IMG/VR virus record: IMGVR_UViG_3300046370_000598
Span: 10,958-74,957 of that record
Source: a virus
Reading direction: 5' to 3' (one strand)
DNA length: 64,000 bases
In this document: in pieces, positions 1 through 64,000 of the stretch
Position numbering within the stretch: position 1 is the stretch's first letter
Layout of the letters: each line of letters starts with the position of its first letter
The notes under the pieces: model-generated
Seen by the model: only the letters and a program-made list of their open reading frames with translations
Told to the model about the DNA's origin: nothing
Database searches by the model: none
Made by a program: the position numbers and the translations under genes

Positions 1-1
1 T

Positions 2-523
2 TCTATTCTTGGTGGATACAATAATAGTATCGGAGGAGGATCTTCGTTCTGCACCATAATTAACGGTGCCGGAAACACTATTCCCGCAAACTCCCAAAAT
101 GTTCATGTAGTAGGAGATTCCGTATCTGTAAGTTCAACCAATAATAGTGATAAATTTTATGTTGGATGTGCAAATGGACTTCATTGCGACGGTGACATAG
201 TCGCATTCTCAGCATCAGATCAAAGGCTTAAAGATAATATAACTCCAATCTCTGGATGCTTGGAAAAAGTCCTATACTTAGATGCTGTAGAGTTTGAATG
301 GAATGAAAAGCAACAAACGCACGTGGGTCATGACATAGGATTAATTGCTCAACAAGTCAAAGAGGTCGCTCCTGAGATTGTTGAGACAAGAAAAGATGGT
401 TACCTTGCTGTTAAGTATGAAAAAATAATTCCATTACTTATTGGTGCTACACGAGAACAGGATTGCCAGATTCAAGAGCTTGAGCAACAAGTTCAGGATT
501 TATTAGATAAATCTAACTGTTGA
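2..523 (+). CDS. 3' end of tail fibre with peptidase S74 intramolecular chaperone domain (5'-truncated by window)
   Basis: Frame open from position 2 (SILGGYNN...). SDQRLKDNI autocleavage motif, IGLIAQQV, C-terminal coiled coil. The ORF-track TTG start at 260 is internal. Confidence 0.85.
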   Translation, partial: SILGGYNNSIGGGSSFCTIINGAGNTIPANSQNVHVVGDSVSVSSTNNSDKFYVGCANGLHCDGDIVAFSASDQRLKDNITPISGCLEKVLYLDAVEFEWNEKQQTHVGHDIGLIAQQVKEVAPEIVETRKDGYLAVKYEKIIPLLIGATREQDCQIQELEQQVQDLLDKSNC

Positions 524-1346
524 TAGCTTTCATTAAGATTCTTGATTCTGCGGGCGGAATATCAGAATAATCATTCCATTCTTTTACAGAATCATTTTTG
601 TATTTTCCAGTCTTCCACCATTCCCTTAGTATGAATTTAAATTCTTCAAAGTTTGAGCAGTTTAGTTTTTCTTTAGCTAAGTTTTCAACCATAGAGTAGG
701 CCGTTAACGTTGGAGATAAATTTGATTGCATTCCATTCATTGGATTATTTGGGCTTGATTTATCTATTTCATCATCACCTACAATATGAACATTTAAAAA
801 GTTTCTAACACAACGAACAAACGCTCTATTGCAAGCGATTGTTTCTAAGAATTTTGTAGCAAAGCTACTTGTGTTATCAAACGTAGCATTAGCCATATCT
901 TGAAATTCTACTGCCTGCCCACTAGTTTCGTAGTTAGGTAAAAATTTCATATGGCATATCGCTGCCACGTGATCTATTTCACATTTAACTACTTCGTAAG
1001 AAACATCTGAAAAGCCTCTGAGTTTTGCGAGTTCTTTAATTCCGCTTAGCTTAATTAATAATTGATGATCTTTTAATCCAACTATTGATCTTGGAACATC
1101 TTTTTTTCGCAAATCAAACCAAGACTTGTTCGGGAATAAATGTTCATCCTTGATCATTGATCTCCAGTTTACAGATCCATCTTCATTAAATTCATAGTCT
1201 ACGTAATCAAGCAATCCAAATGGATTGCGTTTAAATTTAGCTGGTCCTTGATCGTAATTTTTAGGATATACGATTTGTCTTTCTTTTATCGTGACGTCAG
1301 ATTCTATTGTCACTGAATTATCTGTTGTAGTTTTAGTCTTTGCCAT
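513..1346 (-). CDS. Putative Rad52/Sak-like single-strand annealing recombinase
   Basis: GIKELAKLRG...FQDMANAT..N....FLETIACNRAFVRCVRNFLNV resembles the 'MAETRAKARALR' helix of phage SSAPs. Confidence 0.55.
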   Translation of the reverse strand: MAKTKTTTDNSVTIESDVTIKERQIVYPKNYDQGPAKFKRNPFGLLDYVDYEFNEDGSVNWRSMIKDEHLFPNKSWFDLRKKDVPRSIVGLKDHQLLIKLSGIKELAKLRGFSDVSYEVVKCEIDHVAAICHMKFLPNYETSGQAVEFQDMANATFDNTSSFATKFLETIACNRAFVRCVRNFLNVHIVGDDEIDKSSPNNPMNGMQSNLSPTLTAYSMVENLAKEKLNCSNFEEFKFILREWWKTGKYKNDSVKEWNDYSDIPPAESRILMKAINS

Positions 1347-2505
1347 AATTGTTGTCGTTATAAATTTTTAAGTTAATTTCATCTTCCCAAAATTCATCGC
1401 AATCTATGATTTGATCATGATCTCCAGATATTCCATGCCTCCAAGCAGCCTTGCTTGAGTATATTTTACTATCTGATACGATGACTTGTGCGCTTTTATA
1501 ACGAGTATTATGACATATTTTTTCATGATTGTCAATATCTTTTTTTGTTTTTTTATCAATAAGATGTACATCCCAGTCGAAAAATTTTAATCTTAAATCA
1601 TTTATTTTATTTTCATCTTTACATACAAGTTTTAATTTTATACCTAATTTTTGAACAGCTTTAAAAAAGTCTTCTGTGTCATCAGGTTGTACATAATAAT
1701 TAATTTGATGTATGTTGTTTTTTACTGCTCTAAGGTAATTTATTTGCATAGGTTGATCAAGGAAAATATTTACTTTTCTTGAGTAAGCCCATTGAGCTAT
1801 TTTCTCTTCGTCAAAATGTTCATTACCTAAGATGTTTGCGGGTTGATCTTTTGCAAAAGCTTTTGGCATGACGTGATTAGGAACAACAGCTAGAGACCCT
1901 GAGTGGTAAGCTCTTCCTATGTGAAGAGTTTCTAGATTGCTTAGATTGTTTGGTATATCTAGTAATTCTAAAACAGAAGATGCAATCTTTTCTGGCATTA
2001 TTGTGTTTATTGTTTTAGGATATTCTTTATCAGAGAAAGATGCTTTATATTTTTTACGATCTGGTTCAAGTAAAATATGATTTTTATTGTCTCCCCAGTA
2101 TGGCCCGCAACACTCTTTATATAATGTAGAATATAATCCAACTATTTTTTTGTCAAATCCTGAGGCAATATGTATGCTAAATGAATCAGTCCCAACATGT
2201 AACATTGAGTTTTGTAAGATATATGCAGATTGCTTTATGGATGTTTGCCCTTGATGATGAATACAATAACTAATTCTTTGTTCTTCTTTACCCCCTATTT
2301 GTATTACTTTTATATTAGCTTTCTCCAAGAAAGGATTTAACATATGCATGACATCATTATAGTAGTCATAAGTTTTGGATTGTATCCTATTACTTGCATG
2401 AAGGGTGATATATCTTTCAGATACAACTGGAAAATAAGATACATCTATACTGGGTTTATCTATTTTAACCCCACAGGATAATGCGTATTGTTCTACTAAG
2501 TGCAT
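1333..2505 (-). CDS. GT9 (heptosyltransferase-like) glycosyltransferase, C-terminal half plus extension
   Basis: LHVGTDSFSIHIASGFDKKIVGLY matches the GT9 'DSG..H.A.A' motif. ITLHAS...SKTY. Lacks the GT9 N-domain. Confidence 0.7.
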   Translation of the reverse strand: MHLVEQYALSCGVKIDKPSIDVSYFPVVSERYITLHASNRIQSKTYDYYNDVMHMLNPFLEKANIKVIQIGGKEEQRISYCIHHQGQTSIKQSAYILQNSMLHVGTDSFSIHIASGFDKKIVGLYSTLYKECCGPYWGDNKNHILLEPDRKKYKASFSDKEYPKTINTIMPEKIASSVLELLDIPNNLSNLETLHIGRAYHSGSLAVVPNHVMPKAFAKDQPANILGNEHFDEEKIAQWAYSRKVNIFLDQPMQINYLRAVKNNIHQINYYVQPDDTEDFFKAVQKLGIKLKLVCKDENKINDLRLKFFDWDVHLIDKKTKKDIDNHEKICHNTRYKSAQVIVSDSKIYSSKAAWRHGISGDHDQIIDCDEFWEDEINLKIYNDNNYGKD

Positions 2506-4403
2506 AAGTCGAATTGAATTTTATCTTTTCCATTATGAGGAAAATTCACGATTCTTTGAGTTCCTAAAAACGGAATGAAAGCTATTTCAAAATATCCATC
2601 ATTATCTAATTGTCCTTCCATAACAGGAAGGTTTGCTAATGAATCACTATAAGGTATGCATTTATGTATATGCGGGTTACCATCTAAAATTTCAAAATAC
2701 TTTGGGTTCGTTGAGAAATATACATTATATTCTGGATATTGTTTTTTAATATTTGGTAAAAGTGATGTCGCTAAATATATATCACCAATTCTTTCAGGCA
2801 TGACAATTAGCAATCTTTTACCTTCATCATCCTCATCTAATAAATCTGCTAATTCTACTTTTTTATTTTCTCTATTTTCTTTTTCTGCAACACCTTTAAA
2901 GTAAGCTAAGACGTCTTCTCTTGTAAGATCACTTTGCAATCTTTGCATCCAATGTTTGTGACCATCTTCTAATTCGTTTGTGTTTACTTTTAGTATATTT
3001 TTATACAAATCAATTATCCATTCTGAATCATTTTTTATATCAGGAGGATCATAATTAGGATCTCTTTCTTCTGGCTTGAAATCAAAATCCCAATCTACGT
3101 TAGGCATGTCATCTATAATAGATTCCAGTTGTTTGCCTATTACATCCACGCTATAATTATCTATAACGAACTTTCTACCTTTTGTACCCATTTCTTTACG
3201 CTTTTCTAGAGGCATATTGAAAACTTTTTTTAATTGATTTGAGATACTCTTTGGGTTTGTACTAGCTTTAATAAATTGAGTTCCTTGTTCTCTATATTCA
3301 GTCCAACTCAGAGGTAAACTTGCAGCGCTTGGGACACAACAATCTTCTCCGCAACTATAGTTTGTTACAAGGGTAATTAATTCTGCTAACTTCGCTTCTT
3401 GAATAGGTATTTCTTGACCGCCGCTAGTAAATGGATGGCAATAAACATCCATTAAATTATATACTTCATTTAGCTGTGTTTCATTAACGCCTGCTTTTGT
3501 GTTTGTGGTGACTTGAGATTTTTTTTCACCACAAAATCTACAATCTAAATTTTCACCTTGAAAGCTTTTTATTTCATATTCCTGACATTCTTTGCAAAAA
3601 TAGGTTGTTAAAATTTTTGAAGGATCTATATCTTTCTCTTTTATTAATCTAGGTATATCCCAACCTTCTTTCCACGAAGTGTGCAGTAATAACTTTGCGT
3701 TAGAGTCTGGATGTTCATCACAAAAGATTTTAAATCCTTCCAGTAGGTTGGGCACGCTTTTTCTTAATTGATTTCTAAATACGAAACCAATAATAAAATC
3801 TTGATGATTTAAGTTTTGATTTAATCTTAATTTTAATTTTGACTTTTCATCTAACTTATAAAAATTAGAAGTGTCAATAGCACCCCTAAGAGTCTTAACA
3901 TGATCTTGGCCAATTTTATTTAAGGATTTTTGAGCAAAGCTTGCCCAAGTATAGTAATTTTTTATTTTTGGAGCAGATTTTATTGCGTCTGGAAGTATGG
4001 GTAAGCTATCTAAAGTTGTCCATATCATGCAATTAATTTTATTCCACCACGTTTTTTCAGTGAAACCTGAGAAAGCCCATATGTCTTCCACTCCAATATA
4101 CACATCAGGTCTTTCGTCTTCAATGATCTTATCTATCATCTCCGCACCGTACCCAGCATTTCTAGCTAATTGCGGATCTTTTTGTAATTTTTTTAATTGT
4201 TCAGGATTGTTAGGTAAAGAACCCCTAGCTTTCCATGGTAAATTTTGTAAACTAGGATCTCCCCAACTAATACCATTTGAAAATTCTACAAGATCATATT
4301 TGCCAGTTTTTTGTAAATGAATTAAAATGTTTTTAACATGCTTACCGAATCCAGTTAAAGCTTTACAATGATTGCTATGAATTAATACCTTCTTTTTTTT
4401 CAT
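2496..4403 (-). CDS. GT4 (GT-B) glycosyltransferase with CxxC..CxxC insert, fused to a C-terminal GT9 N-domain
   Basis: TGFG N-motif, RNQLRK, SGGQEIPIQEA (EX7E-like), CKEC...CRFC. C-terminus LLIVMPERIGDIYLATSLLPNIKKQYP...ILDGNPHI. Confidence 0.75.
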   Translation of the reverse strand: MKKKKVLIHSNHCKALTGFGKHVKNILIHLQKTGKYDLVEFSNGISWGDPSLQNLPWKARGSLPNNPEQLKKLQKDPQLARNAGYGAEMIDKIIEDERPDVYIGVEDIWAFSGFTEKTWWNKINCMIWTTLDSLPILPDAIKSAPKIKNYYTWASFAQKSLNKIGQDHVKTLRGAIDTSNFYKLDEKSKLKLRLNQNLNHQDFIIGFVFRNQLRKSVPNLLEGFKIFCDEHPDSNAKLLLHTSWKEGWDIPRLIKEKDIDPSKILTTYFCKECQEYEIKSFQGENLDCRFCGEKKSQVTTNTKAGVNETQLNEVYNLMDVYCHPFTSGGQEIPIQEAKLAELITLVTNYSCGEDCCVPSAASLPLSWTEYREQGTQFIKASTNPKSISNQLKKVFNMPLEKRKEMGTKGRKFVIDNYSVDVIGKQLESIIDDMPNVDWDFDFKPEERDPNYDPPDIKNDSEWIIDLYKNILKVNTNELEDGHKHWMQRLQSDLTREDVLAYFKGVAEKENRENKKVELADLLDEDDEGKRLLIVMPERIGDIYLATSLLPNIKKQYPEYNVYFSTNPKYFEILDGNPHIHKCIPYSDSLANLPVMEGQLDNDGYFEIAFIPFLGTQRIVNFPHNGKDKIQFDLCT

Positions 4404-4984
4404 TAAAACGGCGCTTCGCTATCTTCGTCGCTTGATGAATTATTTGTTTTATTTTGGTAATTTTTATCTCTGTATTGCTTAGATTTTTCTAATTCAATTT
4501 CTCTTCTGTGAGAGAATAAGCAGTTGTAGTAAAAATTAAAAAAGGCAGATAATTCTTCAACCTCTCCGGGTTCCAGGGGGATCCTGAAAGTTTGATTTCC
4601 GTTTCTTGTTAAGTTAATGCCAAACGCAGGAATGGTTACCCATACTTCCTTATCTTGTTGTTTGACTTTTGTTTTCTTGTCCCAAGGAGAAAACTTGATG
4701 GAAGTTTTATTTTCTTCGTATGCATGAAATGAAGAGTATTCGTATCTATGTTTAAACGCACTGATGATTCCACCTATTTCAAACTCAGTAAATTTAAGGC
4801 TAATCTTCTTGTCTGGGTCACTACCATTACCAGAAAAGCTCCCAGTCTTCTTCTTGTCGTCCCAGCTAAATTGTTGTATAGCGTTAACGTATATCACAGG
4901 CTCTTTCTTTTTATCTAAGCCGATTGAAAAATTAAAGGCGCATCCAGCGTTTTTACTATTTGGTTTATATAATGATAATGACAT
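4403..4984 (-). CDS. Whirly/PC4-like ssDNA-binding protein with SSB-type acidic tail
   Basis: SLYK, FTEFEIGGIISA, SSFH and IPLEPGEVEELSAFFNF parallel plant Whirly motifs. Ends DEDSEAPF. Confidence 0.55.
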   Translation of the reverse strand: MSLSLYKPNSKNAGCAFNFSIGLDKKKEPVIYVNAIQQFSWDDKKKTGSFSGNGSDPDKKISLKFTEFEIGGIISAFKHRYEYSSFHAYEENKTSIKFSPWDKKTKVKQQDKEVWVTIPAFGINLTRNGNQTFRIPLEPGEVEELSAFFNFYYNCLFSHRREIELEKSKQYRDKNYQNKTNNSSSDEDSEAPF

Positions 4985-5046
4985 TTTTGTATCTGATTAA
5001 ATTAAATTTAATAGATACTATAATAAAAATCTATTTTCTCAATTAT

Positions 5047-5928
5047 TTATATATCTTTTATGTAATGACACCATGATTCTTCACTTGACAGTTCGTCGTA
5101 TTTTCTATAGCTAGATGTCCATTTGCTATTAGGTAAATCTTTTATTCTTATTATATTAAAATGCTTTTGCATTAAATGTATAGAATTATCTAGAAGAGGT
5201 TTGTCGAATTTTTTCTCAATAGGGTCATAATAAGAACTTATAGCTGATATAGCTATTAATTGCTCAGGAGTTAAACGTCCAACTTCGCGCTTCTTGCATC
5301 TGTTCAATGTCTCTGAGAAGACGGTTTTTAGTCTACTGGTTTCCCCAGCTATCAAGTGATCAGAAGGGTGGTATTTAAACTCTTTATCTTTTCTGAAATA
5401 AATATTAGATGTAACTATTTTAAACCAATTATATACCCCTGTTGATTCATTTTTAGTATCTCTATTTCTTTTTAAGATTTCTATTAATGGGTCTAGGACT
5501 GGATAGCTTTCATCGGATCTAACTTTTATAGATAGAAAGCCTGATGCGTTTCTTAATCCATTTAAAGTTGTTATGTTTTGATAAACCATTGGATTCTTTG
5601 TTTTGGTTTTAAATACAAAAGGTTGCGCTTCCGAGTATTTATTTACAATTAATTTTATACGATCCTTAAAAGGATTTAAAATATTAATATCATCTGTATC
5701 CCAGCAACTAACTACTACTTCTCCATAATTTAAATAATTTGGTATCGTGTTTATTGATCTATGATTAAGTGGACCTTGGATTATTATTGAGATTCTATTC
5801 TCTAATTGTTCAAATCTTCTTAATAAGTTTTTTTGTACAGTGAGTTGAAAGTTTGTGAATTCATTAACATATTCCAACCTTTCTCCTGTCTTGGAATTTT
5901 TTAAATCATGAGGATTCCAATTTTTCAC
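5047..5928 (-). CDS. WavE-like lipopolysaccharide synthesis protein
   Basis: ISIIIQGP, VSCWD, QNITTLNGL, KVRSD, HPSDH, PEQ motifs. Confidence 0.65.
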   Translation of the reverse strand: MKNWNPHDLKNSKTGERLEYVNEFTNFQLTVQKNLLRRFEQLENRISIIIQGPLNHRSINTIPNYLNYGEVVVSCWDTDDINILNPFKDRIKLIVNKYSEAQPFVFKTKTKNPMVYQNITTLNGLRNASGFLSIKVRSDESYPVLDPLIEILKRNRDTKNESTGVYNWFKIVTSNIYFRKDKEFKYHPSDHLIAGETSRLKTVFSETLNRCKKREVGRLTPEQLIAISAISSYYDPIEKKFDKPLLDNSIHLMQKHFNIIRIKDLPNSKWTSSYRKYDELSSEESWCHYIKDI

Positions 5929-6347
5929 AATAAATAATCAGAACATAATCCAAAACATGGGTTACCGCTATAGTCCCTAATATTGTCAACAACTATAACG
6001 CTTTTATTGCAAACCCTTTTACCTGGATAAGTCCATATGAAATTTTTAGATGTTAATGTAAAATCATCAGATTCATGCCAGAAGAAATTTAAAGTGCGAA
6101 ACTCACTTAAAATATCCATGGCTTCTAGGTTTTTACAATGAATCCATAAGTGTTGAGAGTTATTGCATAAAAACTGCATTGGACAAGGCGATTCTGGTTT
6201 GTCGTGACCTAACCATAGTTGATCTCTAGCCCAAACGTCAATCTCCACATCATAGCCTAAATCCAAGGCTTCTTGTATGTATTCTATTGTATTCTCTCTT
6301 TCTTTATTAGGTCCGTTTATATTACCTCTATGCGAAACAAATATCAT
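5925..6347 (-). CDS. Small glycerophosphodiester phosphodiesterase-like (PLC-like) protein
   Basis: SHRGN..GP..EN...GYDVEIDVW...LGHD...WIHCKN. Confidence 0.75.
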   Translation of the reverse strand: MIFVSHRGNINGPNKERENTIEYIQEALDLGYDVEIDVWARDQLWLGHDKPESPCPMQFLCNNSQHLWIHCKNLEAMDILSEFRTLNFFWHESDDFTLTSKNFIWTYPGKRVCNKSVIVVDNIRDYSGNPCFGLCSDYLL

Positions 6348-7704
6348 GTTTTAAAAATAAATTTAAATCCTCAGGAGTCCCTAGTCCCCACATTTTTTCT
6401 ATATGAAAAGTTTTAACTCTAGCTCCTATAAGTAATGCTTCGTTGTATACCGGGCATACATAAAATTCATTATTAACCCTTATATTCTTTTTTATCATTG
6501 ACTCGGCACATTGAACATAATCCGATCCCTTTTTCCAGAAATATATGCCAACTGTAGCATTATTGCTTATCGGCTTTTTTTCTGCAACCTCAGTGACAAA
6601 TCCATTTTCGTTTAATTTTGCGTAACTCCATTTAGGGTGAGTTGATTGAAAAGTTAAAATTGATCCATCTATGTCATCCGCCATGCATGAATACATAAAT
6701 TGATTACTTTCCCATTCTACGTATTGGTCTGAATTGGCTAGCACTAATGGTTCATCGTTATCTATGAATTCTTTTGCTAGTAATGTTGTACATGCTGCGC
6801 CCTCCGTCATACCTTCTACCTGCACGATCTCACAATTTGGAGAGATTAAATTTAAAGTATGCTTTAAGGAATATTTTTCATAATGATCTTTTTGTACAAT
6901 AAATATATGTCTAGCATCTATATTGAGATTTTCTACAACCCTTTGTATCATGGGTTTTCCATTAACATCTATGAGGGGTTTAGGAAAAGTATAACCTGCC
7001 TGCTCGAACCTTGAGCCTGCTCCTGCCATTGGTATTAAAACGTTCATTTTATCTCCTTGCCATTTTGGTGAAATTTTAGATTTTTTTTCTGCCTTGAGTA
7101 TAGTATTATATATTTTGTCAAAAGTCAAGTCGCTAGAATCTTTAACTGCGCATAAATGTGCTCCACTGCGTATCGCCGCTTTGCGTCCTATATGGGAATC
7201 TTCAACTATTATTGTCTCATCAGGATTAATTCCTAATTTGATCATGCATCTCATGTAGACTTCCGCACTTGGTTTAGGATTATTAACATCTTCATTTGAG
7301 AAAAGTAAGTCTATATAATCAAAAAAACCTTTTCTTATTAACATTAACTTGGATGTCTCTCGTATAGAGTTTGTGGCGCAAGCTAATTTGAATCCTTGTT
7401 CTTTTAATTTTTCTAAAATAGATCTTATTCTTTGATCTTGATTATAAGAATTTATTTCTTCAATTGTTTTTTGTTGTTTTAATTGCCATACTTTATTATG
7501 AAATTCTTTTGGTAGATTCTTTTCTTTTGTTAGTTTATTTAGTTTTTGTGTTGTAGTTAATGCATCGTACTTACAAAGATGTTCTTCTTTGCTTATTACG
7601 AAATCGCTGCTAATATCAAATAAAGCTTTATTTAATGCTATAAAATGAAGTTCTCGCGAATCAACTAATACTCCATCTAGATCTAATATTATTAATTTTA
7701 TCAT
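6328..7704 (-). CDS. HAD phosphatase fused to sugar-phosphate nucleotidyltransferase
   Basis: DLDGVLVD, KPSAE, VEDS (HAD). IPMAGAGSRF..GY..PKPLI (NTP_transferase). Confidence 0.85.
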   Translation of the reverse strand: MIKLIILDLDGVLVDSRELHFIALNKALFDISSDFVISKEEHLCKYDALTTTQKLNKLTKEKNLPKEFHNKVWQLKQQKTIEEINSYNQDQRIRSILEKLKEQGFKLACATNSIRETSKLMLIRKGFFDYIDLLFSNEDVNNPKPSAEVYMRCMIKLGINPDETIIVEDSHIGRKAAIRSGAHLCAVKDSSDLTFDKIYNTILKAEKKSKISPKWQGDKMNVLIPMAGAGSRFEQAGYTFPKPLIDVNGKPMIQRVVENLNIDARHIFIVQKDHYEKYSLKHTLNLISPNCEIVQVEGMTEGAACTTLLAKEFIDNDEPLVLANSDQYVEWESNQFMYSCMADDIDGSILTFQSTHPKWSYAKLNENGFVTEVAEKKPISNNATVGIYFWKKGSDYVQCAESMIKKNIRVNNEFYVCPVYNEALLIGARVKTFHIEKMWGLGTPEDLNLFLKHDICFA

Positions 7705-8435
7705 TTAATTAACTTGATATTTAGATCGCCAAAGTTTGATGAACCTGTTAATCTTGAGTATTTGATATTATTTAGGTTTAAATAGGTGGTTAAAATACAT
7801 TCTGGAATCTTGCACATGTAGTCTGGGTATCCATTATCCCATAAATAATCAATAGGTACCTCTATTGAGTCGAAGCAATTCATGTATTTTTTCATTATTT
7901 TAACTGGACCAATGCATAACTGATCATTAATTTGCCTAGGTAGGATAACCTTTTCATAAACAAAGCTAAATGATATAGGTTTTTTAAGTTCTTCTTCGTG
8001 ATTGTAGAATTTAACACCCTCATAAAAAGGAAATTTAAGTAAGTTTCTAGATATACAATCTTTTATTTCATGAATTTTAATTTGATCAAATACTTTTATA
8101 TCTGGTCTTATTCTTATTATTAGATCATATTGATTTTTGCTATTAATGCAATAATCTTCAAATACTTTAAATACTTTTTTCATTCCAAAAGTCATTGGTT
8201 TTAGTCCTGCCCAATAATCAATTGTATTACTTTTCATTTCTTCTTTATGATCGTTATAGTTCAATAAGGAAAATCTTTTTGGATTATAAAAACGAATGAA
8301 ATCTCTATATTCTTCATCTTCCCAAGTAAAAAGAAAGATGTCGGGTTGAAAGGGTTTGATTATATTGTCAACAATAGAATCTCTTGTTTCCTTCCATTGT
8401 CCAAGTTTTCCACTAAAGCATAGGGCTACTCTCAT
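7701..8435 (-). CDS. Putative glycosyltransferase-like protein
   Basis: RVALCFSG...DIFLFTW...YDLIIRIRPD...NDQL pattern typical of viral glycan-cluster proteins. Confidence 0.5.
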   Translation of the reverse strand: MRVALCFSGKLGQWKETRDSIVDNIIKPFQPDIFLFTWEDEEYRDFIRFYNPKRFSLLNYNDHKEEMKSNTIDYWAGLKPMTFGMKKVFKVFEDYCINSKNQYDLIIRIRPDIKVFDQIKIHEIKDCISRNLLKFPFYEGVKFYNHEEELKKPISFSFVYEKVILPRQINDQLCIGPVKIMKKYMNCFDSIEVPIDYLWDNGYPDYMCKIPECILTTYLNLNNIKYSRLTGSSNFGDLNIKLIK

Positions 8436-8739
8436 CTTTTCCTCTTATTTTCATACGCCCCTTATCAATTACAAATGTTTTTAAGACAGTGGCCATTTTG
8501 TTGCACGTTTTAAATCTATGGATATGGTTCGCTTTTTTTAATCTAGACATACTCGCCGAGATCTTGCCGTAAGACATACCTCCCAGGTCTTCACCTATTT
8601 TATCGTTTGATAAAAATATAGGTTTTCCATGTCCTGCTTTAGTTGCAAGATAGTTGTAAACAACAAGATCATTACCTATCAATTTACCTCTTACGACATC
8701 TTGGTGGATCACCATTGGAATTTGTATGAATTTTCTCAT
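8413..8739 (-). CDS. Winged helix-turn-helix protein (replication-initiator-like HTH)
   Basis: LVVYNYL....IFLSNDKIGEDLG.MSYGKISASMSRLKK. Confidence 0.55.
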   Translation of the reverse strand: MRKFIQIPMVIHQDVVRGKLIGNDLVVYNYLATKAGHGKPIFLSNDKIGEDLGGMSYGKISASMSRLKKANHIHRFKTCNKMATVLKTFVIDKGRMKIRGKDESSPML

Positions 8740-8746
8740 TCGTTTA

Positions 8747-8775
8747 ATCTTAAACTAAAAATAGTTTTTTGTCAA
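8747..8775 (-). promoter_or_regulatory. Sigma70-type promoter (leftward), leaderless
   Basis: TTGACA-17 bp-TAAGAT on the - strand, with ATG (8739) 7 nt after the -10 box. Confidence 0.75.
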
Positions 8776-8879
8776 GCAATATTCAAAAAATCGAATTCTG
8801 GACATTCAAAAAATTGTACAATGTTAATACTATAGGTATTCATTAATATATTTTATTAATATATATAAATATATAAGAA

Positions 8880-8908
8880 TTGACAAATAGTAAAAAAGAT
8901 GATATAGT
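8880..8908 (+). promoter_or_regulatory. Sigma70-type promoter (rightward), leaderless
   Basis: TTGACA-17 bp-TATAGT, with ATG (8916) 7 nt after the -10 box. Confidence 0.75.
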
Positions 8909-8915
8909 ATGTAGT

Positions 8916-9212
8916 ATGAAATTTATAGATTTAAGTGAAGATAGATACTTCTGTATAAAGTGTTCAGATTGGTCGGTCATACTTAACGCCGAAAATGCCA
9001 CAGAAGCTTGTACGTCAGCATTAAAACTTATGATGAACAAGAGGGGTAGTAATTTGAAATTATCATCAGTGATGATATCCAATGAATTAAAAGCTGATGT
9101 TATGGACGAAGATTATGATGAATTAGTCGAATACCATTCAGTATCAATGATGCTTGCAAATGCAGGATTTCATGAATTATCATCAAATTTAAAATCTATA
9201 CTAGGAGCATAA
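8916..9212 (+). CDS. Hypothetical protein
   Basis: ORF; start moved to ATG 8916 because the TTG at 8880 is the -35 box. Confidence 0.6.
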   Translation: MKFIDLSEDRYFCIKCSDWSVILNAENATEACTSALKLMMNKRGSNLKLSSVMISNELKADVMDEDYDELVEYHSVSMMLANAGFHELSSNLKSILGA

Positions 9213-9214
9213 TT

Positions 9215-9766
9215 ATGGGACTAATAGGAATATCGGGATTAGCGAGATGCGGCAAGGATAGCTTCTTTGAACTTTCTAAATCCTTCTTAAAGGATAGGGA
9301 TTTAAATTTCAGAAGGTTTGCATTCGCAGACGCACTAAAGGAAGAATGTGATTCTTTCCTAAAGGAAAATACTGGCATTTCAGCATTTACCGAGAATAGT
9401 AAAGAGAAAGAGATAATAAGACCGCTTCTCGTAGTTTATGGGACACATATAAGGAGAAAGATGGATAAAAATTGCTGGATATCAAAAATAGAACAAAGGG
9501 TTAAAAAATGTATAGCACTCAATCAAGTTGTATTTATTACAGATGTTAGATTCAAGAATGAGATAGATTGGGTTCATAGTCTACAGGGTACATCTATACA
9601 TATATCTAGAGAAAATAATATAGCGCCAAACGAGGACGAACTTAAGAATGATCCAATCTTAAAATCTTCTTCTTGTATTAAATTAGAGTGGGAAAACTTC
9701 TCGAAAGAAAATATGCACAAAATGTCGAATAAAGTTAAAAAAGTTTTAGAATCAATTATAGAATAA
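9215..9766 (+). CDS. Deoxynucleoside monophosphate kinase (T4 gp1-like)
   Basis: GISGLARCGKDS P-loop, FADALK, ITDVRFKNE. Confidence 0.85.
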   Translation: MGLIGISGLARCGKDSFFELSKSFLKDRDLNFRRFAFADALKEECDSFLKENTGISAFTENSKEKEIIRPLLVVYGTHIRRKMDKNCWISKIEQRVKKCIALNQVVFITDVRFKNEIDWVHSLQGTSIHISRENNIAPNEDELKNDPILKSSSCIKLEWENFSKENMHKMSNKVKKVLESIIE

Positions 9767-9775
9767 TTTTACATC

Positions 9776-10378
9776 ATGAGTGAAAACGTTTCAGATATAG
9801 ATCTTATCAATAATATAAAAGATAATACAAGAGCTAAAGAAAGCTTGACTCTTCTCGTTGATAGGCATAGCGGTATTTATCTTGACATGGTAAACTCTTA
9901 CGCTAGTCCAAACAGCCCTTTTACGGATTATCAGGATTTAATAAAAGACAAAGAATATAGAATATACAACGCAGCGATTAAGTACAACGAAAGTAAAGGT
10001 GCAAAATTCAGCACTTACCTAGGGAATGAGACTAGGTGGATGTGTCTCAATATGTATAATAAAAATAAAAGGAAGCCTACGTTCCATAGTGACTTCTTAG
10101 AAAATATGCCAGAAGATGAGGAGATTTCTCAAAATTCAGATAGTATATCAGAGAATATCAAAAAAGATCTATTTAATAAGGTATTATCTATGATTAGTTC
10201 TCACCCAGATAAAAGAGTAGAGAAAATATTCACTATGAGGTATATTGTAGGAAATAAAAACAAAGTTATGCCGTGGAAAGATATTGGTGATGAAATTAAT
10301 TTAAGTATACAAGGATGTATTAATATACATAATACAGTAGTAAAAGATTTACAGGAGGAATTAAAACAGGAAATATGA
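9776..10378 (+). CDS. Phage sigma70-family RNA polymerase sigma factor
   Basis: Region 2 AAIKYNESKGAKFSTYL; region 4 HTH WKDIGDEINLS. Confidence 0.8.
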   Translation: MSENVSDIDLINNIKDNTRAKESLTLLVDRHSGIYLDMVNSYASPNSPFTDYQDLIKDKEYRIYNAAIKYNESKGAKFSTYLGNETRWMCLNMYNKNKRKPTFHSDFLENMPEDEEISQNSDSISENIKKDLFNKVLSMISSHPDKRVEKIFTMRYIVGNKNKVMPWKDIGDEINLSIQGCINIHNTVVKDLQEELKQEI

Positions 10379-10761
10379 ATAAATATATAGCATTAGGTAA
10401 TTTAACTAAAGACCCATCACTCAAGACAACTAAAAATGACAATGCAGTTTGCGAGTTTTCTATAGCAATAAATAACAAAGTTAACAATTCAGTATTTTAT
10501 ATCGACGTTGAGACTTGGGGAGCAGTAGCAAATAACTGTAATAGATTTTTATCTAAAGGCAGAAAAGTACTAATTGAAGGTAGACTAGCTTCTAGTTCCT
10601 GGCGAAATAAAGAAGGGGAAAATAGAACTAAAATATACTGCAATGCGGAAAGAGTAACTTTCTTAGATAAAACAGAAGCAGATCAGTCCCAAAAAACAGA
10701 TAGCGTTAGTAAAACTGCGGAAAAAATAATTGAAGACGAATTCGCGGATATACCTTTTTAA
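10375..10761 (+). CDS. ssb: Single-stranded DNA-binding protein
   Basis: GNLTKDP, KGRKVLIEGRL, C-terminal FADIPF. Confidence 0.9.
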   Translation: MNKYIALGNLTKDPSLKTTKNDNAVCEFSIAINNKVNNSVFYIDVETWGAVANNCNRFLSKGRKVLIEGRLASSSWRNKEGENRTKIYCNAERVTFLDKTEADQSQKTDSVSKTAEKIIEDEFADIPF

Positions 10762-11816
10762 TGAAAGACTTAATATTTAAAGGCCCGCTCAATTCACTTT
10801 CCTTTGGGAATGTATCTTATAACTTATTATATGCAATGTTTAAGAAAGGTATGAATGTATCCATCTTTCCATCCGGTAAAATAGATATTAGCGCATTCGA
10901 TAAAATATCAGAAGATTTTAAAAAATGGCTTGAAGTATCCTCAAACGGAAGATATAAAGATATTGATAAGGATATGACAACCTTGCAGTTATGGCACTTA
11001 AATGGGGCAGAAAATAGAATAACATCCAAACAAATACTATATACTTTTTACGAATTAAATAAACCCACAGATACAGAAAAAAGCTTAGCTTCATTACAAG
11101 ACCAAACTGTATTCAGCAGTTCTTACGCTTCTTCTCAATTTAAAAACTCTAGTTACTCTCCATTAGGTTTCGATCAAACCCTAAACAAAACAGGTAAATC
11201 GTATATGCCAAATAAAATACATTTCGGCTTAATGGGTAAATTTGAAAAAAGAAAACATACAGAAAAGATTATAAAGTGTTGGCTTAAAAAATATGGCAAC
11301 AATTATGACTACCAACTGACATGCTGTATAACGAATCCCTTCTTCGAGAAAAATCAAATGGAGACATGCATATCTAATATCTTAGAGGGAAAAAGATATG
11401 GCAATATAAACTTTCTACCTTTTCTACCACATAATAGTCAAGTTAATGATTTTTTAAATTCAATTGATATTGATCTTGGAGGAATGAGTGGTGCCGAAGG
11501 CTGGAACCTACCATCCTTTAATGCAACCTGCTTAGGAAAATGGAGCGTTGTTTTAAATGCAACAAGCCACAAAGATTGGGCAAACTCCAAGAATAGCATT
11601 CTTGTAGAGCCTAATGGGAGAGAGCCTGTATATGATAATATCTTTTTTAATGAAAACTCTCATTTCAATCAAGGTGAAATATTTACTTTTGATGATGATG
11701 AATTTATATCCGCAATGGAAAAAGCTGAAACAAAATGTAAAATAAATAATTCTGAAGGAGAAAAGTTAAAAACAAAATTTACCTACGAAAATACTTTAGA
11801 TAAAATATTAGAATAA
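10761..11816 (+). CDS. GT4-like glycosyltransferase
   Basis: GKFEKRK, SGAEGWNLP motif. Confidence 0.7.
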   Translation: MKDLIFKGPLNSLSFGNVSYNLLYAMFKKGMNVSIFPSGKIDISAFDKISEDFKKWLEVSSNGRYKDIDKDMTTLQLWHLNGAENRITSKQILYTFYELNKPTDTEKSLASLQDQTVFSSSYASSQFKNSSYSPLGFDQTLNKTGKSYMPNKIHFGLMGKFEKRKHTEKIIKCWLKKYGNNYDYQLTCCITNPFFEKNQMETCISNILEGKRYGNINFLPFLPHNSQVNDFLNSIDIDLGGMSGAEGWNLPSFNATCLGKWSVVLNATSHKDWANSKNSILVEPNGREPVYDNIFFNENSHFNQGEIFTFDDDEFISAMEKAETKCKINNSEGEKLKTKFTYENTLDKILE

Positions 11817-12160
11817 TGCCTTTATATACATACGAACATCCAGAAACAGGTGAGCAAGTAGAAGTCGTTCAAACAATGAATGAAGATCATGTTTACGTAG
11901 ACAAACAAAACATAACATGGAAAAGAATATTCGATATACCTCAAGCTTCTATAGATGCGAGCATTGACCCTTTCGACCAAAGATCTTTTACAGATAAGAC
12001 TAAAAATAAAAAAGGTACATACGGAGACCTTTTAGATAGAAGTAAAGAGCTAAGCCAGGCAAGAAAAGATAAAGCAGGGGTAGACCCAATTCAACAAAAA
12101 TATTTCAAAGATTACAAAAATAAAAGGCGTGGAGTAAAACATCCAATGGATAGAGGCTAA
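11816..12160 (+). CDS. FmdB-like regulatory protein (cysteine-less)
   Basis: MPLYTYEHPETGEQVEVVQTM resembles MPxYxYxCxxCG. Confidence 0.5.
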   Translation: MPLYTYEHPETGEQVEVVQTMNEDHVYVDKQNITWKRIFDIPQASIDASIDPFDQRSFTDKTKNKKGTYGDLLDRSKELSQARKDKAGVDPIQQKYFKDYKNKRRGVKHPMDRG

Positions 12161-12166
12161 AAATAA

Positions 12167-12176
12167 GTGTAATATA
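12167..12176 (+). promoter_or_regulatory. GTGTA-type candidate late promoter (representative of 15 copies)
   Basis: GTGTAATATA 18 nt upstream of ATG 12185; the motif recurs before 14 other genes. Confidence 0.65.
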
Positions 12177-12184
12177 TTCCTGTC

Positions 12185-13195
12185 ATGTCTAATGCAGGAA
12201 ACTTCCAAAACAATCCGCTTTATGCGGATATAACAAAACTCGACCATCTATCTCCCCAACCCACGTTTTCTTATAACTGGAACGGTAACGAAGGAAGGTG
12301 GGAACCTGCTAGTAATACATCTGGAGTTGGATCTACATCTCTAGATAATTTAGATGATTTAATATCTGGTTTTATATCTGGATTATCTGGATATAATCCT
12401 GGCGGATCTATAGTTTCTGGAAATGTAAATGTATCTGGATTAACAGAAGCTATATATGAATTAGCTAGTGGGCTATCAGGTGTAGGAGGCTTTTCTGGAG
12501 AAATAAATATATCAGGCCTTAACGAGGCTATATCAGGTCTATCTGACAAGGTGTCAAACCTATCAGGAATAAATGTAAACCAGGAACCTTCTTTTAAATT
12601 ATGCACAAAAACTGTAGATCAAAAAATTGAAGAAGATTTTATCTTAATGGAGAATATACCTGATTCAATAAGATATGGAGAATATTCTGGAGATTGTTAT
12701 GGTCAAGATAAATCATTAATGGATGATATATTTAATACGTATTATGCAAATGGAAGAAACAACCCCAGTTTACCCGAAACAGGCCATCCGAATTATTTTA
12801 TCTTTCCAGAAGATATTGATCAAAATAGATGCATAGAATCTAAGGATGCATTTCATACTGATACTCAATATGCCTTAAGATTTGATAACGAAGATGCAAG
12901 CTTAATTAATTCTTATGAATTAAAAGATTTCGGTGATTTATATGAAAGCGGATTAGCTGAAAGTGTTACAATATATAATGATTCTCCTTACCCAATTCAA
13001 TTTCACACTTTAGATAAAAATTATACTTTTGGCGAAGAAAATATTATTTATTTATACGGAGATACATCTGTAACATTAAGTAGTGATGAAATAAGAAGAG
13101 TATATGTAAAAAGACCACATACTATATCAGGATTTAATGTAAAATATAGTATAACATATAAAGAGACAGGCGTATCAACAGCTTATAATATATAA
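12185..13195 (+). CDS. Hypothetical, probable virion protein with SG-rich segment
   Basis: 336-aa ORF after a GTGTA motif; ISGLSG repeats. Confidence 0.5.
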   Translation: MSNAGNFQNNPLYADITKLDHLSPQPTFSYNWNGNEGRWEPASNTSGVGSTSLDNLDDLISGFISGLSGYNPGGSIVSGNVNVSGLTEAIYELASGLSGVGGFSGEINISGLNEAISGLSDKVSNLSGINVNQEPSFKLCTKTVDQKIEEDFILMENIPDSIRYGEYSGDCYGQDKSLMDDIFNTYYANGRNNPSLPETGHPNYFIFPEDIDQNRCIESKDAFHTDTQYALRFDNEDASLINSYELKDFGDLYESGLAESVTIYNDSPYPIQFHTLDKNYTFGEENIIYLYGDTSVTLSSDEIRRVYVKRPHTISGFNVKYSITYKETGVSTAYNI

Positions 13196-13581
13196 TGAAA
13201 TTTGGAAAAATCAGAGAACCAATTAAAAAAGTTGGCCCAAATCAATTTGTATTAGGTGATAATCCCTTGCAACCTAATTTATATATCGATTCAAATAAAA
13301 TCGCTATTCCTGAAAATTTAGAAATTCAAGGAATAGATTTTAGGGATTACATAACAGGCGCAGCGCTATTAAGTGGAATTTTCAACAACCAAACAGTTGG
13401 AAGATATGCTATCGATGAGGCATTTGAACTCAATTCTAACGGGGACTTAATGCCTACCAATGCAGATAATGTATCAGATACGATGTGGATACTTAAAAAC
13501 GAAAACGACCTGCAATTAAGAGGTAATCACTGGAGATATAATACTGGACCAGATGCCTTTACTGAAGATATATCCTTTTAG
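13195..13581 (+). CDS. Hypothetical protein
   Basis: 128-aa ORF overlapping the previous stop (TAATG). Confidence 0.55.
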   Translation: MKFGKIREPIKKVGPNQFVLGDNPLQPNLYIDSNKIAIPENLEIQGIDFRDYITGAALLSGIFNNQTVGRYAIDEAFELNSNGDLMPTNADNVSDTMWILKNENDLQLRGNHWRYNTGPDAFTEDISF

Positions 13582-13604
13582 TAGTTTTTTGTGTAATAGA
13601 TACA

Positions 13605-16094
13605 ATGGCTACAAGGAATTTAGTACCAAGGAATAGTGGAGAAGGCAGCGTAGGCAAACTAGATCAAGCCTGGGGGTCTGGAGTATTTGATAATCTATTC
13701 GTTAGTGGCTTAGATATATTTGAATCTTTAGATAATGCGATAGATCAAGTAAATCCATTTTTATTTTTTCCTGAAGTTCAAAACAATACAGGGCCAATTA
13801 CAAAACAATATTATAATACTCCTGTTTCTGATATATATTTATCCGGCGTAACTGTATCCACTGCGGAAGATTTTAGAGTTACTATGAGATGGGATGGTCC
13901 TGGCGATGAATATATGGGTGAAGCTAAAATTAATGGGCAAGTTATTCCTTTTGAAAATATTCATGAGCTTGGAGAAAAAACAAGAAGGTTTGAGGGATAT
14001 ATAGATAATTTAAATTTTGAAGGGCAAAATAACATAACAGGAGAAGCTAACGGCAGAATAGCTTTACTCCCACTGATTGAAGTTGGACCTGGCCCAGATC
14101 CAGTCAATATCTCTATAGATCCCATAGAAAATGCAACCCCAAAAGCTGGAGAGCAACTTGGTCAAACACATTTAAAAGAAGGGGACTCTATAAATATATA
14201 TATTGATTTTGACAGAAATGACATTAATAGAATAAAAATCTTTGATTATGGATTATCCAAAGAAATTGATTACGCGAACTATCAACTTGAAAACGTAAAT
14301 GGTATATATAGAGCTTCAATTCCTATAGAAGTTTCAAATAGACAGGGAAACCTACCTGTTGCTGTTCAAGCTGTAGATCATTTTGGCGGTACAGGGCAAT
14401 TAATAGAATCATCTAATTTTAATCATAATAATAACACTAGAAATACAGATCAAACCTACCCAATCATAAATGTAGACGAACCAACTCTTTATAACGGTAG
14501 AACGGATGGTTTAAGAGAAGGTGAGAGCGTAACTTTTACTAATGATATATTTAACTGGGTTAGTGGTATTGATTTAATATCTTATCAAATATTAAGTCCA
14601 AAAATATCCATGAACAACACTACTGATTATGAAAGAATAAAAACAGTAAGTTATGTAACAGGTGTTTTTAGTGATGAAGATAATATCGAAATTCAAGTTC
14701 AAAGGTTAAGTAATGGCGCAACAAAAAAAGAAGGAGTAAATATAAAAGTTGCAAATGCTCCGCTTATACTACAAGCAGAGCTAGATACATTCGCTTCTTC
14801 TGCAGCTTCGCCAAATATAATAGGAACATCTCAAGTTAAAGCTGGAGATGTAGTTAACGCAACTATTGTTGTTGATGGAAAAGGTTCCGATATTAATGAA
14901 ATATCAATATCAGTATTAGATACTGGCTTAAGCGATGGATCACAAACAGATTTTAATTTTAATTATAGCAAAACAATACTTTCAGATGGCAGTTTTCAAT
15001 TTATAGTGCCAATTACAGTATACGGAACTTTCGGCCAGTCAGATAGGGACGGCCAACAATCGGCATCTTTAATTATACAAAATTCTTCTGGAACATTGGG
15101 TGAATCTTTAACTACGTCAAATACGATCGAAGTGCATAATGGAACAGTACCTATTATAAATGTCTCTTCGATAAATTATCCAATAAATCAACAAGCGATT
15201 AAACAAAATGAATCGGTAACTGTATCCCATACGATTACTCAAAACGACCTCGTCGAATACTCATCAATAAATGGAGAGTTATCTATAAGTGACCCAACAG
15301 TATACAACACTTCTAAGTCTATAAATTATTCTTCAGGATCTTACAATATAGACATAGATGGTGGTCAAAATAATTTAAAAATATCCGCAACTAGATTGCA
15401 AAACGGTGCAGTCGTAGAACAAGATTTAATAGTTAATATAGCTAATCAAGCATTATCAGCGAATATAAATGGCTTAATACAAAGCCTGCAAACTCTCTCT
15501 GGTCAAGATAATAGTGATAATTTTTATTTATCAACTAACCAACTAATGCTTGAAGCTCCAAGTTTAAATGTAGACCCAAATCAATTAAACCCATCTGAGG
15601 TAACTTCTACTGCATCTGGAACAGGTAAATTGAGTAATGCTTACACATTAACAGTCAAAGAGCAAGATAGTAAAGGCACATTCACTTTTTCATTTTTAGC
15701 TAAAAATTTAGCTGGAGTAGAAACAACAGTTATATCTTCAAGCCCAAATTATTCACTAGAAGGTTTTGCCGAAAGAACAGTTTTCGCACTCCCTACTGAC
15801 CTTGCAGCAGGTTTAATTTTTATTGGTACTCAAGTTTCCAATCCGAATAATCTATCAGTAGAGAATGTTTCTGAAGGTGGAGGTGGTGCTAATGGCGGAA
15901 CATACTATACCTACAAAGCGTTGACCGTGGGTACTCAATTAGATAATTTAATTAACCACAACAATCAATTTACGGTTTGCGACGAAAATGGATTAGTTGA
16001 TCCTTCTGGATCTTATTTATTTAATTTGGATAGAAATAATAGATCCGCGAACACATCCACGGAAAATCCTAGTCCATTTATAATTTCAGAATAA
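13605..16094 (+). CDS. Large beta-rich putative virion structural protein
   Basis: 829 aa, Asn/Ser/Thr/Gly-rich, with an internally repeated PIINV...RLxNGA block; GTGTAATAGA upstream. Confidence 0.55.
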   Translation: MATRNLVPRNSGEGSVGKLDQAWGSGVFDNLFVSGLDIFESLDNAIDQVNPFLFFPEVQNNTGPITKQYYNTPVSDIYLSGVTVSTAEDFRVTMRWDGPGDEYMGEAKINGQVIPFENIHELGEKTRRFEGYIDNLNFEGQNNITGEANGRIALLPLIEVGPGPDPVNISIDPIENATPKAGEQLGQTHLKEGDSINIYIDFDRNDINRIKIFDYGLSKEIDYANYQLENVNGIYRASIPIEVSNRQGNLPVAVQAVDHFGGTGQLIESSNFNHNNNTRNTDQTYPIINVDEPTLYNGRTDGLREGESVTFTNDIFNWVSGIDLISYQILSPKISMNNTTDYERIKTVSYVTGVFSDEDNIEIQVQRLSNGATKKEGVNIKVANAPLILQAELDTFASSAASPNIIGTSQVKAGDVVNATIVVDGKGSDINEISISVLDTGLSDGSQTDFNFNYSKTILSDGSFQFIVPITVYGTFGQSDRDGQQSASLIIQNSSGTLGESLTTSNTIEVHNGTVPIINVSSINYPINQQAIKQNESVTVSHTITQNDLVEYSSINGELSISDPTVYNTSKSINYSSGSYNIDIDGGQNNLKISATRLQNGAVVEQDLIVNIANQALSANINGLIQSLQTLSGQDNSDNFYLSTNQLMLEAPSLNVDPNQLNPSEVTSTASGTGKLSNAYTLTVKEQDSKGTFTFSFLAKNLAGVETTVISSSPNYSLEGFAERTVFALPTDLAAGLIFIGTQVSNPNNLSVENVSEGGGGANGGTYYTYKALTVGTQLDNLINHNNQFTVCDENGLVDPSGSYLFNLDRNNRSANTSTENPSPFIISE

Positions 16095-16283
16095 CTAAAG
16101 GGCGTCATAATCAGCCTTACTACAAAACTTAGTTAATTTAGTTCCATCATCGTCAACACTCTTAAATGCATACCTAACAACTTTAATTCCTTTTTTTGAA
16201 ACTTTTGGATATTCATGTTTTGTAACCTCAGACTTTTTTATCTTAACTTTTTCTTTTTTCTTTACATTGTAGAATTCTATCAT
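16095..16283 (-). CDS. Small basic CC1/DUF5679-like putative DNA-binding protein
   Basis: 62 aa, Lys-rich, EFYNVKKKEK...RYAFKS...GTKLTKF. Confidence 0.45.
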   Translation of the reverse strand: MIEFYNVKKKEKVKIKKSEVTKHEYPKVSKKGIKVVRYAFKSVDDDGTKLTKFCSKADYDAL

Positions 16284-16300
16284 AATACTATTATAAATAA

Positions 16301-16927
16301 TTATTCATATTTTTCTTGATTTTTTGTAATTTGTTCAAAAATACTATTTTGATTTTCTTCGTTACAATAATACCATTTATACATTAGATCATCTTCGATT
16401 TTTTTAATTTTATTTTCTAAATCTGAAATTGCTTGTTCTAGTTCTTGCATATAAGTGAAAGATAAATTTTCTAAAGTTACATCTAATTCTATCGCTGCCT
16501 TGAATATACCCCAAAAATCTCCCTCTTTTTTACCCTTAACAGCTTCGTAGTATAATTCTTTTCTTTCTTCTATTTCATTCTCTGAAAGATCTTTTGTTTT
16601 ATCTGGGTGAGTAGATTTAACTATTTCTCTATATAAGTTTTTGATTTCGTCGCTATCAACATTATCTTGCTTTTTATTTTCTTTTTTGTTTTCATTTTTA
16701 TCTTCTAATGGCGGGTGAATTTTTCTTTCAGAACAGTATCTAAACATATTACTTATAAATTGACTCTGCGCTATAGAAAAAACTTCTCTAACATCTTCAT
16801 ACTCAGCATCAATATATAAAGCTTTATGTTTTAATTTTTTAAACTTTTTTTGAAGAATTTTTTGATTTGAATTGGTATTTAAATGTTTAGACAATTGATT
16901 TTCATTGCAATTTTCTTTGTTTTTCAT
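16301..16927 (-). CDS. J-domain (DnaJ-like) protein
   Basis: EIKNLYREIVKSTHPDK with HPD motif; start at ATG 16927 downstream of GTGTAAATAT. Confidence 0.75.
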   Translation of the reverse strand: MKNKENCNENQLSKHLNTNSNQKILQKKFKKLKHKALYIDAEYEDVREVFSIAQSQFISNMFRYCSERKIHPPLEDKNENKKENKKQDNVDSDEIKNLYREIVKSTHPDKTKDLSENEIEERKELYYEAVKGKKEGDFWGIFKAAIELDVTLENLSFTYMQELEQAISDLENKIKKIEDDLMYKWYYCNEENQNSIFEQITKNQEKYE

Positions 16928-16943
16928 ATATATATATTTACAC

Positions 16944-16969
16944 AAAAAAGGCGACCCAATTGGGCCGCC
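16944..16969 (-). terminator. Rho-independent terminator
   Basis: GGCGGCCC-AATT-GGGTCGCC-TTTTTT on the - strand after the 805-aa gene. Confidence 0.8.
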
Positions 16970-16995
16970 AGAAGATAAATTATATCTTTACTCGA

Positions 16996-19413
16996 TTAGT
17001 TTGAAGCCATAACTATCAATTTGTAATCAGTAGCGTTATTTGCTCCTCCATTGCTAGGAATATCATCAGAGAATACGAATGTCGCTTCTGTATTACTTGC
17101 CGAAGTAAGTTGTACAGCTATAATAGCGTCATTAGCACCAGCCTTTAAGATTCCAACGACCGCAGGAGTCACACCTTGCTCGAATGGGTTCGTAAAGGTA
17201 ACTGTTTTACTTTCGTCGGTAGTCAATAAATCAACTTCTTCGATTCTGGTGATCTGTTGCTTAGAATTAAGTTGTTCAACTTGACCGTGAAGACTAGAAA
17301 CGTCGCTATCAAGATCATCAACATCACCTACACGCTGAGCTTGAAGGCTAGAAACGTCGCTGTCAAGATCATCAACATCGCTTACGCGTTGAGCTTGAAG
17401 ACTAGAAACGTCGCTGTCAAGATCATCAACATCGCTTACGCGTTGAGCTTGAAGACTAGAAACGTCGCTGTCAAGATCATCAACATCGCTTACGCGTTGA
17501 GCTTGAAGGCTAGAAACGTCGCTGTCAAGATCGTCAACATCGCTTACGCGTTGAGCTTGAAGGCTAGAAACGTCGCTATTTAATCCATCGTTTTCAGTAG
17601 TTGCGTCTGCAGCTAAACTTGAGATGTCGCTATCGATATCTAAGTCCTTCTCTCCTCTTGCAACAGCAAGACTAGAAACGTCGCTATCAAGATCATCAAT
17701 ATCGCTTACGCGTTGAGCTTGAAGACTAGAAACGTCGCTATCAAGATCGTCAATATCGCTTACGCGTTGAGCTTGAAGGCTAGAAACATCGCTGTCAAGA
17801 TCATCAACATCGCTTACGCGTTGAGCTTGAAGGCTAGAAACGTCGCTATTTAATCCTTCGTTTCCAGTAGTTGTGTTTGCAGCTAAACTTGAGATGTCGC
17901 TATCGATATCTAAGTCCTTCTCTCCTCTTGCAGCAGCAAGGCTAGAAACGTCGCTGTCAAGATCATCAACATCGCTTACGCGCTGAGCTTGAAGGCTAGA
18001 AACATCACTGTCAAGATCATCAACATCGCTTACGCGCTGAGCTTGAAGGCTAGAAACATCACTGTCAAGATCATCAATATCGCTTACGCGTTGAGCTTGA
18101 AGACTAGAAACATCGCTATTTAATCCTTTATTTCCACTACCTGTTTCTGCAGCTAAACTTGAGATGTCGCTATCGAAATCAATATCTCTCAAATGAAGAC
18201 TTGAAATTTCACTATCTGTGTCAGCTTCATCTATGTTTCTTTGTGATTGAAGACTAGAAATCTCATTAGACAATCCAGTATTTCCACTTCCGATGTCAGC
18301 AACTAAACTTGAGATGTCGCTAATTATAATACCAGTATCACTACTTGTATTTGCAGCAAGACTAGAAACGTCGCTGTCAAGATCGTTAACATCGCTTACG
18401 CGTTGAGCTTGAAGGCTAGAAACGTCGCTGTCAAGATCATCAACATCGCTTACGCGTTGAGCTTGAAGACTAGAAACGTCGCTGTCAAGATCGTCAACAT
18501 CGCTTACGCGTTGAGCTTGAAGACTAGAAACGTCGCTGTCAAGATCATCAACATCGCTTACGCGTTGAGCTTGAAGGCTAGAAACGTCGCTGTCAAGATC
18601 ATCAACATCGCTTACGCGTTGAGCTTGAAGGCTAGAAACGTCGCTATTTAGTCCATCGTTTCCAGTAGTTGTGTTTGCAGCCAAACTTGAGATGTCGCTA
18701 TCGATATCTAAATCCTTCTCTCCTCTTGCAGCAGCAAGACTAGAAACGTCGCTGTCAAGATCGTTAACATCGCTTACGCGTTGAGCTTGAAGGCTAGAAA
18801 CGTCGCTGTCAAGATCGTCAACATCGCTTACGCGTTGAGCTTGAAGGCTAGAAACGTCGCTGTCAAGATCGTCAACATCGCTTACGCGTTGAGCTTGAAG
18901 ACTAGAAACGTCGCTGTCAAGATCATCAACATCGCTTACGCGTTGAGCTTGAAGGCTAGAAACGTCGCTGTCAAGATCATCAACATCGCTTACGCGTTGA
19001 GCTTGAAGGCTAGAAACGTCGCTATTTAATCCATCGTTTTCAGTAGTTGCGTCTGCAGCTAAACTTGAGATGTCGCTATCGATATCTAAGTCCTTCTCTC
19101 CTCTTGCAACAGCAAGACTAGAAACGTCGCTGTCAAGATCATCAATATCGCTTACGCGTTGAGCTTGAAGACTAGAAACGTCGCTGTCAAGATCATCAAC
19201 ATCGCTTACGCGCTGAGCTTGAAGGCTAGAAACGTCACTATCAAGAGCTTTTTCTTCAGCAGCTAAACTTGAGATGTCGCTATGATAATCATCGGTTGAG
19301 GCAACTACTTGATCGTTTTTATTCTTAAAAACTAAGTTGCCGTTTTCTGTGGCAGTTAAGCGGATATTGTCCCCATTAACTGATAATTCCTCGGTGCGGA
19401 ATATTTTTGCCAT
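16996..19413 (-). CDS. Fibre/stalk protein: N-terminal anchor, about 37 x 18-aa coiled-coil repeats, C-terminal lectin-like beta domain
   Basis: SDVSSLQAQRVSDVDDLD repeats. N-terminus shared with the 58004 and 59490 proteins. Confidence 0.7.
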   Translation of the reverse strand: MAKIFRTEELSVNGDNIRLTATENGNLVFKNKNDQVVASTDDYHSDISSLAAEEKALDSDVSSLQAQRVSDVDDLDSDVSSLQAQRVSDIDDLDSDVSSLAVARGEKDLDIDSDISSLAADATTENDGLNSDVSSLQAQRVSDVDDLDSDVSSLQAQRVSDVDDLDSDVSSLQAQRVSDVDDLDSDVSSLQAQRVSDVDDLDSDVSSLQAQRVSDVNDLDSDVSSLAAARGEKDLDIDSDISSLAANTTTGNDGLNSDVSSLQAQRVSDVDDLDSDVSSLQAQRVSDVDDLDSDVSSLQAQRVSDVDDLDSDVSSLQAQRVSDVDDLDSDVSSLQAQRVSDVNDLDSDVSSLAANTSSDTGIIISDISSLVADIGSGNTGLSNEISSLQSQRNIDEADTDSEISSLHLRDIDFDSDISSLAAETGSGNKGLNSDVSSLQAQRVSDIDDLDSDVSSLQAQRVSDVDDLDSDVSSLQAQRVSDVDDLDSDVSSLAAARGEKDLDIDSDISSLAANTTTGNEGLNSDVSSLQAQRVSDVDDLDSDVSSLQAQRVSDIDDLDSDVSSLQAQRVSDIDDLDSDVSSLAVARGEKDLDIDSDISSLAADATTENDGLNSDVSSLQAQRVSDVDDLDSDVSSLQAQRVSDVDDLDSDVSSLQAQRVSDVDDLDSDVSSLQAQRVSDVDDLDSDVSSLQAQRVGDVDDLDSDVSSLHGQVEQLNSKQQITRIEEVDLLTTDESKTVTFTNPFEQGVTPAVVGILKAGANDAIIAVQLTSASNTEATFVFSDDIPSNGGANNATDYKLIVMASN
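17290..19285. repeat. 54-bp coding tandem repeat with higher-order blocks
   Basis: ctagaaacgtcgctgtcaagatcatcaacatcgcttacgcgttgagcttgaag[ag] units interspersed with recurring variant pairs. Confidence 0.95.
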
Positions 19414-19475
19414 TACTTATATATACATTAAATTTCCCACGTTTGGGAATAAAAAAACGGCTAAAAGTATGATTA

Positions 19476-19691
19476 TTACTGGGTTTTTTGATTATTTTTA
19501 TTCATCATTTGTTGATGAATTTCTAATTGTTTTTTATCAATTTGTTTATTTTTTTGATGTTCTTGAATCTCTTCTTCAGTTGGGATATGTTCTGGAATTT
19601 TGAAATTATTTCTATTTAATTGCTGATGTCCCTCTGGAACCTTATTACCAACAATTAGATCTGGTTTTATTTTTAAATATTCTTCTTTCAT
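19476..19691 (-). CDS. Hypothetical protein
   Basis: 71-aa ORF at the end of the fibre operon. Confidence 0.45.
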   Translation of the reverse strand: MKEEYLKIKPDLIVGNKVPEGHQQLNRNNFKIPEHIPTEEEIQEHQKNKQIDKKQLEIHQQMMNKNNQKTQ

Positions 19692-19693
19692 GA

Positions 19694-20692
19694 TTATCCT
19701 AATACTCGCATAACTTTTGGGTTAGTGAATGAATCTAACTTTAATCCATTAGCCACAATATTAAAGTTTGTATTTTCTTCCATCAAACTATCGCCCATTG
19801 ACATTTGTATGGGTGCGTATCCAATGGCGTAATCACTCCATCCTGATGCGACCATCTGCCTAAAAGAGGTTATAGTACCACTATTTGGAGAAAATTGATC
19901 ATACTTACCCCCAGTTATACTCCAGGATATTGACATGTCAGAAATGCTATCCCAGTCAGGTTTATATAATATTACTTTAAAATAAAATGCCCCGTTATTA
20001 TCCCATAGAGGAGAAAGAAATTCGGAGTAACCCGCAGTTTCTGATGCGCTTGAAGTAGTACTAGTTATTCCGATATTAGCCCAAACGGAAGGTTGAGCTA
20101 AAGTTATTGTATGACTTAAATTTGAAGGGTAAAATTGATTCGGAGTAGTTAATGCATTCATTGTTAAACTTACATTTCCAATATAAGGTTTCTTATATAT
20201 CATTATATTATTATCATAAACATTAGTTCCATTATACCAATGGTAATTCCACGAATCGAAACTGTAATTCGTTCCAATACCTCGATTAGTTACTAAGTTA
20301 ACATTAGAACCGGTTAAATTATAAGTTGGCCTAATAGGGGAGTTGTTTAAAATAGTTGCTTGATACTCACTTGCAAGACTATTTAGATTAATGTAGTAAC
20401 TTCCACCGTCTCTCGTTATAACCGTCGGGGCTTCGTCCCAGTCTTGCCCCCCGAAACTTTGCGTCAGATAAGGTTTTTGATTATCATAAAATTTTTGTAC
20501 AGCGTAAGTGCTCCATATACTTTTATTGCCAGCTATAGTATCTCCTGGTTGAGCATCTCCAGCGCTCCAACTATATTGATATTGCCAGCCAACTCCATGC
20601 CCATCATTTGGATCTAAATCTAATTGAACATCAGATACATAATTACCATTAAATATCACATGTTGAATATCATATCTATTTACACTAACCAT
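19694..20692 (-). CDS. Hypothetical fibre-associated protein
   Basis: 332 aa, aromatic/Asn-rich, directly downstream of the collagen fibre gene. Confidence 0.5.
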   Translation of the reverse strand: MVSVNRYDIQHVIFNGNYVSDVQLDLDPNDGHGVGWQYQYSWSAGDAQPGDTIAGNKSIWSTYAVQKFYDNQKPYLTQSFGGQDWDEAPTVITRDGGSYYINLNSLASEYQATILNNSPIRPTYNLTGSNVNLVTNRGIGTNYSFDSWNYHWYNGTNVYDNNIMIYKKPYIGNVSLTMNALTTPNQFYPSNLSHTITLAQPSVWANIGITSTTSSASETAGYSEFLSPLWDNNGAFYFKVILYKPDWDSISDMSISWSITGGKYDQFSPNSGTITSFRQMVASGWSDYAIGYAPIQMSMGDSLMEENTNFNIVANGLKLDSFTNPKVMRVLG

Positions 20693-20693
20693 A

Positions 20694-21953
20694 TTAAATA
20701 GAATTTATGTAAAGTATGTTTCCACTTAATGTAACAGTTACTCCTGGAGTTCCATTATTTCCCTTGGGTCCTTGAGGTCCTTGAGGTCCAGTCGCCCCTG
20801 TAGCTCCTGTGCCTGCAGGGCCCTGAGGTCCAGTCGCCCCCGTATTACCAGTATTACCTTTTGGCCCTTGAGGTCCAGTCGCCCCTGTATTACCAGTATT
20901 ACCTTTTGGCCCTTGAGGTCCTTGAGGTCCTTGAGGTCCTTGAGGTCCAGTTGCTCCAGTTGCTCCAGCATCCCCTTTTGCTCCGTTAGACCCAATAATA
21001 CCATCATTACCTTTGTCTACCATTAATTCCCAGCCAATTCCTGAGTCTGTGGGGTAAGCTCCAATTATTGGATCTGCATTTATATTCTGAGTAGAAATGT
21101 AAACCCTACCTTGATATTTAACCATCTCTCCGGAAGAATAGTTTTGATTAATGTCCCAATCACCTTTCCAGTTATCAGATAACGATCTACCTCCTCCGCC
21201 AATCTCATTCCATTCGCTTCCAGGGTCTGTAGGGTAATGACCCATAACTGGATCAGGATTTATATGACTAGCAGCTATATAAGTTTTTCCTGCGTGCTTA
21301 ACTATATCTCCTGGCTCGTAATTTGAATAAACATCTAAATCTGACTTCCAACTACCGGAAGATCCCCCTAAAGAATCCCAACCCATACCAGGAGATGTGG
21401 GATAGGCAGGCATTGTGGGGTCACCTAAAACATTTCTATTGGCGATATAATTTTTTTCTTGATATCTTACTATTTCTCCAGGCGTATAATTTTGATTAAC
21501 ATCCCAATCGCCCTTCCAAGTACCAGAGCTTGCTCCTCCACCAAGTTCACGCCAATTACTTCCAGGGTCTGTAGGGTAATGACCCATAACTGGGTCGGAA
21601 TTTATACTATCAGAAGCGATATAAGTTTTGCCCGAGTGTTCAACTATATCCCCTGAATTATAATTAGCGTAAACATCTAAATTACCTTTCCAACCACCAG
21701 AGCTTGCTCCGCCACCAAGTTCATCCCAATTACTTCCAGGATCTGTAGGGTAATGACCCACAGCTGGATCAGAGTTTATATTATCAGAGGCTATATAAGT
21801 TTTACCTGCGTACTTAACTATATCACCTTTAGTGTAATTAGAGTAAACATCTAAGTCTCCTTTCCAGCCGGCAGTTTCTTCTTTTATAGCTGCCGCTTTT
21901 CCGTTAACACTTAAGTTTTTAAAATCCGCGTTTTCTACTGAGAATGGTTTCAT
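20694..21953 (-). CDS. Collagen-like fibre protein with five CBM5/12 (ChtBD3)-like repeats
   Basis: 5 x WKGD...Y..GDIV.Y.GK.YIA...PTDPGS.W, followed by a Gly-X-Y tract ([10 protein letters not shown]). Confidence 0.8.
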
Positions 21954-21958
21954 TTTTA

Positions 21959-23752
21959 TTATGATTTAAGTTGTTCGATTTCTTTTTTGAGATCTTCGAT
22001 CATTGTTTGTTGTTCTTTTGTTGCATTAACAAGAGCTGCGATTATAGTTTGAGAATTCAATCCCCATTTGTAATCATCTTCGTCCTTTTCGTTCTTGAAA
22101 GCTTCGCGAGGCGCAGCTTCGGGCATGATTGGGTGAACATCTTGGGCAAAAAATCCAATAGTTGGCTGTTGATCCTCTGGACCCTCTTTCCATGTGTATT
22201 TTTTGGGCTGCACTTGCATTATCTCACTTAATCCATATTCACAATCACCAAGGTCATTTTTTAATCTTTTGTCGGAGCTTGTGGTTAATTGCTTTGAAGA
22301 ATTAGTAACAACATCTGAACTTGCAGCTAAACTACTTAAATATACTGCGCCTTCTCCGTTTACTTCCATTAAAGCAGTTCCATTTGTATGAGTGCTATTA
22401 TTAGACCTAATAGTAAAAACCTTAATACTAGAGTTATTATTTATGCAAGATACTGTAACACCCTGATTTCCGCTTGTTGTATTATTAGAATTATGAAGCC
22501 AAGCAACAGGAACACCGGGAGTTGATGATTTAATGACATTTAATGCATTAGTAGGATTCGTAGTACCAATACCTACGTTGCCGCTGGAGTCGATGCGCAT
22601 ACGCTCATTAAATGAGGCAGTTCCACCAGAACCAAACATTGTGTGAAATTGAATATTACCATCGCGATTATCAACGGAACTAAAATCTGAATCTTTACCG
22701 AATCTTATTTTTGCAACTGCATTATCACCTCCGCCAGAATTTCTTACCCGAGCTTGGATAGATACAGATTGATTAGTCTCACCAACTCCATAATCATAAT
22801 TACTTAAAACTAAAGCTAGAGATTCACCATTCGCAACTGAGTTGTCAAAAATATGTAAATTACCATCAGGATTCGGAGTACCAATACCTACGTTGCCGCT
22901 ACCAGTCCCACTGTTAAAGATAAATTTATCTCTTGAATTAAGTGTGAGTGTATCATTTGAATGCTTGTAGATAATAGATCCAGCTCCATTATCATCTGCG
23001 TCTCCAAATCTCAATTGAGTTTGACCTGCAGATAAAAACTGAATTCCAGTATTTGAAGAATCTTCTATAGTTACACTAGTATTGCTGTTTGTTGAACCAC
23101 CTGTTAATACTCCCTGTTGAATATGTAATTTATTAGAAGGATTCGTAGTACCAATACCTACGTTGCCAGATGTGTCTATGCTAAGCCTAGTATCCACACC
23201 TTCTCTAATTGTAAAAGCGCTATTTGAAACAATTTCCCAAGTATTAGTTGCGTCACTCAGGGCAAGTGAACAATGGTCAGCATCATATATGTGTAAACAT
23301 TTATTAACTGAGTTTGGAGATGTAGGATTCGTAGTACCAATACCTACGTTGCCGTCGGAGGCAATACGCATTCTCTCCAACGAAGAGCCTGTATTCCTAT
23401 CTATAAAACGAAATGTACCACCGCTAAACCAGAACTGGTCACCTCGCATTTGGATACCCCCATTAACATCAAGCGATAAATCCGGACTCGTAGTACCAAT
23501 ACCTACATTACCTGCGGAAGAAATAAATAAATCTGGATTAGTAATCCCTATCGCTCCTGAAGTACTAACCCCAAAACCTCCACCTGAATGACCAAAATAA
23601 ACATTTCCATCATTAGCTCCAGAACCTGATCTTTGCAATCTTATCGAATCATTACTGCTTTGCTTTAAATGAAGTAATCCATCACTAGGATTTTCTTCGC
23701 CGATTCCGACGTTTTCTGTAAAAATTGCTTTTTTTGCTTTTAGTTTTTTCAT
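21959..23752 (-). CDS. Tail fibre with [10 protein letters not shown] modules and S74 chaperone
   Basis: Repeated GNVGIGT; SSDKRLK; GFFAQDV. Confidence 0.85.
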
Positions 23753-26700
23753 ATTATTTATTTTCTAAAGTTTCGATTCGAGCTTTAAGATCTTCGATTA
23801 TTGTTTGTTGTTCTTGGATTGCTTTGGTTAAAAGAGGTACAAGTTTACTTTGGTCTATACCTTGATAGTCAGGCACTTGCCTTGTTCCCATTTCAGCTTC
23901 AGTAATAACATTACCATCATTATCTAATTCTGCTGGCGCAATTTCGTACTCTTCTTCTCTAACAGCATCCTTTTCTCCGGAAATAGCTTCTGGCACAACT
24001 TCTTGAACTTCATGAGCCAAGAATCCATCAACAATTTTTTCTGGATCTGTTATAAAATTAAACCTACAAGGTTTAAGCTTATTAACTCTTTCTATTGCAT
24101 TATCAACTTCGACAACATTTTCTTTTAATCTGTAGTCTGAGCTAGTATTGTATGATGTAGTAGTACCACCTGCCTCTATAGTGCCGACAATACCGTTAGC
24201 GTTATAAAAAGCTAAATGTGTTCTCTCTGCAGTCCCAGGTCTTACAGTTTTAATACACGAATCCGAGGTACTCTCTGTTTGCCACACATCTAACCGACTC
24301 GCAGTAGGATTCGTAGTGCCAATACCTACGTTGCCGTTATCAATGATCGACATGTGACGTCTCCAACTCCGAACATTACCAGAAGATGTGGAACCTGATC
24401 TTTCTATATGAAGATCACCATTTCCAAAATTGATACGTGAGGCACCCACCGGTGCTGTCGCTTTACCTTGTTCATCATAATGCGTCCCGACGATTTGTCC
24501 TTGCAGTATGAGATTGCCATGACTATTACGCGGATCTTTGCCCAACATGATCGCTGGTGAATACGATGCAGCATTGGGTCTGGTTATGTCTAGAGCAGTT
24601 TGAGGATTCGTAGTACCAATACCTACGTTGCCGCTTGCTTCGATACGCATTTTTTCAACGGGCTCCGTAGTACCAACTGCTCCTGTTGAAAACGATAAGC
24701 TACCATCATCCCGAAAGGTTATATCGGATATCCCTGCTGTATTATCATCAGTCTGATATGCAGGGACATCTCTATTGTAATTATTAGCTAAACTTATGGA
24801 CGTACTATCTCCTGAACCCATCCTTGCAATTCTAAAATAACTTTCAACATTATTGTTGTGTGCTATTGCTACAAAAGATCTTGTATTAGAATGACCTCCA
24901 TAACCTGTTGTAACTAATTTTCCTTGACTAGGATTCGTAGTACCAATACCCAAGTTACCGCTGGAGTCGATGCGCATTCTCTCATTCAAGTTTGAATAAA
25001 AGCTCATATTATTACTTGCCACATTGTAACGTATTTGCCCAGCAGCATTTGCACTGCCAGTTTCACTATCAGTTCCAAAAAACAATCGACAGTCACCTGT
25101 ATCGTTAGAGAGTTGTAAAATTGGACCAACGCCGCTTGTTGCACTATGCATATGTAGACTGCCAATAGGATTCGTAGTACCAATACCTACATTGCCGGTG
25201 GAGTGGATGCGCATTTTTTCATCACTAGCGTCCTGACCATCAATTTTGAACGAAATTATGCTTGTTGCACCATTACCATTATAGTCAGAGACTAACTCTA
25301 AACTATTCTCAGACATAAATCTTCTATTAGAAATTATCTGACCATTCACCTCTAACTCAGCACTAGGATTCGTAGTACCAATACCAACATTACCTGTGAA
25401 GAACCCGTTTTCTGTTCTGAAATCTTTCATACTATTTGTTTTCTAAAGTTTGCGTGCGATCAATCAGATCATCGATTATGGATTGTTGTGATTCGTTTTG
25501 AGATTTCAAGTCTTCGATCATTGTTTGTTGTTCTTGGATTGCTTTGGTGAGAACAGGAATCAAAGCTCCCATGCGAATACTTTTTCTATTCACGACTTCA
25601 CCATCATCAGAGGAGATATTGTGATCACTTACTAGACCCGGAAAAACTTCTTCCAGTTCTTGAGCTATAAAACCAATTTTCTTTTCTCCAACCTTTTCGG
25701 GGTGAAATTCAGAAATCCATTCAAAATTACGAACTTTTAGTCTTTTAATATCTTCCAGTTTGGAAGTTGCGTCTTGAATATTAGTCTTTAAACGTTCATC
25801 TGAAGACAGAAAGCCTGAATCACTTGTCCACACGTCACCGTCACTATAAACTCGCATGCGTGTAGCTGTGGCATCAGTGCATCTAATAAAATCCATATGT
25901 GTTTGGTCAGGAGATGAATTTAGATATCTAATATGTAATCCATGTGGACCTGTAGCTCCTGTAGTCCCACTTGAAGTATTTGTTATTTCAGCCGCAAAAT
26001 TACCGTCACGGTCATCCGATACGTGCAATTTATAAGCAGGATTCGTAGTACCAATACCTACGTTGCCGCTCGACTTAATACGCATCCTTTCAGCGGGCGT
26101 AGAAAGATTACTACCTGTGTAAAATAACAAATGATGAGAACCATCCTCAGTATGATCCTCTCTAAATCCACCGATAGATGCCTTCCCATGTGCAAATAAT
26201 ATTCTTGTTCCCTGATAATTAGTTGGAATATATCGACTGAGGTATAATGAGTCAACCCAATCAGGGTTAGCAGCTGTTCCCGCGGCGGCTGTAGAACTAT
26301 CATACAGATGTAATTGACGAGAAGGATTCGTAGTACCAATACCTACGTTGCCGCTGGAGTTGATACGCATTCTTTCAAGCTCATCTGTTCCATCATCAGA
26401 TATGAAGTGAAATGAGCTATGGTTGTTACTTGCGGATAAAAATGCCATGGATGAACCGCCGCCCGAAATCTGACTATACTGAGTACTCGGAGCTAGGTCA
26501 CGGGATATTCTAAACTGAGAGCCCGCTGGCCCATTCACTTCTAAGGCTACACCAGGATTCGTAGTACCAATACCTACGTTGCCGTTTGAACGTATCGTTA
26601 ATCTAGCATCTGTACCGTCGCTAATTCTAAGGGATGCAAGAGAACCTTCGCTACTAGTAAAAATTTCGTAAGGGCCATTACTGTAACCGCTTCCCATACC

Positions 26701-27615
26701 GAGAGTAATTCCACTAGTCTCCATTCCGGTTCCGCCACCAACGACCAATACAGAGTCTCTATTGTGTACGGAAACAGGATTCGTAGTACCAATACCTACG
26801 TTGCCGCTGGAGTCGATAGTCATATGGGGCGAATCTACTTCGTATCCAGATCTGCCAGCAGCAAAATGTAAATCTTGGCTACCGTTAGTGGATGAGGCTT
26901 TACCCCATATACCTACGAAATGATCTTCTACCCCATCTGCGTCAGAATTGGCGATTAGTAACGAACCGCAAATATCACCTACATTCACAGATGAACCGCT
27001 TCTATGTGCAACTATATCACCACCTGTTGCGGAAGAAACGACAAGTGCTGTTCCAAGTTGCAAACCTGTTAAACCAGGATTCGTAGTACCAATACCTACG
27101 TTGCCGCCATTGATACCAAACTTACCTGCATTTATAGATAACGTTATTGCATTATCACTCGCGTCTGTTAATTTAATTGCGTTATTTAATGTAGTATTAC
27201 TACCGTTTAAAGTTAAACCGACTTGTGATGCCGCGACATAATCCACTTGCAACTTCGCACTAGGATTCGTAGTACCAATACCTACGTTGCCTGCCACGAT
27301 AGACATGTCTTCATTAAATGATGTATTATTTCTAGTAAAAAAGCCTATTCTTCCTTTGCTATTCAAGGCATCATGCGTAACGCCTCTTATAGATGAAAAA
27401 GTTTTAGCCAAAGGATCTGCACCATCTGCATCATTGCCGATAAAATTAATAATACCATGAGCATCTTCATCTGCAGGGGTAGAGGAATCTTGTATCAACG
27501 CAATCTCTGCGCCACCTGCACCATCCCTGGTTGATTTTAGCCTGAGTAAATCATTATCACCTTCAATATGTAATTTCGCAAGTGTTGGATTCGTAGTACC
27601 AATACCTACGTTGCC
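22554..27615 (-). repeat. 17 dispersed direct copies of a 29-bp repeat GGCAACGTAGGTATTGGTACTACGAATCC
   Basis: + strand starts at 22554, 22869, 23139, 23325, 23484, 24307, 24604, 24931, 25168, 25366, 26039, 26324, 26555, 26777, 27077, 27263, 27587. 11 identical, 3 with 1 mismatch, 3 with 3 mismatches. Confidence 0.95.
23754..25430 (-). CDS. Tail fibre with [10 protein letters not shown] modules and S74 chaperone
   Basis: TSSDYRLKENV, GFLAHEVQ, QGIDQSKLVPLL. Confidence 0.88.
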   Translation of the reverse strand: MKDFRTENGFFTGNVGIGTTNPSAELEVNGQIISNRRFMSENSLELVSDYNGNGATSIISFKIDGQDASDEKMRIHSTGNVGIGTTNPIGSLHMHSATSGVGPILQLSNDTGDCRLFFGTDSETGSANAAGQIRYNVASNNMSFYSNLNERMRIDSSGNLGIGTTNPSQGKLVTTGYGGHSNTRSFVAIAHNNNVESYFRIARMGSGDSTSISLANNYNRDVPAYQTDDNTAGISDITFRDDGSLSFSTGAVGTTEPVEKMRIEASGNVGIGTTNPQTALDITRPNAASYSPAIMLGKDPRNSHGNLILQGQIVGTHYDEQGKATAPVGASRINFGNGDLHIERSGSTSSGNVRSWRRHMSIIDNGNVGIGTTNPTASRLDVWQTESTSDSCIKTVRPGTAERTHLAFYNANGIVGTIEAGGTTTSYNTSSDYRLKENVVEVDNAIERVNKLKPCRFNFITDPEKIVDGFLAHEVQEVVPEAISGEKDAVREEEYEIAPAELDNDGNVITEAEMGTRQVPDYQGIDQSKLVPLLTKAIQEQQTIIEDLKARIETLENK

Positions 27616-30138
27616 CGAATTATAACTCAAGTTATTAGACCCATCTTGATCCCAGTAAGAAGAGGAAGATGAAGAGGTTTCTCCGCCAAAAACTGTATGA
27701 ATAGTATAATTTGAATTTGGTATATTATCTAAAAATACAGCGTGATAACCTGTAGCGCTGACTCCGGAAACAGCATAGGGAATTATATCTCCATCCCCAT
27801 CAATTTCTAGAGTTGTTGCTACTTTTGGCGTTTGAGAAAACGGTCCAAAAGCAATTGGGTGAGTTAAAGACCCTGAAGGAATATTAGTTTCAAAAGAAGC
27901 TGGAGCTTCGCCTGTTGAACTTCCTCCACCTCCCACAAAATTAGAAGCTTCTAAAGTTCCACTGATGACAACATCACCTAATACATTAAGATTATTTTCG
28001 ATACCCACATCCCCTAAATCGTAACTTATATTGTTTGTAGGATCTTGAGTCCAATGAGAGGTATGTCCACCAAAAACTGTATGCAATATATAATCAGAAG
28101 TTGGAATCGCTGTAGAAAATACAGCATGATAACCTGTGGTACTTACTCCGGAAACAGTATAAGGAATTATATCTCCATCTCCATCAATTTCTAAAGTAGT
28201 TGCGATTTTTGGTGTTTCTGAAAATGGTCCAAAAGTAATTGGATAACTTGAAGATCCTAGGGGAATATTAGTTTCAAAAGACGGTGGAACTTGACCTGTA
28301 GAACTTCCTCCGCCTCCTACAAAATTAGAAGCCTCTAAACTTCCGCTAATAACAACATTTCGACCGATAATTACATCTCCATCATTATAAAAAATATCTC
28401 CAGCATTACCAGTATCCCATAATACATCTTTTCCTCCAAAAACAGTATGTATTTTATAATTGTTATTAGGAATTGTTTGAGCAAAAATTAAACTATAACC
28501 GCTTGTAGTTACGCCAGATATACTATATGGAATAATAGATCCATCACCATCAATTTCTAAGTCTGTAGCGATTTTAGGTGGAGAGCTATAAATATCTGCA
28601 AAATTGATTATTTGTACAGATTCTCCAGAAACTAAACTGTTAATCATAGCTTCTGGAGCATTGACTGTTGATTGTTGGGAGCCGGGATTAGTTCCTGCGA
28701 TCCATTTATTGCCGTCCCATTTTATAATATCATTAATCGATACTGGTTGGGAACCTCCAATAGATCCATTTTGATCAAAAGAAAAAGTTGATCCTATATT
28801 TAAAGAAGAGCTAATATTAACGGTTCCATCAACATCTAATGCGGAGCTTGGATTACTTTTATTGATTCCAACATTTCCTTGGTTATAATAAATTTCTCCA
28901 GCTTCAGAACCTTCTTGCCATTTGCCTAGATTATTTGAAGAAATTCCAGTTAAAACAGAATTTCCGCTAACAAATAAACCTTGACTAAAATTACCTATGC
29001 CATCTACGTCTAAAGCTGAGTTTGGATTACTTTTATTGACCCCGACATTTCCTTGATCATAATAAATTTCTCCAGCTTCAGAACCTTCTTGCCATTGGTC
29101 TGAACCATTAACAACTCCAGTTAAAACAGAATTTCCACTAACAAATAGGCCTTGACTAAAATTACCACTTCCAAATACATCAAAATCATACCCTGGGTTA
29201 TCAGTATTAATTCCAACTTTACCAGAATTATAGTATATTTCTTCGTAAGCATAAATGGTAATTGTTCCAGTCATATTTGATGGGTGACTGGTGCAATAAT
29301 ATGTATAAATTCCAGCGGATACAGGAGAAAAAGTTGTTACTCCAGAACTCTCAACAGCAACATCATTTCCATTAGAGTCTTTTATTGCTAATGTATGACC
29401 TCCACCAACATTATTAAAAATTAAAGTTTCACCCGTAAAAGCAATTAAATTCGGATCTTTGCCAGTTTGATCTCCAGAAAAATTGTAATCTAGGCCATCC
29501 CCAGATATATCAAAATTATAAACCTTATCAGAAGTCCCTGAACCAGAATTCCATTTACCTAAATTACTAGATGCAGAAGTTATAACTTCTGAACCTCCAA
29601 CATATAAACTGTTAAAATTACCACTACCATTGACGTCTAAATCGTATCCAGGGGAACTTTGATGAACTCCAATTTTCCCAGCTTTTATAGTTAAGCCATT
29701 ATCCGAATCGTCAAATAAACTTAATCCATCTGAATCTAAAGCAGTGATTTTGTCTGTAGAAATTTTCTTTCCATTTGCAGTGTAAAAGTTTTCGCTGGAA
29801 GTCCAAGCTTGAGTGCTATTAATCCAATTTATACTTTTATTGGTTAATCCATGTAAAGTAATTCCCCCGCCATTAGCTTCTAAATCTGTAGTTGAACCTA
29901 CACCAAGTTCAATATTTTTATCATCAACCTGTATAGTAGTACTATTAACTGTAGTGAAATTACCCTTAACAGTCAAATCTCCATCTATTTGGGTATCACC
30001 CGTAACATGCAAATAAGATTCGGGTAAAGTTGTACCTACTCCAAACTTACCGCCGCTTATACCTATAACAATTTCATTTTCAGTTTCAACGAAAGAATTA
30101 TCACCACTTTTAATTAAATATACTTGATTTTGGTCCAT
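25432..30138 (-). CDS. Long tail fibre: cupredoxin-like domain, 3 lectin-like repeats, 7 [10 protein letters not shown] modules, S74 chaperone
   Basis: H...YYCTSHPSNM; 3 x PKIATxLEIDGDG..IPY.VSGV; SSDERLK; GFIAQELE. Confidence 0.85.
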   Translation of the reverse strand: MDQNQVYLIKSGDNSFVETENEIVIGISGGKFGVGTTLPESYLHVTGDTQIDGDLTVKGNFTTVNSTTIQVDDKNIELGVGSTTDLEANGGGITLHGLTNKSINWINSTQAWTSSENFYTANGKKISTDKITALDSDGLSLFDDSDNGLTIKAGKIGVHQSSPGYDLDVNGSGNFNSLYVGGSEVITSASSNLGKWNSGSGTSDKVYNFDISGDGLDYNFSGDQTGKDPNLIAFTGETLIFNNVGGGHTLAIKDSNGNDVAVESSGVTTFSPVSAGIYTYYCTSHPSNMTGTITIYAYEEIYYNSGKVGINTDNPGYDFDVFGSGNFSQGLFVSGNSVLTGVVNGSDQWQEGSEAGEIYYDQGNVGVNKSNPNSALDVDGIGNFSQGLFVSGNSVLTGISSNNLGKWQEGSEAGEIYYNQGNVGINKSNPSSALDVDGTVNISSSLNIGSTFSFDQNGSIGGSQPVSINDIIKWDGNKWIAGTNPGSQQSTVNAPEAMINSLVSGESVQIINFADIYSSPPKIATDLEIDGDGSIIPYSISGVTTSGYSLIFAQTIPNNNYKIHTVFGGKDVLWDTGNAGDIFYNDGDVIIGRNVVISGSLEASNFVGGGGSSTGQVPPSFETNIPLGSSSYPITFGPFSETPKIATTLEIDGDGDIIPYTVSGVSTTGYHAVFSTAIPTSDYILHTVFGGHTSHWTQDPTNNISYDLGDVGIENNLNVLGDVVISGTLEASNFVGGGGSSTGEAPASFETNIPSGSLTHPIAFGPFSQTPKVATTLEIDGDGDIIPYAVSGVSATGYHAVFLDNIPNSNYTIHTVFGGETSSSSSSYWDQDGSNNLSYNSGNVGIGTTNPTLAKLHIEGDNDLLRLKSTRDGAGGAEIALIQDSSTPADEDAHGIINFIGNDADGADPLAKTFSSIRGVTHDALNSKGRIGFFTRNNTSFNEDMSIVAGNVGIGTTNPSAKLQVDYVAASQVGLTLNGSNTTLNNAIKLTDASDNAITLSINAGKFGINGGNVGIGTTNPGLTGLQLGTALVVSSATGGDIVAHRSGSSVNVGDICGSLLIANSDADGVEDHFVGIWGKASSTNGSQDLHFAAGRSGYEVDSPHMTIDSSGNVGIGTTNPVSVHNRDSVLVVGGGTGMETSGITLGMGSGYSNGPYEIFTSSEGSLASLRISDGTDARLTIRSNGNVGIGTTNPGVALEVNGPAGSQFRISRDLAPSTQYSQISGGGSSMAFLSASNNHSSFHFISDDGTDELERMRINSSGNVGIGTTNPSRQLHLYDSSTAAAGTAANPDWVDSLYLSRYIPTNYQGTRILFAHGKASIGGFREDHTEDGSHHLLFYTGSNLSTPAERMRIKSSGNVGIGTTNPAYKLHVSDDRDGNFAAEITNTSSGTTGATGPHGLHIRYLNSSPDQTHMDFIRCTDATATRMRVYSDGDVWTSDSGFLSSDERLKTNIQDATSKLEDIKRLKVRNFEWISEFHPEKVGEKKIGFIAQELEEVFPGLVSDHNISSDDGEVVNRKSIRMGALIPVLTKAIQEQQTMIEDLKSQNESQQSIIDDLIDRTQTLENK

Positions 30139-30178
30139 TTTATTATTTATAATTTATATTTTATACACCCCTCGTTAC

Positions 30179-32443
30179 TCAACTAGAAACAAAATAGTTC
30201 ATGAATATTTTTTTTAATTCATACGGATAAGCCATAAAATGAATAATAAATGTATCCTCGTCTACCATTCTAGGTTCTGTATTAAACTCATTCATTGGAA
30301 ATATTTTCCTATTGAAACCAAATCCATCGCTCTTTTTTAATATATCGCACAATATCCCTTGATCGCCGCCGCTTGCATATAAACTACTTTTATCACAATC
30401 TACATGCATCCATTTTTTTATTATGTTTTTTGTATAATTATGATTTCTAAAAATGACAACTCCACTATTAAGCATCATACCTTTGGCAATTTTTTTGTTG
30501 TTCGCACCGACATCTTCACATGCAATAATTTTTTTTATGACAGTGCATTTAGCGAGTATATCTTCGAAACGTTTTTGTGGATTGTATATGATTGTATCTG
30601 AATCCATCCATACAATCACTTCGTGATCATCAAAGTGATTGAGAATTGCGCGCGCTTTTGACCAATTAGCTGAACCGCCATCGTCAAGTTTTTCTCTATA
30701 AACATAAAATGTATAGCCATTTGCCAAACAATAATCTCGCACGCTCATCTCGGAACATATCGCATAATCTGCAATTTCAGGAGTGTACAAACTAACAATC
30801 GCAATTTTCTTTCCTGAATTATAAACTGTAAATTTTTCTTTTGGTATTTGTATTTGGTTTAAATGTTTGCTTATGTATTTAAGGTAATCGCGGTCAACTA
30901 AGCTATACCATTCATTTTTTAATTTTAAAAATTCTTTGTGTTTTTGCGGATTAACCGTTACCTTTTTTGGTGCATCAGTTTTCGCGGCAATTGTGTTTGA
31001 TATTTTTTGCTTCAATTGTTTTTTGTATTCGGTCCACCAAGATTGTACTTTTTTGGAATGATCGATTATCCATTGTGAATCTTCAAGAAGCATGTTGATA
31101 TCATTTGATATATTGTTCCAAGATTCAGTTTCAATGAGCGGATGCTCGCCAAGTAGGTTGCCCCAATAATCATCCTTTTCAACAATTGGAATTGATCCCA
31201 CTTCTAGCGCTTCGTACAATCTAAAAGTGTCAACGCTTGTGTTTCCACGAGGACATGGTACGAAAGTTGATTGCTTTAATATTTTTTTATATTCTTCAGT
31301 ACTCAAACAATCGCCCGATTGCCAACCCTCGGCTACATGAAGATGATATTCGCCATTGCATTTTTCCAATGAATCAATCATTTTTTCGCGATCACCTTGA
31401 CTATGAATCTGGCCCGCGAAACACCAAGTATATTTTTTATCTAATGAACTCATTTTACTTTCTAATAAATAAGGATTATCTATGTAAAAAAAAGTGTTAT
31501 CCACATCCTCTACTCCAGCAAAGACTTTGATTTTATTATTTTCTTTTATAATTGATGAGCAATAATATTCAAGAGGAATGTCTTTTAATAATGTTTTAGT
31601 TATGTTTGTAATTTTTCCATCAATCAAATCAAAAGAAACAAAATATTTATTGTATGCCCATGCAATTTTTTTATCAGACTTAAAATCCTTTAACCTTTCT
31701 TGACATAACATACAGTATCTATTTTCGCCAATTTTAATAGGGCATGTAGAATTATGCATTAATGGTTTTTGATTCAACTGAATTGAGTTAAAAGATAAAC
31801 CCTCCAACAACTTAGATGAACTATATACAAGTGGATCAATAGAATAGATGCAATAAAAATCATCTTTATCCTTAAATATCATCCAATTTTTTTGAGGAAT
31901 ATTTAATTTTTCTTGATTTAATGTTTTTACAAAATCGATTTCTCCGGAATTTAAATTCACCCAGCAAATTCCAGGCTCACAACGCCAAGAAAAACCTAAA
32001 GGTTTTTTTTCATTCCACGAACCATCTTCTTTTTTTTTGCCAGAGAAAACAAGTATCTCGCTAAATACAGAACAACATGCCAGACAAAAAATAGATCCAT
32101 TTCTCTCTTCAATGGAATTTTCCACAAATCTAAGATCTTCTATTTTATGTTTATTAGTTCGATCCAAATCTACCATTCTAGAGGTAAAGTATGAATAATT
32201 TTTAAAATTAAATTTACATTCTTTTTTCTGTCCTGAATTTTTAACCAAAATATAGCTGGCGGCACTTCTGTAAAAATCTACACTTATTCCATGAGACGAG
32301 ACGCAATGTGCAGGAGTATTCTGGGGATAATCAGCTTGCCTATATAAAATATATTCATCTCCATTGCATTTTATAGCAGAAGGGTTGATCTCACACTGTA
32401 TACTGTTAGACTTAGTCATGAATACACTTGTTCTTTGAATCAA
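30179..32443 (-). CDS. Multidomain glycan enzyme: propeller-like N-domain, exostosin (GT47) C-half, GT34
   Basis: CPRGNTSVDTFRLYEALEVGSIP (GT47); WSKARAI...WMDSD...LNSGV...DQG (GT34). Confidence 0.7.
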   Translation of the reverse strand: MIQRTSVFMTKSNSIQCEINPSAIKCNGDEYILYRQADYPQNTPAHCVSSHGISVDFYRSAASYILVKNSGQKKECKFNFKNYSYFTSRMVDLDRTNKHKIEDLRFVENSIEERNGSIFCLACCSVFSEILVFSGKKKEDGSWNEKKPLGFSWRCEPGICWVNLNSGEIDFVKTLNQEKLNIPQKNWMIFKDKDDFYCIYSIDPLVYSSSKLLEGLSFNSIQLNQKPLMHNSTCPIKIGENRYCMLCQERLKDFKSDKKIAWAYNKYFVSFDLIDGKITNITKTLLKDIPLEYYCSSIIKENNKIKVFAGVEDVDNTFFYIDNPYLLESKMSSLDKKYTWCFAGQIHSQGDREKMIDSLEKCNGEYHLHVAEGWQSGDCLSTEEYKKILKQSTFVPCPRGNTSVDTFRLYEALEVGSIPIVEKDDYWGNLLGEHPLIETESWNNISNDINMLLEDSQWIIDHSKKVQSWWTEYKKQLKQKISNTIAAKTDAPKKVTVNPQKHKEFLKLKNEWYSLVDRDYLKYISKHLNQIQIPKEKFTVYNSGKKIAIVSLYTPEIADYAICSEMSVRDYCLANGYTFYVYREKLDDGGSANWSKARAILNHFDDHEVIVWMDSDTIIYNPQKRFEDILAKCTVIKKIIACEDVGANNKKIAKGMMLNSGVVIFRNHNYTKNIIKKWMHVDCDKSSLYASGGDQGILCDILKKSDGFGFNRKIFPMNEFNTEPRMVDEDTFIIHFMAYPYELKKIFMNYFVSS

Positions 32444-33149
32444 AAACCCGGAAACCGAGTTCTATTGCTCTATTAGTTAATAACATTTCGTTAATTATCG
32501 CTTTTGCTTTATTTTTAAATAAAATTTCATCTGACTCCGGATTAAAAGCGCTATGCCAATACTTCGATAGCCATAAATAAATATGCCGCTTTAGCCCACT
32601 ACTTATTTCCTTCGATGACATAAAAAGTTTGAAATCCTGAGTAATTTCATTTACATTAAAAAGATCCGTGTTATCGACATTCAATAACTTGAAAATTTCG
32701 CTTGACCCAATAAAGCAATTACTGCAAATCCAGCTACTCAAATCTCGTTCATTAAAAAATAATTCCGAGGAAATTAACGATCGGTCTATTTTTCCTATTA
32801 GCAGGTTATGTTTTTTTGATAAATAAAACACATCCTTAAGTTTATCATCATCTAGCAAAGTTTTTCCATAAGATTTTAAGGAGTCATTCACAAAGAGCAT
32901 TACATCGGGACTTATATTTTTCTTAACATAATCCAATCCCTTCTGCCAACCAGAGAACTCCCAGTTTTTGTTATTTCCAGCAATAATGTGAAAAGCCCCA
33001 AATACTTCTTTCTCTTTTTTTTCCATAAGATTATCTACAATGACATATTCTGTATGTAGGTTTGTTTTATTTAACTGTCCCACTATATAAGGTAAAGAGT
33101 GTGGGTATTTCTTGGTGTCATACTGAACATAAATAACCGCGATTTTCAT
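32412..33149 (-). CDS. Glycosyltransferase-like hypothetical protein
   Basis: VDN...GNN..WEFSGWQKG...FVNDS (rhamnan-synthesis-like). Confidence 0.5.
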   Translation of the reverse strand: MKIAVIYVQYDTKKYPHSLPYIVGQLNKTNLHTEYVIVDNLMEKKEKEVFGAFHIIAGNNKNWEFSGWQKGLDYVKKNISPDVMLFVNDSLKSYGKTLLDDDKLKDVFYLSKKHNLLIGKIDRSLISSELFFNERDLSSWICSNCFIGSSEIFKLLNVDNTDLFNVNEITQDFKLFMSSKEISSGLKRHIYLWLSKYWHSAFNPESDEILFKNKAKAIINEMLLTNRAIELGFRVFDSKNKCIHD

Positions 33150-35851
33150 GTTTTAAATCCCTTCTTGTATCCCAATGGAATAAATGTTACATTGTCTGCT
33201 ATAGCATCTTTTCTATAATATTGTCGAAACACATGTTTAAAGTTTTTGTAATGATCAATTTCGGCGTGACAATGTTCGTCACTCAAATGAACCAATATAC
33301 AATTTTTATTTTTTAATTTTTCAAAATATTGATTTTGTTTTGTGCGCAATTGACTTAGGTTTTCGCGGAATTTTTCTGGATATGTATTTATGTTTTTCGC
33401 ATACATATCACTATATACAATCACACTATTCTCTTCTATAATATTCATATCTTCATTGATAACAACATCAAAATCATCAAACAACTCACATATAAAATCC
33501 TGCTCAAATAAATTTTTGTGTGTGAATATTAATTTTTGTTTTTTTGTTTTTTGTGAAACATGAAATGCTTGAGTTTGCGCATTCCAATGAACAATATTTT
33601 CTGCATTATAAAAATCTGCTTTATCCTTTTCAAACGTTTGTGGATTAAATTGTTTGTCGATGTTTCTGTATAATGTGTGATATTCTGGACCAATTTCGCG
33701 GAAAGTTTCAAGATATTCGCAAGCCTCAATTTGTTTTCTTATATCATTAAAATACTCTGGATTGTTGCCGCGATCAACAATCTTTGCGCCTAAAATTTCA
33801 CACACCGATTGCATGTAAGAATATACAGCCAAGAAAAACAAAGACTTTCCTTGTTTTCTGTAGTTTAAATTGTTTGCTATTGCTCGACCTATGATTGGGT
33901 TTTTCGCGCAAGTCAAAATAAAGTCTTGAGAGAAATCTACATCTTGAAAAGTTGGTAAAACACATGATGTTTTATGATTAACAATTTCAGATATTGGAGT
34001 ATCAATGTATCTATCAATATCAACATACAACCCACCCTCCTTGTATGTTTTTAATAGTCTCCACAAATCTATTTTTTCGGTATTTTTTCTGTCTTTTATT
34101 AAATTCCAATTGTCGCGACCAATTGAATCGCGCAGTAATCGATTGACGTCCTCGTCATCATAAATCTGAACGTCCCAATCTGGATTCAGTAGCTCTAGGT
34201 TTTTCGCGCCTTTTCGAATAAGTTCGTAGTTTGAATCAAGTACATTTTTATTTTTCCAAGATAGATGAATTTTTTTGGGTATTTGTTTACTGTATATTTT
34301 AGCGAGCAATGGAAACTCAATCATCTCATACTCTTGTTTAATTTGAAACTTTTCTTCCGCAAATCTTAAATCTGATTTTTTATCTATTTCTGTATTATCA
34401 TTTTCTTCGTGCAATTGATAGCTCATAAGAGGATTGAGATGATATATGCTTTCTGGCTTCGCAAACAATTTATTTTCATTAAAAAAGTTTTGCATAAAAT
34501 TGTCAAGAGGCTCATCCATTCCAAACTGTTCAACCCATTGACATAGTAAACTAGCAGCAGTTTTATGCAAAATGTACGAACTTGCATTCATATGCCAAAA
34601 ATGATCGTTTTTAGTAAAAAAATCATTTCTTTTTATTCTGCAAAAATAATCATTATATCGCTCAAGAACCTCTGTGTAGCGTGGTTTATTCCATGGCTGG
34701 CAACCACCAAGATAAATTATCGAATAGTCGCTTGGTATTTGTTTGCTAAATACTTGATTCCAGAAATTCACAAAACCATCTTTAAATACTGCATCATCTT
34801 CTAATATCAAATAGTTCGTAGCGTTCTTGTCTTGCACCAATTTTTCCCACAGTCTATAATGACTTAATGCACAACAGATTTCTGCTTTACTTCTAGATTC
34901 CCAAGTTTTTGGAAATAATTTTTTAACTTCATTGTTTAGTTCTATTTTCTTTGCATCGATTGCACTGACTCTTTGAGTTGAAAATTCTGTATTTTTATAC
35001 ATATGAAATAATCTATCTAAACGCCGATCAAGATTAATGAAATAACTTTTTGAAATTTTCTCCAACTCTCGGTTCATATACATTTCTTTTTTAGTTCCAA
35101 CAAAGTCACTTAAAGAACCGTCGGCCCTTTGCATTAAAAACATAAAATTATTTATCTTACCATGTGAGACATTATCTTTTTTTAATTTACTTAACAAATA
35201 TTTTTCTGCGTGATAATATTCTGGTTTATTTTTTATGTCAGAATATCTTGTGCAATATGAATTTAATGCTTTTTTATTTTTAATAATAGCAAATCTATCA
35301 TTTATTCCACCAAACCAACCATAATCAATTTGCGGACAAACATTATAATACGGAGTAAATAAATCTTCATTAGATTTTAAACATTCTAAAGATAATGGAT
35401 GAGTAAAAAATAAATCGCCTCTAGAAAGTATAAAATAATCATAATCATCAATTCTATCTGCAAATGAATTAATAAAATACTCTAAAGAATAAATTTGTTT
35501 TAATGATTTTCTTATAGAATCTAAAGCATCTCCATCCCCCCATGCTTCTCCAAATTTAATTACTTCTTTTGCCAGATCACATATATTTTCTTCTTTATTC
35601 CTTAAATCTTGATCGTAAAAAATCTCCTTAAATTTAAAATACTTTTGAATACTTTTATGATTTATGGGTGTCGGCTCAAGCTCCGCGTCAGCTTGTCTGG
35701 AATTAAAATAAAAAGAAGACTTACTAGTAACCAAAAAATAATCTACTTCATTACCCTCGATTTGCTTTTTTACATTCTCTTCGAAAGAAAAGTATTGTTT
35801 TTCGTCAAAATTTTTAACTTGTCCAAAAAAAACAAAAGCTACCTTACTCAT
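33146..35851 (-). CDS. Multidomain glycosyltransferase: GT-like N-domain, GT25, GT32, exostosin N-half
   Basis: YFINLDRRLDR/CALSH/ILEDD (GT25); IPKKIH/DLWR/GGLYVDID (GT32); HLSDE...FRQY...IPLGY. Confidence 0.75.
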   Translation of the reverse strand: MSKVAFVFFGQVKNFDEKQYFSFEENVKKQIEGNEVDYFLVTSKSSFYFNSRQADAELEPTPINHKSIQKYFKFKEIFYDQDLRNKEENICDLAKEVIKFGEAWGDGDALDSIRKSLKQIYSLEYFINSFADRIDDYDYFILSRGDLFFTHPLSLECLKSNEDLFTPYYNVCPQIDYGWFGGINDRFAIIKNKKALNSYCTRYSDIKNKPEYYHAEKYLLSKLKKDNVSHGKINNFMFLMQRADGSLSDFVGTKKEMYMNRELEKISKSYFINLDRRLDRLFHMYKNTEFSTQRVSAIDAKKIELNNEVKKLFPKTWESRSKAEICCALSHYRLWEKLVQDKNATNYLILEDDAVFKDGFVNFWNQVFSKQIPSDYSIIYLGGCQPWNKPRYTEVLERYNDYFCRIKRNDFFTKNDHFWHMNASSYILHKTAASLLCQWVEQFGMDEPLDNFMQNFFNENKLFAKPESIYHLNPLMSYQLHEENDNTEIDKKSDLRFAEEKFQIKQEYEMIEFPLLAKIYSKQIPKKIHLSWKNKNVLDSNYELIRKGAKNLELLNPDWDVQIYDDEDVNRLLRDSIGRDNWNLIKDRKNTEKIDLWRLLKTYKEGGLYVDIDRYIDTPISEIVNHKTSCVLPTFQDVDFSQDFILTCAKNPIIGRAIANNLNYRKQGKSLFFLAVYSYMQSVCEILGAKIVDRGNNPEYFNDIRKQIEACEYLETFREIGPEYHTLYRNIDKQFNPQTFEKDKADFYNAENIVHWNAQTQAFHVSQKTKKQKLIFTHKNLFEQDFICELFDDFDVVINEDMNIIEENSVIVYSDMYAKNINTYPEKFRENLSQLRTKQNQYFEKLKNKNCILVHLSDEHCHAEIDHYKNFKHVFRQYYRKDAIADNVTFIPLGYKKGFKT

Positions 35852-36938
35852 TTTTCAAAAGATTTAAATAGCCCTCAATATTACTTTTTCTGTTCGGGTC
35901 AAAATCTTTTAATTTTTCTTGAGCATCTTTTTTATATTGTTCAATAATTAAATGGTGGTTTTGTATTGCGCTTTTCAATTGATTTGCTCCCATTTTAATA
36001 TCAAATTCCGGATAGTAATATCCTACATCGCTTAAAGTTTCAGAATTATGAATTAAAGGGATACCTAAATATAATGCTTCTAGATGAGAGTAGTTCAATT
36101 CATTATAAAATTGATGACTAATAATTGTGCTGCCAAATTTAGCAAGCGCATCTAATGACCCCCACCTATTATTGAAAAAACATTTTTTAGTTTCGTGAAC
36201 GACAGAAAATTTATGCATTAACTTTTCAAAAAATTTATTCTTCCTAATACCCTCGCAACCGAAAGCATTTACTTGCCCTAATTCATTTGGAAATTTTTTA
36301 TTAAATCTTTCGCAAATAGTTAACGGTATGATGCAGTTTTTAATATATGATCTATTAGGCTCGAATATACAAACATTATTGGCTTTTTCTTTTTTAAAAA
36401 AAGGACTCAAAGATTTTTTGCTTAGTTCTTTTATTTTTTCATCAACAAAATAACTATCCCATATATATGGTGCAGTAAATACATTTTTAGTAGAGTAATA
36501 TGTCTTAATATATTCTTTTGCAAAATCATGATGAGGAGAAGTCCAAACTTGATCTAATATCAACGGGCGCTCCAAAGGTTCTTTTTTTGATGTATTACTA
36601 CATATTGCATAATTTATATCATCCATTAATTTATTTCCAAAATGAACAAGAATAACCTTTAAGTTTTTATTTCTCTTCTTTAGTTTTTTATACATCTCAG
36701 GTAAAAGATCAAATCCTGCGATTATGATTACATCAAACTTTTCTTTAGGATCGTCGATAATTTCATGCAACAACATACCTTTATGTTTTTTTTCTAATTT
36801 ATGTTGAGGATCTTTGAAAGTGATATAGTAACAATCATGTCCAGCTTTATTAAATAAATTGTATAAAAATACAATATTTTGCTGCATTCCATTCGCCCAG
36901 AACGCAACAGACATATCTAATGTTATTCCTATTTTCAT
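35844..36938 (-). CDS. DUF2827-family GT-B protein
   Basis: WANGMQQN, FEPN, LNYSHLEAL, PLIHNS, GYYYPEFD. Confidence 0.75.
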   Translation of the reverse strand: MKIGITLDMSVAFWANGMQQNIVFLYNLFNKAGHDCYYITFKDPQHKLEKKHKGMLLHEIIDDPKEKFDVIIIAGFDLLPEMYKKLKKRNKNLKVILVHFGNKLMDDINYAICSNTSKKEPLERPLILDQVWTSPHHDFAKEYIKTYYSTKNVFTAPYIWDSYFVDEKIKELSKKSLSPFFKKEKANNVCIFEPNRSYIKNCIIPLTICERFNKKFPNELGQVNAFGCEGIRKNKFFEKLMHKFSVVHETKKCFFNNRWGSLDALAKFGSTIISHQFYNELNYSHLEALYLGIPLIHNSETLSDVGYYYPEFDIKMGANQLKSAIQNHHLIIEQYKKDAQEKLKDFDPNRKSNIEGYLNLLKNE

Positions 36939-38005
36939 GTTAACAATTTTTTATATTTTTCAATGACTAAATTATTTTTAGGGGAATATCTTTCGATAAC
37001 CGACCTAGATCTTTCTTCATATATATCAATATTGTCATCGTGACAAGTTAAAGCTTTATGCAAAGCTTTAGCTCCTAAAATTGTATCATACTCAGGATAA
37101 AAGTAGCCAGCGTCTTTAATGTATTCAGAATTATGAACTAGTGGTATATTAAAATACAATGCTTCTAAATATGTATAATTCAAACCGTTTAAAAGCTGAT
37201 GGGATACTACTATATTTGATTCTCTAGCAAAAATTTCAGAAACATTTTTTCTGTGAGAAAATTTTATTTTTTCTTGCTTTGTTATATCTAAGCACCACAT
37301 TAGTGATTTAAAATATCTCTTGTGCATTAATGATTTCGCGCAATAAACATTAAGTTGATTAAATAAATTTTTATGCTGATTTATTAATTCTTCAACTATA
37401 AATATGGAAGGTATACAGTTTTTAGTCATATTTAAATTTGGCTCCAATATTGCTATATTTTTTTCATCATTCGCATCGTAATAACAATTTAGTCCAGCTT
37501 TATTCCATATTGAATTATGGCATTTTATAAATTTTGGACTCCATATATAAGGAATTTCAAAAACTTTTTGAGTTTTATAGAAAGTCTTAAAATAAGAAAA
37601 AGAAAACTCGTAGTGAGGTGAAACCCAGACCTCATCAACATTATCAGGGTTTACACATATATTCTCCCACTTACACTGCTCTACATCTGCAAGTAATCTA
37701 TTTCCGTAATGAATGTGTATATTTTTACAATTAGGGTTTTTTTGCTTTATTAAACTTAAGCATTTTTTACTCATAAGCCAACCTGTTTGCAAGCAATAAT
37801 CCATTTTGGGTAAATCTGCAATTTCTTCTGATTGAAGAATTATCATATCCCTTGGAGGATCAATTGATTCCTCAATGTCATGAGTAACAACTAAAAATGG
37901 CTTACAACCTATATCTTTCAATAATTCTGCTAAGAAAATTATGTTTTGCTGTAATCCATTACAATACAAGCCTTTATCTAGGCTGATAGTTAACAAAATA
38001 TTCAT
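36935..38005 (-). CDS. DUF2827-family GT-B protein (paralog)
   Basis: NGLQQN, LEPN, LNYTYLEAL, PLVHNS, GYFYPEYD. Confidence 0.75.
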   Translation of the reverse strand: MNILLTISLDKGLYCNGLQQNIIFLAELLKDIGCKPFLVVTHDIEESIDPPRDMIILQSEEIADLPKMDYCLQTGWLMSKKCLSLIKQKNPNCKNIHIHYGNRLLADVEQCKWENICVNPDNVDEVWVSPHYEFSFSYFKTFYKTQKVFEIPYIWSPKFIKCHNSIWNKAGLNCYYDANDEKNIAILEPNLNMTKNCIPSIFIVEELINQHKNLFNQLNVYCAKSLMHKRYFKSLMWCLDITKQEKIKFSHRKNVSEIFARESNIVVSHQLLNGLNYTYLEALYFNIPLVHNSEYIKDAGYFYPEYDTILGAKALHKALTCHDDNIDIYEERSRSVIERYSPKNNLVIEKYKKLLT

Positions 38006-38025
38006 ATTATTATATTACACGAATA

Positions 38026-38505
38026 CTAATCTCTATTTATTGAAATATCTAAATAATTCCCACTTTCTATAACTTTATCTGAAAAAGCTACATTAAATCC
38101 AGATGCAGTTACATTATAAGTTGAATGCGCGTAAAAAAATTCGGACTGATCATCCACCCTCATGGAAATTATAACCTGAGGGGCGTGCGAATATGAAAAA
38201 GAGTCTCCAATTTCGTTATACTTAAAAGACAAAGTGTCTACTCCAGTAGGAATCTGCAAGGAAGTTGAAAAACCTCTTTCTGCATTAATTGCTTGAGTAA
38301 AACTCTCGCCAACCCTTCTAATCTTAACCCAGTCAGTTAAATTATTGTCCCCAGTTTTTTCGTATAAAAAATTTGTATCAGAGTCGATATACTCTGTACC
38401 TATCACACCTGCAGCTTTATTGCTTAACGCAGGCGGCCCTGAGTCAGAAATTAATGGCTTCCTTATACCAAGGTTAGCATTAACGAAACTTTCGAATGCT
38501 CCCAT
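38026..38505 (-). CDS. Hypothetical virion protein with lectin-like C-domain
   Basis: C-terminus PQVIISM...NVTASGFNVAFSD resembles the repeated fibre domain. Confidence 0.5.
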   Translation of the reverse strand: MGAFESFVNANLGIRKPLISDSGPPALSNKAAGVIGTEYIDSDTNFLYEKTGDNNLTDWVKIRRVGESFTQAINAERGFSTSLQIPTGVDTLSFKYNEIGDSFSYSHAPQVIISMRVDDQSEFFYAHSTYNVTASGFNVAFSDKVIESGNYLDISINRD

Positions 38506-38508
38506 TTC

Positions 38509-40485
38509 TTACTTCCTCCTATCGCTATGATACAACAAAGCTGAAGAATACAAATCCAAATCATATTCTAAAGATAATTGTTGAATTCTATTTATGATAT
38601 CTAAACTCTCTATATTCTCAGAATTTTCCACGCAAGCTTCAAGTTTATCTGTCCACAATGATTTTTCTGAAGAAGTAATTATAGATTCGCAGAGATCATT
38701 AATTAAAGATTCTTCGGAAGCTTTCAACTTCTTTTTCTTTAATTTCTTTCTCATTATCTTAAAACCCTCTTGCCTTAAGGTTTCTGTGGCATATATAATT
38801 TCTTGAATATCTTTTCTAGAATATAACTGTTCGGCAGTAACTTTATTTTCTTGCTTAATTTCGGAAGTTCCAACAGGTCTACCAACCTCTTTTTTTGCGG
38901 CTTGATCTTGACTTTCGTCTGATAAAACCGGTGCTCCACCAACAATAGGATTATAGAGTCCATTTTTTCTCTGCTCTATATATCTTTCTTGAGCTGGTTG
39001 CATTTCCTCGGGCCTTGGGTAAGCCCCTTTTTCTAAAACGTTAACCCCTTGCTCTGGAGTTATAATTCCCAATTCCATAAGTCTTGTGGCAACTCTTTGT
39101 AATTGAACCTCATCTTTTATATCTACCTGCTCAAATTTTACCGTTGGATATTTTCTAAATCCAAGGTTTTGACATATCATTTTTACTTGAGGCTGTAAAA
39201 AGTCGTAAATAAAAGCGTTCCTAGATTCTTTTAATCTTTCAAGAAATATCTTCGCTTTAACCTGCGCATTGCTATACCTATCATCACCGACAACTACATT
39301 TTGCAGACCTTCTTTTATATCATTATTAATTACTTCATATTTACTTGGGCCAACAACTTTGCTTATGTCTGGGATCACAAATTGAGCTTTTGTTGTATAA
39401 TCACTAACTAAAACTCTCCCAACACTTTCGTTTTTGAATAAGTTTTGCATAGCTTCCATATTCCTAGGGTTAATCCCCCCCTTATCTGGCTCTGCTCCCA
39501 TAGTGATTAAAAGAATTACATTTTCAATAGTTCTGCAAATAGCTTGATCAATTTGCTTTAATTCTAGTTTAAAATTAATATCATCAAGCACAGGGTAACC
39601 AAATGGAATAGCGAAAGGTTCATAATCTTGCTTTTTGTAAAATGAATAAATTAACTTTGATGGATCTAATATAGTCTTCAATCCATCGGAATTGTAAGAA
39701 TTTTTTTGTATTTTATCTTTTATGTCTTGATCTAAAGATTCATATACTTGTTGATCATATTCTGTTTTTGGATTTTTTAGTCTTTCAATATCAAACTCAG
39801 ATAATATCTTTTCATATCTACCTTCCTCAAATGAAGATGATTTGCTTGCGACAATGTCATAAGGATTTAATAGTATGTATTTTACAGGTAAATTGCCAGG
39901 CTTTAACGCTAAAGAAGATCCATATATTTTAGTTAATTTATCAAAGTCAGATTTGGAAAATTTTCCATCCACACGATACATAAATATATTTCCACTTCTA
40001 TAATATTCCCTAAAATACTGATCTTTTAAATTCCACAAATTAATTCTTTCAAACCATTTATAAACAAAGTCTCTTGAATTTTGAGTTCCTCCCTCAAGAT
40101 ATAAACTTGAATTAGCAAACTCAGACATAACATCTATAGCGTTCCTAAAAACTGAAATATTTGCATAAGCTTTTTGACATAACTCTATAGTATCCCTTAT
40201 ACTAACTCCGCTTTTATCATAAGTGTATGGAAGTGGGCTGGCTGCGATATTAGTAAACCTATTTTTTTTATCTGACTTATGAGCAAAATTCTTTCTTGAA
40301 GCAAAATCATCAGACCCGCCTTTAGTTCTTTGATAACTAGAAGCTTGAGATTCCATATAATAAGGTTCTCCTGATGAAAAAGGCGCTGCAGAAAAAGTTT
40401 GATTAAAGTCCTCTAAATTGTTGTTTTTAACTTTATCAAATTTATTCCAATAATCAGAGCGTTTAATGTATTTTCTTTTACTCAT
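38509..40485 (-). CDS. Portal protein
   Basis: 658 aa; AYAN..VFRNAIDVMSEFAN, FREYYRSGN, PFAIPFGYPVLDDI..K..LK..D portal-like pattern. Confidence 0.7.
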   Translation of the reverse strand: MSKRKYIKRSDYWNKFDKVKNNNLEDFNQTFSAAPFSSGEPYYMESQASSYQRTKGGSDDFASRKNFAHKSDKKNRFTNIAASPLPYTYDKSGVSIRDTIELCQKAYANISVFRNAIDVMSEFANSSLYLEGGTQNSRDFVYKWFERINLWNLKDQYFREYYRSGNIFMYRVDGKFSKSDFDKLTKIYGSSLALKPGNLPVKYILLNPYDIVASKSSSFEEGRYEKILSEFDIERLKNPKTEYDQQVYESLDQDIKDKIQKNSYNSDGLKTILDPSKLIYSFYKKQDYEPFAIPFGYPVLDDINFKLELKQIDQAICRTIENVILLITMGAEPDKGGINPRNMEAMQNLFKNESVGRVLVSDYTTKAQFVIPDISKVVGPSKYEVINNDIKEGLQNVVVGDDRYSNAQVKAKIFLERLKESRNAFIYDFLQPQVKMICQNLGFRKYPTVKFEQVDIKDEVQLQRVATRLMELGIITPEQGVNVLEKGAYPRPEEMQPAQERYIEQRKNGLYNPIVGGAPVLSDESQDQAAKKEVGRPVGTSEIKQENKVTAEQLYSRKDIQEIIYATETLRQEGFKIMRKKLKKKKLKASEESLINDLCESIITSSEKSLWTDKLEACVENSENIESLDIINRIQQLSLEYDLDLYSSALLYHSDRRK

Positions 40486-40581
40486 TCATTATGGTACACA
40501 AAAGTTAAAGCAAAGTCTATTAAAAGTTAAAAGTTAACTTTCGCTTTCTAATAAAAAAATAAAAATGTGTATATACTTCCA

Positions 40582-40758
40582 ATGCATGAAGAAAATAAAA
40601 TTAGATGTATAGTATCAACTAAAGACGGAGAAATGGTGGGTACAATCTTAAAACAATACGAAGAAATTGGCGGGCCCGATGACGGAGCAGTTTTTGCAGT
40701 GATTCAATTAGATAATGGACAAGTCATTAATGTGAAAATGTCCAAAATGATGAAATAA
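40582..40758 (+). CDS. Small hypothetical protein (SH3/KOW-like)
   Basis: ATG 15 nt after GTGTATATAC. Confidence 0.5.
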   Translation: MHEENKIRCIVSTKDGEMVGTILKQYEEIGGPDDGAVFAVIQLDNGQVINVKMSKMMK

Positions 40759-40777
40759 TAGTGTAATACCTTGGCTC

Positions 40778-41002
40778 ATGGCAAATTATATAAATAATCC
40801 TAACTTTAGATACTCCAACGATAATAGAGAATTAGATTTCGGCGATTACGATTACCCATCTCAACAATCCGTAGACCCGTCAGCTCAAAAAGGTGAAAGG
40901 CATTTTTACTCAAACGATAATGGAGGATATTATCCTAACTCAAACAGAATAGATATTTCTTTTGTTGATCCTACCCCACAAAAACAAACACCAACTTTAT
41001 AA
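40778..41002 (+). CDS. Hypothetical protein with internal duplication
   Basis: YSNDN...VDPS/TxQK occurs twice; GTGTAATACC upstream. Confidence 0.5.
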   Translation: MANYINNPNFRYSNDNRELDFGDYDYPSQQSVDPSAQKGERHFYSNDNGGYYPNSNRIDISFVDPTPQKQTPTL

Positions 41003-41005
41003 ATT

Positions 41006-42976
41006 ATGATTTTTGCGATAACAACTTTAATTTCAGCTTTAAGCATATCTTTAATCGCAGCCTATTTTAGTATTATAGGTCTAGCAACAATTTTCCCAGG
41101 TTCAATGTATGCAGTAATAGCTATGGGATCTGTTCTTGAGATAGGTAAAATTATAGCGTCTATTTGGTTGCATAAAAATTGGAGTGTTGCACCAAGAATG
41201 ATAAAAGTATACCTATTTTCTGCTATAGTAGTTTTGATGGGTATAACTAGCATGGGTATATTCGGCTTCTTGAGTAAGTCTCATATAGAACATGAACAAA
41301 ATACAGAAAAATCTATTGCTTTATCAAATCAAGTTGAAGCAAAAATCGAAAGAGAAAAAGAATATATATCAAGGCAAAAAGAACTTATAAAGCAAAACGA
41401 AGAAAAAAATAAAAATTTAAGCGATAAAAGTTCTGAGAATATAGAATTAGAACAAAAGAAAATATCTCAACTTTCAGAACAGCTACAAAAAGACATTTCG
41501 CTAGATCAAGACATGTTAACTTCTATAGAGGTTCGATTAAAAGAAATGAATCAGGAACTCTCTCAAATACAAAATAAATCTGGAGGTTTATTTTCAAGTA
41601 AGAAAAAAGATATTGAAAACAAAACCCAAGAGCAAAAGTCCGAAAGAGGAGAATTGTCTATTAAGAAAAAAGAGATAGAATCTCGCATATCAAAACATAG
41701 AGATGAAACCTCCGCACTTATATCAAATATTCGCAAAAGAATTCAAGATTATCAAGAAATTGGTTTTGAGAAACCTGAAAATATAGAACAGAAAATAGAA
41801 GAACTAAACATTAAAATTAGCGACTCTTTGGATAAAATAGATCAACTAGAGAAAGAAAAGTTCGATTTAGATGACGGATCTAGACAATTAGAAGCCGAAG
41901 TTGGACCAGTAAAATATGTAGCAGAACTAATAGCGGATCTCACAGGCATGGAATTTGATATGGGCAAAGCTGTAAGAATAGTAATAATTATATTAATTTT
42001 TGTATTTGACCCATTAGCTATATTACTTGTTCTTGCTGCGCATATTAGTTTATCGAAAACCTTTTCAAGTTTCTCTATTAATGAAGACGATATATTCGAA
42101 AAAAGATCTAAGCTTGAATTAAAGAAGAAACTACTCGACGATCAAGAACAAGACTTAGGAGAAAGGCAAAAAGACCTGGATCAGGAAGATAAGATATTAA
42201 AACTAAAGGAAGATCAAGTAGAAAAATATAAAGCAGAAATCTCTAAAAATAAAGAAAAAATTCGTCGATTAAAAATTGAGTCCGAAAAACAAATGCTTCA
42301 AAAAGAAGACACCTCTGAGATAATACTTGAAATACAATCTCTCGAAAAGCAAAAACAATCCGCAAAAAAAGAAATTGAAGAAATAAAAATAGAAAAAAAC
42401 GAAATCCTAAACAAAGCAGATGAAGCAATACAAAGCGCTAAAGAAATTAAAGTTGTACTCGGCGATCATAAAAAACAAAAAGATCAAATCAACGAATTAA
42501 AATCTGAAGTTTGTATGAACATAGAAAAATTCTCAGAATTTAAAAATCACATTAACTTGCTTGAATTGGAGAATATGGAACTTAAAAATAGAAAACTTCC
42601 TGACCCAAATCAAGATTTAATAAAAAAGATAGAGAGTCTAACTAGCCAAAAAAATACATTATTAGAAAAAAACTTAAAAGCGAAAAATCAAAAATTATTT
42701 AAAGTAAAGATTCGATCTTTAAATGAAAAAAACTTTGAGTTAACAATACCATCTGATCTTAGCGGAACTCACTGTTATTATAAAGAAGCAGACTTCACAG
42801 ATGAACAGTTGGAAGACTATTTAAATATAAGTAAAGATCTTGATGCAGAATGCCCTGAAAGAGATGCTGTAGCTCTTGATAAATTATATCATTATAAAAT
42901 CAATTTAATAGTAGACCCTAAAATTAGCAATAGAGAATACAAAAAACTTAGAGCTAATTATAAATTTAACCCTTGA
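41006..42976 (+). CDS. Membrane-anchored long coiled-coil protein (DUF4407-like)
   Basis: 3 N-terminal TM segments, EVGPVKY...IFVFDPLA TM, Lys/Glu coiled coils. Confidence 0.65.
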   Translation: MIFAITTLISALSISLIAAYFSIIGLATIFPGSMYAVIAMGSVLEIGKIIASIWLHKNWSVAPRMIKVYLFSAIVVLMGITSMGIFGFLSKSHIEHEQNTEKSIALSNQVEAKIEREKEYISRQKELIKQNEEKNKNLSDKSSENIELEQKKISQLSEQLQKDISLDQDMLTSIEVRLKEMNQELSQIQNKSGGLFSSKKKDIENKTQEQKSERGELSIKKKEIESRISKHRDETSALISNIRKRIQDYQEIGFEKPENIEQKIEELNIKISDSLDKIDQLEKEKFDLDDGSRQLEAEVGPVKYVAELIADLTGMEFDMGKAVRIVIIILIFVFDPLAILLVLAAHISLSKTFSSFSINEDDIFEKRSKLELKKKLLDDQEQDLGERQKDLDQEDKILKLKEDQVEKYKAEISKNKEKIRRLKIESEKQMLQKEDTSEIILEIQSLEKQKQSAKKEIEEIKIEKNEILNKADEAIQSAKEIKVVLGDHKKQKDQINELKSEVCMNIEKFSEFKNHINLLELENMELKNRKLPDPNQDLIKKIESLTSQKNTLLEKNLKAKNQKLFKVKIRSLNEKNFELTIPSDLSGTHCYYKEADFTDEQLEDYLNISKDLDAECPERDAVALDKLYHYKINLIVDPKISNREYKKLRANYKFNP

Positions 42977-43001
42977 CTTTTTCCTTTTAATTTGATACCC
43001 T
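42973..43001 (+). promoter_or_regulatory. Sigma70-like promoter for the recA operon
   Basis: TTGACT-17-TACCCT, GTG start 6 nt later. Confidence 0.5.
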
Positions 43002-43007
43002 CTAAGG

Positions 43008-43340
43008 GTGAAAAAATTAAACAAGAGGGAATGTATAAAAAGGATGGTGATCGAGCCTACAACTCAAAAACGCATGTTTTGGGCTAGGGAAATGAAAATG
43101 CTTAACGAACTCATAGGTAAATTTCCAAATTTAGATTTCTGGAGAAGAGCTTCGTTTCAAAAAGTCCCCTCTCTGTCTCACTTTAAATCAAGATATGGAT
43201 TAGAAAAAATATCTAAAATGTACAGAGAGTTTAATTACATCATACCTCCAAAAAAAGATATAATACTTGGAGAAAAAACTGGAAAAGATAAAATATTATC
43301 GAAAAAACCAAAAACAATTAGACAATTTATAGATGAGTAA
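43008..43340 (+). CDS. Hypothetical basic protein
   Basis: 110-aa ORF overlapping the recA start. Confidence 0.55.
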   Translation: MKKLNKRECIKRMVIEPTTQKRMFWAREMKMLNELIGKFPNLDFWRRASFQKVPSLSHFKSRYGLEKISKMYREFNYIIPPKKDIILGEKTGKDKILSKKPKTIRQFIDE

Positions 43341-44439
43341 AACAAAAGAAATAAATACTACCGATCAAATAGCCAAATTTCTTGGCGACAAAGACAATAA
43401 GAAATACCACTACAACTTCCATAATAGCGAAGATTACAAGATTTCCAGTGGTAGTCTAAATTTAGATATAGCGCTAGGTGGAGGCTTGCCAAGCGGAGCA
43501 CATAGATTTACCGGCATTAATGAAGGGGGCAAAACTAGCTGCGCTATGGCTTTTGCAAGAAATTTTCAAAAGCATTTCAAGAAAAATGGAATGATAATCT
43601 ACATTAAAAGTGAAGGAAGGTTTAGTTCAGAAATGATTGAGAGGTCAGGTATAGATACTGATCCAGAAAAATTTTTTGTTTTCGATTGCAATATTTTCGA
43701 AAAAGTCTTTGAGCTGATAAGAGAATTAGTTTTCAATAATGAAGATGATAAAAAATATATGTTCATTATAGATAGTGTAGATGCTCTTTGTAGGGTTGGA
43801 GATATAGATAAACCGTTTGCGGAGTCTGAGCAAGTTGCAGGTGGAGCTTTAATAACTTCTGTATTTTTAAAGAAAATGGTATTACCAATTACCAAAATGG
43901 GACACACAATGATATTAACTAGCCAAGTAAGGGTGGAGGTAGCAACAAATCCATACGCCTCAAGAGGAGGGCCAAAAGTCAAGCAGGCGGGTGGAAACGC
44001 TATCAAGCATTATGCTAACTTTATCTTAGAGTTCCAGGAAAGGTACAATTCAGATCTTATCTTTAAAAACCCAACTGCATCAAAACTGGAAGACAAGGGT
44101 GAACCAATCGGCCATTATTGTAAAATAAAATTCAGAAAAAGCGTAAATGAAAAAACAGGCTCTACTGCAAGATACCCAATTAAATACGGACAAAAAAATG
44201 GCAAGTCAGTATGGAGAGCGAGGGAAATACTTGACATGTTATATCTGTTCAACCTAATAGAAAAAAAAGGTGCTTGGATATCAGTCTCAGAAGACTTGGT
44301 CTCCGAGCTGAGTAATAAAAAAATAGAAATTAGTGAAAAGTTTCAAGGCGAGCAAAGGCTAATAGATTTTTTAGAAGAAAACGAAGATGCCTCAAAATTT
44401 TTATACGAAGATTTTAAAAAGTTAGTTAATGCGATTTAA
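43333..44439 (+). CDS. recA: RecA/UvsX-like recombinase
   Basis: SSGSLNLDIALGGGLP, Walker A GINEGGKT, IIDSV, GGNAIKHYA. Confidence 0.9.
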   Translation: MSKTKEINTTDQIAKFLGDKDNKKYHYNFHNSEDYKISSGSLNLDIALGGGLPSGAHRFTGINEGGKTSCAMAFARNFQKHFKKNGMIIYIKSEGRFSSEMIERSGIDTDPEKFFVFDCNIFEKVFELIRELVFNNEDDKKYMFIIDSVDALCRVGDIDKPFAESEQVAGGALITSVFLKKMVLPITKMGHTMILTSQVRVEVATNPYASRGGPKVKQAGGNAIKHYANFILEFQERYNSDLIFKNPTASKLEDKGEPIGHYCKIKFRKSVNEKTGSTARYPIKYGQKNGKSVWRAREILDMLYLFNLIEKKGAWISVSEDLVSELSNKKIEISEKFQGEQRLIDFLEENEDASKFLYEDFKKLVNAI

Positions 44440-44839
44440 TACTTTAACAGGCGCAACAAGAACTGTTAAAAAAGCCAAAAACTATCTAATAGACTGGGAC
44501 TCTCCAAGCAGGAGTAAAATACAGTTTCAAACAAAACAATTTTTAAAAAAATATTGGGCAAAACATATAGTATTTGAAGAATTTCCTGTTGCAGGAACAA
44601 AGCTATCTTTAGATTTTTATAACGCAAATAAAAAAATAGCCGTAGAGGTTCAAGGTAAACAGCATACCAAGTACGTACCCTTTTTTCATGGTAAAAATAA
44701 AATTAACTATTTAAATCAATTAAAAAGAGATCAGGATAAATTAAAATTTTGCGAAGCAAATGACATTCAATTGGTTGAGGTCTATCAAGATGACAAAATA
44801 AATGAAAAACTTTTTCAAAGTTTTGGTGTTAATCTATAA
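44429..44839 (+). CDS. PD-(D/E)XK / DUF559-like endonuclease
   Basis: EEFPV...LDFY...AVEVQGKQH...RD..K..FC. Confidence 0.75.
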   Translation: MRFNTLTGATRTVKKAKNYLIDWDSPSRSKIQFQTKQFLKKYWAKHIVFEEFPVAGTKLSLDFYNANKKIAVEVQGKQHTKYVPFFHGKNKINYLNQLKRDQDKLKFCEANDIQLVEVYQDDKINEKLFQSFGVNL

Positions 44840-44856
44840 TTCGTGTATTATATAAT

Positions 44857-45138
44857 ATGAGCGATGACTTTATAGATCCGGAAAATCTTTCTGAATTTAA
44901 TTTGCCTGAAAGTATACTTAGACAATTATTTGAATTTACAGGATCTTCTATGGGTGACAGCGGCTTCATATTATCTTATGTTAATCAAGATGGACTTCCA
45001 GCTGTCCTAACAAAGGCCTCGTCTCCTATTGTTGAGATGGGCTTAAGAAAAGCTTTAGAGCAATACCTTGAGCAATTATCCTCCCAAGAAATAGAGTTAA
45101 ATTTTCCACCCGATTCTAACGACGAAGAAAACTCTTGA
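44857..45138 (+). CDS. Hypothetical acidic protein
   Basis: 93-aa ORF after GTGTATTATA. Confidence 0.55.
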   Translation: MSDDFIDPENLSEFNLPESILRQLFEFTGSSMGDSGFILSYVNQDGLPAVLTKASSPIVEMGLRKALEQYLEQLSSQEIELNFPPDSNDEENS

Positions 45139-45163
45139 CATTTCTGCATCTTTATATTAAGAT
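45135..45163 (+). promoter_or_regulatory. Sigma70-type promoter, leaderless
   Basis: TTGACA-17-TAAGAT, ATG 45170 6 nt later. Confidence 0.75.
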
Positions 45164-45169
45164 GTAGGC

Positions 45170-46684
45170 ATGATATATTCTTACGAATTAGAACAACATT
45201 TAATCGCGGGCTTAATAAAATATCCAGAATCTTATCCGCTTATCGCAGCGTTTATAGATAAAGATGATTTTTTTGATAAGAACACAATTGTAAATAAGAC
45301 TATTTTCTGCGTACTTCGACAAGCATTAGAGTCAGGAGACTCTCTAGATGAAGTGCTAATAGCTCAAAGAGTCCAATCTCTTAATATATCTTTTGAAGAT
45401 AATATAAACATTGCAGACTATATTAAAGCGCTTTCTATGAGACAAATTTCTAAAGATGGAGTTGTGAAAGCAGCGAAAGAGTTAAAAAAAATAACTGTAC
45501 GAAGAGAAATACACGACGCATCTATTGATGTTGCTAAAAATATGAAATCGATGCCTTCAAGCTCGACATTTGATGATATAGTTGGCGAAGCAGATAAAAT
45601 TTATAACGACAAAATAAATTTATATGAGATTGGTTCAAATAAGCCTGAAAATTTATTTGAGGACATGGAAGACTTTATAGAAGAAAGGGGAAATAATCCT
45701 ATTGATGAATTTGGATTGATGGGTCCACATGCAAGAACTAATGAACTTTACGGCTCCCTACTGAGGCCTGGAAATATAACCGTTGTAGTTGCTAGAGCTG
45801 GAGTTGGTAAAACTCAGTTTTGCATGGACTTTTGCACTAAAGTTTCTGAGATAAATAATAATGTACCTATATTGCATTTTGATAACGGAGAAATGAGTAA
45901 AGAAGAATTAATAATAAGACAGTGCTCAGCAATATCAGGAGTTCCAATGCATTTACTTGAGACTGGGAGGTGGAGACAAGCAGGAAAAGAAGTTATAGAT
46001 AAAGTAAGAAGTACATGGTCTAAGATAAAAAAATTTAAATTTTACTACTACAACGTTGCAGGTCACTCCGCAGACAGTATGTTAAATATAATTAGAAGGT
46101 TTTATTTTTCTGAAGTTGGAAGGGGAAAACCTATGATTTTTAGCTTTGACTATATTAAGACGAGTTACGAGCGTCAAAATGGAGTTTCCTCCTGGGAGAG
46201 TGTTGGTAGAATGGTTGATAAATTTAAACAATTAATTCAAAAAGAGTTGTGCTTTAATAATAAGCCTGCAGTTGCAATGCTGACAAGCGTACAAAGTAAT
46301 AGGCTTGGAATTACAAATAACAGAAACTCCGAAAATGTTGTCGATGATGAGAGTATTGTTTCTCTGTCAGATCAAATTACTCAGTTTTGTTCTCACTTAT
46401 TTCTTCTTCGGCAGAAAACAATGGATGAAATTCAATCGGAGCCCGAGAATTTTGGAACGCATAAATTAATATGCTTAAAATATCGGTGGCTTGGAGAAAA
46501 TGTTCATAGAGCATTACAACCTGTGGAAATGCCAGATGGAAGCAAAAAGAAAAATTATCTAAATTTACATATAGAAAATTTTAATATTTCAGAACGCGGA
46601 GACTTGCAAGATATGGTTGACCATATAAATTCTGAAGGGGTAGGTGTTCTTCCTGGCTTGGGAGAAGAGATTCCAGATCTATAA
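45170..46684 (+). CDS. dnaB: Replicative DNA helicase
   Basis: DnaB N-domain, Walker A ARAGVGKT, GEMS, FDYIK, QSNR. Confidence 0.9.
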   Translation: MIYSYELEQHLIAGLIKYPESYPLIAAFIDKDDFFDKNTIVNKTIFCVLRQALESGDSLDEVLIAQRVQSLNISFEDNINIADYIKALSMRQISKDGVVKAAKELKKITVRREIHDASIDVAKNMKSMPSSSTFDDIVGEADKIYNDKINLYEIGSNKPENLFEDMEDFIEERGNNPIDEFGLMGPHARTNELYGSLLRPGNITVVVARAGVGKTQFCMDFCTKVSEINNNVPILHFDNGEMSKEELIIRQCSAISGVPMHLLETGRWRQAGKEVIDKVRSTWSKIKKFKFYYYNVAGHSADSMLNIIRRFYFSEVGRGKPMIFSFDYIKTSYERQNGVSSWESVGRMVDKFKQLIQKELCFNNKPAVAMLTSVQSNRLGITNNRNSENVVDDESIVSLSDQITQFCSHLFLLRQKTMDEIQSEPENFGTHKLICLKYRWLGENVHRALQPVEMPDGSKKKNYLNLHIENFNISERGDLQDMVDHINSEGVGVLPGLGEEIPDL

Positions 46685-46685
46685 T

Positions 46686-47720
46686 ATGTCTCCAGAAAAA
46701 ATTAAAGAATCTTTAATAAGATTAGGTTATAAACTTTCAGATAGAGGTGCATACTGGCAAACTAATGCTTTATTCAGAAATGGTGATAACAAAACTGCAA
46801 TACAAATATATAAAAACACAGGAGTATGGAAAGATCATGTGCAAAATAGCTCTTTTGCTCCATTTAAAAGATTAGTTCAAGTAACATTAGGAACTAATGA
46901 CGAAAAACAATTAAAGCAATTCATAGAAGAAGATAATCTCGGAGCAAATTATAATAAAATATCAATTCAGGAGAAAATAGAAATGGAAGAAATTTACCCA
47001 GAAGAATGTCTCGATAGACTTTTACCTCATTATAAATTTTATAATGAAAAAGGTATTTCCGATGAAACTTTAACGCCTTTAAAGGGAGGTTATGCAACAA
47101 CTGGAAAATTGAACGGAAGATTTGTTTTTCCTATATATAATGAACATAAACAGATTCACGGCTTCTCTGGAAGAGATATGACCAATTCTTCTTCTCGCCC
47201 AAAATGGAAACATGTTGGTAGGAAGAAGGGATGGATATATCCACTGTATGTTTCACCCAAAGTTAAAGAATCTATTTTAAACACCAAGCAAATAATTTTC
47301 GTAGAAAGCATAGGAGATTTATTAAATTTAAATGAAAATGGATTTAATAATGTTCTTGTTACTTTTGGCTTAGATATCTCAACAAAATTAATTTGCTCAA
47401 CATTATCTTTAGACGTAAACGAAATAGTAATATCATTAAATAATGATTCCCAATCCACTCGAAATAGAGGTCTAGAAGCAAGTATAAAAAATTATTTAAA
47501 GTTATTAAATTATTATAATCCAGAAAAAATAAAAATATGCCTACCTACGGCAAAAGACTTTGGGGATATGTCTCAAGATAACTTTAACTCTTGGCGAAAA
47601 AAGCTACAATCTATTACGGGAGAAGATCAACAAAAATTCATTATAGAAAAAATAAACGAAATATACAAAACTTTACCAAAAAATTTATTAAAAAACAAAA
47701 AAATAATATCCAATGAGTGA
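46686..47720 (+). CDS. dnaG: DNA primase (TOPRIM)
   Basis: RFVFPIY...GFSGR...PKWKH, FVESIGD, DFGDM; probable start MSPEK at 46686. Confidence 0.85.
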   Translation: MSPEKIKESLIRLGYKLSDRGAYWQTNALFRNGDNKTAIQIYKNTGVWKDHVQNSSFAPFKRLVQVTLGTNDEKQLKQFIEEDNLGANYNKISIQEKIEMEEIYPEECLDRLLPHYKFYNEKGISDETLTPLKGGYATTGKLNGRFVFPIYNEHKQIHGFSGRDMTNSSSRPKWKHVGRKKGWIYPLYVSPKVKESILNTKQIIFVESIGDLLNLNENGFNNVLVTFGLDISTKLICSTLSLDVNEIVISLNNDSQSTRNRGLEASIKNYLKLLNYYNPEKIKICLPTAKDFGDMSQDNFNSWRKKLQSITGEDQQKFIIEKINEIYKTLPKNLLKNKKIISNE

Positions 47721-48789
47721 ATTAACAAAACTTTCGGCGAGCAGAATTAAAACCGCACAACAATGTTCTTGGACTTATTGGTGCAATTACAAATTAAAAT
47801 TACCCCAATCAGGTAACGATGGATCAAGCAGGGGGACGATCTGTCATAATGTGTTTGAACTTCTGGGAGATCATCACAAATCAGAATTTAATAAAATCAT
47901 CAAAGAAGGAACAATTTGGAATACTAAAGTGATTGCTGCTCAAGTTAAAAAAGAAGCGGAAGATTTGAGCGTCTCAGATAAAGAGAATTTAGATCTTATA
48001 GATGAAATGATAGTCAATGGCCTTAGGTGTGATTTTTTTGGAGACAACGAAGAAAAACCTGTTCTTGCAGAGTCTGAAAAATTCTTCGATCTTGAAATCA
48101 ACAAAGAAGATAAAGGTATTAGATATGCAATAAGAGGGTATATAGATAAGTTGTTTGTATATAAAGATAACTCTGTTATCATTCGGGACTTTAAAAGCAG
48201 CAAGTCAGTATTTAAAGGAAAAGAAGTGACAGATAATTTACAAAATTTAATTTACTCTTTAGCTGTAAAACATCTAATGCCAGAAACTAAACCTCAAAGT
48301 GAATTTTTATTTTTAAGATTTGATTTAGATAAAGACCTGTTAGGTAATTGCGGAAAAGGTTATCTCAAAATGGATAAAATCACAGAAGAAGAACTAGAAG
48401 GGTTCGAGTATCAATTAACTCAATTTCAAAACTATCTGGATAACTTTGACGAAGATGCAGCAACAAGCAATTTCGCTGCACGACAAGATTACCCTAGAGA
48501 CGGAACCTTTGGAGGTCCACTAGCTTGCGGTAAGGATGGATTTAAAATGTCTAAAGGGGAGCCCATTCTCGACAAGAACGGAGACCCTATAAAAGCTTTT
48601 ATATGCCCATACAGAAAACCTATGGAATATTATGCATTAAAAGATTCTGATGGAAAAATTAAAAAAACTTCTTTCATAGAAAATAAACATGAATTAGAAA
48701 TTGAAGACGGAGACGAAATTGTTAAAATGAAATATGACGGATGCCCACACTGGCAAAAAAAACAAATAATAGATGATTTCCTTCAGTAA
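47713..48789 (+). CDS. PD-(D/E)XK Cas4/RecB-like exonuclease
   Basis: LSASRIK..QC, GTICH, GYIDKL, DFKS, C-terminal cysteines. Confidence 0.8.
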   Translation: MSELTKLSASRIKTAQQCSWTYWCNYKLKLPQSGNDGSSRGTICHNVFELLGDHHKSEFNKIIKEGTIWNTKVIAAQVKKEAEDLSVSDKENLDLIDEMIVNGLRCDFFGDNEEKPVLAESEKFFDLEINKEDKGIRYAIRGYIDKLFVYKDNSVIIRDFKSSKSVFKGKEVTDNLQNLIYSLAVKHLMPETKPQSEFLFLRFDLDKDLLGNCGKGYLKMDKITEEELEGFEYQLTQFQNYLDNFDEDAATSNFAARQDYPRDGTFGGPLACGKDGFKMSKGEPILDKNGDPIKAFICPYRKPMEYYALKDSDGKIKKTSFIENKHELEIEDGDEIVKMKYDGCPHWQKKQIIDDFLQ

Positions 48790-48800
48790 TATTTCCCTTA

Positions 48801-49703
48801 ATGAAAATAAGTTTTATCATAATAACAAACGCGTCTAAGCCAAAAAAATTAATTAATGAAATAGAAAGTATATATGATCAAAAAATAAAAGAGTTTGAAA
48901 TAATAATTTCTGGAGATAAAAAAAATTTAAATCTACCAAAAGAAAATGTAAAATTTATTTCAGCAAAAAAAGAGGCTAAAGTTGGAGCTCTTGGAGCTAT
49001 GAGAAACAAAGCTTGTAGGATTGCTCAATATGACAATTTAGTTATATCAGATGATGATATGTTATTTTGTAAAGATTGGTATAAAAATATATCCTCTCAA
49101 AAATCAGATTTTGATATACTTACCCCTGAAGTTAAACTTCCCGATGGAACTAGATTCTGGGATCATTGTTGCTATCAAAGCCCAGTTAATGGACATTCAA
49201 TATTAGAAGAAAATGAAACAGATGAATATCTATATATGTCTGGCGGACAAAGTTGGGTAATGAAAAAACATGTGTGGAATAAAGTTAAATGGGATGAATC
49301 TATTGAAATATACAAAATGAAAAATATCAAAGATTACAAACAAGGAAAGCATAACGAAGATACAGATTTTGCTTTGCGCTGTCGGAATGCTGGATTTAAA
49401 ATTACCCACAATCGCAATATTCAAGTAGTCCACAATGACGCTTCTTATACTTCGGTCGGGCGCTTAGTAAGAAGAAGAATTCATAAAAGCCAAAACTGGT
49501 GCAAAGAATTAAACTTTCCGCATAAAATAAACCTAGAAATAGCCAAACTTCTTTTATCTTATGGGGTAGAAGCGGAAGCTGTAGACTTATTAAGAAAATG
49601 CTCCTTAGAAGGCGACATGTCTGCAGACTTAGCCTTAGAAGATTTAGAAAATTCTAGAGGCGGTAGACTAAAAAACACAAACTTCCAATTTCATGAAAAA
49701 TAA
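48801..49703 (+). CDS. GT2 glycosyltransferase
   Basis: RNKAC...SDDD, EDTDFALR. Confidence 0.75.
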   Translation: MKISFIIITNASKPKKLINEIESIYDQKIKEFEIIISGDKKNLNLPKENVKFISAKKEAKVGALGAMRNKACRIAQYDNLVISDDDMLFCKDWYKNISSQKSDFDILTPEVKLPDGTRFWDHCCYQSPVNGHSILEENETDEYLYMSGGQSWVMKKHVWNKVKWDESIEIYKMKNIKDYKQGKHNEDTDFALRCRNAGFKITHNRNIQVVHNDASYTSVGRLVRRRIHKSQNWCKELNFPHKINLEIAKLLLSYGVEAEAVDLLRKCSLEGDMSADLALEDLENSRGGRLKNTNFQFHEK

Positions 49704-50379
49704 AGTAGGATTATTAATTATAGCAACTAATAAATATATTGATTTCGCGGTCAATTTAATTCGTAGTGCAGATAAACATTTTTTAATTAATCAAAATGTA
49801 GAATATTTTCTTTTCACAGATCATTCTGATTTAAAAATTGATTCTCAAAGAAAGATCAATATTATAAAAATAAATCATTCGCCTTGGCCTTGGATGACTC
49901 TGGGTAGATATAAAATATTCAATGATCACAAAGCTTTATTGCAGTATCAAGATTATCTTTTTTATTGCGATGCAGATATGAGATTTTCAGATTCTGTGGG
50001 AAATGAAATACTAAGCGACAGGGTCGCAACTCAGCATCCAGGATATTATGGTACTCGAGGCACACCAGAAACAAATCCAAAATCTTTAGCTTGTGTATTT
50101 CCTTTTGAGTACATGCAATACTTCGCTGGTGGATTCAATGGAGGTTCAAGTTCAGAATACTTAAAAATGGCAGAAAGACTATCAGGAAATATTCAACACG
50201 ATTACAACAATGGGATTATTGCAGTTTGGCATGATGAAAGTCATATTAATAGATACTTTATAGATAATCCCCCAACACAAATCCTCGACCCGGGATATTG
50301 TTATGGAGAAAGCCTTAAACCTCCGTTCGCTCCTAGATTAATAGCGTTAGATAAGAATCATAAAGAGTTAAGATCCTAA
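49693..50379 (+). CDS. GT6 (ABO-type alpha-1,3-GalNAc/Gal transferase)
   Basis: IATNKYI, FTD, WP..TL.R, DADM, YFAGGFNGG, AVWHDESHINRY. Confidence 0.9.
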   Translation: MKNKVGLLIIATNKYIDFAVNLIRSADKHFLINQNVEYFLFTDHSDLKIDSQRKINIIKINHSPWPWMTLGRYKIFNDHKALLQYQDYLFYCDADMRFSDSVGNEILSDRVATQHPGYYGTRGTPETNPKSLACVFPFEYMQYFAGGFNGGSSSEYLKMAERLSGNIQHDYNNGIIAVWHDESHINRYFIDNPPTQILDPGYCYGESLKPPFAPRLIALDKNHKELRS

Positions 50380-51044
50380 TGAATGGTATTTCTATTCTTT
50401 TAGCTTCGTACAACGGAGAAAAATACATAAAACAAAGTATTGATTCCATAATAAACCAAACATTTAAAAAATGGGAATTACTTATTGGATTCAATGGAAC
50501 TACAGACAAAACAAAAGATATTGTCAATCAATATAAAGACGAAAGAATAAAAATTTTTGATTACGAAGATGACAAAGGTAAAGCCAAAACCTTAAATAAA
50601 TTAATTCAAGAAGCTCAATTTGATTACTGCTCAATTCAAGATGATGATGATCTTTGGTGGCCACCTAAACTACACGAACAGTCTAAACTCCTAGAAGAAT
50701 ATCAAGTTATAGGTACTTACATATATTATATAAATTCAAAAAATCAAATTGTCGGAGCTCCATATCTCTGCAGAAATCATCAAGCTATTAAAAATAGATG
50801 CCAAAGAGGTATTAATCAAATTGCTAATTCAAGCGCAGTTTTTTCTAAATCTAAAGTATTATCTGTTGGAGGGTGGAATGAAGATTTGGATAACTTAGCG
50901 GATAAAGGTGTTCAACCTAAAGAAGATTTTGATTTGTGGTTAAGGCTATTAAAAAATGGATCTAAATTTTGTAACATTCCAGAATACTTAACCTTACATA
51001 GAATACATAAAAAAAGCAACTTTAATTCAATTCCTAAAAAATGA
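50379..51044 (+). CDS. GT2 glycosyltransferase
   Basis: SILLASYNGEKYI, QDDDD, EDFDLWLR. Confidence 0.85.
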   Translation: MNGISILLASYNGEKYIKQSIDSIINQTFKKWELLIGFNGTTDKTKDIVNQYKDERIKIFDYEDDKGKAKTLNKLIQEAQFDYCSIQDDDDLWWPPKLHEQSKLLEEYQVIGTYIYYINSKNQIVGAPYLCRNHQAIKNRCQRGINQIANSSAVFSKSKVLSVGGWNEDLDNLADKGVQPKEDFDLWLRLLKNGSKFCNIPEYLTLHRIHKKSNFNSIPKK

Positions 51045-51412
51045 TTTTATCTGAAACATGCTTAAAACATTGGATTAAATTTCCCTATGATACTTCTGAC
51101 GCTATTGCAAAAATAGGTGTTCACTACATTTTTTCTGTTAAAAATTCTATTCATTATAAAACTTTAGAATCTCAAAATTACGAAAATTACGAACATTTAA
51201 TTTCATCAACAAACCAAAGAGAACATTCTATAAAAAACTTTAATAAATTATTAAATAATTTCGACCTCAAAAAAGTTGGAAAAATAAAACTAGAATATAA
51301 TAAATCAATAAATAAATTTTTAGTTAATGATGGATGCCACAGACTTGCGATTATTATGTATAAGAAAATATTTAAAACTGAAATACCCAACGAATATATA
51401 ATTTATGAATAG
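51041..51412 (+). CDS. ParB/Srx-like domain protein
   Basis: VNDGCHRLA. Confidence 0.45.
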   Translation: MILSETCLKHWIKFPYDTSDAIAKIGVHYIFSVKNSIHYKTLESQNYENYEHLISSTNQREHSIKNFNKLLNNFDLKKVGKIKLEYNKSINKFLVNDGCHRLAIIMYKKIFKTEIPNEYIIYE

Positions 51413-52034
51413 TCAGGAAAAAATAAAAAAATTACTCAATCAAACAGTTGGTAAAATTCACTATAACGGTTGGAATAATAGGACTGAATATGGTTATCAT
51501 TCATACAAAATAGGTGAGGTAGATATACGAGGACAGAGAAATCCTGCTAAAAGGATAGATGCATATAAAAAATATATAAGTTTCGACAATAAAATCGTAG
51601 TCGACTTTGGTTGTAACGTCGGAGCTATGTTGCATCATATGCCAGAAGTAGATTGCGGTTTAGGTTTCGACTATGACCATCAATGTATTTCTGCAGCGAA
51701 TGAGATATCTAAGATATTAAATTTAAAAAATTTAAATTTCATGAAGCATGATTTTGATAAAGATTGTTATGAATCCTTAAATAATTCCTTGCCAAAATTT
51801 ATAGACATTGCGCTCATTCTTTCTTTAGGTTCTTGGATTCAATCATGGAAGGATTTATATTCTTTATGCTTGAAAAAATCAAAACTTGTTATTTTAGAAG
51901 TAAATAATAAAGAAGAAGGCGCTCCCCAGCTTGATTTTTTCAGATCAAAAGGTAAACAAATTGAAGAAATAAAAAATGCATCTTTAGATGATTTAACTGG
52001 AAACTTCAGAAGAAAAACTTATATAATCAGCTGA
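51405..52034 (+). CDS. Class I SAM-dependent methyltransferase
   Basis: VVDFGCNVG motif I, GFDYD. Confidence 0.8.
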   Translation: MNSQEKIKKLLNQTVGKIHYNGWNNRTEYGYHSYKIGEVDIRGQRNPAKRIDAYKKYISFDNKIVVDFGCNVGAMLHHMPEVDCGLGFDYDHQCISAANEISKILNLKNLNFMKHDFDKDCYESLNNSLPKFIDIALILSLGSWIQSWKDLYSLCLKKSKLVILEVNNKEEGAPQLDFFRSKGKQIEEIKNASLDDLTGNFRRKTYIIS

Positions 52035-52804
52035 TGATAATAGTTAACATACAAGGGGGCTTATGCAATCAACTTTTTCAATGGGCTTGCGGTTTTAATC
52101 TATCTAAAACTCAAGAAGTGTTTTTCGATCTATCTTTCTTCGCTAATCAGTTTACCAATACAATAGTAACTCAAAGAGAATATTTGCTTGATAAAATTCT
52201 AAATACAAATATACCTTTATTAAACAATCAGGTTTATCAAAAGTTCAAGGAAAAACCTATAGAAATTATTTCTGACAATTTTCATTACAAAGATTTTGAT
52301 TTTGAAGCTGATAAAAATTACATATTAAATGGCTATTGGCAATCAGAAAAATATTTTAGTAACTCTAAAAATGACATAAAAAATAATTTTGACTGGCCAA
52401 GAATAAAACATCTTAACTTTGAAGATTCGTGCTCTATTCATGTTCGAAGAGGAGACTATATAACAACCCAACATGTTCACCCCTTACAAACAATAGATTA
52501 CTATAAAAAAGCGATTGAAATATTAAAGCCAAAAGGTAATATCTTTATATTTTCAGACGACATTAATTGGTGTAAATCTAATTTGAATTTCGAAAATAGT
52601 ATTTTTATGGAAAACCACACTAACATTCAAGACTTAAAATATATGAGTTTATGTAAAGATAATATCATTGCAAATAGCAGTTTTAGTTGGTGGGCTGCAT
52701 TCTTGAATGAAAATAAAAATAAAAAAATAATTTGCCCAAAAAATTGGTTTTCTGATAATACAAATGACTCAGATATTAAAAACCCAAATTGGATACAGAT
52801 ATAA
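52034..52804 (+). CDS. GT11 alpha-1,2-fucosyltransferase
   Basis: GGLCNQLFQ, GYWQSEKYF, HVRRGDY, NSSFSWWAA. Confidence 0.92.
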   Translation: MIIVNIQGGLCNQLFQWACGFNLSKTQEVFFDLSFFANQFTNTIVTQREYLLDKILNTNIPLLNNQVYQKFKEKPIEIISDNFHYKDFDFEADKNYILNGYWQSEKYFSNSKNDIKNNFDWPRIKHLNFEDSCSIHVRRGDYITTQHVHPLQTIDYYKKAIEILKPKGNIFIFSDDINWCKSNLNFENSIFMENHTNIQDLKYMSLCKDNIIANSSFSWWAAFLNENKNKKIICPKNWFSDNTNDSDIKNPNWIQI

Positions 52805-52805
52805 A

Positions 52806-53432
52806 ATGAAGATAGGAGTTATTTTTTTTCATCAAAATATATTAAAAATTTACGAACAAAGATGGATAGATAAATGCATTGCATCCATGATGAATCAAAC
52901 CTATCAACCATTGCATTTTTATGAACTTAATTACGGAGACTGCTCTACTCAATTTGTAAGTCAAGCAAAATTTTTTAACGAAAAAATGAAAAACCATTCT
53001 GTTGGAATGAATTTCATAATTACAAAAGCTTTTGAAGATGGATGTGATTATGTTTTTAACACAAATATGGATGATTTTTATGAATTCATAAGAGTTGAGT
53101 GTCAATTAGAATATTTAGAACAAGGTTATGATATAGTCTCTTCTGATTTTTTTGAAGTGGATGTTGATGATAAAATTAAAGCTTATAGACATATGGGTGC
53201 CAATGGAAGTGTTAGAGCTAATTTAAAAGTTAATCATAATGTAGTGCCACATCCAGCTGTTGCTTATAATAAAGAGTTTTGGCAAGATAAAAGCAACAGA
53301 TATGGAGAAGATGACATACCTGAGGAAGATTTAATATTATGGAATAAATCAATTCATAATGGATATAAATTTAAAGTAATCGGAGAGCCTTTATTTTTCT
53401 ACCGAAGACATGCAAATCAAATATGTAAATAA
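52806..53432 (+). CDS. GT2-like glycosyltransferase
   Basis: SMMNQT, NMDD, HPAV, EDLILW, YRRH; probable start MKIGV. Confidence 0.65.
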   Translation: MKIGVIFFHQNILKIYEQRWIDKCIASMMNQTYQPLHFYELNYGDCSTQFVSQAKFFNEKMKNHSVGMNFIITKAFEDGCDYVFNTNMDDFYEFIRVECQLEYLEQGYDIVSSDFFEVDVDDKIKAYRHMGANGSVRANLKVNHNVVPHPAVAYNKEFWQDKSNRYGEDDIPEEDLILWNKSIHNGYKFKVIGEPLFFYRRHANQICK

Positions 53433-53438
53433 TATAAA

Positions 53439-54470
53439 ATGAAAAAAATAATAGTAACAGGAGTAACGGGACAAGATGGCAGCCATATGGTTGACTATCT
53501 GTTAAAAAATACCGAACACAATATATATGGAGCGGTCCGCAGGTTAAGTGTGAAAAATCACGAAAACATTCTACACTTAGAAAATGAACCTCGATTCAAA
53601 TTGATTAATATGGATCTTAATGATGCGCACAGTATTAGAGATGTTATAATTGATATTCAACCTGATTATTTTATTAATTTTGCAGCGCAGTCTTTCGTTG
53701 CAGGTAGTTGGGATTATCCAATTCAAACATGGGATACTGATGCGGATGCAGTGCTTCATATACTAGAATCTGTAAGAAGATTTGCTACTAACTGCAGATT
53801 CTACAACGCAGGATCTTCAGAGGAATTTGGGGATGTAGTTTGCTCGCCTCAAAACGAAGAGCATCCTTTAAGACCTCAAAGTCCTTATGGTGCAGCTAAA
53901 TGCGCAGCAAGACACCTTGTTAGGGTTTACAGAGAATCGTATAATTTATACGCTATACAAGGCTGGCTTTTTAATCATGAAGGCACTCGCCGAGGACTCG
54001 ATTTTGTAACCAGAAAAATAACGCATAGTGTTGCCAAAATAAAAATAGCCATGGAAGAGGGAAAACAAATCCCTGTTTTAAAACTTGGAAACATAGATGC
54101 AAAAAGAGATTGGAGTGATGCAGAAGATTTCATGGAAGGTGTTTGGTTAATGTTAAATCAAGCCGCCCCAAAAAATTATGTTTTAGGAAGTGGAGAAATG
54201 CATACTGTTAGAGAATTTTTAAACGAGTCCCTAAAGTGCGCAAATATAAAATTCTCTTCTTTCGGGGAGAGTGGTGAAGAAAAATATTTCAATGAAAACA
54301 GAGATTTAATTTTTGAAGTCGATCCAAAATTTTACAGACCCGCGGAAGTTCATGAATTATGCGGAGACTGCAGTTTAGCAGAAAATGAAATGGGATGGAC
54401 AAGGAAAACTGACTTTTATGGATTAGTTAAAAAAATGTATCAAAACGATTATACTTTATTATATAAATGA
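53439..54470 (+). CDS. gmd: GDP-mannose 4,6-dehydratase
   Basis: TGVTGQDG, AAQSFV, SPYGAAK, FNHE, FVTRKI, RDW, RPAEV. Confidence 0.95.
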   Translation: MKKIIVTGVTGQDGSHMVDYLLKNTEHNIYGAVRRLSVKNHENILHLENEPRFKLINMDLNDAHSIRDVIIDIQPDYFINFAAQSFVAGSWDYPIQTWDTDADAVLHILESVRRFATNCRFYNAGSSEEFGDVVCSPQNEEHPLRPQSPYGAAKCAARHLVRVYRESYNLYAIQGWLFNHEGTRRGLDFVTRKITHSVAKIKIAMEEGKQIPVLKLGNIDAKRDWSDAEDFMEGVWLMLNQAAPKNYVLGSGEMHTVREFLNESLKCANIKFSSFGESGEEKYFNENRDLIFEVDPKFYRPAEVHELCGDCSLAENEMGWTRKTDFYGLVKKMYQNDYTLLYK

Positions 54471-55423
54471 AACGCTCAAAAATTTTTGTAGCTGGACATG
54501 CTGGTATGGTAGGTTCGGCAGTTGTTAAATATTTAAAATCAACCGGATGCGAAAACATTATCACAAAAACCAGAAAACAACTTGATTTAACAAAGCAAGC
54601 AAAAGTAAATAGTTTTTTCGATAGAGAACGTCCTGAGGTTGTTGTTGTATGCGCTGCCAAAGTTGGAGGTATTTTAGCGAATAATACTTATCGTGCAGAT
54701 TTTATATATGAAAATCTACAAATAGCTACAAATTTAATACATGCATCCCACATATATAATGTTCATAAATTAATTAATCTCGGAAGTTCATGCATCTACC
54801 CTAAAGAAGCGGATCTCCCAATTAAAGAAGAATATTTATTAACTAACGTTTTAGAAAAAACAAATGAGCCTTATGCTATAGCAAAAATTGCAGCCATTAA
54901 ATTATGTGAAAGTTTTTACCACCAATATGGCCATAATTTTTATTCAATTATGCCGTGTAATATGTACGGCCCCGGAGATAATTTCAACTTGGAAACCTCG
55001 CACGTTTTACCCGCGTTAATCAGAAAGGTTCATGAAGCTAAACAAAACAAGAAACAGTCAGTAGAAGTTTGGGGTAGCGGAAAACCATTGAGGGAATTTT
55101 TGCACGTTGATGATCTTGCAGAAGCAATAGTATATTGTTTAGAGAATGTAAGCGCATCAGATATATATGAAAAACAAATCTCTCATTTAAATTGTGGATC
55201 AAATGATGAAGTGTCAATACTTGAGTTAGTATCTTTAATAAAAAAAGTTGTTAGGTATAAAGGCGATGTTATTTTTGACTCTTCTAAGCCTGACGGAACT
55301 TTTAGAAAGAAGATGGATAATACTCAAATATCAAGTATAGGATTTAATCCAAAAATACCACTAGAAAAAGGACTAAAAAATACATATAATTGGTATATAG
55401 AAAATCAACATAAATTTGTGTAA
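54467..55423 (+). CDS. fcl: GDP-L-fucose synthase
   Basis: GHAGMVGS, AAKVGGI, LGSSCIYP, YAIAK, SHVLPAL, WGSGKPLREFLHVDD. Confidence 0.95.
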   Translation: MKRSKIFVAGHAGMVGSAVVKYLKSTGCENIITKTRKQLDLTKQAKVNSFFDRERPEVVVVCAAKVGGILANNTYRADFIYENLQIATNLIHASHIYNVHKLINLGSSCIYPKEADLPIKEEYLLTNVLEKTNEPYAIAKIAAIKLCESFYHQYGHNFYSIMPCNMYGPGDNFNLETSHVLPALIRKVHEAKQNKKQSVEVWGSGKPLREFLHVDDLAEAIVYCLENVSASDIYEKQISHLNCGSNDEVSILELVSLIKKVVRYKGDVIFDSSKPDGTFRKKMDNTQISSIGFNPKIPLEKGLKNTYNWYIENQHKFV

Positions 55424-55432
55424 TAACTAAAC

Positions 55433-56650
55433 ATGAAAAATCAATCTAAATCACCTAAACGCCCTGGGCCGAAAAGTTCAGCGCAAACACCCGCAAAGAA
55501 ATCTGAGCAGAAAAAAGGTTCGGACAAAAATAAATCTGGCAGCGCAGGCAAAGACGGAGGTAAAATAACTTTCTCTGATAGGGTTTTGGAATCTTTAAAG
55601 TCCAAAGTTAAAGAGCATAACGCCAAGCATAGTAAAAAAGTAACCTTGTCTCAACTTAAGAAAGTATATAGAAGAGGAGCTGGAGCTTTTTCTTCTAGCC
55701 ATCGCCCAGGAAAAAGTCGTGGGCAGTGGTCTATGGCGAGGGTCAATATGTTTTTAAAAATGGTACGCGGAGGAAAAGTTAAAGATAGCTATCGCAAGGC
55801 TGATCAGGATGTAGCAAAAGCTTCTGCTGGAGTTATGATAGATGATGGAATTAGAGATGAACTTAATTTATTTACAGAAGAAGATTTAATTGCTGCAAAG
55901 CTAGATATTCACAACTATCAGTTGCAAGAAGACCCTCATTTTACAGAAGAAATGTGGAGCACTATTTTTATTGATGTTGACGAATTGGGTTTTGAAGAAT
56001 ATGTTGATGAAGAGAGCTGGGCTTCTGAAGCTAACAAAGGTAAAAAATTAAACAAACCTTTCAGAACTCCAAAAGGCCCAAAGAAATTTTCTGTATACGT
56101 CAAAAACGAAAAAGGAAATGTAGTTAAAGTAAACTTTGGAGATCCTAATATGGAAATAAAACGAGACGACCCTAATCGAAGAAAAAATTTCAGAGCAAGG
56201 CATAATTGTGCAAATCCAGGGCCAAAAACAAAAGCCCGATATTGGAGTTGTAAAATGTGGAGTAAAAAAAGTGTCACAAATGTAACTAAAGGTGAGGAAG
56301 AAAATTTAGAATCTCAAGAAGGGATTACATCTCCAGTAGGAGAAAAAGGCCCTGAAGGCCCAACTAGTCAAGATGCGGAAGCGGGTCTTTGGGAAAATAT
56401 TCAAAAGAAGAAAAAAAGAATGGGTAAAAATTATAAACCTGCTAAACCAGGAGATAAAGATTACCCATCTAAGGAAGCCATTAAAAAAGCGCAATCTAAA
56501 AAAATGAAAAAAGACTATGCGGCAGAAGAGGAGTTTAAACCTCATATTATGTATGATCCAAAAACAGGAAAAGGTTATAAAGCCAAAACTATGGAAGATC
56601 ATTTAAAAATGAAGAAAATGGGATATACTCACGAGAAGCCTAAGGTTTAA
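55433..56650 (+). CDS. Modular basic protein, probable internal head protein
   Basis: VYRRGAGAFSSSHRPG..QWSMARVN; KPFRTP.GPKKF.VYV..FGDP..FRARHNC..ARYWSC (DUF6321-like); GLWENI; FKPH.MYDPKTG modules. Confidence 0.55.
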   Translation: MKNQSKSPKRPGPKSSAQTPAKKSEQKKGSDKNKSGSAGKDGGKITFSDRVLESLKSKVKEHNAKHSKKVTLSQLKKVYRRGAGAFSSSHRPGKSRGQWSMARVNMFLKMVRGGKVKDSYRKADQDVAKASAGVMIDDGIRDELNLFTEEDLIAAKLDIHNYQLQEDPHFTEEMWSTIFIDVDELGFEEYVDEESWASEANKGKKLNKPFRTPKGPKKFSVYVKNEKGNVVKVNFGDPNMEIKRDDPNRRKNFRARHNCANPGPKTKARYWSCKMWSKKSVTNVTKGEEENLESQEGITSPVGEKGPEGPTSQDAEAGLWENIQKKKKRMGKNYKPAKPGDKDYPSKEAIKKAQSKKMKKDYAAEEEFKPHIMYDPKTGKGYKAKTMEDHLKMKKMGYTHEKPKV

Positions 56651-56673
56651 AAATTTTAACAACTTAAAACCCT

Positions 56674-56706
56674 AAAACCCCGCTTTATCTTGGCGGGGTT
56701 TTTTTT
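56674..56706 (+). terminator. Rho-independent terminator
   Basis: AAAACCCCGC-loop-GCGGGG-T8. Confidence 0.85.
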
Positions 56707-56721
56707 GGCACGATTATAGCA
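56706..56721 (+). promoter_or_regulatory. Sigma54 (-24/-12) promoter candidate
   Basis: TGGCACG-ATTA-TAGCA versus consensus TGGCACG-N4-TTGCW. Confidence 0.6.
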
Positions 56722-56809
56722 AATATAATATTGTAAATCCAATAATGCAGTCATTATTGGGACAAACTTACACACTATACATAAACTACAATTAAAACAA
56801 GGAGACAAT

Positions 56810-57205
56810 ATGTCATATTATATTAAAAACAATAATTCTATAGACTCAATATTTAATTCTTTTTTTGAAAATCTATATAAACAAGATAATGTTTTTTCAA
56901 GAAAGTCTAATATCATAAATGATGATGATTCTATAATTATAGAAGTAGAAGCCCCAGGCTTATCCAAAAAAGATATCAACATACAAATTAAAGAAGATAT
57001 TCTTTATGTTGTCCATGAGGGCCAAACGGATTGCGCCCAGAAATATTCTCAGCAGGAAATATTCTTTGAGTCTTTCGAGAATAAATACAAACTGGAAAAC
57101 AGCATGGATAAAAAAAATATATCAGCAACAATGAATAACGGAATATTAAAAATTAAAATACCAAAAAACAAAAATAAAAACAATACAAGAATAAAAATAA
57201 CTTGA
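56810..57205 (+). CDS. Small heat-shock protein Hsp20
   Basis: EAPGLSKKDI, ATMNNGILKIKIPK; AGGAGA Shine-Dalgarno. Confidence 0.9.
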   Translation: MSYYIKNNNSIDSIFNSFFENLYKQDNVFSRKSNIINDDDSIIIEVEAPGLSKKDINIQIKEDILYVVHEGQTDCAQKYSQQEIFFESFENKYKLENSMDKKNISATMNNGILKIKIPKNKNKNNTRIKIT

Positions 57206-57229
57206 CATTCTCTAATAATAATATATTAT
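57202..57229 (+). promoter_or_regulatory. Sigma70-type promoter
   Basis: TTGACA-16-TATTAT upstream of the porin gene. Confidence 0.5.
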
Positions 57230-57245
57230 AGTGTTCATTAATATT

Positions 57246-57899
57246 ATGAAAACAACAACATTAATCATTACAGCCCTTTGTGGTTTTTTTATTAACGCAG
57301 CCCTAGCAGGAAATTATACCCTTCAAACAAAATATTCTTCGGATTATTTTTATCGAGGTTCACTTAAAGCGCAAGAATCTATTCAATTAGGTGTTGGCGC
57401 AAGTGGAAAAGTTCTTGATTTAGATTATTCGCTTGGAGCATTCTCTAATCAATCTATTGATAACGGCGCAGATACATACATCCTATCAGCAGGAGTATCT
57501 AAGTCTTTTCTTGATAGTTTGGTTTCTGTATATGCAGGGGTAAATCACGTAGAAGATGTAGATGGACAAGCAGTAATGGAAGGAGAGGTTAGTTTTGAAT
57601 TCAATACAATTCTATCTCCAACTATTTCTGCATTCAGAGATTTAGATTCAGATAACTGGACTACAGAATTATCTTTATCTCATCAGATTGATTTAAAATT
57701 GGCTAATCTTGAAATTCAAGGTTTTGCTGGAAACACTGAAAATTCATCTTCTCAAGAAGAAACGTATTACTCTATTGGCGCAGAATTTTCTCGACCCCTA
57801 ACAGAAAGCTCTACAATTTCTTTAGATGTTTCGAGAGTTGATGCAGATTCAATAAATGAAGAATACGTTCTAGGATTAGGTGTTTCGGTAAATTTTTAA
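57246..57899 (+). CDS. Outer-membrane beta-barrel protein (Gcw_chp/TorF-like)
   Basis: Signal peptide ending ALA, SDYFYRG, alternating beta strands, C-terminal Phe (GVSVNF). Confidence 0.7.
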   Translation: MKTTTLIITALCGFFINAALAGNYTLQTKYSSDYFYRGSLKAQESIQLGVGASGKVLDLDYSLGAFSNQSIDNGADTYILSAGVSKSFLDSLVSVYAGVNHVEDVDGQAVMEGEVSFEFNTILSPTISAFRDLDSDNWTTELSLSHQIDLKLANLEIQGFAGNTENSSSQEETYYSIGAEFSRPLTESSTISLDVSRVDADSINEEYVLGLGVSVNF

Positions 57900-57924
57900 T
57901 TTATATAAATTTATTTTAGTTATC

Positions 57925-57946
57925 AGCCGCCTTCGGGCGGCTTTTT
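57925..57946 (+). terminator. Rho-independent terminator
   Basis: AGCCGCC-TTCG-GGCGGCT-TTTT. Confidence 0.9.
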
Positions 57947-58090
57947 ATTGCTTGGAAAGTACATTTAGCTTCTCAAGAGTCAATTTTTCCTGTATATATA
58001 GGTATGAGCAAAAGAATAAGCACAAAAGAGCTGTCGGTTAATAAAGACAATGTTAGATTAACGGCAGAAAATGGTAACTTGATAATTAAT
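57925..58090 (+). repeat. ~165-bp direct repeat, copy 1 (terminator + promoter + 5' coding)
   Basis: Near-identical to 59410-59576. Confidence 0.9.
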
Positions 58091-59371
58091 AGTGTTGACG
58101 CAGGTGGAGATCTTTCCCCAATTACTTCTACTACTATTAGAGATCAAGAAATCTCAAGTTTAGCTGCAGAATTGAATGCGGAAAAATTTTCTGTTTTAGA
58201 TGTAGTTAAGCATTCAACCTATGGAATATTGATTGATTCTGTACAGACGGGATCTGGAAGTCATCAACAAACTTTTGAATTAGCTGGTAGGACTTTTTTA
58301 AATAAACCCGTAGTCACAGCAACTATGGTTGGAAATCCAAATGATCCAATATATGATATAACAATATCTGAAGTAAAAGAGACTGCAAATGCAGGTCATT
58401 ACGAAGTAACTTTTGAATTCTCTGATGAGTTACAAGCTGCATTACCAGACGGAACCCCAACTTCATACAAGATAAATGTCTTGGCGGTTGATGATGGAGC
58501 TGATTCTGATCTTGATGGAATTCCAGATCATACAGATACAGATGATGATAACGACGGAACTTTAGACACAGAAGACTCTCATCCCACTGATCCTTATGAC
58601 GGGCAAACTCAAATAGGTATCTTATTAGCTCCAACAGAATCAGGGACTAATATTACTGATTTAAGTTCAAATTCTCGCGATCTAACTTTAATTGGAGATG
58701 TATCAGTCGATGGAGCAAAAACATTATTTGGGCAGAATACCATTAATTTTAGCGACGGAGATCGCATAAGATTTGGTCCTGCAGATTGGTTAAATTTTGA
58801 CCAAAATGGAAGTTTTACAATTGAAACTTGGTTTAACTTAGATACTTATGGCTACGGAGGATATTCTGCAATATTTGGTTCGTCACCAGTAGATAATTGG
58901 ACATTTGATAGTGTTTATAACTCAGGTTCTGTCCAAAACAATCCAAGGTACAAAAGATTAGGTTTAACAGTTCAAGCGGATCAAATACATGCATATGCTT
59001 CAGATTTGACTGGAAATGGTCAAAATGCTTCAGACGTAGGTATAGAAGGGTCTACACAAGTAAATTTAGACACTTGGTATCATATTGCTTTAGTTTATAT
59101 TAAAGACGAATATAAATTTAAACTTTACCTTGATGGTCAATTCATAGGAGAAGATTCTTGGCAATCTTCAAATAGCTTAGATATAAGCGGTCATTACTTC
59201 GATATAGGTGGAACCTCACACTGGACAGAACACCCATCTAACGACACATATTTAGATGAATCTCCAGATGGTAAATCTTCTGAATTATTTGGCGCATTAC
59301 AAGGGTTTAAGATAAGTGATGAAGCAGTTTACTTAGACAACTTCAGCGTTCCAACTCAGCTTCCAAGTTGA
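58004..59371 (+). CDS. Fibre/adhesin: shared anchor, lectin-like domain, TSP3-like Ca-binding repeat, LamG domain
   Basis: ELSVN..VRLTAENGNL; DSDLDGIPD..DTDDDNDG; FTIETWF...WYHIALV..KLYLDG. Confidence 0.75.
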   Translation: MSKRISTKELSVNKDNVRLTAENGNLIINSVDAGGDLSPITSTTIRDQEISSLAAELNAEKFSVLDVVKHSTYGILIDSVQTGSGSHQQTFELAGRTFLNKPVVTATMVGNPNDPIYDITISEVKETANAGHYEVTFEFSDELQAALPDGTPTSYKINVLAVDDGADSDLDGIPDHTDTDDDNDGTLDTEDSHPTDPYDGQTQIGILLAPTESGTNITDLSSNSRDLTLIGDVSVDGAKTLFGQNTINFSDGDRIRFGPADWLNFDQNGSFTIETWFNLDTYGYGGYSAIFGSSPVDNWTFDSVYNSGSVQNNPRYKRLGLTVQADQIHAYASDLTGNGQNASDVGIEGSTQVNLDTWYHIALVYIKDEYKFKLYLDGQFIGEDSWQSSNSLDISGHYFDIGGTSHWTEHPSNDTYLDESPDGKSSELFGALQGFKISDEAVYLDNFSVPTQLPS

Positions 59372-59409
59372 TAAATATTTACTTTAAAAGTATCAATTAT
59401 TTAATTAAA

Positions 59410-59576
59410 AGCCGCCTTCGGGCGGCTTTTTTATTACTTGGAAAGTACATTTAGCTTCTCAAGAGTCAATTTTTCCTGTATATATAAGTATGAGCAAAAA
59501 ATTAAGCGCTAAAGAGCTGTCGGTTAATCAAGACAAAGTTAGGTTAACGGCAGAAAATGATAACTTGATAGTTAAT
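59410..59576 (+). repeat. ~165-bp direct repeat, copy 2 (includes terminator 59410-59432)
   Basis: Near-identical to 57925-58090. Confidence 0.9.
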
Positions 59577-61646
59577 GCGGTAGATGATAACGGAAATCTT
59601 ACCCCTATCACTTCTACAAAAAAAAGAGAACAAGAAATTTCAAGTTTGGCATATAGATCTTCTGGAGTAATTCAGAAAAATGACAGTATGGTTGCGGGTG
59701 GAACTTATGGGTTAGTAGTTACAGAATTAGAAACTGGAAGCGATTCAAAACAACAGACTTTTATATTAAAAAATAGAACTTTTTCTTCTACTCCTATTGT
59801 GACGGCGACTCTCGAAGGAGCTTCTGAAGATCCAACTTATGATGTTTCTATATCATTAGTAGAAGAAACTGATGAGGCGGGGGTCTATAAAGCAACATTT
59901 GAATTTTCTGACAATTTGGCAGAAACAAATCAAAATGGGGTTACCGCAGACTACAAACTTAACATTCTTGCAGTTGTTTCGGGTCAAGATTCAGACATGG
60001 ACAATATTCCAGATCACATAGATTTAGATGATGATAATGACGGATACTCAGATGCCTCTGAAATTGCATCAGGAACAGACATTGCAGACCCAACATCCAC
60101 ACCTCCAGACAATGATGGAGACGGAATTCCTGACGCTTTAGATCCTGATGATGATAACGATGGCACATTAGATGTGGATGACGCATTTCCATTTGATGGT
60201 TCTGAAACTTTAGATACAGATGGGGATGGAATTGGAAACAACGCAGATACAGATGATGATGGTGATGGATTTTCTGATCAAATTGAAATATCTAGGAGTA
60301 GTGATCCTCTAGACGATAAAAGTACCCCAGATTATACAGTAGGATCTTTTTATAAAGGAGAACTGACAAATAATACAGAAATAACTGGAGATGACATTCC
60401 TATTGTCTTTTTGGATGATTATCTTAATCAGACTCGAATTAGGAAAACGGCTACTATGGATAGAAGGGTTAAAAATCAAAGAGATGCTTATGGAAGATCA
60501 ATTGGCAATCAGAGAAGATTTACCTATGGCTTGAACGGAAAATTACAATCTGGAACACATTATCAATGGGTTCAATCACCTTACAGAGAAAAATCAACTC
60601 TATATAATTACAGTTACTACTTTACTGCGGCGGACACAACAACAAATGGCGATTTATTGTATAGCCCAAGGGGATGGTCTTATCATTTTGAATCCAGTAA
60701 TAATTTTGGCATAAGCTTGCATAAAGTCACTGAATCCGGAAACGACTTTCCTACAGATAATAATATTCAATGGAGTACTGAGGTTTACGATCCCGATAAC
60801 TATAGAAGCTTACCTTCAGACGTTTATTTCTCAAAAAGGTATGGGCATTCGGTAAGTAATCCATCTTATCCATATTCTGAGGATTTAAAAAGACGGTATA
60901 ATGGTAGCAATAGTCCTAGATTTTATCTGGCTACGCAAAATTTCAGGTTGAAACTTGAGGAATCTGAAACTTTTATTTTTTATCAACCTCAAATGCCAGA
61001 TAAAACAAATTGGGGGTCAGATGCATATGCAAATGCTTGGATGTTTAAAGTTTCAGTGAATCACGGATCTGTGCAATCGATGTTGAATTTCTTGATCAAA
61101 GGAAATCAAAATCATATTGACACATCTAATTGGGGCTCTAATAACGAAAAATCTTATTCGGATATATATGATGATAATTCATCTAGCCCGTTTAAAGTTA
61201 AAATCGAGGCGTTTGACTCAACCGCACATCCTGCAAAACTAGAAAACTCTTGGCTTTTATCTAATGATGGAACATCTTTAGTTTATTATGCAGGTTACTC
61301 TCCAGTTTATCAGATCTTTAGGGATGCATTCGGTAATTCTTTAACTTCTTCAATGTGGGCCAATCGAGTGGGCTCTCATTTTTTACATCTTGCACTAGGA
61401 AGTGAGTCGGGAAATCCTAATCTTAGATTCAATATCGCAAACTTAGCAAATGCTGCATTCAATAAGGAGCAATTGGGTAAAGGACTAAAAATCGGTTACG
61501 GTGGAGGAACATATTGGGCTATGTATAATATTCCCAGTCAAGATCAATATTATTGGGACAAAGATGGCGGAGATGGCCACGGAACACTTACTTTTCCAGA
61601 TGCATGGCAATTCAGTTCAACATTAAATAGTATGATAGCTATTTAA
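59490..61646 (+). CDS. Fibre/adhesin paralog: shared anchor, lectin-like domain, TSP3-like repeats, unique C-domain
   Basis: ELSVNQDKVRLTAENDNL; multiple DxDGDG..D.DDD.DG repeats. Confidence 0.7.
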   Translation: MSKKLSAKELSVNQDKVRLTAENDNLIVNAVDDNGNLTPITSTKKREQEISSLAYRSSGVIQKNDSMVAGGTYGLVVTELETGSDSKQQTFILKNRTFSSTPIVTATLEGASEDPTYDVSISLVEETDEAGVYKATFEFSDNLAETNQNGVTADYKLNILAVVSGQDSDMDNIPDHIDLDDDNDGYSDASEIASGTDIADPTSTPPDNDGDGIPDALDPDDDNDGTLDVDDAFPFDGSETLDTDGDGIGNNADTDDDGDGFSDQIEISRSSDPLDDKSTPDYTVGSFYKGELTNNTEITGDDIPIVFLDDYLNQTRIRKTATMDRRVKNQRDAYGRSIGNQRRFTYGLNGKLQSGTHYQWVQSPYREKSTLYNYSYYFTAADTTTNGDLLYSPRGWSYHFESSNNFGISLHKVTESGNDFPTDNNIQWSTEVYDPDNYRSLPSDVYFSKRYGHSVSNPSYPYSEDLKRRYNGSNSPRFYLATQNFRLKLEESETFIFYQPQMPDKTNWGSDAYANAWMFKVSVNHGSVQSMLNFLIKGNQNHIDTSNWGSNNEKSYSDIYDDNSSSPFKVKIEAFDSTAHPAKLENSWLLSNDGTSLVYYAGYSPVYQIFRDAFGNSLTSSMWANRVGSHFLHLALGSESGNPNLRFNIANLANAAFNKEQLGKGLKIGYGGGTYWAMYNIPSQDQYYWDKDGGDGHGTLTFPDAWQFSSTLNSMIAI

Positions 61647-61670
61647 TCTAAAAAAAAATTCGACAGCTCC

Positions 61671-61694
61671 AAAAGCCGCCCTCGGGCGGCTTTT
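61671..61694 (+). terminator. Rho-independent terminator (possibly bidirectional)
   Basis: AAAAGCCGCC-CTCG-GGCGGCTTTT. Confidence 0.85.
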
Positions 61695-61708
61695 GTGTAA
61701 TATAAAAT

Positions 61709-62224
61709 ATGCGAATATTATGCTTTTTAGTATTTTTATTTATCAATTCAATTTGTTTTGGTTATAGCATAAAAGATTTTCTTTGCGGATGTGATTATTG
61801 TAAAACCGTCAACCCCTCTGAGCCATTAGACGTTGCAACGCATTATGCAAAGTGCGAATCTTTAAGAAAAAATCAAATAATCAAAAAACTAATACAAGCT
61901 AAAAACAAAAAAGATATACTTTCACGAACACAACAAAAACAAAACAAATCAATATCTTTGCACGAACAACTAACGCAAACACAACAAGAAAAGCGCAAAT
62001 TGGAAAAGAAAATAGAAGAAAAAAACAATTTCATTTCTATGCTCCAACAAAGTTCTAGCTTTTTTATCAATGGATGGATATACGAGCCAAATCATTTTAA
62101 TTGGATATATGTCTCAAAAACTTTTGCTCCGTATATTTACTCAGAGGAATTGGGTTGGATTTTCATTAAAAAAGAATATTATTACATATACGATAAATCA
62201 CAATGGAAAAAAATGCCCGAATAG
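61709..62224 (+). CDS. Exported/membrane coiled-coil protein with C-terminal WxY domain
   Basis: N-terminal hydrophobic signal, coiled coil, GWIY...NWIY...PYIYS..LGWIF. Confidence 0.55.
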   Translation: MRILCFLVFLFINSICFGYSIKDFLCGCDYCKTVNPSEPLDVATHYAKCESLRKNQIIKKLIQAKNKKDILSRTQQKQNKSISLHEQLTQTQQEKRKLEKKIEEKNNFISMLQQSSSFFINGWIYEPNHFNWIYVSKTFAPYIYSEELGWIFIKKEYYYIYDKSQWKKMPE

Positions 62225-62242
62225 ATTAGTGTATATATTATT

Positions 62243-64000
62243 ATGAAAAATATTATTTTATTGCTTTTATCACCTTTATTTTTATTCGCCGAAGCTTTAT
62301 ACTTTAATGATGGAAATTTTGTTAGGGGTGAGATAATAGAATCAAACAGCACCCATGTAGTAATTAAGAGAGAAGATGATTTTCAGCTTTTTAGAATACC
62401 TCTTAAATTATTAACGCAAGACAATCAAGCTTATGTAAAAAATAACTTTCCTCCAGGGCATGAAAATTTACCTAAATTTAAAAAACCTTTATCCGAGAAA
62501 GATTTAATCTCAAACTCAAGATATATAGATCAACTAGTCGAAAATAAATTAAGATCTTATAATCAAAGACCCAATAAAGAAATTAGTGATTCTACATTTC
62601 TCAGAAGAGCTTATCTTAAAATAATAGGCAGAACGCCATCGCATCAAGAAGTGAATACGTTTATCGAAAATAGAGACAAGAATAAGAGAACAAAACTTAT
62701 AGACGATTTATTGGCCAGCGAGGGATACAATAGTCATTGGTTTAACTTTTGGGCGGACATACTAAGATTAAAAGATAGGTTAACAAATAGAATATCAGGA
62801 ATTCCATATAAAAATTATGTTAAACAATTTATATCTGAAAATAGACCATATGACGAATGGGTCAGAGAAATGCTTTCTTCTTCTGGACCTGTATGGAAAA
62901 AAGGTAGCGAGGGAGTGGGCTATTTTGCTAGAGATGCAGGCATGCCTCTTGATAATATGGCTAACACAGTTCGAATCTTTCTTGGTACAAGTTTGGAATG
63001 CGCGCAATGCCACGATCATCCATTTGACAGATGGACTCAAAAAGAATTTTATCAAATGGCTGCATTTACTAGTGGCTCTACAAATCTTAGAAGAAAAGGT
63101 GTTGACAATCTCAATGAATTCAATAAACTGGTTAGAGAAGAACAAAAAAGACTTGAACAAAATGGGGAGCCTCAAAAAGTACCTCAAATTAGAAATGCAT
63201 CAAGATCAATTCAAGATATATTGCAGGCAGGCTTAGATCAGCCAGGATCAGGCAAAATTAATTTACCTAAAGATTATCAATATGACAACGCAAAACCAAA
63301 CGAAACTCTTTCGGGAAAAAGTCTTTTTGGTCATGAAATAGAACTAGCTAAAGATACTGGCTCAAGAGAATTATATGCAAATTGGTTGGCGTCACAATCT
63401 AATCCAAGATTTACATCTGTAATTGTAAATAGGTTATGGAAAGAAGTTTTTGGACTTGCTTTAATTGAGCCAATAGATAATATGTTCGACGAAACTATGG
63501 CTACAGATCCAGTGCTGCAATTGCATTTAGAGAAAATTATGATTGCATTAGATTATGATATAAAAGAATTTCTTCGGGTGCTTTATAATACAAAAACTTT
63601 TCAAAGAGAATCGGTTTCTCGAGATATTGTCCCCAAAGATGGAAAAGACACTGTAATGCCTGTAGATGTAAAATGGGTAATCGCTGGGCCAAACGTTGAA
63701 AAACAATCTGTTAACGCAGTTCCATTTTTTTATCAAGGCCCAATTCTAGAAAGATTAAGTGGAGAGCAATTATGGGATTCACTAGTTTCTTTAAATTTTG
63801 ATAACGTAGATTCTAGAAAGCTTCAACCAAATGATTCTGGATATAGAGATTTTGAAAGGTTATCGAATATGTCTGGACAAGAATTATTGGAAGAATTACT
63901 ATCTAAAATAAATAAAACAAAAAAGCCCGAACCTGAGCAAAAATTTGGCGAGCCAATTAATACAGATTGCCCAATCAAGCCTGGCCGAGCTATTGATCCA
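62243..64000 (+). CDS. DUF1549/DUF1553 (PSCyt2/PSD1) planctomycete-type cytochrome c domain protein, 3'-truncated; absent from the ORF track
   Basis: Manual translation: signal peptide MKNIILLLLSPLFLFA, FLRRAYLKIIGRTP, WADILR, FLGTSLECAQCHDHPFDRWTQKEFY, NPRF..VIVNRLWK..FG..LIEPID, RLSGEQLWDSL. Confidence 0.88.
   Translation, partial: MKNIILLLLSPLFLFAEALYFNDGNFVRGEIIESNSTHVVIKREDDFQLFRIPLKLLTQDNQAYVKNNFPPGHENLPKFKKPLSEKDLISNSRYIDQLVENKLRSYNQRPNKEISDSTFLRRAYLKIIGRTPSHQEVNTFIENRDKNKRTKLIDDLLASEGYNSHWFNFWADILRLKDRLTNRISGIPYKNYVKQFISENRPYDEWVREMLSSSGPVWKKGSEGVGYFARDAGMPLDNMANTVRIFLGTSLECAQCHDHPFDRWTQKEFYQMAAFTSGSTNLRRKGVDNLNEFNKLVREEQKRLEQNGEPQKVPQIRNASRSIQDILQAGLDQPGSGKINLPKDYQYDNAKPNETLSGKSLFGHEIELAKDTGSRELYANWLASQSNPRFTSVIVNRLWKEVFGLALIEPIDNMFDETMATDPVLQLHLEKIMIALDYDIKEFLRVLYNTKTFQRESVSRDIVPKDGKDTVMPVDVKWVIAGPNVEKQSVNAVPFFYQGPILERLSGEQLWDSLVSLNFDNVDSRKLQPNDSGYRDFERLSNMSGQELLEELLSKINKTKKPEPEQKFGEPINTDCPIKPGRAIDP

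Follow-up and report, generated by a model that had tools for sequence, protein, structure and literature searches.

The question raised by this locus, which comes from an uncultured marine phage, is whether the repeat that joins dissimilar modules in three adjacent tail-fibre genes is simply the coding sequence of a structural peptide, or a splice point at which host-recognition fibres are rebuilt. The window (the whole stretch of 64,000 nucleotides that was analysed) carries the three genes side by side, and each ORF terminates in a Peptidase_S74 domain, with no other Pfam match:

25432..30138, minus strand: long fibre gene, 1568 aa; seam-free N-terminal part, seven exact seams, terminal module and S74 chaperone
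23754..25430, minus strand: short fibre gene, 558 aa; five seams and S74 chaperone; PDB sequence matches to 8OND and 8OML
21959..23752, minus strand: short fibre gene, 597 aa; five seams and S74 chaperone
25630..25803, minus strand: Peptidase_S74 domain of the long fibre, aa 1446-1503, SDERLK motif
23985..24140, minus strand: Peptidase_S74 domain of the 558-aa fibre, aa 431-482, SDYRLK motif
22115..22276, minus strand: Peptidase_S74 domain of the 597-aa fibre, aa 493-546, SDKRLK motif
28849..29223, minus strand: three G(N/K)VG(I/V)N..NP peptides in other codons; internal control within the long fibre gene

The repeat, referred to here as the seam, had been described in the earlier note as 29 bp long, with 17 same-orientation copies of which 11 are identical, including all seven of the 1568-aa gene. 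A search allowing up to three mismatches returned exactly this: 17 matches, all on the minus strand, 11 exact (7/7 in the 1568-aa gene), against none in a shuffled-sequence control. All copies are in frame within the three ORFs, and spacing from copy to copy within genes is 159-327 bp, every value a multiple of three, again as claimed. The DNA-conserved repeat is therefore real; its length required correction, the conserved block being 30 bp, with the proline codon spelled CCT in 86% of copies. A few bases beyond the edges of the 30-mer, identity has fallen to the background level. Copy number reaches 14 per gene in related loci, and no exact match to the 29-mer occurs in 185,579 species of bacteria and archaea (one genome searched per species). 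The copies, and a second conserved box near the 3′ end of each gene, are as follows:

27587..27615, minus strand: seam R1, exact
27263..27291, minus strand: R2, exact; next module (27106-27261) matches an L010 module at 96.7% identity
27077..27105, minus strand: R3, exact; 3′ limit of the L010-shared stretch
26777..26805, minus strand: R4, exact
26555..26583, minus strand: R5, exact
26324..26352, minus strand: R6, exact
26039..26067, minus strand: R7, exact; next terminal cassette (25435-26037) matches an L037 cassette at 94%
25366..25394, minus strand: R8, three mismatches; opens the series in the 558-aa gene
25168..25196, minus strand: R9, one mismatch
24931..24959, minus strand: R10, three mismatches (GNLGIG); next module matches an L026 module at 99%
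24604..24632, minus strand: R11, exact
24307..24335, minus strand: R12, one mismatch; next terminal cassette matches one in the L002 long fibre at 96.5%
23484..23512, minus strand: R13, three mismatches; earliest full copy in the 597-aa gene
23325..23353, minus strand: R14, exact; next module (23168-23323) matches an L002 module at 100%
23139..23167, minus strand: R15, exact
22869..22897, minus strand: R16, one mismatch; next module matches an L041 module at 98.9%
22554..22582, minus strand: R17, exact; next terminal cassette (21962-22552) matches an L010 cassette at 99%
25511..25535, minus strand: second DNA-conserved box (25 bp, KEQQTMIED), long fibre gene
23791..23815, minus strand: 25-bp box, 558-aa gene; the L002-shared stretch stops inside it, at 23793
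21993..22017, minus strand: 25-bp box, 597-aa gene; copy of the KEQQTMIED box

The seam is conserved as DNA and not only as peptide. In 40 marine loci, which together provide 257 copies defined by their peptide, the ten codons are GGC (85%), AAC (73%), GTA (84%), GGT (93%), ATT (96%), GGT (92%), ACT (94%), ACG (95%), AAT (98%) and CCT. Within their own codon families in this genome, three of these account for a minor share (GGC 13-16%, AAC 17-26%, ACG 6-7%), and the probability of the exact spelling given the peptide is ∼3e-6; the fixation of synonymous positions against genome codon usage, noticed earlier, is thus borne out. The conservation profile has the shape of a box, with third codon positions at 0.83-0.96 inside the 30-mer and at 0.38-0.5 just outside; the drop is seen even where a Leu, Val or Met residue is itself conserved. 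This spelling is not imposed by the peptide, since the related N-terminal peptides of the long fibre (28849-29223) use other codons, as the earlier note had said. The same peptide is encoded by variable codons in the fibres of cultured pelagiphages and cyanophages, and cyanophage S-CRES2 has its own homogenised 30-mer, differently spelled, between unrelated modules; identity among copies therefore matters, rather than one particular sequence. This DNA-level conservation is new and real.

Could the spelling be fixed for a reason other than recombination, with recombination merely exploiting the identity? Examples are an mRNA feature, or a slowing of translation at GGC, AAC and ACG that allows segments to fold and trimerise in turn. 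Three of the ten seam codons are indeed rare in this genome, and the motif is present at every structural segment boundary. However, near-equal codon pairs are also fixed (GGT vs GGA, ACT vs ACA, ATT vs ATA), codon choice is free in cultured phages with the same peptide, S-CRES2 has fixed a different spelling, and the seam has neither an Rfam match nor a significant fold. We regard this explanation as unlikely, and turn to evidence that modules have moved.

All comparative loci are metagenome assemblies from short reads. The backbone of the window shares 65-75% nucleotide identity with L002, L004, L009 and L010, whereas single modules common to such diverged phages are 94-100% identical, every shared stretch beginning 2-11 nt past a seam. 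Counting stretches of at least 120 bp and at least 90% identity (n=183), 61% start and 73% end at a seam, where random placement gives 13% and 12%. The 255 modules form 178 families, and in 32 of the 48 multi-member families the neighbouring modules change from one phage to another. Two neighbouring modules occur in the order A-B in L005 and B-A in L037; modules side by side in one L037 gene lie 7.4 kb apart, in two genes, in L005; and one L010 gene combines modules found in two genes of the window. Shared modules thus recur in other phages, orders and genes, always flanked by the same 29/30-mer, as would be expected of the crossover site for adding, deleting and exchanging modules that the earlier note proposed.

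Nor is module order invariant among close relatives. L029 and L044 show no mismatch in 884 positions bar one 216-bp gap, which runs exactly from seam to seam, and two more one-module seam-to-seam indels lie between flanks of 97% identity or higher. Single modules have been exchanged, lost and rearranged among related phages at the seam, which therefore acts as a splice point. Several relatives of 99-100% identity (L002/L004, L024/L035/L043 and L023/L040) nonetheless keep the same order, which indicates that such events seldom happen over short times and that exchange is evolutionary rather than a fast programmed switch. At switched junctions the seams match the consensus no better than they do at conserved ones (1.67 vs 1.88 mismatches), a point that weighs against the seam as crossover site.

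Mosaicism of this kind might be produced by assemblers fusing different phages at a common 30-mer. Graphs built with k=31 do break at exact 30-bp repeats (Logan contigs, k=31, the only read-level resource, are broken at every exact seam copy), and the loci are all assemblies, some of low coverage (cov 4.46 in the label of L044). Against this, shared modules come from different samples and are mostly 94-99%, not 100%, identical; single modules have a limit at each end, with no switch of genome after the joint; orders repeat in independent assemblies (L024/L035/L043, L029/L042, L002/L004); and the cultured, complete genome of S-CRES2 has the same architecture. An artefact is very improbable.

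We give as little credence to the idea that the seam forms a bulged hairpin or dyad, a structured site at which a site-specific or single-strand recombinase mobilises modules as cassettes in the manner of attC or shufflons. The 29-mer does contain an imperfect dyad, CGTA(G)GTA / TACTACG. Nevertheless, its two synonymous-site stem pairs lack covariation (6-24 paired in 219 copies vs 212 expected, 9-21 in 215 vs 208), changes at position 9 are uncompensated, and the single-stranded fold is weak (-3.2 kcal/mol, z = -1.4; 17/200 shuffles fold equally well). The lower stem is missing from the S-CRES2 seam, and copies are all direct, in frame and coding. The earlier note had reported no adjacent site-specific recombinase; this extends to the 75-kb record, in which neither a tyrosine recombinase, a serine recombinase nor a reverse transcriptase was found, nor any integrase or resolvase. 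It had also likened the degenerate first copy of the two short genes to CRISPR or integron arrays. The degeneracy stands (three mismatches in each), and first copies are on average more degenerate across 38 complete ORFs of related loci (2.53 mismatches vs 1.67 for inner copies; p=0.01), but the decay is mild and explained by edge position, leaving a polar mechanism unsupported.

That the modules are young tandem duplicates, with seam identity reflecting recent ancestry alone, can be dismissed: these genes do show variable numbers of tandem units elsewhere (a 162-bp unit in L002 vs L004, a 216-bp unit in L029 vs L044), but conservation is box-shaped, the stretches between repeats are no more similar in DNA than expected by chance (identity 0.43-0.61 vs 0.53 shuffled) and module proteins carry only traces of mutual similarity. 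The modules are thus unrelated at the DNA level, as described before, and nearly so as proteins, with edge motifs in common (x-K-L-x-V after the seam, E-R-M-R-I-x-S-S before it). Their reported GC excess exists, but a foreign signature is not supported: the excess lies mostly at codon positions 1 and 2 and so reflects amino-acid content, GC3 being 0.24-0.30 vs 0.25 for the genome.

We consider it probable that the seam is a homologous-recombination splice point for rebuilding fibres, operating without a dedicated site-specific recombinase. Each fibre would be a homotrimeric beta-helix shaft with a self-cleaving S74 chaperone at its end, the shaft being a chain of unrelated segments of 50-110 aa, each beginning with a ten-residue capping loop, which ends the preceding beta-helix segment and starts the new one. 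Since segments would meet at this loop, any two joined there should stay in frame and could still fold. The fixed 30-base spelling in this marine phage lineage would supply ∼30 bp of perfect identity per joint, within genes, between genes and between genomes; a length of 30 bp is close to the minimum at which homologous recombination is efficient, a point against this reading. Crossovers in the seam may arise by general homologous recombination, during co-infection or between paralogous fibre genes, the likely catalysts being host RecA or two products of the phage itself:

43333..44439, plus strand: UvsX/RecA-like recombinase, candidate exchange catalyst
47713..48789, plus strand: PD-(D/E)XK exonuclease, possible end-processing partner in recombination

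Of the candidates put forward earlier, the UvsX/RecA-like gene is confirmed and the Rad52-like annealase is not, the search having returned no Rad52-family match. Two crossovers, or a conversion tract, would replace one module; one unequal crossover would delete, duplicate or move modules; and the last seam, together with the 25-bp box near the stop codon, would let the terminal binding module move with its chaperone. Module exchange may affect host range. Repeated exchange and conversion could keep the seam homogeneous, and perfect flanking seams would ease the spread of modules. Conversion alone may be insufficient to account for fixed synonymous sites across backbones that are 25-35% diverged.

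Several known systems invite comparison. In integrons (attC), shufflons, the invertible fibre segments of Mu and P1, and diversity-generating retroelements, a repeated DNA element diversifies, or could diversify, a receptor-binding protein, but these need an integrase, Rci, Gin/Cin or a reverse transcriptase together with structured or inverted sites; at the seam no dedicated enzyme or structured site was found, and repeats are direct, coding and in frame. The pilE/pilS minicassettes of Neisseria and vlsE of Borrelia (17-bp direct repeats) achieve cassette antigenic variation by segmental gene conversion: as at the seam, variable coding cassettes lie between short blocks conserved in DNA, which direct the homologous exchange that alters a surface-recognition protein. 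These systems use silent donors, one expression site and a single cell lineage, at high frequency, whereas all seam copies lie in expressed genes and exchange would run between genes or co-infecting phages over evolutionary time.

In structural terms, the seam peptide corresponds to a loop already known from fibres with a trimeric beta-helix, the capping loop of the Bdellovibrio MAT fibres and the T5 L-shaped fibre. PDB sequence matches are 8OND (E = 5e-7) and 8OML; Foldseek matches are 8OND, 4UW8, 3GW6 and 7DC3, of which 4UW8 (T5 L-shaped fibre) and 3GW6 (K1F endosialidase) are S74-chaperone fibres or spikes (PMC10769870). The consensus V-G-G/N-pi-x-x-P-x-x-x-L bounds trimeric beta-helix segments (Caulton et al. 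2024, PMC10769870), and the MAT fibres of Bdellovibrio bacteriovorus share capping loops, a C-terminal S74 domain with SDxxxK and mosaic domain content with the fibres described here. That work concerns a protein motif and domain-level mosaicism, and describes no nucleotide-invariant repeat and no breakpoints at one.

In T-even phages, conserved motifs of gp37 and glycine-rich motifs (GRMs) of gp38 lie between hypervariable segments (Tetart et al. 1996, 1998, cited in Trojet et al. 2011, PMC3157838). There, conserved glycine-rich structural motifs likewise bound variable recognition segments, and general recombination acts without a dedicated enzyme. The window fibres have no sequence relationship to gp37/gp38, Peptidase_S74 alone being found by Pfam, and the portions of the T-even shuffling literature consulted here report no codon-level invariance across backbones 25-35% diverged. 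The five GRMs of gp38 differ from one another and keep a fixed synteny in a monomeric tip, whereas the seam is one 30-bp spelling, up to 14 per gene, in a trimeric shaft, so that in principle modules may be combined freely, in whatever order and in any one of several genes. The best reading is that the seam works like the motif-mediated shuffling of T-even gp37/gp38, in a more regular form.

A search for the 29-mer GGCAACGTAGGTATTGGTACTACGAATCC with up to three mismatches returned 17 minus-strand copies from 22554 to 27615, of which 11 are exact; in shuffled sequence it returned none. All 17 lie in frame within three adjacent open reading frames of 597, 558 and 1568 aa, and the spacing between copies within genes is 159–327 bp, in every instance a multiple of three. 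The search thus recovered the counts and spacings that an earlier note had claimed for this DNA (17 same-orientation copies, 11 identical, periods of 159–327 bp, multiples of three). Henceforth we refer to the repeat, which at its full 30 bp encodes a loop peptide between fibre modules, as the seam, and to its copies, numbered 5′ to 3′ along the genes, as R1–R17; an R-numbered module is the stretch directly after that copy. The three genes are:

25432-30138, minus strand: long fibre, 1568 aa, seam copies R1–R7, catalytic motif SDERLK
23754-25430, minus strand: 558-aa fibre, seam copies R8–R12, catalytic motif SDYRLK
21959-23752, minus strand: 597-aa fibre, seam copies R13–R17, catalytic motif SDKRLK

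All three proteins carry Peptidase_S74 (PF13884) at the C-terminus (E-values among the three: 9e-14, 4e-13 and 2e-10), and the motifs listed conform to the S-D-x-x-x-K catalytic motif of S74 chaperones as defined in PMC10769870. A tail-sheath gene in the window suggests that the phage is a myovirus, with a genome of roughly 150 kb at 33% GC; the 74,957-bp IMG/VR record containing the window is estimated to be 51% complete. Further seam copies, for which the earlier note advised scanning the genome, are absent from this record outside the three fibre genes. The first copy in a gene is indeed somewhat more degenerate on average (2.53 vs 1.67 mismatches, p = 0.01), but the CRISPR- or integron-like polarity read into this is not needed: an edge position that joins fewer exchanges explains it. 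The GC-richness of the modules, which the earlier note also pointed out, is mostly an effect of amino-acid composition and does not support a foreign signature; the excess is concentrated in codon positions 1 and 2.

Other repetitive sequence lies nearby. The N-terminal half of the long fibre (27700-28700) contains tandem domain repeats of a different kind (PKIATxLEIDGDG...HTVFGG), and directly downstream of the fibre genes is a fourth fibre-like gene (20694-21953, minus strand, 419 aa) with tail-fibre PHROG matches, which encodes five ∼50-aa repeats followed by a collagen-like G-x-x tract and has neither seam nor S74 domain. Glycosyltransferase and nucleotide-sugar epimerase genes are unusually numerous around the fibre and tail genes (2496-4403, 10761-11816, 33146-35851, 48801-51044 and 52034-55423); they may serve virion glycosylation or host-surface modification.

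The peptide V-G-I-G-T-T-N-P-x-x-x-L is present at all 17 joints. The 558-aa protein matches the solved Bdellovibrio fibres Bd2133 (8OND, E = 5e-7) and Bd1334 (8OML), and both alignments centre on E-R-M-R-I-x-S-G-N-V/L-G-I/L-G-T-x-x-P-x-x-x-L. Motifs of this type are capping loops, located at the edges of trimeric beta-helix segments; their consensus is V-G-G/N-pi-x-x-P-x-x-x-L and they are common to other S74 proteins too (PMC10769870). An AF2 monomer model of the 558-aa fibre is all-beta, with a mean pLDDT of only 64 and the best confidence around the motifs; its top Foldseek matches, at low TM-scores, are 8OND, 4UW8 (the T5 L-shaped fibre), 7DC3 (a MyRF domain), 3GW6 (the K1F chaperone) and 8OML. 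More than 7,000 metagenome proteins match, and fibres of the same build are found in cultured pelagiphages and cyanophages. Most likely a module is one beta-helix segment and the repeat is the loop that closes one segment and opens the next. Such a role explains why the peptide is conserved, but not why the DNA is.

Flanking DNA diverges as soon as the repeat ends on either side, and the upstream E-R-M-R-I is kept as a peptide with varied codons. We found the exact 29-mer in 13 further IMG/VR contigs and in 26 contigs from marine metagenomes; 185,579 genomes of prokaryote species lack it. With four positions made degenerate, it matches about 58 IMG/VR contigs. Avoiding circularity, we defined copies by the peptide alone (G.VGIGT..P), which gave 257 copies with unique context from 40 loci. 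Over these copies a single codon dominates each of the ten positions: GGC (85%), AAC (73%), GTA (84%), GGT (93%), ATT (96%), GGT (92%), ACT (94%), ACG (95%), AAT (98%) and CCT (86%). Within the seam, the codon for a given amino acid depends on its position, three seam codons are rare in this genome, and the chance of the spelling given the peptide is ∼3e-6. Third-position conservation is 0.83–0.96 inside the 30-mer and 0.38–0.5 outside it, conserved Leu, Val and Met residues included.

The same peptide can be spelled otherwise. The N-terminal part of the long fibre contains three related peptides whose codons differ from the seam's, as the earlier note had observed, and codons for the peptide itself vary in pelagiphage HTVC168P and cyanophages S-PRM1 and S-CBP1. 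The cultured Synechococcus phage S-CRES2 (OQ587940.1; L049:6907-8313) contains seven near-identical copies of another 30-mer, GGCAACGTTGGTATCGGTACGAGTAATCCT, separated by modules unrelated at the DNA level; this spelling has no exact match in IMG/VR. That S-CRES2 homogenises a different spelling, while other phages vary their codons, implies that what is kept is identity among copies and not one particular sequence. For laboratory work on the seam, S-CRES2 is a possible model.

The window's baseplate-side backbone (positions of about 30–42 kb) is 65–75% identical to L002, L004, L009 and L010 (L-numbers denote the related loci compared, which are marine metagenome and IMG/VR contigs apart from S-CRES2). 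Modules shared with such loci are listed below.

Modules of the window and their partners in related loci
Module; partner locus; identity
R14; L002; 100%
R10; L026; 99%
R17 with chaperone; L010; 99%
R16; L041; 98.9%
R2; L010; 96.7%
R12 with chaperone; L002; 96.5%
R7 with chaperone; L037; 94%

Every shared stretch begins 2–11 nt past a seam, and internal ones stop at the next seam. The R2 module of the long fibre and the R17 module of the 597-aa fibre are both found in one 776-aa ORF of L010, and the terminal cassette of the 558-aa fibre (last module plus S74 chaperone) is the end of the L002 long fibre. Loci L052–L100 provided no further partners for the window's modules except one 84% match, and megablast against 50,697 phage records returned no close cultured relative. 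All three fibre genes have, close to their 3′ ends, another 25-bp box conserved at the DNA level, AAGAACAACAAACAATRATCGAAGA, which encodes KEQQTMIED:

21993-22017, minus strand: 3′ box of the 597-aa fibre gene
23791-23815, minus strand: 3′ box of the 558-aa fibre gene
25511-25535, minus strand: 3′ box of the long fibre gene

The stretch common to the window and L002 ends inside this box, at 23793; the box may be a downstream seam for swapping the terminal module with its chaperone.

Across all loci, a seam lies at 61% of the starts and 73% of the ends of 183 shared stretches (≥120 bp, ≥90% identity), against 13% and 12% for random placement. The 255 modules fall into 178 families (≥88% identity); 48 families recur, and in 32 of the 48 the neighbour differs on one side or both. 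The same modules thus occur in other phages and in other orders at the seam, as the earlier note's shuffling proposal predicts. Two adjacent modules stand in opposite order in L005 and L037, and a module pair adjacent in one L037 gene is 7.4 kb apart, in two genes, in L005. Full-length module pairs are mostly 95–100% identical and otherwise not alignable, an all-or-nothing pattern that is the mark of recent transfer and not of slow divergence. Switched junctions do not have better seams (1.67 mismatches; conserved junctions, 1.88). In L023 and L040 a single gene has two copies of one module family (F4), one after seam 2 and one after seam 5, separated by two other modules; the duplication is intragenic and has seams as its limits.

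The loci compared are short-read assemblies, and exact repeats could have led assemblers to join modules that were never neighbours. Twenty seawater runs contain parts of the window as k=31 Logan contigs, and these end at every exact seam copy; the joints listed have 36 letters or fewer on one side, and those letters are the repeat itself. Even so, chimeras are an unlikely main explanation of the module orders: shared modules are usually 94–99% identical and not 100%, come from different samples and are bounded on both sides; identical orders recur in independent assemblies; and a cultured complete genome has the same architecture.

Module order is unchanged in several sets of relatives that are 99–100% identical (L002/L004, L024/L035/L043 and L023/L040); exchange is not a fast programmed switch. 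The independent assemblies L029 and L044 match at all 884 aligned positions and differ by a single 216-bp gap, exactly from seam to seam; L042 agrees with L029. Two more one-module indels with flanks at least 97% identical separate L008 from L011 and from L036. Such indels are the expected trace of unequal crossing-over, or of single-strand annealing, between adjacent seams. Separately from its indel at the seam, L029 has a 216-bp tandem duplication upstream of the array (9728-10159) that is absent from the otherwise identical L044 (2996-3174). L002 (7027-7667) and L004 differ by one 162-bp unit in the N-terminal tandem repeats: fibre length varies by plain tandem copy number as well.

From these analyses together we conclude that homologous recombination uses the 30-mer as a seam, and that the joint where it lies is structurally neutral. 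Its uniformity would be maintained by repeated exchange and conversion, possibly also by selection for exchangeability; the catalyst, a setting in co-infection and an effect on host range are inferred parts of this model. Of the enzymes named in the earlier note, the RecA candidate stands, and the Rad52-like annealase does not: PHROG and Pfam scans of 40 ORFs outside the three fibre genes identified a UvsX/RecA-like recombinase (43333-44439) and a PD-(D/E)XK exonuclease (47713-48789) as the only recombination candidates, and the Rad52 family has no match in the 75-kb record. This record, about 51% complete, contains no tyrosine (PF00589) or serine (PF00239) recombinase either, in agreement with the note's statement that no site-specific recombinase is adjacent.

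A bolder reading, which we consider possible but doubtful, is that the 30-mer is a DNA element under its own selection: a lineage-wide in-frame linker for combinatorial fibre assembly from a shared module pool, kept up by selection for exchangeability or by better spread of modules with perfect seams, possibly aided by a phage factor with nicking or pairing activity at the 30-mer. If true, the seam would be nature's enzyme-light equivalent of a cloning standard, and selection for evolvability would have a concrete example.

Other readings failed. A hairpin or dyad is contradicted by a weak fold (z = −1.4), by the absence of covariation and of compensatory changes at the two stem pairs that consist of synonymous sites only, and by the lack of the lower stem in the S-CRES2 seam; known RNA families have no match in 21900-30200. 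The same fold score, the lack of covariation and the lack of a tyrosine or serine recombinase in the about 51% complete record speak against an integron-like or other site-specific cassette system. A diversity-generating retroelement is rejected since the 75-kb record has no match to reverse transcriptase (PF00078) and variation is by whole-module replacement, not adenine-directed substitution. A shufflon or invertible segment lacks its inverted repeats, every copy in the window and the 40 loci being in one orientation, and a CRISPR-like array would be non-coding, whereas here repeats and intervening stretches form one continuous reading frame.

Phage host range is set by fibres, and what lets fibres change so quickly is a standing question. 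The rule found here is unusually explicit: one 30-base seam at every structural joint, common to dozens of uncultured marine phages, with single modules crossing between phages otherwise only 65–75% identical. Whether DNA at protein joints is kept identical by selection for exchangeability can here be asked in a measurable system. In engineering terms, the seam marks where fibre modules can be exchanged in frame with the fold intact; as to data handling, seam-bearing fibre genes are hard to assemble, and long-read checking is advised.

Among known systems, the proteins have the features of S74 trimeric fibres (MAT-like or T5 pb1-like), namely a C-terminal Peptidase_S74, the SDxxxK motif and the capping-loop motif. 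The string GNVGIGT does not occur in the literature searched, where we found no paper describing such a seam. The closest likeness is to T-even gp37/gp38 shuffling, where variable segments are likewise bounded by conserved motifs, at which the exchanges occur. There is, however, no homology to gp37/gp38: the only Pfam match is Peptidase_S74, and the PDB matches are MAT and T5 fibres. The fibres described here work like the T-even system without being a member of it; what sets them apart is a single codon-invariant seam, with up to 14 copies per gene, that a broad range of marine phages have in common. Motif-guided fibre shuffling is itself already known; what is new is a codon-invariant seam repeated within each gene across marine phages.
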